Positions 1 through 54,603 of a stretch of DNA of 54,603 bases are shown here, one piece after another. The stretch is from Chiloscyllium plagiosum (lineage: Eukaryota), in the NCBI RefSeq assembly GCF_004010195.1, contig NC_057751.1, positions 3,068,379 through 3,122,981 of the forward strand. Reading direction: 5' to 3'. The notes under the pieces were generated by a model, which worked only from the letters and a program-made list of their open reading frames with translations, did not search any database and was not told the DNA's origin. Both the position numbers and the translations under genes were made by a program. Numbering within the stretch: position 1 is the first letter of the stretch; each line of letters starts with the position of its first letter.

Positions 1-164
1 CAGAGTCACAGTTTAATACAGTCCTATTATTCACATTTGTTGGTCATGATCGAAGCGAAATCAGTTAAGACAATGAGTTTCCCGAGGCTGATGGGAAGTG
101 TCATTTCTGGTTCTGTGCTCCTTGACAGAGGTAGGATCTGTCCTGTGTCCTGTTGTTTGTCCCT

Positions 165-950
165 GAGGAGTGGCAGATGCAGTTTAATCTGGATAAATGT
201 GGCATATTGCACTTTGGTTTAAAAAAAAATGACTCTTTGTCCAGGTAATGGGAGGGTCCCGGGTGGGCTTGGAAAACAGAAAACCAAGCGGTTCAGAAAT
301 CATATTCTTTGAACTTGGCATCACAGGTAGACAGGATAGTTAAGAAGGCATTTCGCACACTTACCTTCATTGCTCAGAGCTTTGAGTATCAGATTTGAAA
401 TATCATTTTGAGGTTATGCAGGATGTTGGTCAGGCCACTTGTGGAGTGTACAGTTCTGGTCACCCTGCTATCGGAAGGATCTTGTTATATGAGAGAGGGT
501 TCAGAAAAGATTTACAAGGATGTTGCAGGGTTTGAGTTGTAAGGATAGGCTGGGAGTTTTTCACTGGAGTGTCAGAGGTTGAAGAGTGACCTGATGGAGG
601 TTTGTAAAGTCATGGGTGAACGCATATAAGGAGAATAGTAACAGTCTTTCCCTCGGGCAGGGAAGTTTAAAACAAGGGGGCGTAGATATAAGACGAGAGG
701 ACAAAGATTTAAAAGGGGTTAAAGGGGAAAGGTTTTCACACACACGGTGGTTCATGTGTGGAATGAGCTGCCTGAGGAAATGCTGGATGTGGATGCACTC
801 CGTGTTTAAGAGACATTTGGGGAGGTCAATGAATAGCAATGGTTTGGAAGGATATGGGCCCAAAACGTGCAGGTTGGGCTAGTTTAGTTTGGGAGCACGG
901 TTGGCATGGCCTAGTCAGACCGAAGGGTCAGTTTCCATGCTGTGCAACTA
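165..950 (+). mobile_element. Degenerate 5'-truncated CR1 LINE (end of ORF2 and 3' UTR)
   Basis: Decayed WQMQFN.DKC..LHFG and [11 protein letters not shown] segments; 3' UTR shared with other CR1 copies in the window. Ends approximate. Confidence 0.8.
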
Positions 951-1944
951 TCTTTGCTGTCTTAATGTGCAGAGAGATCTAGGGGGACTGGCTATGGACA
1001 GGAAGAGAAAAAAGTGTAGGAAGTGAGGAGATGGAATTGTGCTGTTTCCAGGGACATAGAGCTCACACGAGGCTGTAGGATAACACAAACATGGAGAGCC
1101 TGAATGAATCCTTCAACCCTTGAGCCTGTTCTGCTATTCAGGAAGATTAACCTCTCAGCTTTACTTCCCTACCTGCTGTGCTAAACCTTAACACACTCAT
1201 CACTGAAAAACATCTCTCACTCAGCTGAGCACACATGAACTTCTGAGGAAATAAAACTCTCCTTCCATCTGAAACCAGCAAGCCTAATGTTTAAAACGTG
1301 TTCCCCGGTTCGGGATTGTTGGAGAGTGAGTAATCACCATAACCCTAACCTTTTAGACAAGACATTAATGAGGACCACAAATGCCATCTCAGCTGCATGA
1401 GAGAGTTTCAGGGATGGGAGTTTTCAAAGAACAGCGACGATATGGCGAGGGGCCTGACTGAATGAGATTTATAACTGAGCCCATGTCACTAACAACAGAT
1501 CAGTGGGTCACTCTTGCATTGCTTTCTGTGGGATCTTGCTGTGTAAGGCTGGGCCCCGACATCCTGCATTCCAAGAGAGACAACATCTTGGAAACCTGAC
1601 TGCTTCGAATGTGCAGCGCTTCCGAGTGTCCTGAGATGGAGCAAGACGGATTGGAAATGTGAGTTTTTGCCTGATGAATTCCGTAATGCATTACACCATG
1701 TCTCTGAAATGTGTTTGTGTAGAGGCCCCAGTGCCAGGGGATGGGTGGGCCTCTTGCTGAGCCTGTTGGGCGCAGCCTTCTGGGGGATGAGGCAGGGTCT
1801 CTGGCTGAATCCTCAGGTCAGGCAGCAGTGCCCTCTGCATTTTCACAATGACTTAGAGAAGTTCTGATACTTGAGTAACACTGCTACTCCGGTGCCATCT
1901 CAGCATCAGTCCTTACCTGTCTCCACCTATTCGCACCTCACCAC

Positions 1945-2345
1945 CATACCCCGCCTCCCAGCCCCTTTATCTGCAGCTGCCTATTACACCCACCCCCAGT
2001 CCTGAAGAAGGGTCATCGCAGGAAATGACATCACCAACCCATGGAAACCTGAACACAAATAGAAAGCGGGCCATACCACCATCTGGAGGTTCACTGATCA
2101 TGTTAGGCAAAAGTGAGGACTGCAGATGCCGGATATCAGAGTAAAGAGTGTGGTGCTGGAAAAGCACCTAGCATTGTGACAAAATGTCTGAAATTGACCC
2201 TTCCAACTCAGCGAGCAAGCCTATGTCCAAGGGTTCCACTTGAAACGTTGACTTCTCCACCTCCTGCTGCTGCCTGGCTTGCTGTGTTCTTCCAGCCTCC
2301 TGCCTGTCTACTTTTGATTCCAGCATCTGCAGTTTTTGTTTTTGG
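1945..2345. mobile_element. Cluster of Penelope-derived short repeat fragments
   Basis: GTGAGGACTGCAGATGC..GTGGTGCTGGAAAAGCAC and GAAACGTTGACTTCTCC..TTCCAGCATCTGCAG segments shared with copies at 14.3, 16.1, 34.9, 44.5 and 53.4 kb. Confidence 0.6.
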
Positions 2346-3574
2346 CTCAGTCCTTATTTAAGCTTTCACTTTGATGTGGGCTTGCTGCTCCCTCAAACCC
2401 TGAGACTGGGTTTGTAAATCGCCCCCTGCTTAAAAGCCAAGCGGCTTTCTTCAAGGGGACAAGTGGGGTGTTTTCCGGTCGGCAGTTAGCAGTGATATCT
2501 TGTGAGGGATTGAGGTGCCTGGTACTGAACAGCCTCCAGTGGAGGCTGTTGAGCTGCATACCACCTGCACAGAGGTGGACAGATAACAGCGTGTGCTGGA
2601 GAATGGAATTTCTTTGAAGCTATCAGCTGAGGGTAGCAACAATGGGTAGGGGAGGAATACACACTCCACAAGCTTTGTCTTCATTTATAATAGTGGCCTC
2701 AGCTCCTGGGCGTGTTGCTTCATGTTACACTGAGACGGTGGCCCCACCATCCAAGTCACTCCCAATCTGCCCCGGTGCATACTTTCTTGAGTATTGACTT
2801 GGAGCGTGCAAAGAAATCCTGCTACTGTCAATCAAAGGCCAGTCCAATTAATAACAGTGGGCAACAAGAAACATAGCTCTCCCCAGATTTAAGGATAAAG
2901 TTGTCAAGAGCACACAGCTGCCGTAGCGGTTGTTTGGTGGTTCCACCTGAGGGTCACCACGCCTTAGGCAAGGGGAGAAGTTGAGAAGGAGATTCCTTCA
3001 CATACATACATTCACACCCTTCAGGGAAAGTGATCCCACTGGTTTGAAGGAGGGGTAGAGGCCTGAGGCACAGCAGTCATATTACTGAAGGGTTTGGACA
3101 GACTTGAGGGGCTGAACAGCCTCTTCTGGCTCCGATTTCTTATCAAGGGTGGGAGGTTGAATTGACACGCAGAAGCATGTGGGCAAACAGGTTTCCTTTG
3201 ATAACTGGGTCACTGAGAGGCTAGTGACTGAACTGAGCCGACAAAAAAAACAGCAGAGATTAAGAAGGAATTTCTGTTAACAACAGGCTTCCTGAATGGG
3301 TTCAGCCTCTAAAGGCAATGGGGCACATTCCTTCAGCAGGCTGAGTGCCAGGGTCTGGGGTATGGAGGTGATGCACTTCCCTGGCCTCCTGCAAACACCA
3401 TCGTCCATCTGTCTACCCTGTCCAATCTTCTGTGTGTCCCCTTGACATGTGAACTCTGCTGGGAAAATGAATCCATCTGCAACGAAGAGGGGCCAAAATG
3501 AAATGGAACTTCATGCTCTCTCTCACTTCATCTCCAAGCATTTGCATCATTGCAAAGTTAGACACTGCACCTTT

Positions 3575-3835
3575 TTAAACCCACGCCCACTTCCATCGGG
3601 AAGGACAAGGGCAGCAGATACATGGGAACACGACCCCCTGGAGGTTCCTCTCTAAGCCGCTCATCATCCTGACTTGGAAATCTCATTTCTCCTTCAGTGT
3701 CACTGGGATGAAATCCTGGGATTCCCTCCCTAACAGTCCTGAACTCATCGTCGATCTCCACCACATTCTCAAGACCAGTTTGGGTCAGACATTAAACATT
3801 GGCCCAGTCAGCAGCACCCAGCTCCTGCCAAACAA
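3575..3835 (+). mobile_element. 3' fragment of a second CR1/L2-group LINE family
   Basis: NPRPLPSGRTRAADTWEH..SWDSLP; homologous to 32860-33240. Confidence 0.7.
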
Positions 3836-4339
3836 AAAGAGTGAGAGGGCATCTCAAACTCAAGATCCTGGGAGTTACATTGAAATTCCTGAGACTGGGA
3901 TTGCTGGTGTGTTTGTTGGTTGAACGTTATTGCGAGATCCGGAGTGAAGGTGAGGGAAATGGAGATGAGTGTCACATTAGCCCATGATTGACTTGAAGGA
4001 GGCGACAGGCTTGACCGCCTGAATGGTTTCCTCTTGGACCTGAATCTGGGTTTTGTGTTCACTCTCCTCATTGATAAGGTATCAGTCAATCCCAAGGCAG
4101 ACAGCACAGGATCATTCAAATGTCACTATCAGAATGGTCCCAAACACTTCCCATCAAAGGAGGCTGGATCAGAGTGCATGGTCAGACTGGAAAACACAGG
4201 AAGAGCAGTAAGTCCATTCAGCCAATCGGGTCTGCTCCACTATTCACTAGGATCATGGCTGATGTAATCATGCTCAATTCCACTTTCCTCTTCCTTATTT
4301 ACATGGTGTGGAGCCAATTACGCAAAGTGAGACTCTGCT

Positions 4340-4678
4340 GAATCCATAGAATCCTTCATGTGAAAGGAGGCCATACAGCCCATCGAGTCCATACCGCCCC
4401 TGTGAAGAGCATCCCACCCAGGCCAAACCCCCTTCCCTATCCCTGTAACCCCACATTTGCGCAAACTGAGCCACCAAGCCCGTACATCCCTGCACTCTTT
4501 GGGCAGTTGAACATTGGTCAATTCACCCTAACCTGCGCATCTTTGGACTGTGGGAGGAAACCCACACAGACATGGGGAGAACGTGCAAACTCCACGTAGA
4601 CAGTCCCCAAGGCTGGAATCAAACCTGGGTCCCCATTGCTGTGAGGCAGCAGTGCTAGCCACTGAGCCACCGTGCTCC
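4340..4678 (-). mobile_element. HE1-type tRNA-derived shark SINE, near full length
   Basis: The - strand begins GCACGGTGGCTCAGTGG (A box) ... GGTTTGATTCC (B box), has the central GTGGAGTTTGCACGTTCTCCCC domain and a CR1-like 3' tail. Confidence 0.85.
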
Positions 4679-5389
4679 CAATTTCTGCTGTTGGGTTTGA
4701 AGTGAAGGTTAGAGAAAGCTGAGAGGCTAGGTCTGCCTGTTCAAGTGGAATGTGAACAGGTCTCGCTGTCTTCAGCCTGGAGACGGAGTGGGGGAGATGG
4801 CCCATTATCAATCGTTAGCCTCAGTGAGCACTGCTGTCATCTGATTGGCATCACATTGCTGATTGTGGGGTCCTGCTGTGCACATTTTGAGCCTAATGGC
4901 AGTGACCCCACATCAATCTTCTTTTTATTGGCAAGACAGCTTGGCCAAGAGGACCATGAGAAATGTTCTGGAAATAACCCGTTTTAAAGTGGGGGTCAGG
5001 AGGAGGTGGTTTGGGGTGGATTTGCTCTGTCGAGTTGTTATATCTGTCAAATGTATGTCACTCAGCTCTGAGTATAGACTGCAAGGGGGTGGGGAATTGT
5101 TTTGGGAAGAACGAGGTGTGAAGCAATTCAGATGTTAACCTATCAGGATTTACCACAGTATGACTTGTGCTTTATTTTGCGGTTCACTATTTTCAGTTGA
5201 GCAACCTTAAATCAGAAACCGGGATGTGCCTGGGTCTTAAAGAGACACCAACATGTTGGAGGCGAAGTTGTGAAATTGCAGCCTCAGTGTCATCAAAGTG
5301 GTCGTTTCAGAGTTGCCTCATTCAGGACATGACAGCTTTAAGAGCTAGTTATTTAAGAAAAAGGAGCCTCCCTTTTGTCTAGCAGGTCC

Positions 5390-5470
5390 CACACACACAC
5401 TCTCTCTCTCTCACACACACACACTCTCTCTCTCTTTTTTTTCTCTCTCTCTCTCTCTCCCCCCCTTCTT
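5390..5470 (+). repeat. Compound (CA)n/(CT)n microsatellite just upstream of the TGFA start codon
   Basis: Read directly; ends about 65 nt before the ATG. Confidence 0.9.
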
Positions 5471-5535
5471 GTGTGTCTCTGTGACTGACTCTCAGCAACA
5501 TCACAGTGTGGAAAGGGGAGCAAGTGAGAGGGACC

Positions 5536-5575
5536 ATGTTCAGTTTCTGTGCGGAAGTCATTCTCCTCTTTTCAG
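5536..5575 (+). CDS. TGFA: TGFA coding exon 1 (signal peptide, [13 protein letters not shown]), 40 nt
   Basis: Good Kozak context (ACCATGT), donor CAG|GTAAG, phase 1 matching exon 2; same 40-nt coding length as I recall for mammalian TGFA exon 1. Confidence 0.88.
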
Positions 5576-8500
5576 GTAAGAAATGGCACAATTTTGTTCC
5601 CCTTCTAATTGTACAATTCAGGAAATGTTTCAGTCGGTGTGCGGCAGTGTTTCCGAGAGCTGGGGATCTCACTGGGCAACCCATTGTGTTAGTTCTGTTT
5701 GGATTCTGTGAGCAAGCATTCCAAAGGACGAGTCTGTACCTGTGTTTGGGCACCCTGCGCGTGTGTGTGTGTGAGAAATCAGAGCAGCTTCATTAACTTG
5801 GTAAAGGCAGAAATCCTGTGTCCCCCTCATTCAGCCCCTTGTCCTGCAGTTCTCCAGAAAGTGACTAACTCCTCAATGGAGTGAAGTCCCTGAGTGACCT
5901 GGACAAAGTGGAACTGTGCCGGGATCGAAACAGGATTGAAATCCCCAGCTCCAGAGGAGGAAGCAAGTTTATCAGCAAGCTCAGGTCAGAAGTGCAGCCC
6001 TCCCTCACTCAGATGGGACAATGTAACCTGGAACAGGGGTCCCTTCCTGTCCCGACACCAGGAACCTGTGCCTGGGGTCGCCCAGACTCTGTGGGGAGGA
6101 TTAAAGTTGATTGTTGTTGACAGAGCTGCCTGTGAGCAGGGCTCACTGTTGAGTCTCACAGAAGTAGCAACAGCAACAGTTAATGCTCCTGATTCAGTAA
6201 TCTGATTCCAGGGGACAGTCAAAGGAGCACATTTTCCTCCTTGATTCACCGATGGATGGATTTTTGCAGGGCACCAGGAGCTCCTCGAATCCAGGCTGGT
6301 GTGAGTGCAGAACCTTTCAGTGTGCAGACCTGTGGGGATAACAGCTACTCAGGAGGGGCTCAGTGATACCGCAACCACCCCTTCCTCACCCACCCCCCCC
6401 CCCCCCCCGGCCAAGAAAATCAGATCAAAGCCCAGAGACTGAAAAAGTTGTCTTTCAAGGTGGATCAGCAGAGATCTATCTCACAGCCTGCTCAGCGTCA
6501 CCACAACCTGAAGCTGTTCACAAACAGGGAGGAAGTCATGTCGAAAACATTACAGCAAGCTCCCACAGCCATCACTGTGATCATCCAGTCACAGAGATGT
6601 AGAGCATGGAAACAGACCCTTCGCTCCAACTATCCATCCTGACCAGATATCCCAACTTAATCGAGTCCCATTTACCAGCACCTGGCCCATATCCCTGCAG
6701 ACCCTTCCTATTCATATACCCATCCAGATGCCTTTTAAATGTTGCAATTGTACCAGCCTCCATCACTTCCTCTGACAGCTCATTCCACACACGCACCATC
6801 TTCTGCATTAAAAGGTTACCCCTTAAATCCCTTTTATATCTTTCTCCTCTCACCCTAAACCTATGCCCTCTAGTTCTTGGCTCCACCACCCCAAGGGAAA
6901 AGACTTTGTCTATTTATCCTATCCGTGCCCCTCATGATTTTGTAAACCTCTATAAGGTCACTCCTCAGCCTCTGACGCTCCAGGGAAAACAGCCCCAGCC
7001 TGTCCAATCTCTCCTCCCTATAGCTCAAATGATCATGATCGGCTCCATGGTAACTGGATTGATCGATGATATGAGTCGAAGACCTGTTTCAAACATTCCT
7101 CTTCCCTTCAGAGAGGGGAGATTTTTTCCATAGACAGGACCCGCTTGAACTGACCACCTGAAAGACAGCTCCTCTGACAGTGCAGCACTCCCACATCTTT
7201 ATCTCTGATTGAGAAAGAAACAGGTCATTTTGGAACTGGTCTGAGCAGTAAAAGCTAGCGGGAGGGGCGCAGGTGATTTACTGTTGGTGGTTGGCCGAAG
7301 GAAAGTCCCATGGGTGATTGGGGACGGGAATTAAATACTCAGTGTCAGTGTGATAGCAGTTCCAGAGGGAGGGCTCTTGTGCACTGGTAATGTCTCTACC
7401 TCTGAGCCAGGATACCCAGGTTCAAGTCCCAGCTGCTCCAGAGGGGTGTCACAACATCTCGGAATAAGCTGATTGGAAAATGCAAACCGTATCAGGAGCA
7501 TGGACAAGTGCTTGCAAGGAGCTGTGAGACTGAGCAGTCCATAAACTCTATCCCCAGACAAAAGCTTCCAGCTTGGAGTCTGATTGAGATCTTAGTGGTG
7601 ACCCTCTGACAGGGCAGCACCTGCTCACTGTTACACAGGAGCATCAGTGTGAATCTCGGAGAGAGAGGGAGGGGGTTCAAACCCCCCCCCCCCCCCACCC
7701 AAGTTTACAATTTGTAGATGTCGTGAACAAGACACAAAACTAAGGAATGAGCTTCAGGAAGATATCTCTGCTGGACGATTCTAAAGAATTGCAGATGCTG
7801 GAAATGATAAACAGGAACAGAAATTGCTGGAGAAGCTCAGCAGGTCTGACAGCATCTGTGGAGAGAAATCAGAGTCAACGTTTCAAGTTGAGAACTGATG
7901 GTAACTTGGAAAGAGTTGATTTTACGCAGAATACAGGGTGGGGGAAGTGGTGAAAGAGTTAACGATAGGTGGAGATACATCCCAAAGAAAGAGGTAAGCA
8001 GTTAGACAGATGGAAAGGTGGCGAACGCTCCTGCGAGGATATTGTTGTTGGTTAAAGTATTTCTGCACTCAGACAGCTGCAGGGAAATCGACAGGTCTGC
8101 GATCGATCACTGTAGGTTCAGCTGAAGACCATTGACAATTGAGAATCGCTGATGAATCAGACTGATTTCACAGGCTGATTCATCCTGGAAGGTATGACTT
8201 GCATTGAGACAGCTCCATTCACGTCCTGTAGTGTCCCGTAATGTTATCCCCAGGTCACATCCGGAGTGATTATAACAGGTGACTCAGTCCATCAGGGTGT
8301 TGAATTTGCTGTTACCTGTTTGTTCTATGTGTGTGTGTGTTTGGGGAGGGGTCTAATGAGAGGTGACTTCTGTACATGTTTCCAGATGTTTCTGACATGA
8401 TGATTAGCAGGACCCACCTCAGTTCCTGGTCTCACGAGATGGTACATCTTCCCACAGAGTGCCCATGACATGATGGGTGGTGCTTTTTGCTGACAATCCC

Positions 8501-11500
8501 AGGATTAACCCTTTCAGAGCTGTTTGCCCTGCAGTTAAAACTGAAGGGAGACGAGAGGCAGAGTGGTCTTGGGAGAGATGCGCAGAGACTGGGGCTCACA
8601 CTTGGCCAACCCTGGTGGAGTGATTCCACATGGACAGGCCAGAATTGGAAGGGTGCAGTGATCTCAGAGGGTTATGGGGGGGGGGGGGGGGGGGGGGTAG
8701 GTTTCTGAGATAGAGGAAGCTTCCAGACCCAGGGAGAGTTGGAATGAGAATGTGAACATTGCAGGCCAGTGAGTCCATCCCACAAGGGGAGCTGTTCCTT
8801 GCTCTGGTTCCTCCACTTCAAGGAAATGAAACTGTCCACTGTCTGCCTCAGCCATGGAAACAGACCATATACACCTGAAAGGGAATTCTGTCACACTGTG
8901 GGAGGATTGATGGCTGCAGGAGAGCGCCCGTTAGATCAGCTGCTATCAGTAGAGTCAGGAGAGGGGGACGGATGGACAGATAATGGATTGACGTCACGTT
9001 CATGAGGAATGAGGGACAGGCATGAGGGTGGGGCTCAGACTGCAGTGAGATAGACAGGCTGTTTGTGAATGGAGGAGCAAGCATGATGGGCTGAATGGCC
9101 TCCTGCTGCTTCAAACTACTGTCTTCCAAAGGCTCTCACTTTGTGTATGTTTGCCAACAGCTCTGTGTTTGCATAGGTCTCTCCTTGGCACAGATGTGAA
9201 GGAGCTACTGAGGTATGGGCTAGTATTGAAGGACAGGCCATTTGTTTGGGAGGGTAGTGAGGTCCAGTCCCAGTTTGATAGCTACTGAGCATTCCCAGGA
9301 GCTGGGAGGCTGGGAGTGGGTTGGAATGGTGATGCTCAGTGGTCAGGAGCAGGAAGCTTTGGTCAATGTTCCCTCTCTCTCTGTATGTGTGTCTCTATCT
9401 CTCTCTGTCTGTCTCTCTCTGTAAACCCTGACCTACATGAGAAGGTTCCTCAGGACTTTCCCTGTGACCTTGAACTCTCTGAATCACCAGTGCAACCATC
9501 AGGGTTTCCATTCGGGTGAGTGAGTCAAATTCTCTCCACCCAGACTTGAGGAAACTGACACCAATCAGGCTGACAGTGGGGTCTAACACTGATGCCCCCT
9601 CTCACTGGCATTCAGACACAGTGCAATGATGCAAGCCCTCCCTGTATCACAGCTCCTTCTCAGAAAACCTTCTCCCTCACTGTGCCTTGGTTAGACCTGT
9701 GGCCGCTGTCATTGTCTCAGGCAGATTGTAACGGACTCATCCCTGAGCCTGAGGAAATTGACTGATCCTGGGTTCACTCAGCTGTCCAAGCAGGGAGGTG
9801 ATTTCCTGGTAATTTCTGAGAGGCTTTCGCACGATGGAGCCTGGGAGATGATTGGCCTGTGACTGACTGCAGACTCACTGAGCAAAGAGGCCAAGTCATC
9901 TCGCACTGAGCTGAGGAAGGATTGCCCTCTCGGAGGTGGGGTGGTAGGGGCGAGTGTGGTATCAGCCCAGGGGACTGCAGCATCTTCAAGGCACAGAGCA
10001 GGCAGGGTTCCTGGGGATCGAGCTGTTGGATTCCTGAATATTAGTGAGGAAAGTCTATGGGACCGTCTGATGCACCCTGGTCTCACCACTCCAGTCTACA
10101 TCCACTTCCTGCACTCACAGCTTTGTGTGGTGGGCCAACACTTCCTACCCATCCCTTACTGTCCCAGGGGGAGGGGCTGGGGGGTGGATTGCTGCTTCCT
10201 GAACTGCTGTAGTCCATGTGATGCAGGACAGTGAGAGAGATGGGGATGGAGTCCCACAGATATTAGCCCAGTGACAGCGGAGGCTGAGCAATGGCTGAGG
10301 AAGCTCGAGAGGTGCAGAAGAGGGTGGTGCTGGAGTGGAAGGGTTTCCAGAACATTGTCTTCCTGCGGGATCCTGCCTGTCCCCTGCTCATGGGAATTAG
10401 TTCATTAAATCCTGGCTGAAGAATGAGATGGGTCAGACTGAATAAACACAGAGCTTCCTGCAGCTTTGTTCGGATGGCCAGAGTTTGAGATGGGAAGTCC
10501 CCAACTTGACGAGGCAGAACTCGGATGAGATCATGAGTCATTGGGCTACCAGTGATCTCCAGAGATTTCTGTTGTCAGGAGCTGAACTTGTGATGCCAAG
10601 CTCTGGGGGTGTGGTAATGGATTTACTGTCAATTTCAATTACACCTCTCACTATCTCTCTCCGTTGTTCCGTCCTTCCCACCTAATCCCTACACCTCACA
10701 CTCACTGCCAACACAACACTGTCCAAGACATGGAACTCATTGACTGACTGTTTCCTCAGGAAAATCTTAGTTTTGAATATTTCCCTTGAGCGATGTTGGT
10801 GGAGGGCACCATCTGAAGGGATTTCCTGACACTGTTGGGCTGTCAGTGATTGTCAGAAATGTCCTACATCCACCAGAGAGCATGGGAACAGTTTTAATGT
10901 CCTACTTAGGGATAAGACCTCCAACAGTGCAGCACTCCCTCAGCACTGACCCTCCGACAGTGCGGCACTCCCTCAGTACTGACTCTCCGACAGTGCGGCG
11001 CTCCCTCAACACTGTCCCTCTGACAGTGCGGCGCTCCCTCAGCACTGACCCTCTATTGGTGTGGCATTCCCTCAGCACTGACCCTCCAACAGTGCGGTGC
11101 ATCCTTAGCACTGACCCTCCGATGGTGCAGCACTCCCACAGCACTGACCCTCCGACAGTGTAGCATTCCCTCAGCACTGACCCTCCGACAGTGTGGCACT
11201 CCCTCAGCACTGACCCTCCGATAGTGCGGCGCTCCTCAGTACTGACCCTCCGACAGTGCGGCATTCCCTTAGCACTGGCCCTCTGACAGTGCCCACTCCC
11301 TCAGCATTGCCCCTCCGACAGTGCAACACTCCCACAGCACTGACCNNNNNNNNNNNNNNNNNNNNNNNNNNNNNNNNNNNNNNNNNNNNNNNNNNNNNNN
11401 NNNNNNNNNNNNNNNNNNNNNNNNNNNNNNNNNNNNNNNNNNNNNNNNNNNNNNNNNNNNNNNNNNNNNNNNNNNNNNNNNNNNNNNNNNNNNNNNNNNN

Positions 11501-14500
11501 NNNNNNNNNNNNNNNNNNNNNNNNNNNNNNNNNNNNNNNNNNNNNNNNNNNNNNNNNNNNNNNNNNNNNNNNNNNNNNNNNNNNNNNNNNNNNNNNNNNN
11601 NNNNNNNNNNNNNNNNNNNNNNNNNNNNNNNNNNNNNNNNNNNNNNNNNNNNNNNNNNNNNNNNNNNNNNNNNNNNNNNNNNNNNNNNNNNNNNNNNNNN
11701 NNNNNNNNNNNNNNNNNNNNNNNNNNNNNNNNNNNNNNNNNNNNNNNNNNNNNNNNNNNNNNNNNNNNNNNNNNNNNNNNNNNNNNNNNNNNNNNNNNTC
11801 AGCACTGACCCTCTGACAGTGCGTCACTCCCTCAGCACTGACCCCCCGACAGTGCGTCACTCCCTCAGCACTGACCCTCCGACAGTGCGGCACTCCCTCA
11901 GCACTGACCCTCTGACAGTGCAGCACAACAGACACTCTGGCTGAGGAACCAAGGGCACCAATGGTAATACACACACACATACAGACACTCAGTTAAAAAT
12001 CACACAACACCAGCTTATAGTCCAACCGGTTTAATTAGAAGCACTAGCTTTCGGAGCAGTGCTCCTTCATCACTCAATTGTAGTGCTTCCAATTAAACCT
12101 GTTGGACTATAACCTGGTGTTGTGTGATTTTTATCTTTGTACACCCCAGTCCAACACCGGCATTTGCAAATACAGACACTCACACACACGCACATACAAA
12201 CACACACCCAGAGAGACACACATGCTCACATGACTCTCCTGCTTTCCATCTCCCTGGACAATCTCCTCTTAAGGATACCAGTTTAATTTTGGTTAAGATA
12301 TCAGCAGCTGAGCTCCCTGTTAATCTCACTTAATCTCTGCCATGAATTATGTCTCAGTGAGGCGAGGGGTTTGGAGCAAAGTGACTGCCTTTCACACTGC
12401 GAGCTGGAAATTTGAGCAGTGCCTGCTCTCAGTCCCCACACCTTGTTCAACCCTCATATTTCACTCAGTGACCATGCAACCAGAAGGAATTGCTCTCCCG
12501 TACCTGGTGGCATTGCAGGATGTGAGCTGCTGGCTGGTGTTAATTGATGAATTGATTGAATGACTCAATGGGATGGAGGAATAAGTGGTACTGGGGAGAT
12601 GGACAGTGGGGCGGGGGGAAGGGACTAAGCTGCGAGCCTGAGTTGTTGGTAAACTCGAACCAACAGGTTCGGTTCTGAGTTGGCTGTTTGGTTGATGTTG
12701 CTGCATTATTGCAAATTGACTTTGATCCTCTAATATCGCAGAGTGAAACACAGTACGGGCTGTTAAGCTCTCAGCTCTTTGTTAATCCCCTGGGAAGACC
12801 AGTCTCTCTCATCAGTTACAAGCAGTACACAGTGCAGACATTTCCTGCCTGTGCTTTCTTTAAGAGAGTGATGTTTCCATGTCCCTTCCTTGGCCCATGT
12901 GTTCTCAGTGGGTCACATTCCCAGCTAAGTTCATGGATCTTGAAAAATGTCCAGATTCCAGAGGAGGAAGTGGTGGATGTCTTGAAAAGCATAAAGATAG
13001 GTAAATCCCCAGAACCTGATCAGGTGTACCCTAGAACTCTGTAAGAAGCTAGAGAAGTGATTGCTGGGCCTCTTGCTCAGATATTTGTATCATTGATAGT
13101 CACAGTGAGGTGCCGGAAGACTGGAGATTGGCAAACGTGATGCCACTGTTTAAGAAGGGCGGTAAAGACAAGCCAGGAAACTACAGAGAGGTGAGCCTGA
13201 TGTCGGTGGTGAGTAAGTTGTTGGAGGGAATCCTGAGGGACAGGATGCACATGTATTTGGAAAGGCAAGGACTGATTTGGGATAGTCAACATGGCTTTGT
13301 GTGTGGGAAATCATGTCTCACAAACTTGATTTGAGTTATTTGAAGAAGTAACAAAGAGGATTGATGAGGGCAGAACAGTAGATGTGATCTATTGGGCTTC
13401 AGTCAGGTGTTCGACCAGGTTCCCCATGGGAGACTGGTGAGCAAGGTTAGATCTCACGGAATACAGTAAGAACTCGCCATTTAGATACAGAACTGGCTCA
13501 AAGGTAGAGGGTGGTGGTGGAGGGTTGTTTTTCAGACTGGAGGTCTGTGACCAGTGGAGTGCCACAAGGATCAGTGCTGGGTCCCATACATTTTGTCATT
13601 TATATAAATGATTTGGATGCGAGCATAAGAGGTACAGTTAGTAAGTTTACAGATGACACCAAAATTGGAGGTGCAGTGGACAGCAAAGAGGGTTACCTCA
13701 GATTACAACAGGATCTGGACCAGATGGGCCAATGGGCTGAGAAGTGGCAGATGGAGTTTAATTCAGATAAATGCAAGGTGCTGCATTTTGGAAACTTGAA
13801 AGGGTTCAGAAAAGATTTACAAGGATGTTGCCAGGGTTGGAGGATTTGAGCTATAGGGAGAGGCTGAACAGGCTGGGGCTGTTTTCCCTGGAGCGTCGGA
13901 GGCTGGGGGGTGACCTGAGAAAGGTTTATAAAATCATGAAGGGCATCGATAGGGTAAACAGACAAAGTCATTTTCCCAATTTGGGAGAGACCAAAATGCA
14001 AGGGGATAGGTTCAGGGTGAGAGGGAAAAGATTTCAAAGGGACCTAAGGGACAACTTTTTCATACAGAGGGTGGTACGTGTATGGAATGAGCTGCCAGAG
14101 GATGTGGTGGAGGCTGGTACAATGACAACTTTTAAAGGTATCTGGATGGGTATATGAGGAGGAAGGGTTTGGAGGGATATGGGACTAGATGAGATTGGTA
14201 TATTTGGTCGGCATGGATGAGTTGGACCGAATGATCTGTTTCCGTGCAGTACAGCTCTGTGACTCAGTAGGTGGTGCTCTCAGCTGGGTTCAGGGCTCCT
14301 GTCAGCAGACTTCCCTCCAGCCATGGAGTATCACCCCTCCACACAGGTCCCCAACTCCTGAAGAAGGGCTAATGCCCGAAACGTCGATTCTCCTGTTCCC
14401 TGGGTGCTGCCTGACCTGCTACACTTTTCCAGCAACACATTTTCAGCCCCAACTCTGTCTGCAGACTGACCACTGACATGGGGTAGATGTCATGGTTTCC

Positions 14501-17500
14501 ACCACCACTCTTCAAGAAAGAACTTCCCAGTCTTAGGGTTATCCTTAACTCTTCAACCAGCCTGCACTTTCCAGCCAGTTCGTGGACTGAATGGGATCTT
14601 ACTGTGCAAGCATTAGGTGTCACATTGCTAGTGTGAGATGCCAAAAGCTGGGGTGCATCTCGAGGGAGTGAATATGGAGGGGATACAGACTGAAAGGATT
14701 CCCAAGCTTGGTGTCTTGCTGCCCCTGCATGATGCCCTGACTGGGGAAGTGCGGTTGATGGTGGGGGGGGTCAGTGAAACTGGACACCCCTTCGCTGTGT
14801 CCGATTGCGACTGTGATTTGGGAGGTCCGAAGCATTTGTCCGAGAGGAAAGTGGGCAGTGAAGGGAGCCTTACTGTCCACAGATCAACACCAAGACATCC
14901 GCTCTCACAGTCACACGGTCAGGACACAATGCAAGAATGCCAACAGCAGGAAGGGTGATGACTGTGATTGGCCAAGGTATTGTTGTGGAGAAAGCAGTAT
15001 GAAATCAAGGCATCCCCCCACCGCCCCACTCTGGCTAGTTGAGAAAAGGTGCAAAGTTTGATCATGTCCCTTTGGTGTGGGAAAGATTAGGATCGGATGT
15101 CTATCGCCTCCAGCAATGAGCCACGTAATGAGCTTCCCTGATGATTGCCCTCATTCAATTGTTTGTGTGACCAGTTGTGCGCTCTGGATTGTTGAGTAAG
15201 TGCTGCCCCATCCGTGTCTGTGGTGTGATTTGGGCCTGCAGAATGTGCCAGAGCACTCAGCAACTGATAAAGGGGGTCACCTTGACCCCCTGATTACAGG
15301 GACACTTCGTCAGGAGATTGCGAGCAGAGAGCCAGAGGAGGAACCGAAAACCTGGTTTCTGCTCAACACACCATCGGAGAAGGTACTGAGGGGAGACGGT
15401 GGGAAATGTTTGAGCTGTTTCTGACTGCACTGTGGGGGAAATGGGGTGACATATTCGAGCGGATTGTTAGTGGTGAAACAGCAAGCTGTGGGGCGGGTGG
15501 TAGGATAGCACAATTTGAGTCGGCCTTTGACAGAGACAGCAGACACACGATGGGCCAAATGGGCTGTTTCAGCCCCAGCCGTTTGACACAGTGATGTTGC
15601 CAGGCCTGAGTGTTCACACGTGGCTTGTGGAAGTTCAGTCAGTGTGTGGAACGAAGTCACAGTAAAGCGAGGGCATGTGCTGGGATGGACAATTGTAATG
15701 CAATGTCAGACTTATTGATTCTCTCCTCGTCTTCCTGCAGCCCTCGCCCTGACAGTCTGCAGCTCTCTGGAGAACAGCACCTCGACACTGACTGGTGAGT
15801 GAGTCCATGCTTCACTGGGGCCTGAATTGGGCTTGTGGGGATTGTCTCTTCTATCTGGACAGGAGAATGCCATTCAGCCCCTTTCTGAACACCTGGTTTG
15901 TTTCCCACCCTGCGTTCCTCAATAATTGAACTAGTGTTTCCCGACTCTGGTCTTGGGAACGTTAGGGGCTGCAGTTCCCTCACTCCTGTCCTGGGGCCCT
16001 GGGTTTAAATCCCACCAAGCTATAGCTGGGGGAATCTCATTGATATAGACCAGCCTGGAATTGAAAGCAAGCCTTCGAGGAGTCCGGAGTGTGGTGCTGG
16101 AAAAGCACAGCACCTCAGGCAGCATCCGAGGAGCAGGAGAGTCCATGTTCCATCAGGAATATTGTCGTGGAAAAGCCCTCCGATTGATCCGTGTCCTTCA
16201 GGGCAGGGAATTTGCCCATCTTCACTCAGTCGGGCAGCATCAGGAGGTAGAGAAGTTCTACGTTTCAGGTTGGAACCCTTCTTCAGGACTGGGGATAGGG
16301 GTGTAAGGGGGAGCTGCAGATAAAGGGGGGGCTGTTGTCAGTGGGAAGCTCAGAGTGAGTGGCAGCAATCACAGTCCTGGTGTTTGACAGTGAATCTGAC
16401 CATCACAGTCCTTGGCTGTTCTCAAGTCTTGACAGAGCTGTTAATCCCCTCATTCCCACCTCAGAGAAACTTGCATTGCAGTAGCACCTTTGGGGTTTGC
16501 GCCTCCCCCATCCTATCCCCATTGAGAGTTTGGCCTTATGGAGCAATTAGAGGTCAGGAACTATCTGCAGGCTTCTATTGGTTCAGAAGTCATGTTATAT
16601 TGAGAAACTAACTACTGCCATCCACCTGAGAGATAACCAGAGGGTCAGGGGTCAATCTCTCTCTCTCTCTCTCTCTCTCTGTGTTTCCCGTGCCGTGTGC
16701 TCGCGATGGGAGGAGTCCAGGTCATGACCCCTGTTGAGTTGCTGATGGAGAAACAGGAACTCCAGTGTGACTGAGCAAGGCTGGTCACTGTCCACCCAGG
16801 GAGTGACTGTGTGAATGAACTGTCCTCTCCCCCACACCTGACCCCCACTCCCAGTCCCAACTCACACTCAGATTTGGCACTGTGCCCGTTCCAAGAGGAG
16901 GCCATTCGTGCCATCTGCTCTGTGCTGATATCCATGTTCCTCTCCCAACCCCTTCATTTCACCCCATTGACACTGCCTTCTGTTCCCCTGTCCCTTGTGT
17001 TCAGCCAGTTTGCCCCTTTCACATATCCGCAATGTACCCTTTACCCAGCACCTGGAAGAGCAAACCCCTCAGACTGGCCACGCCGTCTCCGAGCGAGATG
17101 TCTGTCTTCTCCAGAGTTGCTGACTAGACCGCTGTGTGAGTGCCTCCCTCAGCGTCAGGCTGGGGCTGAGACTGAGCAGCCAGTGCCCCCTTGCCCTCAG
17201 GTCTCCATGGTGGGTGTGTAAGCTGCCTGTGGGACAGAATGCCCGTACCATCATGGGCACAGAGTACTTGGTGTTAGCCCCAGGTGACAGCTGCAGAGCG
17301 GATCCAGCAAAGGCAGGCTGGATCATGACTGGCAGTAATAGGAGATTCCTGCCCCGCTCCCTCTGGGAATCGAAGTTTTGTTGTGATGGAGCTCTAGTAT
17401 TACCTCCAGCCCTTGTGAAGCCCGCCGCTGTACAATACTTCAAAGGAGCAGCGTCAATGAATCAAATGTCCTGATCTTCCTCCACCCGAGTGGCCCTGGC

Positions 17501-19455
17501 ACACCCAGACCTCGAGAGCAGTTTACAGGAGGTGACAGACGCTGGATTGATCAGAATGATACAGAGAGCTCCTGGAACATGGCAGAGAGATGGTGAACAG
17601 GGGGGCATAGGCAGGGGATGTTTCTCAGCTGGGGGGGAAGGGGGGTCACTGCTCATGGAGGTCAGTACAAGGTAACCTGCCCTTCCCTTGAGTTATGCCA
17701 ACAAGCTGACCATGTGGCGGACCACACTGGCTGTTGGCCGGGGAAGGCAGCAGAATGGACAGGTACTCTGCCCGGGCTAGAACATGGCAGAGAGTGTGTG
17801 ACGGGGACGTCATTCATTTGAGTATCACACAGTGGGCACATTGGCCTCCATCAGAAAGGGGAATTGAGTGCATGTGCAAAGATGGCTTCCTACATCCAGC
17901 TCTGTTCCTGGGTATCGGGAACTGGTTTGGTCTCCTTACTCTGAGACCTGGCAGGGCAGGCTCCTCAAATTGAATCCCCTGGGAGTATTTGGCAGGACAT
18001 CTCACCTACCGTTGAGAAAGGGGAGGCGTTGACTGAGTGATCTTGTCACTGTATTGTGTCCCCAGGCCATGTTCTGGGGACCTGCTTTCAAATCCTATCA
18101 TGGCAGATGGCAGAATCCAAATTCAATAAAAACGTGGAATTGAGAGTCCAGTGATGACCATGAATCCATTGTCAATTGTTGGAGAAACCCATCTGGTTCA
18201 GTAATGTCCGTTAGAGAAAAAACTGCCTTCCTTACCTGCTCTGGTCTACATGTGACTCCAGACCCCCCAGCGATGTGGGTGAGTGTGAACTGCCCTCTGG
18301 GTAATTCAGGATGGCCTAGCCAATGATGTCCTCACCCTGTGCATGAACATAAAACAACATGGACAATTCTGACAGGGTGGCTGGGGTCTCTCAGAGGGGC
18401 AGTCTGAAAGGTTGCTGATTCAGACAGACTGGAGGGGGTAATGATCCACAGTCTGACTGAATGGGAGAGCAGCTCTCATTCATCGGGCGAACGGCCTGCT
18501 CATGCAGTCACTGAGTCCTACAGCACGGAGACAGGTCATTCAGCCCTAACTGGTCCACGCTCACCCCATTTCCCTGCACTTGGCCCATATCCTTCTCATC
18601 CTTTCCTATCCGTGTATGTGTCCAAATGCCTTTTAAATGCTGTTAATGTAGCCGCCACAACCACTTCCACTGGCAGCTCATTCCATATACATACCACCCT
18701 CTGTGTAAAAAAAGTCGCCCCTCAGGTTTCCTTTTATTATTTCCCTTCTAACCTTAAAATGGTGCCCTGTAGTCCTCAATTCCCCAACCCTGGGAAAAAG
18801 ACTGAATGCATTCACCCCATCCATGCCTCTCATGATCTCATACACCTCTGTAAGGTCTCACCCCACCCACTCTCAGTGTCTGAGGCTCAAAAGAAAAGAG
18901 TTGGGGGTCGGTCTCTCTCAGTGGGACACTGGGTACCAGCTGCAGTGAGCCAGGTTTGGCTGAGGCACGACCTGGCTCACAGACGGTGGGAAGTCAGCCC
19001 CTCCTGAAATCTCAGTGGCCTTGGGGAATTGGCAGTTCTGTTTGTAGTGTAGCCAGGCGTCGGCAGATCAGAGAGCCCAGGTACAGTGGTGTTGTCTGCC
19101 CAGAATCCGACAGCCAACTGGCAGCAGCTGCCCAGATAGGATATCCCTCCACCCCCGCCCCCGGTCCCTGAGAAACCCTCTCTCATATACAGGAAACAAA
19201 ACAGCAGCAGCATGCTCTGACCATACAATGGCAGCTTCACCAAGGTCTGAAGGTGACAGGTGTGTACTTTCTGTGCAGTGATATCTGATCAGCCTTTTCA
19301 TCCTGTGTACATTCCAACTCACCAAGGCCCTGATTAAACCAGGAACCAGACTGACTGCGTGACGTTCTGAGGGAGAGAGCTCAGAACGTGGGAGGTGTCC
19401 TTTTCAGCTCAGTCAAATAACGCTGCATTAGAGACATTCACCTTCCAGACAAAGG

Positions 19456-19495
<40 letters not shown>

Positions 19496-22400
19496 TTCTC
19501 ATACAGCACCTTCACATTCCAGCACCAGTCTGAACTGGAGTGGGGATGCAGTGAGAAGAATGGAATTGATGTGGCAGCTTGTGGCATCCCCTGCAGTGGT
19601 GCTGGCTGCTCTTCCTTGTGGGGCATCGGCTATCCTTTGTTTTTTCAGTTGGTGCTGCTCTCTCTGCCCAGGTAGCTGACAGGGATATCAGGAACTGCGA
19701 GGGTCTACACACACACACACACACTGTCTCACACAAACACACTCACGCAGAGTCTGAGATCTCCGTCTTCATCTGCTCACTGGGATCCCACCCACCCCCG
19801 CCTGAAATCGCAGAGACGTGAACACCAGAGCGAGAGATTAGAGGGCAAGGTTTGTGGCGAAGGGGGCAGCAGATTCTAAACAGAGAACTTAGTTCTCTCA
19901 AAGGGTTGTGAATCTGCGGAAATCTCTGCCCCAGGGTGTGGTGGATGCTGGGGCACGGAGGAGGTAGAGTTTTAATGAGGAATGAGTTGAACAGTTATGG
20001 GTAGGACAGTGGAGTTGAGGCTGAGATGAGATCGGCCATTGATGGTGTTAAATAGCAAAGCAGACTGGATGGGCTGAATGGTCTCCTGCTCCTGGTTGCT
20101 CAGTGCTGATGTCGGTGAAGATCAGGAGGCCGTTTCTCTGAGAGTGAGGGAGAGAGAGCACATCGTGAATTGAGCCCTTCCTGAGGCACCTGCAGCATTG
20201 AATACAGATGGAGTCTCGTAGTGCTGTCTGCTCCTCCATCTGTCCACATGAAGCTTACAAGCAGCTGCAGGAAGAGCAGAGAACTCTCACTGCTGGCTCA
20301 TGGGCCAGCCCTTCATGTAGACCTTAAACCAGAGAGATTAGCCCCATCAGTGTCCTGTGGGCAAGGCACTCTCTCTGTGTAACGTGGTTGGCCTGTGAGT
20401 GCCCACAATGGTGTGAATTTGTTCAGGATTGAGTGCACATTCCACTGTGCTGTGGGCTAATGGGAGAGCACAGCATGGCTGTGACACTGGATCCATCAGG
20501 AGAGATTCACCAGGGTGTGGCCGGGTGGGGAAGGGCTAAGGATAGGCTGGGGCTTCTTTAACTGGAGTGTAGGAGGTTGAGGGGTGACCTGATCAAGGTT
20601 TATAAAATAATGAGAGGTATAGACAGGGTTAATGGTAATTGTCTTTTCCCGAGGGTGGGGGATTTCCACACTAGGGAGCACATTTTTAAGGTGAGAGGGC
20701 ACATCTTTTACCCAGAGTGTGGTTTGTGTGTGGAGTGAACTTCCTGAGGGAGTGGCTGATGTGGGGACACTTACAATGTTTAAAAGACATTTGGATAAGT
20801 AGAGGAATAGGAAAGGGTTTGGAGGCACATGGGCCAGGAGCAGGCAGGTGGGACGTGTTTAGTTTGGGATTATGGTCAGCATGGACTGGATGGGCCGAAG
20901 GATCTGTTTCCATACTGTGTGCATCTGTGAGTTGTTGATCATTGTTCCTGTACTGGGCGATCTCTCATTGTGAGCTACCGTCTTGGTGCTGTCCCTGGCT
21001 CAAGACCGTGTGCGAGAGTTTCCCGACTGGAGCGGGTGGGCCCCAGTTACCAGGCCTATGATGTACGCACCCCTCCTTGTGGTCAGGGGCAGCCTGTCAG
21101 GAACCAGACTCCTGTGGGAAGAGGGGGGAAGAGAGCGTGCGGGCCTCCAACGACACTGACTCCACTTGGCGGTGTCTCTCTCTCTCTCTCTCTCTCCCCA
21201 AGTCCCAGAGTGAGGTTTGAACCAGGTTCCTCTGAGGCTCTGACTGGCCTCTGAAGCCTGAGCTTGGGAGATGGTGCAGACCAGGAGAGTAGGAGGCTGC
21301 TGAGGGTGCCTGAGTATATAACTGAGTGGCTGTTCTCTCCTGTCTACCTGCAGATCCTCCTGTGGCAGCTGCTGTCCGTGCACATTTTGAGGAGTGTCCT
21401 TTGTCTCACAGACACTTCTGTTTCCATGGCACCTGTCGGTTTTTGGTGCAGGAGTCTTTGGCGGCTTGTGTGTAAGTGGGTTTAGATCTGGAAATCCTGG
21501 GAGTTGGGACTGGGACCTTTCAGCCTCTTAATCACATAGGGTTGTCTGATGGTTTCACCTACAACAAAGAAACCGAACAAACAGGCCATTCAGCCCCATA
21601 ACCGTCTCTGCTGGTCCATCTGATCATGGCAGAGCTTCCATGATCTTGCACACAGAACCCCTGTCCTTGACAGCAAATGTAGGTCCTGTCTCCCCAAAGC
21701 TTCGTCAGTGCCACTGTCAAAAAAAACTCACAAATCCTTCATATTGTCTTCAAACCAGAACACCTCGCTGTCTTCCAACAGCCAGGACAGTCCCACTCCA
21801 CATCCTTCCCCCTCAACTCCATATTCTCTATGAGAAAGTACACACAGTCCTTTCTGATGTTCTCTCTGTACCTACACAGTAACTGAGGACATTTCCCAGG
21901 ACACTCTGATTCTGCTGCACTCCCAGACCGTCCCCTCTCTCTCTTTCTCTCTCTCTCTCTGTCACTCTTACTGTCTCTTTTTCACTCTGTCGCACTCACA
22001 CTCTCAGTCTCTCTCTCTCTCTCTCTGCTGATTGTCCCTAACCCTGAGAGCTCTCCCTGTTCACACATTGAGCCTGTTAGTCCCCTTTAGAAGCCCCAAG
22101 TGAGCCCTCCTGCCCCGTCTCTCAGACACTCACCACTCTGTTTGCGGAATGGGCTTTTTTGTTTGATTTGCCAAATCCCTGGAGCCTGTCCCCTCTGGTT
22201 CTGTGTTCTGGGATCAGTGGGAATACTCCACTCTGTCCTGGTTTTGTGTGTTTGGGGCTGGCTCACTCAGCTCACACACACTCACCCCAAACCATTTGAG
22301 AGCAGGAGCAGAGCCTTTCCTCTGCTCGGATTGAGAAGAGAGTGCAGATGTTGGTCACCCCATGCTCCCCACCTCCAGCCTGTACACAGGCTCCATCAGC

Positions 22401-23202
22401 TGCACAACAGTGACCATTCCCAGTCCCACACTGCATGAGGAGTTTGGGTTGGACTGTGACAGTTGGGTGGAGAAGCTGAGGTGATTCTCCAGCCAGAGAG
22501 AGATAGTGAAGGGCCGATTTTGTGAAGGAATTTTCCATGATGGAGTTCCCGTTGATAAGGAGATCCCAGGATCAAGTTGATTGACAGAAAACCAGGGGCA
22601 GAATGTGATTTATTTGATTACACAGAGGGTTTGTTACATTCTGCAATTGGGAGGAACAGATTTTTCCAAAGTTTGGAAAGGAAGTGCAGAGCACTGGACA
22701 TGGGATGGATTATTCCCAGTGAACTGCAGGGTGATGGGAAGAGAGGGAATGCTGGGTGGAATGTCTGTCTGGTGTACTTTCTCACCCTGAGTGAATATTT
22801 TTGATTGTAGCTGTCATACAGGGTACATGGGCTCCCGATGTGAACACGCTGACCTCCTGGCTGTGGTAGCTACACAGCAGAAACAACAAGCCCTCACTAC
22901 CCTGCTGGTGGTCTCCATCATTGCCTCGGCTCTCCTGATAGCGGCTTGTGTCTTACTGCAGTAAGTACCGGGACTGGGGAGTCAGGGTGGGCTAGGGGAG
23001 ATCTACTCCGTGCTCAGACCCATCAAGGAACCTATCCACAGCTGAGGGCTGGATCTGAAACCAGGCTTCTCAACACTTTCCAAAGAAGGGAAGAAATTGC
23101 ATTTATATAGCAGCCTTCAGGTGCAGTCCCTGTGCAGGACGTGTTGGGAGGGAGAAGGATTTGGAATGGTCAGTGAGCTCACTTCCCCGGTTTTCGCCCC
23201 CC

Positions 23203-23288
<86 letters not shown>

Positions 23289-26200
23289 GTCACCCTTCCT
23301 CACTGTCTGGAAGCTGACCAGGAGTCAGTGGCTGACAGAGGAACACTGTGATCCCGGCAGTGACAGTGTCTCTGGGTTAGGGGGTCACACACACTCGGTA
23401 AAGGCTGAGCAAAGGAATCAATGCCACCAAAGCTGCCTTGGCATAGCGCCACCCTTACTGTGGTGACACCTGGCCCACACAGCTGCACAGAAATATGGAT
23501 AAGCATCAGAGGCGGGCAGGCATTCCCCAGTGAGAGGCCATTCAGCCCTTCAAACTGGTTCTGACTGTCCCCCTGTGTTTGTGAACCCCTTTAAGCTTTG
23601 TGTGTGACCCGTGGGGCCTGGTGCAGGGGGAATGGATTTCAGACATTGTCAGATATCCTGCTCACTGTTTCTGACTGAGTTCCCTCTGCCCCAGGCTGGC
23701 TGCATTATTCCCAGGATATCAACAATCCCTGTGGAAAGTCCAATCCCAGCATTCTGTTCAGAGCAGAGAATCCCTGCAGTGTGGAAGCAGGCTATTCAGT
23801 CCATTGAGCCATACCAAAGAGCATCCCAGCCAGACCCACCCATGTAACCCTGCATTTCCCACGGCCAATCAACCCGAACCTGCACATCGTTAGACTGTGG
23901 GTGGAAACCCACACAGACACAGGGAGAATGTGCAAACTCCACACAGACCAACAGCCCAAGGCAGGGATTGAACCCAGGTCGTTGGCGCTGTGAGGCAGCA
24001 GCGTTAACCACTGAGCCACTGTGCCATCACCTTGGAGTCACGACACATTGATTCAAACCTCACAGCAACCTGGAAACGACCAGACTGTGGTCAGAACCCC
24101 ATCTGGTTCCCCCATGTCCTCCCAGGAAGGAACTCTGACCCGGTCTGGCCTACACGTGACTCCAGACCCACAGCAATGAGACTGACTCGACCCAGCCCAG
24201 CACACAGCTGAGTGTTTCAGGAAGACAGGGCATTGTGAGGGCTGGACAGTCAGCTGGGGTTCCGACAGAGGGAGTGTTACCTGTGTTAGTGTTGGCATGA
24301 GTGACCCAACTGTGTTTGTTCTCTCTCTCTCCCTCCCTCGCCCTCCCCCCCGGTAGTTGCTGTCAGAAGTGGAGGAAGTCTGAGCTGTGCCAACAGATAT
24401 TCGCACGGCGTGAAGCAACCCTGCTGAAGAATGTGCCCCCCAGTGCTCAGGGAGACACAGGTAAGGAGATGACAGGCCACAAAGCCTCACTTCCTGTCTG
24501 TCTTCACAGCCCTGAGCCAATGAGACACCTTAGTCCCCCTTGGTCTGAAGCTGGGACCCCTGGCCAACATTGTGGGCACTGGCAGTACGGGAGTGCCACA
24601 CTGTCACAGTGCCCAGTGGGATGGTAGGCTGATGCCCTGGCCCAGCCAGGATGGACAAGGGAGCAGGAGGAAGGGCTGAGACTTTCCCCTTCGCAATTAC
24701 GTCATGGTCCCCTTGTCTTCTGGGATCTTGCTGTGCATGCATAGTCTCCCTCCACTTCAACCAGGACCTAGCTGGCTGGAAAGCAAAAGTCCCGGTCTGT
24801 CAGGGTCACATTCCCAATGGGAGATCCCGGAGTCGGTCTGTCAGGGTCACATTCCCAATGGGAGAGTCCAGGGCTAGTCTGTCAGGGTCACATTCCCAAT
24901 GGGAGAGCCCAGAGTCGGTCTGTCAGGGTCACATTCCCAACGGGAGATCCGGAGTCGGTCTGTCAGGGTCACATTCCCAATGGGAGAGTCGGGGGCCAGT
25001 CTGTCAGGGTAACATTCCCAACGGGAGATCCCAGAGTCGGTCTGTCAGGGTCACATTCCCAATGGGAGATCCCGGAGTCGGTCTGTCAGGGTCACATTCC
25101 CAATGGGAGATCCCAGAGTCAGTCAGTCAGGGTCACATTCCCAATGGGAGAGTCGGGGGCCAGTCTGTAAGGGTAACATTCCCAACGGGAGATCCCGGAG
25201 TCGGTCTGCAAGGGTCACATTCCCAACGGGAGATCCCGGAGTCAGTCTGTCAGAGTCACATTCCCAATGGGAGAGCCCGGAGTCAGCCTGTCAGGGTCAC
25301 ATTGCCAATGGGAGATAGTGGAGTCAGTCTGTCAGGGTCACATTCCCAATGGGAGAGTCGTGGGCCAGTCTGTCAGGGTCACATTCCCAATGGGAGCATC
25401 CGAGGCCAGTCTGTCAGGGTCACATTCCCAATGGGAGATCCTGGAGTCGGTCTGTCAGGGTCACATTCCCAATGGGAGAGTCCGCGGCCAGTCTGTCAGG
25501 GTCACATTCCCAACGGGAGATCCCGGAGTCGGTCTGTCAGGGTCACATTCCCAATGGGAGAGTTGGGGGCCAGTCTGTCAGGGTCACATTCCCAATGGGA
25601 GATCCTGGAGTCGGTCTGTCAAGGTCACATTCCCAATGGGAGAGTCGGTGGCCAGTCTGTCAGGGTCACATTCCCAATGGGAGATCCCGGAGTCGGTCTG
25701 TCAGGGTCACTTTCCCAATGGGAGAGTCGAGGGCCAGTCTGTCAGGGTCACATTCCCAATGGGAGCGTCCGAGGCCAGTCTGTCAGGGTCACATTCCCAA
25801 TGGGAGATCCCGGAGTCGGTCTGTCAGGGTCACATTCCCAGTGGGAGAGTCCGCGGCCAGTCTGTCAGGGTCACATTCCCAATGGGAGAGTCGGGGGCCA
25901 GTCTGTCAGGGTCACATTCCCAATGGGAGATCCCAGAGTCGGTCTGTCAGGGTCACATTCCCAATGGGAGAGTCCGGGGCTAGTCTGTCAGGGCAACATT
26001 CCCAATGGGAGATCCCGGAGTCGGTCTGTCAGGGTCACATTCCCAATGGGAGATCCCGGAGTCAGTCTGTCAGGGTCACATTCCCAATGGGAGAGTCAGG
26101 GGCCAGTCTGTCAGGGTCACATTCCCAATGGGAGATCTCGGAGTCGGTCTGTCAGGGTCACATTCCCAACGGGAGGTCCCGGAGTCGGTCTGTCAGGGTC

Positions 26201-26887
26201 ACATTCCCAATGGGAGCTTCCGAGGCCAGTCTGTCAGGGTCACATTCCCAATGGGAGATCCTGGAATTGGTCTGTCAGGGTCACATTCCCAATGGGAGCT
26301 TCCGAGGCCAGTCTGTCAGGGTCACATTCCCAATGGGAGATCCTGGAGTCGGTCTGTCAGGGTCACATTCCCAATGGGAGAGTCCGCGGCCAGTCTGTCA
26401 GGGTCACATTCCCAACGGGAGAGTCGGGGGCCAGTCTGTCAGGGTCACATTCCCAATTGGAGATCCTGGAGTCGGTCTGTCAGGGTCACATTCCCAATGG
26501 GAGCGTCGTGGGCCAGTCTGTCAGGGTCACATTCCCAATGGCGGCGTCCGAGGCCAGTCTGTCAGGGTCACATTCCCAATGGGAGATCCTGGAGTCGGTC
26601 TGTCAGGGTCACATTCCCAATGGGAGAGTCCGCATCCAGTCTGTCAGGGTCACATTCCCAACGGGAGATCCCGTAGTCGGTCTATCAGGGTCACATTCCC
26701 AATGGAAGAGTCGAGGGCCAGTCTGTCAGGGTAACATTCCCAACGGGAGAGCCCGGAGTCGGTCTGTCCGTATCCCATTCCCAATGGTAGAGCCTGGGGT
26801 TGCTCTGTCATTGTCACATTCCTGAAGGTGGTGTTAATCTGATCTTCTCTCTCTCTGTCTCTCTCGGTGTCTCGGACAGGAGTATGA
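5536..26887 (+). CDS. TGFA: Protransforming growth factor alpha, complete 6-exon gene; join(5536..5575,15741..15794,21354..21471,22811..22960,24357..24460,26880..26887), 474 nt, 157 aa
   Basis: The spliced translation is [157 protein letters not shown]. It has a signal peptide, an NST sequon, a six-Cys EGF domain with the TGFA-specific [13 protein letters not shown] and [11 protein letters not shown], a TM helix and a terminal Val. All introns are GT-AG with compatible phases. Confidence 0.97.
6590..7030 (-). mobile_element. CR1 LINE 3' fragment
   Basis: [40 protein letters not shown] plus 3' UTR. Confidence 0.88.
7375..7485 (+). mobile_element. Short tRNA-derived SINE; a related copy lies at about 37800-37910
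   Basis: B box GGTTCAAGTCC; shares CCTCTGAGCCAGG..CTGCTCCAGAGG with the second copy, which carries the A box TGGTGCAGTGG. Confidence 0.55.
10916..11926 (+). repeat. 33-bp minisatellite (CAGCACTGACCCTCCGACAGTGCGGCACTCCCT)n spanning an assembly gap, in TGFA intron 1
   Basis: Tandem units visible on both sides of the N run. Confidence 0.95.
11346..11798. other. Assembly gap (453 N)
   Basis: Run of N. Confidence 1.
11991..12170. mobile_element. Penelope-derived short element in inverted (hairpin) arrangement
   Basis: 52-bp inverted arms at 11995-12046 and 12081-12132 (3 mismatches); same family as 30094-30224. Confidence 0.8.
12937..14265 (+). mobile_element. CR1 LINE ORF2 (RT domain) to 3' UTR, inactivated
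   Basis: [56 protein letters not shown]; contains stops, frameshifts and an internal deletion near 13794. Confidence 0.95.
14352..14445 (+). mobile_element. Penelope-derived short repeat with a hammerhead-like core
   Basis: CTGAAGA-A-GGGC-TAAT-GCCC-GAAACGTC followed by the family body ..GCTGCCTGACCTGCT..TTTTCCAGCA. Confidence 0.75.
15741..15794 (+). CDS. TGFA: TGFA exon 2 ([18 protein letters not shown]), 54 nt
   Basis: Polypyrimidine tract plus CTGCAG| acceptor, G|GTGAGT donor; contains the LENSTS motif of TGFA. Confidence 0.95.
16085..16330 (-). mobile_element. Penelope-derived short repeat fragments (two families), hammerhead-like core at 16256-16290
   Basis: Shared family motifs; the - strand reads CTGAAGA-A-GGGT-TCCA-ACCT-GAAACGTA. 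Confidence 0.65.
18035..18345 (+). mobile_element. tRNA-derived SINE family; other copies at about 24090-24185 (+), 31295-31385 (-), 43365-43630 (-) and 48995-49152 (-)
   Basis: Recurrent body CCATCTGGTTCA..CCTTACCTG.TCTGG.CTACATGTGACTCCAGACCC.CAGC and B-box-like GTTTGAATCCC in the 43.6 kb copy. Confidence 0.7.
18505..18862 (-). mobile_element. CR1 LINE 3' fragment
   Basis: Reverse complement matches 51460-51670 and other CR1 3' ends. Confidence 0.85.
19835..20095 (+). mobile_element. Degenerate CR1 3' end
   Basis: AGGGTTGTGAATCT..ATGGGCTGAATGG.CTCCT.CTCCT, as in 47181-47415. Confidence 0.65.
20490..20925 (+). mobile_element. CR1 LINE 3' fragment
   Basis: [20 protein letters not shown] plus 3' UTR. 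Confidence 0.85.
21354..21471 (+). CDS. TGFA: TGFA exon 3 ([40 protein letters not shown]), 118 nt
   Basis: CTGCAG| acceptor, GT|GTAAGT donor; first four EGF-domain cysteines and the N-terminal AAA|V cleavage site. Confidence 0.97.
22811..22960 (+). CDS. TGFA: TGFA exon 4 ([19 protein letters not shown]...TM helix), 150 nt
   Basis: TTGTAG| acceptor, CA|GTAAGT donor; last two EGF cysteines, LLA|VV shedding site and hydrophobic TM segment. Confidence 0.97.
23765..24026 (-). mobile_element. HE1-type SINE in TGFA intron 4
   Basis: The - strand begins GGCACAGTGGCTCAGTGG..GGGTTCAATCCC; homologous to 4340-4678. Confidence 0.85.
24357..24460 (+). CDS. TGFA: TGFA exon 5 (cytoplasmic tail HCCQKWRK...GDT), 104 nt
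   Basis: Long pyrimidine tract plus GGTAG| acceptor, CAG|GTAAGG donor; HCCQ and LLK align to the TGFA tail. Confidence 0.93.
24795..26828 (+). repeat. 41-bp minisatellite, 48 well-preserved plus 2 degenerate units, in TGFA intron 5
   Basis: 29-bp core GTCTGTCAGGGTCACATTCCCAATGGGAG plus a 12-bp variable part; period 41 holds throughout apart from one 1-nt deletion. Confidence 0.97.
26880..26887 (+). CDS. TGFA: TGFA terminal coding exon (8 nt, G-V-stop) followed by 3' UTR
   Basis: (CT)n pyrimidine tract plus GACAG| acceptor; completes GGA GTA TGA, giving the conserved C-terminal Val; followed by an AT-rich UTR and AATAAA. Confidence 0.88.
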
Positions 26888-27228
26888 AGAAAGCTGCTTT
26901 CCACCAAGTACAGGCATCCAGCTCTGAGCTCGCCAGTTTCCCCTCCGTATCCTGTCTGCTGTGCCTCAGCACTGGGACACACCACTCCTGTCTCACCTGC
27001 CGGTCAGCCAACGGAAAGCATCTTGTATATTGTGGAATTCTGCTGTTTATGTTTGTTTTTTGTTGTTGTGAATTAATTTATGGAAATATTGAAGTGAAGC
27101 CATCTCTCTGAGGAAGGGCAGAATGTAATTTATAGCTATTGAGACGTATCTGTGGGATTATTTGAATATTTAAGGATCAGAAAGGAACTCAAAAAGTTAT
27201 ATGTTAAACTATTTAAACTGAGACATGA

Positions 27229-27234
27229 AATAAA
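27229..27234 (+). terminator. Probable TGFA polyadenylation signal
   Basis: AATAAA about 340 nt after the stop, within AU-rich sequence and followed by T/GT-rich sequence. Confidence 0.6.
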
Positions 27235-27504
27235 AGTTTTTTTTATTTAAATCGACACGTTTCTGTTGCATGATGTCGAGTCACGAGCCATGCTCTGTTT
27301 ACAACAAACGGGAGACCCATCAGACAGTGGGGTCTCTGGGTTTGCCCATGTTTATTGTGTCATGACCCCCCCATGATCGTGGGATCTTGCTGTGCACCTT
27401 CAAGCTGTGGTCCTTCCCACAGTGACTCCACTTCAGAAACCCCATCACGACATGTTTGAACCGTACAGGGTGTGGGTGAGGCTGTGCCGGGAGTACAGAG
27501 CACT

Positions 27505-27585
27505 GTCGAGAATAGAGTGCTGCTGGAAAAGCACAGCAGGTCAGGCAGCATCCGAGGAGCAGGAAAACTGGTGTTTCAGGAACGG
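27505..27585 (-). mobile_element. Penelope-derived short repeat fragment
   Basis: GTGCTGCTGGAAAAGCACAGCAGGTCAGGCAGCATCCGAGGAGCAGG. Confidence 0.7.
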
Positions 27586-27589
27586 AGGC

Positions 27590-27970
27590 CTGTATGGAGT
27601 ACTGTTTCAGCCCCGTGTTTAATGAAGGATGTGCTGACACTGGACACAGTTCAAAACAGATTCACTCGGGTGATTTCTGCGACACGGGGGGTGATTCCTG
27701 GGACACGGGGGGTGATTCCTGGGACACGGGGGGTGATTCCTGGGACACGGGGTGACTTATTGAGGATGAGCCTTTCTTGATGAGTGTCTGGAAGAGTCTT
27801 CCTGAGAAATGTCAGACTGTGAGGGGGCCTGACAGGGGAGACCTTGAGAAGATGCTCCAGCAATGGGGGATGTTTTCAAACTGGGGACACAGGAGCAGGA
27901 TTAGGGGACTCTCTTTTAACCTGAGAGGCAAAAGGAATTTCATCTCTTAGGAGGGCAGTGAATGTCTGGA
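27590..27970 (+). mobile_element. Degenerate CR1 fragment containing a 21-bp tandem expansion
   Basis: KDVLTLDTVQNRFTRVI(PGTRGVI)n. Confidence 0.65.
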
Positions 27971-28014
27971 AGAAATTGCTGGAGAAGCTCCGCAGGTCTG
28001 TGAAGAGAAATCAG

Positions 28015-28052
28015 AGTTAACGTTTCGGGTCCGGTGACCCCTCCTCAGAACT
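28015..28052 (-). ncRNA. Putative minimal type I hammerhead ribozyme in a Penelope-derived repeat
   Basis: The - strand reads AGTT-CTGAGGA-G-GGGTC-ACCG-GACCC-GAA-ACGT-T-AACT: intact CUGANGA and GAAA boxes, 5-bp stem II, 4-bp stem I, palindromic ACGU in place of stem III. Confidence 0.65.
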
Positions 28053-28399
28053 GGCGGTCACGTGATGACAGATGGCACTGACTGAGGATCTCAGGACGTG
28101 GCGAGAGAACGTCCCCAAGGTGGGCATGTCTGGAAGAGATGTGGCAGTGAATCCTCTGCCCCAGACAGTTGGGGAGGCTAGAGCAATGTAAACCTTTCAA
28201 GAGGAGACCCACTGATCTCTGAAACATTGAGGAGCTGGTACCACAGCCCGGATCAGCAATGACCCTGGTGGGGGCAGGCATGACGGGCCGAATGGCCTAC
28301 TGCTCCTATTTCATCCGTTCTTGGAATGTCACATTGCAGATTTCCATCTGGGATTATGCCCCAGTTACAGCATCACGTTCAGTTCAGGTCACCACATTC

Positions 28400-28855
28400 C
28401 CAGAAGGATGTGGAGGCTTTGGAGAGGGAGAGGGTGTGAGCTGTAAGGAGAGGCTAGAAAAATGCAGGTTTTGTTTTCTCTGGAGAGGCAGAGGCTGACG
28501 GGAGACTTGGGAGAAGTCAATAAATTTGTGAGAGGCACAGATAGGGTCGGTGGTCAGGATCCTTTTCCCAGAGATGAAATGTCTAAAACCAGGGAGCATG
28601 CATTTAAGGTCAGAGGGGAAAGTTCAAAGAAGGTGTGAGGGGTAAGGTTTTAACACAGAGGGTGGAATATGCTGCCTGGGGTGGTGGAGGCAGTTCCGGT
28701 AGGGTTGTTGAAGAGATTTTTCGATGAGCACATGAATGTTGAAGGTATGGAGGGATATAGACCAAGGGCAGGCAGAAGGGATGAGTTTAATTTAGCTTCA
28801 TGTTCAGTACAGCGGTGTGGGCTGAAGGGCCTGTCCCTATGCTGTACAGTTCTGT
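28400..28855 (+). mobile_element. CR1 LINE 3' fragment
   Basis: Degenerate ORF2 end and 3' UTR (..GGGCTGAAGGGCCTGT.CCTATGCTGTAC). Confidence 0.8.
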
Positions 28856-30093
28856 GTAAGGTTGAGCTAGACAGGATTAGAAAGAGTGTTCACAGCACTG
28901 AGACCCCCTGATGTGGTGCTGATGGACACAGAGAAGGATTCACCATTCTGAAACCAGGCTCAACACTAGACTGTGCCTGGATCTTACCACCTGCACTGCT
29001 CTCTGCTGTGTTCCTTGCTGCCTCCCGGTCTCTGAATGAACCCCAACTCTTCAACGCCACAAACAATCACCATTCCCAGGGCGCATGGACATCACCTTCA
29101 GTGAATGTTCCTCCACTGTTCCCCTCGCCCAGCCTCCCATCCGGGGCTCCAGCTGAGGGTTCCATCCCGTGACCCAGCTGCTTCAGAGAGGCAGGCCCCT
29201 GGCTGTGGGACTGGAGTCACATGGAACCTGAGACTGGGTTCCAACAGCAGTGACTGATCAAGGTAGTTCCCCTGTTAGCTGGCAGCTCTGGGGTGACCCA
29301 GTCACTGAGGAAACCACGTTAGTGCTGTGTGACAGCAGAGGTATCATCATCTTCCTCCCTGCCCTGGCTCAGCACTGCACTGCTGACTCCCAGTCTCCCA
29401 GCTTCCCCCGATCTCCCAGAAGCCGATGTCCCCGAAGGAGAGGAGGAGGCACAACTCCTGTCTGGCTCGACACTGCAGGGAGGTCCTTGTGTCGCAGGAA
29501 AAGACTGGAGTCCCCTCGTCTCCCCTCACCCCTGTGAAGTCAGATTCAACAACAATCCCAGAAGAGGGGGGGGGAGAGAAAGGACTGTCTGGTCTCTGTG
29601 TGTGAAACGGACAGGAGCATCTGCTGTAAAGTTGGTGTGTAAAAACGGTGACATTGTAAAGTGGGGAGAGGCATTGCGTGGTCCCTTTAAAGGTGGTGTT
29701 CTTTTCGGTGCTCAGAGTTAAGATGGATGTCTGAGCAGGGGTTTAAATCCCAAGTGTACACAGAGAGTGCCCACACTGAAACATTTTATATCAAACAGCC
29801 AAGCAGCACTTTTACCAGAACAACAAGGGTTTTCGAATTGAGTCCATTAACATAAACCAAGCCCTTACATACTGAAAGCCAATCAAATTTACATCTGATG
29901 GTGTTGACAACCTTGAACCAATTGGATTGTAAAGAAATCAAGAGGTAATCCAGGATATAAAAGATGCAGGCATTTGGAAAATTGGGGGAGAGCCAACTGT
30001 TACCTGAAGAGGTAAGAACATCCCAGCTCTCAGGGAGACAGTTCTCTCTCTGTTCCTGAAGGTACCTGCCCCTCTGACACAATCTTCCTGACA

Positions 30094-30224
30094 TGATTTG
30101 GAGATGTCGGTGTTGGACTGGGGTGGACAAAGTTAAAAATCACACAACACCAGGTTAGAGTCCAACAGGTTTAATTGGAAGCACTAGCTTTCGGAGCGAC
30201 GCTCCTTCGTCAGGTGGTTGCGTG
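30094..30224 (-). mobile_element. 131-bp Penelope-derived element with hammerhead core and a 15-bp target-site duplication
   Basis: ACAATCTTCCTGACA at 30079-30093 and 30225-30239; body nearly identical to the 12.0-12.2 kb copy. Confidence 0.85.
30182..30216 (-). ncRNA. Putative minimal type I hammerhead ribozyme
   Basis: The - strand reads CAC-CTGACGA-A-GGAGC-GTC-GCTCC-GAA-AGCT-A-GTG. Confidence 0.65.
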
Positions 30225-31524
30225 ACAATCTTCCTGACAACTGAATACAGTGGAGAGAAATGTTCAGAACAGAGGAAATTACCCAGGAAACATCCCTGAC
30301 AGCAGATTCAGAGACAGGAGCAGATCAGAAGAGCTTTGAGAGACAAAGTATTAATTTATTGTTTTTTTATATAAATGGAAGTGGTATTTACTTAAACAGC
30401 GTCCTGTTACAATCTTGTTTTATTCAGGAATAGGTAGTTACAGAGGGATGGTTCGGTTTGTTAGTAATCCTGTTAATTTGTTCATTGTTGGAATTAGGTA
30501 AATAGATTGTGACTTGTTGATTAGAGAGTGAGTGAAAGGATTTCATTTCATTTCATCACTCCTTGATAACATTGGGGGACAGGTAATGTTCATTCTCAGA
30601 CTTCAGTATCAGACAGTATCAGATGAAGTGAGTGTCTCTGGGTGTCTTGGTGTTCATTATCAAAGGGGAATCAACCTCTGCTCTGTTACACATTGAAGCT
30701 GACAACATCAGGAATACTGCAGATGCTGAAAACCTGAAACAAACACACACACACACACAGAGCTGGAGAAACTCAGGAGGTCTCGCAGCTTCTGTGTGGA
30801 GCGAGAGAGGGAGAGAGATCACGGATCCTGCCCTGAACTCCCAGGGAAGCCCCTGTCAGAGCTTCCCTTTCCTGTTCCCAGCCCTCCCCCCCCCCGCTGC
30901 TCTGTAACTCCCTGCCATTCCTCACCATCAGGCTGGGAGAAGGGAAAGTTGTCCAATCGGAGCAGGTGGGGCTGAGCTGTATTTGCCTGACCTTTCAGTG
31001 AGACAGGAATTTCCATTCCTGAGCGGGCGCCTCTCTGTGTTTACACCCTGCAGCTACCTGCGGAGTGAGCTCATTCATTCCAGCGTCCTGACGAGATCTC
31101 ATCAGCTCAGTGTGGCCTCAAGGCTTCAGGTTGCCACAAAAAATTCCCATCTGCTTCCTCACCAAAGTCTCGCCTTCTGATGTTGTTTCCCTTCTGCATG
31201 TGAACCTGGGGCCCCTCAGTGACTGGGACAGGTTTGGTTGTCCATCCTCAGTTGACCTGCACTCGAGTGATTTGCTTGGGCCATTGCAGGGGGACAGTAT
31301 AGAATGAACCTCATTGCTGTGGGTTTGGAGTCACCAGGTAAACATGGCACCCTTCCTTCCCTGAAGGACATGGGTGACCCAGGCGAGTTGTACCCAAGAG
31401 ATGTGAGACCTGAATTGGCAGGGTATTAGAGATTAAGCTGACTCCAGATGGTGAAAGGAATGGACATGCTAAATCAAGAGGAACTCTTTGCTCTTCAGAA
31501 GGTTGGGAGGGGGGTCACTTAAAC

Positions 31525-31950
31525 CCATAGAGATATATAACTCAGAAAAAGACCTTTCACTCCAACCCATCCATGCTGACCAGATATCCCAACCTAATCT
31601 CATCCCACCTGCCAGCACCCGGCCCGTATCGCTCCAAACCCTTCCTATTCATATACTCATCCAATGTTGCAATTGTACCAGCCTCCACCACTTCCTCTGG
31701 CAGGTCATTCTATACACCACCCTCTGCGTGAAAAAGTTGCCCCTTTGGTCTCTTATATCTTTTCTCGTCTCACCTTAAACCTATGCCTTCTAGTTCTGGA
31801 CTCCCTCACCCCTGGGAAAAAAACTTTGTCTATTTATCCTATCCATGTCCCTCATAATTTTGTAAACCTCTATAAGGTCACCCCTCAGCCTCCGATCCTC
31901 CAGGGAAAACAGCCCTCAGCCTGTTCAGCATCTCCCTGTCACTCAAACCC
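31525..31950 (-). mobile_element. CR1 LINE 3' fragment
   Basis: Close relative of 6590-7030. Confidence 0.87.
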
Positions 31951-32859
31951 ATTCAACACTCCTTTGTTGTTTGGATTTGCAGGTTCATACTCCCTCCCAC
32001 CCAATGTCTTTCTCCCCGGTCTCCAGGACCGCTTGGTGCTGTGGGATTTATCCTTCTCCCTGGAGAGAGCGTGGGTTTTCTCTGGAATATCATGGCCCCG
32101 TGTATGTGTCCTGTCCAAACAGCAGGTGTATGTGTGCACATTGATGTCAATCCAGACCCTGGCTGCGTTGCCTGTCACGTGAGAGTTGGGAAGGAATCAC
32201 ACCCAGAGCTTGTGAGACCTACACAGTGAGCTCTCGGTACAGGTCGCACCTCGGCCTATACCGAGGGAGACAGTTTGGGGCTCAACATTTCAGCGGCAGA
32301 GGTACAGGGTCCAGGAGCATGGGCCCAACTGGTTGGTGCACTCAAAGGGCTGGGATGAAGGGCCTCCCCACACACACACAGAGTCAGACACAGAGTAAGA
32401 TCCCAACAGCTGCAACATGATGAAAGTCACATAATGCCTCTTGCTTACAAACTTTCCGGCTGTGGAGATGACAAAGCATGATTCATTCTGAAATGAATAT
32501 TGTATAAAGTGTTGCCTGTGGGCAGGGAGTGGAGGGAGGAGAGTGAGTGTGGGTGGAGTCAGCCGTTGGAAGCTCAGTGTTTGCGGATTGTGAACAGATG
32601 GTGCCCTCGCTGTGGCTGGGAGGGAGGGAGGGGGGAGCTGAGGAAAGCCATGGTGTGGGTTTGCCTGAGGCAGGATGTGAGCTCTGCTGGTCACCACAAC
32701 GGGCAAGGGAACCTGCTCCAGCTGCAGTGACCCAGCCCACAGCCAGCCATTGGGAAATGGCTTTTCCCAGAAGCCTAGCTCAAGGCCCATGATACAACAG
32801 GAAGCCAAGAAAGGAAAAGAAAACAGCAGCTTCCAATGAACTGGAACAACCTGAAATCT

Positions 32860-33240
32860 GACCACAGGCATCCACTCCCTCCAGCACCGACGCTCAGTAG
32901 CAGCAGTGTGCACCATCTACAAGATACACTGCAGTAATTCACCAAAGATCCTCAGGCAGCACTTTCCAAACTGGAAGGACAAGGGGCAGCAGATACATGG
33001 GAACACCACCCCCTGCAAGTTCCCCTGAGCCCCTCCCCATCCTGACTTGGAAATCTCTCACCATTCCTTCACTGTCACTGGGTCAGAATCCTGGAATTCC
33101 CTCCCTCAGGGCATTGTGGATCTACCCACAGCACATGGACCGCAGCGGTTCACGAAGGAAGCTCACCCCCACCTTCACTTGGGGCAACTAGGGACGGGGT
33201 AATAAATGCTGGGCTCAGCCAGTGACCCCCACGTCCCGTT
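32860..33240 (+). mobile_element. 3' end of the second CR1/L2-group LINE family
   Basis: IHSLQHRRSVAAVCTIYKIHC..SWNSLP..; tail GGGCAACTAGGGA.GGG.AATAAATGCTGG. Confidence 0.78.
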
Positions 33241-34879
33241 ATGAGATGGGAGAGGAATGCCCCTCGAATAACAGGATGGATGTCCTTGCGGAATACAGGG
33301 CGGTTCTGGTCAGGTCCCTGGCTGAAGTTCACTCCTCAGCCAAACAAGGTGTCAATAACCAACACAGTCTTTGTCCCAGGGCCTGCCTGTGGGATCTTGT
33401 GTCTGAGACATAGCAGCGAGCGAGCGGACTCTGAGTGTTGCTGGTGGTTGTGAAATCTTGCAGCCTGCCCTGAGGTTTGTGGTGACGGAGGGGGGGGATG
33501 GGGGGGGGGGGAGTGTGAATAACAGGCACAGTCAAAAGGAAGGGCTTCCTGTCTCCATTTCAGACTTTCCAATTAAGGGCATCTGCCCGGGAGGAGGAAG
33601 GAGATTGTGGTTTGTTTGGAAAGAGTGATGGTTTGTGTGTGTGTGTGTGTGTGTGGGTGCTTCCCCCTCACAGAGCCCAGTTCCTGCCTTCCTGTCCCAG
33701 ATGTGACACAGAGGAAGTCACCATTTCCAATTCACCAGAAAGCTTCCCAATCCGGGGCGTGGTTATCCATCATCCAATCAGAGTCTTTACGAAAAAGCTG
33801 GCTACCTGAAAAGGGGCCATGGATCTTTCAAATCCCCATCCCATTCAGCATTTCCTCCGGGCCACGGCCAGACAGGGAGCTCGGGATCCACTCGCTTGGC
33901 CAAGGTCAAGTACGAGACTGATGTGGCCTCCCTGCAATGAGTCGTGGGTCTCACTCTATCGCCCTTTCGGAGACACCCTCTGGGTGTCAGACCCAGAGGA
34001 AGAGTTCAGAAAACGTTAATGTTCCCATCACATTCAGCTCCACCCACCGTGCCAATGTCTCTCAGTCTGTGGGAGCAACAACAGGTAGCTCAGCGAGAGG
34101 TTCCCATGGAGATGGAGGGGTCCTGCCTGGCTCCTGGTCATCACACTGAAATAGTTCCTGTTCCTTGTCCTCCCTGGCTGGGTCAGCCCAACATCCTGTT
34201 CCTCTCCCACACACTGGGGGACGGCTCTGTCTCTGCAGCACCAGCTTATCCCATGATCAGGCCTGCCCACTGACAGAGAGCATGGCAGGCGCAAGAGCCC
34301 AGCAGGCAGCCAGACTTCCACTCGATGCTGATGTGACTCCATACAGAGCCTATCCATGCTCCAGTCTGGAGCTTTCCTTTGGGAATGATGGGAATCAGGA
34401 TCTTACCCACAATCCTGCAGGGCACGGTCACCCAGAGCTTCATAGGAGGAACAGTGAGGCCTTCGGCCCGATCCCAGCTCTCCGCAGGCCCAGGGCCACC
34501 ATCTGAGTGAGTGAGTGTGTGTGTGTGAGAGTGGGTCTCCCCATCAATGGCACCATAACAGACCGCTTGCATTGCTGTTAGTGGGATCCTGCTGTGTTTG
34601 ACACTGCTGGCCATAGGGCAATGGTGGGGCATCCTGACCTCTCCTCTCTCTCTCTGTCTGTCTCTCTCGGTCACGGTGAGGGCTCGAGGTGGGGAACAGG
34701 GGAGGTGGGGGGAGGTCCCTTCCTACAGACCTCAGTGTGGGAGAGTCGGGGAGTTATTTGGGATGAGAGGGGTGGTTGGAAAGGACAGGAATCACCCTTG
34801 AGAGAGAGGGACCCAGGGGGAATAGGATGGTGCCACTCACTGTCGACATGCCCCAGGGATATGGCCATACAGATGAGGC

Positions 34880-35310
34880 AAAAGTGAGGACTGCAGATGC
34901 TGGAAATCAGAGTCCAGATTATAGTGGTGCTGGAAAAGCACAGCAGGTCAGGTAACATCCGAGGAGCAGGAAAATTGACGTTTTGGGCAAAAGCCCTTCC
35001 AGCACCACTCAAATTTTTATCTCTCCCTGCATTCAGTCCTGCTGTAGACTATGTCTATATGGAGACAGAGAGACACTGACACACTCACACTCTCTCTCAC
35101 TCACTCACATACACACACACAAACAGAGACATATCTTTACTGAAATATCAGCTCATATTCCTTCTGTTGTTTCTACCAAATATCTTCATCATTTCTGAGG
35201 AAGGGTCACTCGCTCTGAGACATTAACTCTGATTTCTCTCCACTGACCGTGCTGGAGCTGTGGAGACTTTCCAACAATTTCTGTTTTTCTTTCTCATTTC
35301 CAGCATCCGA
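34880..35310. mobile_element. Penelope-derived repeat fragments (34880-35008 on -, 35193-35310 on +)
   Basis: Family motifs with decayed hammerhead cores (AGGGCTTTTGCCCAAAACGTC; CTGAGGAAGGGTCACTCG). Confidence 0.65.
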
Positions 35311-36019
35311 AGGTTTTTTTTTTGGAATGTTTACCAATCAGTCCGTTAACGTGGCCACGGGAAAACTGCAAGTCAGGAACTCTGAGAAAGCTGATCTCCT
35401 GTGGCCCCCTGTGTTTTCAGGAGGAGATTGGTTCTGTCTGTCATTGTGGATACACACGGAAACCACAGTTCATTTTCTCAGCTCTCTGTGTCCCTGGGCA
35501 GAGAGAGTCAAACAGACATCACAGTCTGCACTTTCACTCACAGCCCTCAATGCAAAACTGGTGGAACTGAGCCCCTGGTAAGAGTGATGAGATTTATCTG
35601 ACACCCTTCATGTGATCCACCCGACTTAGCAGGGAACACAGGGATCCGCTTGATGGATTGATGGCTGGTCAGATGCTCTCGCTGTCACACGGTGGGTCAG
35701 TGGGTGCTGCCCTCTGACCCCTCACACACCCAGTCCCTTGCCTGTGGTGGGGGCAGTGGGAGATCTGGCCATGGGCTGACTGTTGGGAGCAGTCACTCAT
35801 CACGCAGTGTTCACTTGGTGCTCTCTCAGACGGTCTGAAGAGCTGCAACATCTCCATCCAGTCCGGGGGGAGATAGCAGCTGGCCCCACGGGCTGAATGG
35901 CCATCCTGACTCCTGCTCCTTCCAGGGTGAATTGATTCCAGAGAATCTGCAGTGTTTTATCAGTTTTCCCCACACAGTTCTCCAGGTGGAGTTGGTGCAG
36001 ACTGAAGGGGGAATCCTCT

Positions 36020-37195
36020 CACATACGTGGCACTGTCATGATAAGGGCCCATGGTGTCTAGCATGGGCAGATGATTGGCTGGCTGGCAGGAAGCAGAGAC
36101 TGGGGACACAAGGGTTTTTCTCAGGATGGCAGCCGGTGACAAGTATGGTTCTGCTGGGTTAGTGTTGGGACCACAACTTCTCACTTTATACATTAACCAT
36201 CTTGATGAAGGAACTGAGGGCATTCTGGCTATGTTTACAGATGATACAAAGATAGGTAGAGGGAAGGCTGCATTGAGGAGGCGGGGAAGCTGCAGAAGGA
36301 TGTGGACAGGTTAGGACAGTGGGCAAAGAAGTGGCAGATGGAGTACAACGTGGGTAAGTGTGAGGTCATGCACTTTGGTCAGAAGGACAGAGGCATGGAC
36401 TATCTTCTAAATGGGGAGAAAATGCAGAAGTCTGAGGTGCAAAGAGACTTGGGAGTTCCAGTCCAGGATTCTGTCAAGGAAACTTGCAGGTTGAGTCAGT
36501 AGTTATGAAGGCAAATGTAATGATGGCATTTATTTTGAGAGGACATGAATATAAAAGCAGGGATGTACTTCTGAGGCTCTATCAGGTTCTGATCAGACCA
36601 CATTTGGAGGATTGTGGGCAGTTTTGGGCCCCATATCTCAGGAAGGATGGACTGGCCCTGGAGCGTGTACAGAGGAGGTTCATGAGACTGGTCCGAGGAA
36701 TGAAAAGCTGGAATACAAGGACCCTGGGGTCGATAACCGATGTTGAGAAGGATGAGGCCCCACTGATTGATTCTACTCAATGGAATTCAGAAGGATGAGG
36801 CGGGGGGGGGGGGATCTAATTGAAACATACAGCATCCTGAATGGCCTGGACAGAGTGGATGTTGGGAAGATGTTTCCACTGGGAGGAGAGACAAGGACCT
36901 GAGGGCACAGCCTTAGAGTAAAGGGAACACCTTTCAGAACAGAGATAAGGAAAAACTTCTTCAGCCAGAGAATGTGGAGTCTATGGAATTCTCTCCCTCA
37001 GAGGCTGTGGGGGGCCAGGTCATCGAGTATATTTAAGACAGAGATAGATGGGTTCATGAGTAAGTAGGGGATCAAGGGTTACAGGGAGACAGCGGGAGAA
37101 TGAGTTTGAGAAACTTATCAACTGTGATTGAATGGCAGAGCAGACACAATGGGCTGAATGACCTCATTTTTTGCTGCTGTGGTTTTCTGGTCTTA
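36020..37195 (+). mobile_element. CR1 LINE ORF2 3' half and 3' UTR, inactivated
   Basis: [64 protein letters not shown]. Confidence 0.93.
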
Positions 37196-37909
37196 CGGAT
37201 TCTCGAGGAGAGACCACTCCAGGACAGAATGCTGAGCTGTCAGAAGGTGTGACCCAGACTCTGCTGTGTGTGGCAGGACACACAGGAATGGAGAGTGAAG
37301 ATTAAAATCGCAACCGCCACAGTCTCACAGAACAGCCCAGCAGGCTGGAGGGGCAGAGTGGCCTGTTCCAGATTGTGTCAGTGAGTGTGTGAGAGAGACA
37401 GGGAGCTGGAGCCAGGGCAACTTCACCCACATGAAATTCTGCAGAGAATGGCCACAGCCCAATTGTGCACAGCAGGATCCCAGAACGATTCAATCATTTG
37501 TGCCTGTCACATGACCGGGCAACTGACCAATCAAAAACAAGTGCATTTCTGAGCTCCTCTGATAGGCACTGCTTCAGAAACCCCAACGAAACCATTGGCT
37601 GGGGCAGGAAATCCATCAATCCCCCAATCAATAACAAGCTGCATTGAGTTAGCACCAGCTCAGTGATGGGTTTGAACAGGTTTTGGAAACAGCGGGTGAT
37701 GAAAAGATGGAATGGTGATGTGGTGATGGGCAAAATCACATCAGTTGCGTGTCAGACCATGTCCACATCTAACAAGAAATAAAGTTGGCTCTTAGGCTCA
37801 CGTGGTGCAGTGGTAGTGACCCTGCCTCTGAGCCAGGGCATGTGTTCAATTGTCATCTGCTCCAGAGGGTGCACCATTACATCTCTAGGCAGCCTGGTTG
37901 GGAAATATC

Positions 37910-38215
37910 TTGGTGCTGGACATGAGTGAACATCCCCACCTCTGACCTTCAGATGGAGGGAAGGTCATTGATGAAGCAGCTGAAGATGGTTGGGCCTAGG
38001 ACCCTACGCTGAGGAACTCCTGCAGAGATGTCCTGGAGCTGAGAGGACAGACCTCCAACAACCAGATCCATCTTCCTCTGTGTCGGGTATAACTCCAGAC
38101 AGTGGAGAGTTTGTCCCAAATACACATCGATTCCAGTTTGGTTGGGACTCTGTGATGCCACACTTGGTCAAATGTGGCTTTACTGTCAAGGATGGTCACT
38201 GTCCCTCCCTGATTG
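37910..38215 (-). mobile_element. RT-domain fragment of a CR1/L2-group LINE
   Basis: LDSKATFDQVWH..KLESM, DISAGVPQ..VLGPTIFSCFINDLPSI. Confidence 0.85.
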
Positions 38216-39203
38216 GGCACTGCCAGCTTCTGCCATGTCCTCTCTGATCATGCCAACAGCCAACCTTCAACTCCCGTTGGTAATAGCTGCTGATTTGGTC
38301 ATTGCTTCATGGCTCTGTGTGATCAGGTGTGTGTGGGATCTTGCTGTGTATTGATTGCCCCCTGCATTTCCCCCTTGGGACTGGCCTTCAGTGATGGTGA
38401 GGCTGTTGAGGAGCATTGTGCAGGAAGGTCCATGGTCAGGGCTGGTGAGAGTCCCATTGGGTTTGAGGAGCTCACGCAGCTGTGTGGGGGGGGGGGTGTC
38501 AGCTATCAGCTCAGACACACAGAGACCAAGCACCCCCACCCCTAGCCGTGACCCCACAGTTAGAAGCAGCTACAATCTCTGGGCCATCAGAGACCACAGC
38601 AAAGTGAGACCCTGCACACCAGTCAATGGGCCACAGCCCTGTCACCCTGCCCTCTTTCCCTCATTGCTTTTCACCAGCACTGGGGTTACCCATTCCAAAC
38701 CCTGGGTCCAACCAGGCTTTCAATTGGTGGAGGTCAGCCACCATGTGGGGAAACCTCCCTGGATCTGTCCAACCAGAGCCTGCAAAGCCCAAGAAACATC
38801 TGAGCATGTGCAGATGGTGAGCTCTCATTAGTTGGATTGGGTACCTGACCTGACTGGAGTGGAAGCTCACTTTCACCACCAGGATAAAGTGGATGCTGAG
38901 TTCTGACAGTGACCACCCTGTTGGGGGAGAGCATTCGGAATGGTTGTTCCTTGGTAAGTGAACCTGTCTCACTGAGCATTGCCACAAGTTGCCAGGTAAG
39001 ATAGGGTGGGGATTGAGCGAGCTCGGTGTGTTATATTTGTTGGAAAATCCCATTTCCATGTTTTAGTGAGGACTGTTCCCTGGAAAGGGTCACGTGACCT
39101 TGTGTGTGTGTGTGTGTGTGTATATGACAGTTGGCTGTGGACTGAGCTGGGACATGGCTCGATGTAGGTTTGAGCTGGTGTGGCCCTGGTTGGTGTTTCA
39201 GTC

Positions 39204-39600
39204 TCAAACATCGACTGCTCCTGGAGGACCATGAACTCGGTGGAAGATGCTCTTTGGTCTACCCGAGACGTGTTGGCTGTCCAGAGCGTGAAGTTGGCCC
39301 TGACTGAGTGTTACAGACTGAGACATCCCAAGGTCTAGGAACGAAGGGACCCACTGAATCCTGGGGCAGCTGTCCCAGTGCAGTGGGGGAAGACCACTGT
39401 CTGAGGCCTTTCTACTGAAGGGGGCCTGTTCCATCACCAGACCCTCTCAGTGTCTCACATTTGTACAAATCGTCATATTGTATGTGTAATGCAGGTCATC
39501 GGTCTGTTTGGACACAGGCAAACTGCAATGTTTGGATGCTTCACTTAAAATGCAATGTCCAGAACCGAACTGCTTTAGTGACAAAGAGAAGATTTGCAAT
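39204..39600 (+). mobile_element. Tx1-like (L1 clade) non-LTR element, 3' end remnant
   Basis: NIDCSWRTMNSVEDALWSTRDVL..TECYRLRHPKV*..QWGKTTV* (39204-39404) resembles, from memory, the C-terminus of Tx1-type ORF2. Confidence 0.6.
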
Positions 39601-39739
39601 AGTTTCCATTTTGGAAATGAAAACCAAGTGGTTGAAGTGTTTTCCCCTCCTGACCCACCAGTCTCCAAAACCCAGAGGACAGCCACTCCCTCCAGACACC
39701 CTCCCCCCCCCCCCCCCCAACCCACACCCCACACGCTGA

Positions 39740-40020
39740 AACTACCTTTGTTGTACCGGTCCCAACTAGCCCGGTACATATCCCAATGGTCCACACACCT
39801 GAAGCCCCCCTCCTACAGCAGTTCTTTAGCCACATATCTAATTATACTATCTTCCTATTCCAAGCCTCATTGACACATGGCATAGTAAGTAATCCTGAGA
39901 TTATAAGCCTAAAGGTTCTGCTTTTCAACTTCTTAACTAACTCCCCGAACTCCCTTCGCAGGGACTCACCTCTCCCTTTGCCCTCTGTTGTTCATAACAA
40001 TATGGACCACAACCTCTGGC
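39740..40020 (-). mobile_element. CR1 ORF1 esterase (SGNH-type) fragment
   Basis: PEVVVHI..N....RREFGEL.KKLKSRT.R.IISGLL..P....NRKI..WLKNCCRR.G...DHWD. Confidence 0.75.
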
Positions 40021-40021
40021 T

Positions 40022-40127
40022 CCTCAGCACTGAGCCCCCGACAGTGCGGCGCTGCCTCAGCACTGAGCCCCCGACAGTGCGGCGCTGCCTCAGCACTGAC
40101 CCTCCGACAGTGCGGCGCTGCCTCAGC
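40022..40127 (+). repeat. Three-unit copy of the 33-bp minisatellite
   Basis: (CCTCAGCACTGAGCCCCCGACAGTGCGGCGCTG)x3. Confidence 0.92.
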
Positions 40128-40577
40128 TCTGCAGTGAGGGTGTGAGCCTGTGTATATTGTGTTTGGGAGGTAATTCTGTGCTATTCCGAGTTGGATGTTA
40201 TTGGGGAGTTGTTGGCTGATGGTCTGAGCTGTGTGTGTGTGTGTGTGTGTGTCTCAGACTGGAATGAGCTCAGGCCCAGGGTGGGATTAGATTTATCCTG
40301 GTAACAGGAAGTGTTCCCCTTCTGCACCGTGCACCCTCGTAACCATGTGGGTGTCCTGGAGAAACCAGAGAGGTGCCCGGGGCGGGTGGAGGGGATGCCA
40401 TTGTATAAACCCTCAGCAAGCCCATGGCTTTGTTGGGACTGAGAGAACAAAATTCACAGCACAACAGGATAAGGACAGGGATTGGTGGGAGGGTGAAACT
40501 TGGGAATGATGAGCCAGTACCATCCCTGATGGGCAGACCAGCCTCATGCGCCTGTGAAATCCGTTCACCCAAGTGCT

Positions 40578-41077
40578 NNNNNNNNNNNNNNNNNNNNNNN
40601 NNNNNNNNNNNNNNNNNNNNNNNNNNNNNNNNNNNNNNNNNNNNNNNNNNNNNNNNNNNNNNNNNNNNNNNNNNNNNNNNNNNNNNNNNNNNNNNNNNNN
40701 NNNNNNNNNNNNNNNNNNNNNNNNNNNNNNNNNNNNNNNNNNNNNNNNNNNNNNNNNNNNNNNNNNNNNNNNNNNNNNNNNNNNNNNNNNNNNNNNNNNN
40801 NNNNNNNNNNNNNNNNNNNNNNNNNNNNNNNNNNNNNNNNNNNNNNNNNNNNNNNNNNNNNNNNNNNNNNNNNNNNNNNNNNNNNNNNNNNNNNNNNNNN
40901 NNNNNNNNNNNNNNNNNNNNNNNNNNNNNNNNNNNNNNNNNNNNNNNNNNNNNNNNNNNNNNNNNNNNNNNNNNNNNNNNNNNNNNNNNNNNNNNNNNNN
41001 NNNNNNNNNNNNNNNNNNNNNNNNNNNNNNNNNNNNNNNNNNNNNNNNNNNNNNNNNNNNNNNNNNNNNNNNNNNNN
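40578..41077. other. Assembly gap (500 N)
   Basis: Run of N. Confidence 1.
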
Positions 41078-41630
41078 GAGTGTGCAATGGTGAATCTCTG
41101 ATGAGTGGAGCCTGTTGTGGAAGCACTTGCTGTATTTTCTGGTGCATCTGTGTTCAATATGACCAGCCCCGCATCCCAGAAGGATGTGTCAGGAGGGGAG
41201 GGTGCCGACTGTAGCCTGGGTCTCGGGATATTGCCATCTGTGAGTACGTGTTGGTGGAGACAGGTGAAGACAAAATCATTTCAGATCAGCCAACATCCCA
41301 CCAAAGGTGCAAACACCTTCTGTTGGTCCAGATTCATTCCTGCAACTGCACTGGAATTCTGCAGCGTGGAGTGGGAACAGTTCCAACTGTGGACCCTCCT
41401 TCCCTTCAGTGGGGTATTGTTGGATAGACACGTGTGTGGGTGTGCGCGCACGCGCGAATCCTCTGGTACACACTGGAACAGGTGAAGAATGCAGGGGCTG
41501 AGCTCTGGACTTGCTGTGGTCCCCACCCCCAGCCCCAGCCCCCAGCCCTCATCATGCACTCTCCCGTTCCTCCTGACTGCAGTTGGCTCCCCCACAGCAG
41601 ACTGGACCCTCTCACTAAATCTCCCTGTGT

Positions 41631-41636
41631 TTTATT
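41631..41636 (-). terminator. Probable GOT1L1-like polyadenylation signal
   Basis: AATAAA on the - strand (TTTATT on +), about 120 nt past the stop codon. Confidence 0.6.
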
Positions 41637-41754
41637 CACATTAAAACTTTAAAAGATAAACTGGACCCCTCGCGACAAACCTGCCCCTTGTTGCACTGCA
41701 CGGGGAACAGGAAGTGAGGGATAGGGGATGGTAGACGGGCAGAGTGGCCTGCAG

Positions 41755-41927
41755 TTACAGCTCTGTTGGCTGCGCTGTCTCAGGGGTTTCAAGACCTGAC
41801 TGAACAGCCTCACTGATGCACTGGGCTACGTAGGAGAGGTTCTGGCTGTTCATCAGGCTCATGTTGATCTGGCCAATGGATGTCAGGTAAATATGTCTCC
41901 TCTTCTTCAAGTACATGATCTCGGAAT
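41755..41927 (-). CDS. GOT1L1: GOT1L1-like terminal exon 9 (DSEIMYLKKRRHIYLTSIGQINMS...PTEL*)
   Basis: CAATAG| acceptor, TAA stop at 41755-41757; aligns to KHIYLLPSGRINVSGL..NLDYVA..IHEAV. Confidence 0.93.
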
Positions 41928-44900
41928 CTATTGGGAAGACACAAAGAACTGGGTGAGTGACTGCTGGGGTCTCGCGCATGCACTCTCTCTCAGACACATA
42001 CACAGACTCACACACACCTGGAGGGGCTCGCTTTGGGGGAGCTGGGCAGACATAGCTAGTGGGGAAAGTAGACATGGTGATCAATGGTTCAGGCAGAGTG
42101 AGAGCTAGAGCAGTGGGGGTGGGGGAGATGGGAGCGTCAGCCATTCAGGAGAGGGCTGAAGAGGTGTGTCTTTGTCGAGATCGAGAATCGTGTTGGCACA
42201 GTCTGAGGCCCGTCAGCCTTTCACATTGCTGTCGGCTCGCTGCCAGTCCGCAGTTGACCGAGGCAGACAAATGGAGTTGAGGACTGTGAAGGATTAAAAC
42301 AAAAAGCATAAAGTTGGCAGAGATAATGGTCAACCTGAAGATTGGGATGCTTTTAGAATGCAGGCAAGTAGGACCAGGGCACTGGGGAAAGAAAGTGACA
42401 ATACAACAAGAATGCAACTGAGCAAAAGGAAACATCAAAACAGACTGTAAAAGCTTCTGCAGGTACAGAGAAGGGACACGTTTCCATTAATTGTGCATGT
42501 TCATTTATCTTAATAGGAACTTTTGACAGGGACAGAGGAATGGGATAGAAGCTTTGTCTGTCACTGAAGGAGAGACAAAGCATCTCCCAGGACGAGAGAT
42601 CCAAGTGGCTTTGGAGAATGAGTTGTTGAAGGGAATTAGCAGGAGTCAGCAGGTTGTACAGAAGAAACGTATGGGAGTGAAAGGTGCAGATTTCCCAGGA
42701 GTTGATGGTCTACACAAAGATGGTTAATGTCGCCCCACTCTTTAATAAAGAGAGTGAGAGAGAGAGAGAGTGAGAGAGAAACCCTGGACCTTCTGATTGG
42801 CTTTGCCAAATATCAGTCGCCAGACAAATGCAGGAGGTTACTGTCAAGGATGTGATGATGAGACACTCTGGTGTCAATGAGGTGGTTAGGCACAGTTAGC
42901 ACAGGTTTGGGTCACTTTGGAAGGAGCTCTGTCAGACCACACTGAGAGCACTGTCTGCAGATCTGGTTTTCTTCTCTCGAGGATCACAGCCAAGGTGGGC
43001 ATCTGGAACCCAAAGGAAGGTCAGGGGAGGGGTCCTGAGTCTGAGAAGAAGAGACAGGTTTGTTGATGGGACAGTTGTAAACTTTTAAAATCTCTCTGGT
43101 GGAGGGCTGGGGAAACTCGCTGTGTTGAAGGTAGAGATTGTGAGATTTCTGATTGTCAGGATTGGTGTCGGGAATGGAGAAGACGCGTTGTACTGTCCCA
43201 TCAGTCATGACCATGTCCAATGTCCAGACACACTCAATGGGCTGAATGGCCAGCACCTCTTCATTAAAAAGGACCTGCTTGATGGACCTTGCTGCTTTAA
43301 GATGGAGGGTCAGCAAGTGATTGGCCGGATTGGGAATGGAGTTTTATTTTTAAAAGCCTTCCCTCGTGGGATGTTGGCATCGCTGGTTGGGTCAGCATTT
43401 ATTACCCATCCCTAATTAGTCAGGGGGCAGCTGAGCATCAACCCCATTACTGTGGGTCTGGAGTCACGTGTAGGCCAGACCAGGTAAGGATGGCAGTTTC
43501 CTTCCCTGAGGGACATTCGTGATTCAGATGGGGATTTCCCAATAAGGGAATCATGGTCATCACTGGACGAGTTTTTGTTGTTGTTGAATTAAGATTTCGC
43601 CAGGTGCTGGGGTGGGATTCAAACCCAGATTCGGAGAACACGAGGCTGGGCCGGCGCCTGCCAGGGTGACCCATTGGTGGTGTGGGACAGCATGATGCTC
43701 TGCTCTGGGTGACACTCTGCTGAGGCTTTCCATCCCGGATCCCCAGGGCTGTTCCCACTGGCTTCCTGATCCCGATGGTGATTACCAGCTTGGAAATTAC
43801 AAGCAACGCCTGATCCAGCCGGTTCCCCTTTCAACCCCCTGGAATGGCACCCCGTGGGTTCACTTGCCGCAGCTGCTTGGGAGGGAGGGCCTTGTGGGAT
43901 CTTGCCATGCCAGGAGCCTCACCTTTGAAGTCAGCGAACATGTAGAGTCCGATCTGTCGTCTGATGTGGTTCAGCGGCCTGAGGGTCCCCAGAGTGCGCA
44001 GCTCCTCCGCCAACTTCTCCCTTATCAACATCAACCGCTCCGCCATGCTCCTCAGATTTGCCTGCCTGGGGGTGGACACAGAGGGGGGGAGGAAGGGAGG
44101 GAGGGAGGGAGGAAGAGCCTCTTGTTACCTGGAGGAAACACTCCCTCTTGTCATGCCCCCACGGCCCACCCCTGCACAAACACATCATCTCCATTTCTCA
44201 GGCTGGTGAAAGAGGATCAGACTTTGACTCCGGTGACACACACCTATTCAGGGATTTTGTTTATGTCTCAGCTTGGGGGCGGTTTTGGAAAGGTCCCTGG
44301 ACGAAAGAGGATAGCACTCCTGAGAAAAAGGGGGAAAGGTTCAAGCAAGTAGTTGAGGGGCAATTGCAGTTTCGAACCGATGGAATAAAGCCCTGAACAG
44401 GCCATTTGAAGCTGAGAGTGTTTAAACCCCAGGGTCTGCAAGCTTGAGGAAATGTCAACGTTTCTGGCATAAGCCCTTCAGCGAGACTGACATCATTCCT
44501 GATGAGCTTATGCCCGCAGTGTCGACTCTCCTGCTCCTGGGGTGCTGCCTGACCTGCTGTGCTTTTCCAGCAACACATTTTTTGACTCTATATCACCAGC
44601 ATCTGCAGTGCTCACTTACTCCTGGTTAGATGAAACATGTTGAAGTGTTTGAGAGAGCGTGCACACACTCAAGGGGCAGTTTGTGACGAGCCTACATAAT
44701 TGTTTCTGGGATCCTTAAAGGAATGTTTTGGATGAAGGGGATGATATTGTACCATGTGTTTTACAACCCATTAAGTTGGGTAAATAGTTTGGCTTCTAGT
44801 ATTTTATCTCCAGTGCTTTGTGTAAGAAGCTCCTGTTTTGTTGTTAAAAGCAGGACGGTGTGTACATCTCTCAGGGAGAGAGCATCGGTCCAAAACAAAA

Positions 44901-47900
44901 AAGAACGCATGATCTATCAAGCCAGATGTTTGTGTCAGCTCTGCCTTCGTGGGTGATCAGATCAGCTCAGGTTACAACACTCTGTCCATTAAACAGTTCT
45001 TGTTCAACCCCCTCTTCCTGAGATCGTGTTCAAACTGAGAAAATTCTCCAAGGCCAAGGTGATGGTAAATCGAGGGAAGGGTGTCCTGGGGTGGGCAGAG
45101 AGTTGTGACGAGGGCAGCAGACTGAGGGTACGGAGTAGCTCATTTCGGACTGAGACGAGGAGAAATCTCTTCACCGAGAGAGTGAAGACCCTCAGCCATC
45201 CACGCCAAACACTGACACAAGTTGCTGGACAAGCTCAGCAGGTCTCGCAGCATCAATGGAGAGAAATCAGTGTTCAGGTTTCAGGGCCAGGGACCCTTTT
45301 TGTGAATGGAGAACTGCACCCACAATTCTTTGGGGTTCTATTAAAGCCAAACATTGAAGGTGTGCGAGGAGTCAGGTACAGATCTTCGGGCGATGGGGGA
45401 TTGAAGGATCTGGGGGAGCAGGTGGGAACAGACAGGGTTGGATGGTCAACCAGGGTCATGTTGAAGGGCTGAATGGCCTTTTGCTGCTGTCCGTCTTTGC
45501 CCATCACAGCAATGGTGGTGGGGGGGGAAGACCCAGCCTGAAGCGCCTGGACGGTGTGCGCACAGGAAGATCCCAGAGTGAGCGACAGGGAGCAGGGCAG
45601 TACTCACCACTCAGTGAAGAAGGCGGGGTTATTGAGGATGGTTGCCACAATGCGAGCACCCAGTTGGGGGGGAGTTGACCAAGTACACCTTGCCGTTAAC
45701 ATCAACTGCGAACGGATCCGTATGAGGCTCGGATTATCCCGGGATACGATAGTCAGGCTTCCCACTCGTTCATCTGGGAACAGGGGCGAAGAGACCTGGT
45801 GAAATGGCTCACCCCCATCCCAATAATCCGTCGGTCACTTTCTGCCCCCCCAGAGGATCTCTGAGAGCAGCTTTCCAGAATGTTCTCCACTCCCAGAGAG
45901 CATCCACACTCTCTCTCTCTCTCTGCTGATAGTTACTCTGTGCTCCTGCTCACTGGTGGGCCTCCAGGTCAGAAGGGGACATGTTATCTTCCCCAATCAC
46001 CCCCAACTGCCCACATCCAATCCAGAGAGCGCTTCCCAGGGCCCACCTGATTCCATCGCTCGCTGACCTTCCGGAAAGTTCAGCTCATCAAATGTTCAGG
46101 GGCCTGCGCTTGACCTTGTACCAAGTCCAGTTACCACAGGCCCATCTGCGCACCCCCCTTCCCCCACCCACCCCCAATCTTCCTGGGGTTGGGGAAAGTC
46201 TCAGGTCCTGGGAGGCCGCTCCCTGCCCACTCACCGCATAACCCGAAGTTCTTGGAGTAGGACTGGGCACAGAGGAGCTCAAAGCGTTCAGTCACAAAGT
46301 GCCTGATGGGAAATGCATCTTTGTTCAGGTCTCCAGTTGCAAGGCCTTGGGCTGTTACAAAGAAGAAAGGGAACAGTCTCTTTCTCTGCAAACAGAAGGA
46401 GATACTCATTCAGTGACAGTCCATGGAGGTGAATCCTCCTCCAGTCCCACCGGGAAAATCCTGTCACCCGGAAACAGGGGAGCCGGCGTTCCGGTTCCAG
46501 AGGGACAGAGGACACAGGAGATGTCTTGGTCACTGGAAGGGTTTCTCCGTCAGCCTGCCTCACACACCATCCTGCCTCCGAGAGACCGGGCAGTGAACGT
46601 CTCCCCTTGTCCCTCTACACATCAACCCGGCCACTCCTGCTCCACCCTCCCCCCGCCCCCCAACTCACACACCTCTGAATCCACCCCCCCCCCAATGACA
46701 GCAACTCTCATCCAAATCCTCACATCTGGAGGTTTCGTCTCCTCACTTGAGAGAGGATGTAGTGGCACTGGAGGTTCACCGGGGTGACCGCAGAGTTGAG
46801 GGGGTCAGTTTGTGAGGACAGGCTGAGTAGATTGGGATTATATTCATTGGAATTCAGAAGAATGGGGCGGGGGATCTTATAGAAACAAAGAATTATGGAG
46901 GGAATAGATAAGATAGAAATAGAGAGGATGTTTCCACTGGCAGGTGAAACTAGGACGAGAGGGCATAGCCTCAAAATTAGGGGGAGCAGATTTAGGACTG
47001 ATTTGGGAAGCAATTGAAACATTTAAAAGGCATCTGGATGGGTATATGAATAGGAAGGGTTTGGAGGGATATGGGCCAGGTGCTGGCAGGTGGGACTAGA
47101 TTGGGTTGGGATATCTGGTCGGCATGGACGGGTTGGACCGAAGGGTCTGTTTCCGTGCTGTACATCTCTATGACTCTATGAACTGCTTCACACAGAGGGT
47201 TGTGAATCTATGGAATTCCCTGCCCAGGGAAGTGGTTGACCCTACCTTATGACATGTTTTCCAGGCAAACATGGATTTTTGAACAGGAAAGGAATTAAGG
47301 GATAGGTGGGAGTGTGGGTAAGTGGAGCTGAGTCCGTGACAAGGTCAGCCATGAGCTTACTGAATGGTGGGGCAGACTCGATGGGCCAGATGGCCTCCTC
47401 CTGCTCCTGGTTCTGAGGATTGTGTGTAGCCAGGCCAGTCCAGAGCAAGAGGGAAGGGGTCCCCTCTGTCAGAATCATGGAGTCTCCCTATGGACAGGGA
47501 CTCAGGGTCTCCCACAGAGACTCCTGACTGAATGGATCCAGCTGCTTGAACCATTCTCCTCAATCCCCTCAGCTCCCTCTGAAAGATCCTGGTGGCCTTG
47601 TTGGAAGGTGTGGTGAACAGATCCACACGCACCCATTTCCAGGTGTGGTTTCACCTCCAGGGGGAGAGGACTTGAATATAAAAGCAGGGACGTACTTCTG
47701 AGGCTCTGTCAGGCTCCGGTCAGACCACATTTGGAATATTGTGCGCAGTTTTAGGCCCCATATCTCAGGAAGGATGGACTGGTCCTGCAGCGTGTTCAGA
47801 CGAGGTTCACGAGAATGGTCTCAGGAATGTGCAGCTTAACATACGAGGAACGTTCGAGGACCCTGGGTTTATACTGGATGGAGATTGGAAGGATGTGGGG

Positions 47901-50694
47901 GATTGAATTTCAAACATAGAGAATCCTGAATGGCCTGGACAGAGTGGATGTTGGGAAGATGTTTCCATTGGTGGGAGAGACTCCGACATGAGGGCACAGC
48001 CTTAGAGTAAAGGGAAGACCCTTTAGAATGGAGATAAGGAGAAACCTCTTCAGCCAGAGAGTGGGGAATCGGTGTGATTCACTGTCATAGAAGGTTTTGG
48101 GGGCCAGGTCATTGAGTATATTTAAGACAGAGATCAATAGGTGATAGAGAATGAAGGGTTAATGGAGAGAAAGGGCTTGAGAAACTTATCAGCCCATGAT
48201 TGAATGGTGGAGCAGAGTCAATGGGCTGAATGACCTCATTTCTGCTCCTTTGTCTTCTGGTCTGATGGAGGGGGCTTGGGGAGCATTCACTCTTCAAGAG
48301 GTAACTACAATACAATCTCAGCTGGAACAAAGCAGGAAGGAGGGGAACAGCAAGTGGGTTATACCACAGAAGGCCATGGAGGGCACGGCCTGTGTTTGAG
48401 AGAGAGGAAGGGTTCGAGGGTTACAGGGGGAAGGCCGGAGAATGGGCCTGGGAAACATTACCAGCCATGATCGAATGGCCTCATTTTCCTGTGCTGTCTG
48501 TGGGTGCAATGGTCTGGAGGTTAAAGGTCCTGCTATCCCCTCAGGAACAGCCACTCAGTCTGGGCTGGAGTCAAACATGCTGACTTCACACTAACCAGCT
48601 CCTCCAACAGACAGTCTGTGCTAAATCACAGAGAGGAGCGACTGGAAAGCTGCTGAGGTAACCCCTTCCCAGCAAGGCTTGGAGAACAACTGAACATCTC
48701 TGTGTGTTGGATGGATGGGAGATGAGGGGACCTGTGTTTCGTGTCTTTTCTGTGACAGTCTGGTACCCTCTCTCTTTCCCGTTTGCTCACTGGAGGTGGG
48801 TGTCACTGACTGGGCGAGCATTTACCGGCCATTCATCACCCAGCTCCCCACACACCAGGCTCGAGGTGGGGTCTAACCTCGGAGGGGAGGGGACTTGAAC
48901 CTAAAAGCAGGGATTTACTTCTGAGGCTGTGTAAGGTCAGACCACAATTGGAGTATAGTGCACAGTTTTGGGCCCCGTTGGAGAGCTGAACACGTTGCTG
49001 TGGGTCTGGAGTTAAATGGAGGCCATTCCCGTTCAGGATAGTCGTCCCCTTTCCCGGGGGGACAATAGTGAACCTGATGGTGGTTCTCCCACCATGGTCA
49101 TCATGGGATTTTCCATGGAATTCCAATCCCACCATTGGCTGGGGTGGGATTCTATCCTAGCACCACTGGGTCTCTGATGATGATAATGCCCCCTGCCCCA
49201 CCTTGGCCATGCCCACCCTGTTGGCATCTCCCCATGGTCCTGTGGTTGAGTGGGAGCCGGAGGGTGGGTTGGCAAGGGGGTGTCACCCCTGACCCCTGGT
49301 CCCTCACCTTCATGACCTCCGCGATCTGCCTCCACTCGGCGGGGGTTGGATCCATGGCTGTCGGCCAATGAGCTGCCACTTGCAGCACGATGATGGAATA
49401 TTCCGGAGCGTTCTGGAAGGAGCACAGAGAGAGAGAGAGAGATGTCGACTAAATCACCACCACTCTCCCCTCCCTGAATTAACGTCTCGGGACGGGTCAC
49501 CCATCTTCCTTCCTGCACCCGTCTCCCCCTCCCACACCCTCATCAGAATGGGGAAAGGAAGGGGGGCATCTCCTCTCCCATCCCCCTCCTCCCAGCATCT
49601 CCCACCCAAAACCTTGAGCCTTTCCCCCTCCTGGTCACCAACCTTTCCCAATGTCTTGTGGCCGGTCTACGCTGGATTGGGTTGGGTTGGGGTGGGGGCC
49701 GGTCCATGTTGGGTTGGGGTTGGGGTTAGGGTTAGGGTGGGTAGGGGGAAGGCTCTGAGGTGGGAACACTAGGTTGACAGGCCGTGCGGGGAGATGCTGA
49801 CGCTGCACTGGGGGGGTGAGGGGGCTGGGGAAGTGGGCCAGGATGGGCAGCGAGTTGATGGAAGTTGCCGGAAGCAGCACGGTCAGGGGCGTCAAGGAAG
49901 TGCCCACTGCCTCACGGGAGGGAGGGAGGGCTGACTCACCAGTTAGGGCTGGTATTTAACATCGTAAGGAGGCACTGACCAGGTCTGTCACACACGAAGG
50001 GAGCCATTAAACGCTGCCTGTTGTGAGGGTTTCGGTTTTAACAGGGTAACCTTCTCACATCGCTGTCTTACTGGTCCTTTCCTGACCCACTCTCTGCACT
50101 CCCTGGTTGTTGGGATGTCATGTTGAGTTTGTACAGGAGGTTGGTAAGGCCCCGACTGCAGTACTGGGTGCAGTCACCCTGCTTTTGGAAGGATATTATT
50201 AAACTGGAGAGGGTTCAGAAGAGGGAGACCAGGATATTACCGGGGATTGAGCTGTAAGAAGAGGCTGAACAGGCTGGGACATTTTTCACTGGAGGGTCAG
50301 AGGTTGAGGGGTGACCCTCGGGGAGTTGGTAAAATCGAGAGGAGTACAGGTAGAGTTTGAAAATAGGTTTCTTTTCACCATCATGTGAAAGACAAGGGGG
50401 GCATATTTTGAAGGTGAGAGGACAGACATTTAAAAAAGACAAGGGGGGAAAATGTTTGAGACCAAGGCTGGATCACGTGTGTAGTGAACTGCCTGAGGAC
50501 GTGCTTGATGTGGTTATAATTACAACGTTGAAAAGACATTTGGATCAGGACATGAATGGGAAGGGTTTGGAGGGATATTGGTCGGACGAATTTAGTTTTG
50601 GATTACGTTCGAATAGTGTGTTTCCGTGTTGTGTGACTTGGTGTTCTCTGTTTGAATAAATGTCCCATTCTCCAGCCCTGCTGCCTGTCATTGG

Positions 50695-50725
<31 letters not shown>

Positions 50726-51871
50726 GTCACCAGTCTGTCCCATCTCCCCAGCCTCCCATGTCAGTGACCGGCCCGAGCAGGAATCTGGTACCTCCATGTC
50801 CTCCAGCCACTGTGGGATGGCCAGGCACAGCTTCTCATGATCCCAGTAAAGATAACGACGGATATCACTGAAGCCAGCTCCTTGGAAGGTGAACACGTGT
50901 GTCTCTGCCAGGGAACACAAGCAGACAGAGAGAAAGAGAGAGAGAGAAAGGTTATTCCCACCTGGGGACCACTGATCCTGAAGAGGTCTCTGTCTGGTCA
51001 GCCCCCGCCACAGGAACACCACTCTCTGGGCACCAGCCTACCATGACCCTGGGACCACTCTCCACAGGCCAGAGTACCACTGGCTCAGGACCTGCTGATC
51101 TGACATGCACATTCAGGCTCACTTCACATTTACATAGCTGCCAGCACAGCCCCAGAGTGGCCTGAAGGGGTTTACTGTTTACCTGTTTGGTTTGGGAGTG
51201 GGATTGTTGTGGGAGATGTTATGTGTGGGGTGTGTGCACAGCAAGACTCCAGTGGGGGCAGAAATGTGTCTGTGTCTGTGCAGGATCGGGTGCGATTCAC
51301 AGTGTGTTACCCTGTTATGGGAAGGATATTACTAAACTGCAAAAAGTGCAGAGGAAATTTCCCCGGATGTTGCCTGGACTCAAAGGTCAGAGTTGTCAGG
51401 AGAGGTTGAACAAGCTCGGACATTTTTATTCAGAGACTGAGGGGGGAGACCTTTTATAGAGGTGTAGAAGATCGTGAAAGGCATGGATAGGGTGAATGCA
51501 CTCAGTGTTTTCCCCGGGGTTGGGGGGTTGAGGACTACAGGACATCAGTTTGAGGTTAGAGGGGAAAGAATAAAAAGGGAGCCTGAGGGGTAATGCTTTT
51601 ACACAGAGGATGGTACGGATATGGAATGAGCTGCCAGTGGAAGTGGTTGAGGTGGGTACATTGACAATGTGGACAGCAGTTGGCGGCGGAGGTGGGAGGT
51701 GGGAGGTGGGGGGGGGGGGGGGACAGGATGACTCACCCCAGCAGGGCTCCGAGACATAGACAGCGGGAGACCTGGGGTCAGTAATGGTGAACCATCGCTT
51801 GAGAAACTGCGCGGCCATGAACAGAGCTCCGTTTCCTCCGGGGACCTGGATACTGTCGGCCTGGGGTGGGG

Positions 51872-51904
<33 letters not shown>

Positions 51905-52951
51905 GTTGGGGGGTGGGGTTTGGCATCGGTCAGCAGAGGACTCTTCGTATATCCCACAGCGACACTCCCTCCCTCCCCCACAACCTCCCTCCCCCACAAC
52001 CTCCCCCCACCCCTATTTAAGAAAGAGTTGGATAGAGCTCTTAAGGATAGTGGGATCAAGGGTTATGGAGATAAGGCAGGAACAGGATACTGATTAAGGA
52101 TGATCAGCCATGATTATATTGAGTGGTGGTGCAGGCTCGAAGGGCAGAATGGCCTACTTCTGCACCTAATGTCTATTGTCTTCCCCATCATGGAGGTCCA
52201 TGTGTCCTGCAGGGGCTGGGGAGGGCCAACGGGTGAGCAATGTGCCCCCACCCCCCCCCCCCACCACCCAACCTACCCCCCCCCCCCTCTGCCCAGTGTG
52301 GGTGAGGTGCTTCCACACTGAGCCCTGTTTACCCGTGCCCCAGGGGCAGACCGTGTGAGGTAGTGAGAACACCCCAGCAGTGCCCACCACACCTGCACTG
52401 GAATGGCGCCCAGATGTGGTCCCTCCAGCAGAGTCTGTGACCCGTAGCTGCTGATGGTGTGGAACACTGGGACACAGGGTGACCTGTTTTGACCTCTGTG
52501 CTGACCCCCATGCCGTGCGAAGCAGATTGAGAACCCAGTCAGGATCCCCCTGAGGGTGGGAGAGCAGTGAGGTGAGCCATATCTTTGGGACGTTGGGAAT
52601 GGGTCCATGTTCAGTATGGCCTCTTCCCAAGGGGAGCGGTGTGGTGGGCTCACCCAGAGCCAGGCAGACCAGCCCTGCTCAAGCCCACCACAGTGACTGC
52701 CGATGTGGTTGAAACCCACCAGGACCCCTCTTCCCCCCACCCTACCCCCCACCCCCCCCAAAGACTCACCCTCTTCTCCACGATCGCAATGCTCTCACTA
52801 CCCAGGATAAGGGCTGTAGATACCCTGTTAAACTCCGACTGCCCCAGCACTGATATGTCATCATGGCACAGTGTCGGGTCGTTTAGGATCTGCCTGTGAA
52901 CCTTCCTGACCACGGGCAGCGTCCACACCTCTCCGTCCTCGGCAAAGTACT
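41755..52951 (-). CDS. GOT1L1: Aspartate aminotransferase-like protein (GOT1L1-like), 5'-partial; exons 2-9: complement join(52770..52951,51737..51860,50792..50904,49308..49412,46235..46385,45608..45773,43923..44065,41755..41927)
   Basis: Internal exon sizes 182/124/113/105/151/166/143 match the GOT1-family structure as I recall it; all GT-AG, continuous frame, no stops. Motifs include WTLPVVRKV, PGGNGAL, NAPEYS, CAQSYSKNFGL (PLP Lys), ERVG, GARIVATIL and HIYL..GQIN. The GQIN (not GRIN) motif and overall divergence favour GOT1L1 over GOT1. Confidence 0.88.
43923..44065 (-). CDS. GOT1L1: GOT1L1-like exon 8 (QANLRSMAERLMLIREKL...NHIRRQIGLYMFADFK), 143 nt
   Basis: CCCCAG| acceptor, AAG|GTGAGG donor; aligns to TMADRILTMRSEL...NHITDQIGMFSF. 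Confidence 0.94.
44448..44620. mobile_element. Penelope-derived repeat, head-to-head inverted pair with decayed hammerhead cores
   Basis: GTCAACGTTTCTGGCATAAGCCCTTCA ... CCTGATGAGCTTATGCCCG..GTCGACTCTCCTGCTCC. Confidence 0.7.
45608..45773 (-). CDS. GOT1L1: GOT1L1-like exon 7 (DERVGSLTIV...TWSTPPQLGARIVATILNNPAFFTEW), 166 nt
   Basis: TTCCCAG| acceptor, TG|GTGAGT donor; not in the ORF track, found by manual translation. Confidence 0.95.
46235..46385 (-). CDS. GOT1L1: GOT1L1-like exon 6 (RKRLFPFFFVTAQG...CAQSYSKNFGLC), 151 nt
   Basis: TTTGCAG| acceptor, G|GTGAGT donor; carries the class-I aminotransferase PLP-attachment motif SYSKNFGL. Confidence 0.95.
46725..47415 (+). mobile_element. CR1 3' fragment interrupted by a nested CR1 3' end (47011-47181)
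   Basis: Host sequence resumes colinearly after the insert; the insert ends in an (ACTCTATG)n-type tail. Confidence 0.87.
47665..48262 (+). mobile_element. CR1 LINE 3' fragment
   Basis: Colinear with 36540-37195. Confidence 0.88.
49308..49412 (-). CDS. GOT1L1: GOT1L1-like exon 5 (NAPEYSIIVLQVAAHWPTAMDPTPAEWRQIAEVMK), 105 nt
   Basis: TTCCAG| acceptor, AAG|GTGAGG donor; aligns to [27 protein letters not shown]. Confidence 0.95.
50110..50650 (+). mobile_element. Degenerate CR1 3' fragment
   Basis: KDIIKLERVQ, ELPEDVLD..LKRHLD. Confidence 0.8.
50792..50904 (-). CDS. GOT1L1: GOT1L1-like exon 4 (ETHVFTFQGAGFSDIRRYLYWD...LEDME), 113 nt
   Basis: GGCAG| acceptor, GAG|GTACC donor; aligns to [22 protein letters not shown]. 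Confidence 0.94.
51290..51670 (+). mobile_element. CR1 3' fragment
   Basis: PCYGKDITKLQKVQRKFPRMLPGL..WNELP. Confidence 0.82.
51737..51860 (-). CDS. GOT1L1: GOT1L1-like exon 3 (ADSIQVPGGNGAL...VYVSEPCW), 124 nt
   Basis: CCCCAG| acceptor, G|GTGAGT donor; aligns to VGGVQSLGGTGAL...VYVSSPTW. Confidence 0.94.
52770..52951 (-). CDS. GOT1L1: GOT1L1-like exon 2 (EYFAEDGEVWTLPVVRKV...IVEKR), 182 nt
   Basis: TTTGCAG| acceptor and AGG|GTGAGT donor on the - strand; aligns to GOT1 AYRTDD..WVLPVVKKV..KEKR. Confidence 0.94.
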
Positions 52952-53387
52952 CTGCAAACAACAGCCACAGCGTGGGGTCAGTCTCTCCATCTCGGTGCCA
53001 CTCCTCCAGCTCTGAGTAAGACACACTGTGCTCTCTGGGCATACAGTGGTCAAGTCACCCCATTGGTGTAGTGGCTGGCAACTATCACACAATGGTCGTC
53101 CTACTCAACGTCCTGGAGTCCATTATCCCTGCACAAACCCTACCCTATCTCCTGCTGCTTTCCCCTTCCCCACGATTTCCATCCACCAAATACCTCAGGA
53201 AGGCCTCTGTCCAGTCTGCCCTCATTATCTTTCCAGGGATAGAGTGAGCAGACTTGGCCAACATCTGTTGGACTCCTGGCGAGTGAAGGATTATCTGATT
53301 GAAGAGCCTGACGGATAATTCCGCAAGAAATGGCAACAGGATGAGGCCATTCAGTCCCCAGTCCTGCTCTGCCAATCAATAGCATCA

Positions 53388-53575
53388 TGGCAGATGCTGG
53401 AGATTCGAGTGCTGCTGGAAAAGCACAGTGGGTCAGGCAGCATCCGAGGAGCAGGAAAGTCAACATTTCGGCCATTCCTCATTCCTGATGAAGGGCTTTT
53501 GCCTGTAACGTCGATATTCCTGCTCCTTGGATGCGGCCAGACCTGCTGTGCTTTTCCAGCAATACTCAAATCTTG
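53388..53575. mobile_element. Penelope-derived repeat, inverted pair
   Basis: About 65-bp imperfect inverted arms around CCTGATGAAGGGCTTTTGCCTGTAACGTC. Confidence 0.78.
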
Positions 53576-54429
53576 ACTTGCGTTGCATCATGGCTAATCC
53601 AACTTTGCTCGAGTTCGCATTCCTCCCTTTTCCCTTTACCCTCCACTCCTTGAATTGATCAACAATCTATCAATCTTTGAATCCCCTCTCCCCGACCGAG
53701 TGAGGACCTCTCTCTCTCTCTTTCTCTGCCTAAAATGGATGCAAGTGCTCTGCCCTGACACCTCTCTGTGGCAAGGAGTTCCAAAGACCCGCCAGTGTGT
53801 GAGAGAAGCAATTCCTCCTCATCCCAGTCTGCAGTTGGTGCCCCTTTATTCTGAGACACTCTGCTCCTGAACTCTCCCAGGACGGGGGTGGGGGGTGGGG
53901 GGGAGCATCTCCTCAGCATTGACCCCATCCAACCCTTTCAATCGGATCACCTGTCCTGCCTCGAGTGGAATCCCAACCTGGTTAACATTTGCTGCAAAGA
54001 CAATCCCTCCACAGCACGGACCAGCCAAGTAAATCCTCTCAGTCCTGCCTCCCATGAAGTGATAGCTGCAGGTTGACTGGATAGGGAGGTGGGGGAGTGT
54101 GGGACGAGGGCTGACAGGAGGACTGAGAGGAAGAGAAGGCTTTCTGAACAGGCAGGTGAAGCTGTCTCCAAGCCCATTCTCAGGGCCGTGCAGCACTGTG
54201 AACGGAAAGTGGTCATCCCCCTGAACCGAGGGGACAGGCACCAGGTGCAGATGTTCTGTCCAGTTTGCCAAAGTTAAAATCCAATCCTAACTGTGGACCA
54301 AGTGTGTGTGTGTGTGAACTGAGCTGTTACCCACCTGGATTCTATCACCAGTATGCTGTGATGACCCACACCCAGAACCACGACCTCATCTTGTCAGTAT
54401 TGCACAGAAAGGGATTCTGAACTAGTCCG

Positions 54430-54603
54430 AAGGACTGGAACAATGGGCTGAGGAATGGCAAATGGAGTTTAATTCAGATAAATGTGAGGTGCTGAATTTT
54501 GGGAAAGGCAAATCTTAGCAGGATTTATACAGTCAATGGTAAGGTCCAAGGGAGTGTTGCTGAACAAAGAGAGTGCAGGTTCATAGCTCCTTGAAAGTGG
54601 AGT
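54430..54603 (+). mobile_element. CR1 ORF2 fragment running off the window end
   Basis: [22 protein letters not shown]. Confidence 0.85.

What the first reader, a model, noticed from the sequence alone, without database searches (positions are those of the whole stretch)
30079..30239. A 131-bp hammerhead-carrying element with a perfect 15-bp target-site duplication
Seen: ACAATCTTCCTGACA flanks both sides of a non-coding insert. Near its 5' end on the - strand the insert folds as CAC/CUGACGA-A/GGAGC-GUC-GCUCC/GAA-AGCU-A|GUG, with both conserved hammerhead boxes, a 5-bp stem II, a 3-bp stem I and a CUA cleavage triplet. Stem III is reduced to the palindrome AGCU. Established: Penelope-like retroelements carry such minimal hammerheads, proposed to act as dimers. 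Inference: this is a discrete, recently mobilised non-autonomous ribozyme retroelement (retrozyme or SINE-like unit).
Basis: partly seen in the sequence, partly recalled or inferred. Interest (0 to 1): 0.7.

Follow-up and report, generated by a model that had tools for sequence, protein, structure and literature searches.

The report
Old Penelope retrotransposon end-stub with hammerhead
The 131-base insert, its 15-base flanking duplication and its miniature self-cutting-RNA motif are real, but it is likely the cut-off end of a very common Penelope-type jumping gene, is also present at the same spot in a second species (so not a fresh jump), and its one less-described feature is a polyadenylation signal just behind the motif that is used in RNA from this family.

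Summary
Observation confirmed: exact 15-bp direct repeat (30079-30093, 30225-30239) around a 131-bp insert with a textbook minimal hammerhead on the - strand. Interpretation only partly supported. The insert belongs to a very abundant family (47,837-69,568 contigs laid per DNA run) with the marks of Penelope-like element (PLE) ends: two preferred 3' ends about 37 nt apart (the optional tail), dispersed 5' ends, and a second copy in this window as a head-to-head pair with a one-sided tail and 13-bp duplication. It is not recent: a second organism carries both junctions, with 2 substitutions in its right repeat, and a third (8% diverged flank) enters the left junction. It is not a retrozyme: one ribozyme, no tandem unit, cut site 40 nt inside. 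Catalytic G12 is mutated in 12-14% of family depth, like other CpGs. Side result: 1,621 of 3,075 family RNA reads carry poly(T) 10-15 nt after an A(A/U)UAAA placed 9 nt behind the predicted cut. The scan had noted this kind of stub, and this signal, on other DNA before. Known kind; low interest.

The parts
30079..30093 (.). left copy of the target-site duplication (15 bp; the last 1-2 letters may be element-derived)
   Evidence: family 3' ends at 30092-30094
30094..30224 (-). 131-bp insert: likely 5'-truncated pLTR end of a Penelope-like element
30094..30130 (-). optional 'tail', about 37 nt between the long (30092-30094) and short (30129-30132) family 3' ends
   Evidence: loose-end piles; second locus arms end at positions equal to 30096 and 30131
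30135..30152 (-). GU/U-rich stretch, predicted downstream element of the poly(A) signal
   Evidence: sequence; inference from standard 3'-end processing
30155..30160 (-). poly(A) addition sites seen in RNA of family copies (not shown for this locus)
   Evidence: poly(T) loose ends before 30155, 30159, 30160 in 636, 833, 152 reads of run X21
30170..30175 (-). poly(A) hexamer AUUAAA (AAUAAA in 25-49% of family depth through 30174 A>T)
30182..30216 (-). minimal type I hammerhead: 3-bp stem I, CUGACGA, bulged A, 5-bp stem II, GAA, palindromic AGCU, predicted cut between 30185 and 30184
30221..30224 (-). 5' junction: 4 letters that depart from the family, which goes on with other letters; likely truncation point with filler
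   Evidence: loose ends behind 30220
30225..30239 (.). right copy of the target-site duplication; 2 substitutions in organism B
11979..12182 (.). second insertion of the same family: head-to-head pair (11991-12072 inverted, no tail; 12081-12171 with tail) inside a 13-bp duplication

Best explanation
The insert is likely a dead, 5'-truncated end (solo pseudo-LTR with tail) of an endonuclease-bearing Penelope-like retrotransposon, and it is also present at this site in a second organism. Shown: duplication, hammerhead anatomy, family abundance, two 3' ends, head-to-head copy, presence in organism B, poly(A) use in family RNA. Inferred mechanism: the PLE protein (RT plus GIY-YIG) nicked the two target strands 13-15 bp apart, began reverse transcription internally at the downstream 'tail' site of an unprocessed RNA that ran past both the poly(A) site and the uncut hammerhead, stopped after about 130 nt just beyond the ribozyme, and repair made the duplication. 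The hammerhead is a passenger: alone it cannot form stem III and it would need a second copy (dimer) and perhaps the PLE protein to cut; dispersed copies decay neutrally. In the parent element the ribozyme would cut about 26 nt upstream of the poly(A) site.
For: Family size: 62,485, 47,837, 62,847, 69,568 contigs laid on 901 bp and 60,224, 59,036 on 251 bp, depth concentrated on the insert; only 7-9% are 99% alike or more. Two preferred 3' ends about 37 nt apart with heterogeneous AT-rich flanks (agreement 0.34-0.37), as for the 30-40-bp PLE tail (PMC8557442, PMC3846280) and the two internal RT start sites of Poseidon (PMC11167929). Second locus: head-to-head pair, tail on one side, 13-bp duplication; 14 of 30 shown DNA joints... 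see full report for the opposite-strand joints. Hammerhead matches the min-HHR consensus of PMC4209133. The same 30-letter core pattern lies about 750 nt downstream of a GIY-YIG-like ORF with a CX3CxxC linker in L002, with an RT fragment in L001. No A-tail; both 3' ends lie 28 and 65 nt beyond the poly(A) site. Age: organism B contigs 29700-30115 and 30191-30541; organism C contig 29702-30119 with 33 substitutions in 409 letters. G12 mutated in 14.4% and 12.5% of depth against 12-15% at the CpG 30197/30198. Polyadenylated reads run through the cut without a step (2,063 to 2,003).
Against: The autonomous parent in the same host was not found: no genome was available, tblastn of 4 PLE proteins against the window gave nothing below E 0.2, and L001/L002 come from another organism, were picked by the pattern itself, and resemble the target only weakly downstream of it (60 of 2,000 shuffles reach the score). 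The empty site was not seen (no 30093-30240 joint in the 15 of 72 rows shown). The left junctions reach only 22-26 letters into the insert, below the tool's 31-letter rule; only organism B's right junction (34 letters) passes. A pile of family ends near 30216-30220 shows some preference for stopping in front of the ribozyme, which simple random truncation does not explain.
Confidence: 0.8

Rival explanations
1. A dedicated non-autonomous unit (SINE-like or retrozyme monomer) with its own master loci, mobilised in trans by a PLE.
For: Very high abundance and uniform 3' ends; a pile of 5' ends near 30220 (106-198 contigs a run where shown); non-autonomous PLE derivatives and retrozyme monomers are described (PMC8557442; 10.64898/2026.07.22.740005); a few 'goes back' joints exist in DNA contigs.
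Against: No tandem unit at this locus; one ribozyme with the cut 40 nt inside the 5' end, so the insert is not a cut-to-cut unit; the window's other two arms start at other places (positions equal to 30212 and 30186); no tRNA, 5S or 7SL head in Rfam; no A-tail; not recent.
Confidence: 0.1
2. A strong-stop-like product: RT starts at the 5'-proximal copy of the internal start site on a pLTR-initiated transcript and runs off the RNA's natural 5' end (a start site just before the ribozyme, or the ribozyme cut), so stubs of this size are made afresh but with a preferred length.
For: 5' ends pile just upstream of the CUGA box with near-background agreement beyond a few letters (0.39-0.44); in the second locus one arm starts at U4 and the other 2 nt before the predicted cut; PLE transcripts start in the upstream pLTR (PMC6765202 passage) and Poseidon RT starts 111-118 nt into the ORF (PMC11167929).
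Against: The 30220 pile is partly an artefact of this copy departing from the family there; it holds under a tenth of the contigs at the long 3' end; no pile of RNA starts or ends was reported (table 6 empty); no transcription start was mapped.
Confidence: 0.08
3. The 15-mers are a chance or pre-existing repeat and the insert is not a clean transposition product.
For: No empty site was observed.
Against: Expected number 0.005 in the window; the repeat abuts the family's standard 3' end exactly; the second copy has its own 13-bp duplication.
Confidence: 0.02

Closest known systems
Insertions of EN+ Penelope-like elements: 5'-truncated and solo pLTRs, inverted copy, 30-40-bp tail, TSD (PMC8557442, PMC3846280; Neptune-type by the relative's linker)
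   Same: Optional tail of about 37 nt, head-to-head copies with the tail on one side, TSDs, hammerhead near the 3' end, heavy 5' truncation.
   Different: TSDs here are 13-15 bp against 8-10 bp in the Adineta passages; the autonomous ORF of this family was not found; clade is inferred only from a relative in another organism.
[quoted passage not shown]
   Same: Both core boxes, unpaired base between 9 and 10.1, G10.1-C11.1, palindromic 15.2-16.2, no stem III as monomer, mostly single dispersed copies.
   Different: Stem I only 3 bp and stem II 5 bp (shorter than the Schistosoma families described); activity not tested here; a used poly(A) signal directly behind the cut is not mentioned in the parts read.
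Poseidon of Anolis (PAc; PMC11167929)
   Same: Two preferred 3' ends defining a tail; insertion from unprocessed RNA without need of ribozyme cleavage; no RNA reads piling at the cut.
   Different: In PAc the ORF starts at stem II; here the ATG in the family's majority CUGAUGA frame meets a stop after 8 codons (read from the sequence), and the relative's ribozyme lies in a 3' UTR.
Metazoan non-LTR retrozymes (PMC7229834; 10.64898/2026.07.22.740005)
   Same: Non-coding, type I hammerhead, TSD longer than 4 bp, PLE-related.
   Different: Retrozymes are tandem units with a ribozyme in each, usually canonical, giving circular RNAs; this is a single stub with a minimal ribozyme and no tandem partner.
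Clec2 3' UTR hammerhead (review passage, PMC6765202)
   Same: Cut site lies upstream of the poly(A) signal, so cleavage would remove the tail.
   Different: That is a split, host-domesticated ribozyme with shown activity; here it is a transposon end, cleavage is untested and copies decay neutrally.

Membership tests
EN+ Penelope-like element end (solo pLTR) | minimal hammerhead near the 3' end | tested here: met
   against PMC4209133
EN+ Penelope-like element end (solo pLTR) | optional 30-40-bp tail (two 3' ends) | tested here: met
   loose-end piles at 30092-30094 and 30129-30132; second locus
EN+ Penelope-like element end (solo pLTR) | inverted 5'-truncated adjacent copies in the family | tested here: met
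   11991-12171; opposite-strand joints in 8 of 15 and 14 of 15 shown rows minus the 2 others, see full report
EN+ Penelope-like element end (solo pLTR) | target-site duplication, no poly(A) tail | tested here: met
EN+ Penelope-like element end (solo pLTR) | continuity with an RT + GIY-YIG ORF of the same family in the same host | tested here: inconclusive
   no genome, no hit in the window; only a relative from another organism
Non-LTR retrozyme | tandem units, each with a hammerhead | tested here: not met
   single copy at this locus; other loci not surveyed
Non-LTR retrozyme | canonical type I hammerhead with full stem I | tested here: not met
   3-bp stem I, no stem III; no Rfam hit
Non-LTR retrozyme | circular RNA of unit length | tested here: inconclusive
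   no RNA 'goes back' joint in the 15 of 49 rows shown, but the library is poly(A)-primed and would miss circles
Non-LTR retrozyme | self-cleavage as monomer or dimer | not testable with these tools
   needs in vitro assay; the nearest-neighbour model does not favour the active dimer (-17.7 against -33.5 kcal/mol)
SINE | Pol III head derived from tRNA, 5S or 7SL | tested here: inconclusive
   no such Rfam match at E up to 10; A and B boxes were not scanned separately
SINE | 3' poly(A) or simple-repeat tail | tested here: not met
   insert ends in the family tail and abuts the duplication

The most novel reading that the evidence does not exclude
This PLE family couples a hammerhead to its own poly(A) signal: the ribozyme cuts 9 nt before the hexamer, so dimer- or protein-triggered cleavage strips the poly(A) tail from tandem PLE transcripts, while single scattered stubs cannot cut and instead give the host tens of thousands of portable poly(A) cassettes; the stubs themselves are strong-stop cDNAs that run off an RNA 5' end just in front of the ribozyme.
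Probability: 0.2. Interest if true: 0.55.

Novelty: new member of a known kind. Interest (0 to 1): 0.2.

Why it matters
As a locus it matters little: one fixed, probably inert stub among a very large number. The family-level side result could matter: the role of PLE hammerheads is stated to be unclear (PMC8557442), and a used poly(A) site about 26 nt behind the predicted cut gives a concrete, testable function (tail removal from tandem transcripts) and implies that transposition uses read-through RNA. It also warns that a perfect 15-bp duplication is weak evidence of youth: at 3-8% pair divergence it stays perfect with probability 0.66-0.29.

Tried and rejected
Whole-genome survey: no genome held. 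Rfam: no hammerhead hit. Pattern scans: 0 in viral contigs, 0 in prokaryote genomes, 2 in metagenomes. Folding z-scores of the insert are not significant (-1.64 and weaker), and the active dimer is not the lowest-energy cofold: no support for activity, weak evidence either way. Empty site: not seen in the joints shown (15 of 72; 15 of 49); the bases next to the site are at single-copy depth at 88% likeness, so no close host-repeat copies could be used. The right flank 30227-30257 has no cover in the three organism-A runs and 30238-30290 none in the second organism-C run: holes, no evidence. No listed RNA holder of the 1.4-kb stretch; run X21 has no read on the flanks and X22 laid none, so expression of this locus is not shown. 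Cleavage in vivo: no step at the cut, but the 3' product (about 26 nt plus tail) would be too short to be laid, so this is no test. Host gene: Pfam scans of 246 stop-to-stop frames (150 of 151 listed for 27,000-41,700, both strands; 96 of 96 for 1-27,000, minus strand) gave no hit above a curated cut-off; gene context stays open. Enrichment of A15.1 and A17 changes in RNA against DNA (7.8% against 0.2-0.3%; 10.8% against 0.5-2.4%) may reflect a few expressed loci and was not used.

Full report
1. Observation. The 15-mer ACAATCTTCCTGACA is exact at 30079-30093 and 30225-30239 and encloses 131 bp. It is the only non-simple exact repeat of 15 or more letters at spacing 100-200 outside the tandem arrays, where 0.005 are expected. 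On the - strand the hammerhead numbering is complete: CUGACGA (30213-30207), unpaired A, stem II GGAGC/GCUCC with G10.1-C11.1, GAA, AGCU, A17, predicted cut between 30185 and 30184, stem I CAC/GUG. This fits the min-HHR consensus of Cervera and de la Pena (PMC4209133, parts 1-2 of 4 read). Four such motifs lie in the window against 0.47 in Markov controls; Rfam finds none.

2. It belongs to a very large family. No genome was held, so I laid assembled contigs of public runs on the site. On 29700-30600, 62,485 (X1, organism A), 47,837 (X2, A), 62,847 (X9, B) and 69,568 (X18, C) contigs were laid, with summed depth of 10^5 to 10^7 on the insert against about 5-90 on the bases beside it; on 30040-30290, 60,224 (X5, A) and 59,036 (X20, C). 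The tool warns that summed depth is no copy number; the contig counts alone show many thousands of variants. Only 7-9% are 99% alike or more. This copy differs from the majority at 30107, 30158 and 30209 (87-97% of depth has the other letter). The host looks like a shark by its repeats; that is my recall and the wording of earlier scan notes, not something I tested.

3. Its ends are those of a Penelope-like element. In DNA, loose ends pile at 30092-30094 (840+876+554 contigs in X5, 757+778+416 in X20) with unrelated AT-rich flanks (agreement 0.35-0.36), and again at 30129-30132 (182-350 a run where shown) (24 of 1,207 and 18 of 543 rows shown). These are two 3' ends about 37 nt apart, the optional 30-40-bp tail of PLEs (PMC8557442 and PMC3846280, passages), which in Anolis Poseidon is the stretch between two internal RT start sites (PMC11167929, parts 1-2 of 4). 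A pile at 30109 marks a subfamily with another tail. The 5' side is looser: the top pile, at 30220, has 106-198 contigs where shown and continues with family letters that this copy lacks, so this copy is cut short with about 4 foreign letters. A second insertion at 11979-12182 is the textbook PLE layout: an inverted arm ending at the short 3' end, a forward arm ending in the tail, and a 13-bp duplication. Opposite-strand joints inside the insert make up 8 of 15 joints shown and 13 of 15. A 30-letter pattern of the ribozyme found 2 metagenome contigs. In L002 it lies about 750 nt downstream of, and in the same sense as, an ORF 44-47% identical to two PLE-like proteins (one has RVT_1 at 5.6e-08, the other a weak GIY-YIG at 0.0086), with a CX3CxxC linker as described for Neptune and Nematis; L001 joins the same 3' UTR head-to-head to an RT fragment (RVT_1, 1.4e-05). 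This relative is from another organism and was picked by the pattern; downstream likeness is weak (60 of 2,000 shuffles), though it too has AATAAA shortly after the cut. The host's own autonomous element was not found.

4. It is not recent. In organism B one contig covers 29700-30115 (11 substitutions) and another 30191-30541 (18 substitutions; 34 letters in the insert), with 30227 A>C and 30238 C>T inside the right repeat. In organism C a contig covers 29702-30119 with 33 substitutions and 13 gap letters in 409. The left-junction overlaps (22-26 letters) fall below the tool's 31-letter rule, and the second C run did not cover the flanks, so B is solid and C is likely. A 15-mer pair stays identical with probability 0.66 to 0.29 at 2.7 to 8% divergence, so perfection does not mean youth. 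No empty site was seen in the rows shown.

5. The ribozyme in dispersed copies. The family majority keeps both boxes; high-frequency variation sits in loop II (30199, 30200) and N7 (30209), as expected if master elements were under selection. Among copies, G12 is mutated in 14.4% and 12.5% of depth and C11.1 in 18%, against 12-15% at CpG 30197/30198 and 14-23% at CpG 30108/30109 (40 of 63 rows shown, copies under 85% likeness excluded): neutral CpG decay after insertion. Single min-HHRs did not cleave and dimers cleaved poorly in PMC4209133; the Poseidon ribozyme needed protein and was dispensable for insertion in PMC11167929; 1 of 9 Xenopus dimers cleaved in 10.64898/2026.07.22.740005 (parts 1-3 of 5 read). 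The dimer paper of Lunse et al. was not held; I saw only a review's passage (PMC6765202).

6. A used poly(A) signal. In raw poly(A)-primed single-cell reads of organism A (X21, about 2 in 100 of the run read), 3,075 reads were laid; 636, 833 and 152 of them (1,621, 53%) carry poly(T) before 30155, 30159 and 30160, and depth of first mates on + jumps from 549 to 1,838 there while the other direction stays at 451 to 440. So ribozyme-sense RNAs end 10-15 nt after AUUAAA or AAUAAA (30175-30170), ahead of a GU/U-rich stretch. The next 20 letters hold 1-3 A, so internal priming on the element is unlikely; the T run is partly primer, one sample only, and copies truncated beside genomic A runs are not fully excluded, though no DNA pile at that place is among the rows shown. 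The reads come from other copies (10 of 3,075 are 99% alike; none on the flanks) and run through the cut without a step (2,063 to 2,003). X22 laid no read. Inference: since both DNA 3' ends lie 28 and 65 nt beyond the poly(A) site, the templates of insertion were read-through RNAs, which fits internal initiation and not SINE-like A-tail priming. Searches for this arrangement in print (listings only; no 'polyadenyl' in PMC8557442, PMC7229834, PMC3846280 or PMC2377424) found no description; subscription journals and supplements were not searched.

7. Mechanism and rivals. Best reading (0.8): a PLE protein nicked the target with a 13-15-bp stagger, primed internally at the tail end, stopped after about 130 nt, and left a single inert stub that became fixed before A and B split. 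Nicking, priming and stopping are inferred from the literature; anatomy, abundance, sharing and poly(A) use are shown. Rivals: a dedicated SINE-like or retrozyme unit (0.1); a strong-stop product running off a natural RNA 5' end (0.08); chance repeat (0.02). Retrozyme membership fails on tandem units and on a canonical ribozyme (definitions from PMC7229834, passages, and the 2026 preprint).

8. Earlier notes. I stated my reading before opening them. A word search gave 66 findings in at least 17 genomes, and the 8 shown reach the same verdict of Penelope end-stubs; two notes from this genome already mention a used poly(A) signal behind the ribozyme. They are AI notes and count as no support; they show that the scan has met this kind often.

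9. Verdict. Real feature, new member of a known kind, interest 0.2. The boldest open reading, a ribozyme and poly(A) switch with strong-stop stubs, has probability 0.2 and would deserve 0.55.

Noticed in passing
window 11979-12182: Second insertion of the same family, head-to-head with one-sided tail and 13-bp duplication; one arm starts at U4 of the CUGA box, the other 2 nt before the predicted cut.
   Followed up: yes
window 14358 (+), 28048 (-), 16286 (-), 2002 (+, degenerate): Other minimal hammerhead motifs with different stem II, apparently other repeat families; the 14358 family has 6 further copies in the window.
   Followed up: partly
window 30065 (run X2, contig 17): A contig of organism A aligns 29700-30065 with a 17-letter gap and leaves 24 letters unaligned after 30065: perhaps another allele near the site. 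The right flank 30227-30257 has no cover in any of three organism-A runs.
   Followed up: no
window 30181-30184: Family variants: a 2-letter insertion behind 30181 (466 of 2,433 RNA reads, about 4-6% of DNA depth) and a loose end behind 30184 that repeats the ribozyme half; both touch stem I near the cut.
   Followed up: no
window 24795-26822: Tandem array of 41-bp units, 49.5 copies, with long open frames that follow from the repeat.
   Followed up: no
window 10918-11921 and 40022-40131: 33-bp minisatellite at two places, one spanning an assembly gap.
   Followed up: no
L001 1-1050, L002 1-1470: Metagenome contigs of a Neptune-type PLE with head-to-head junctions and a hammerhead core matching the target's 30-letter pattern, followed by AATAAA; host unknown.
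   Followed up: partly
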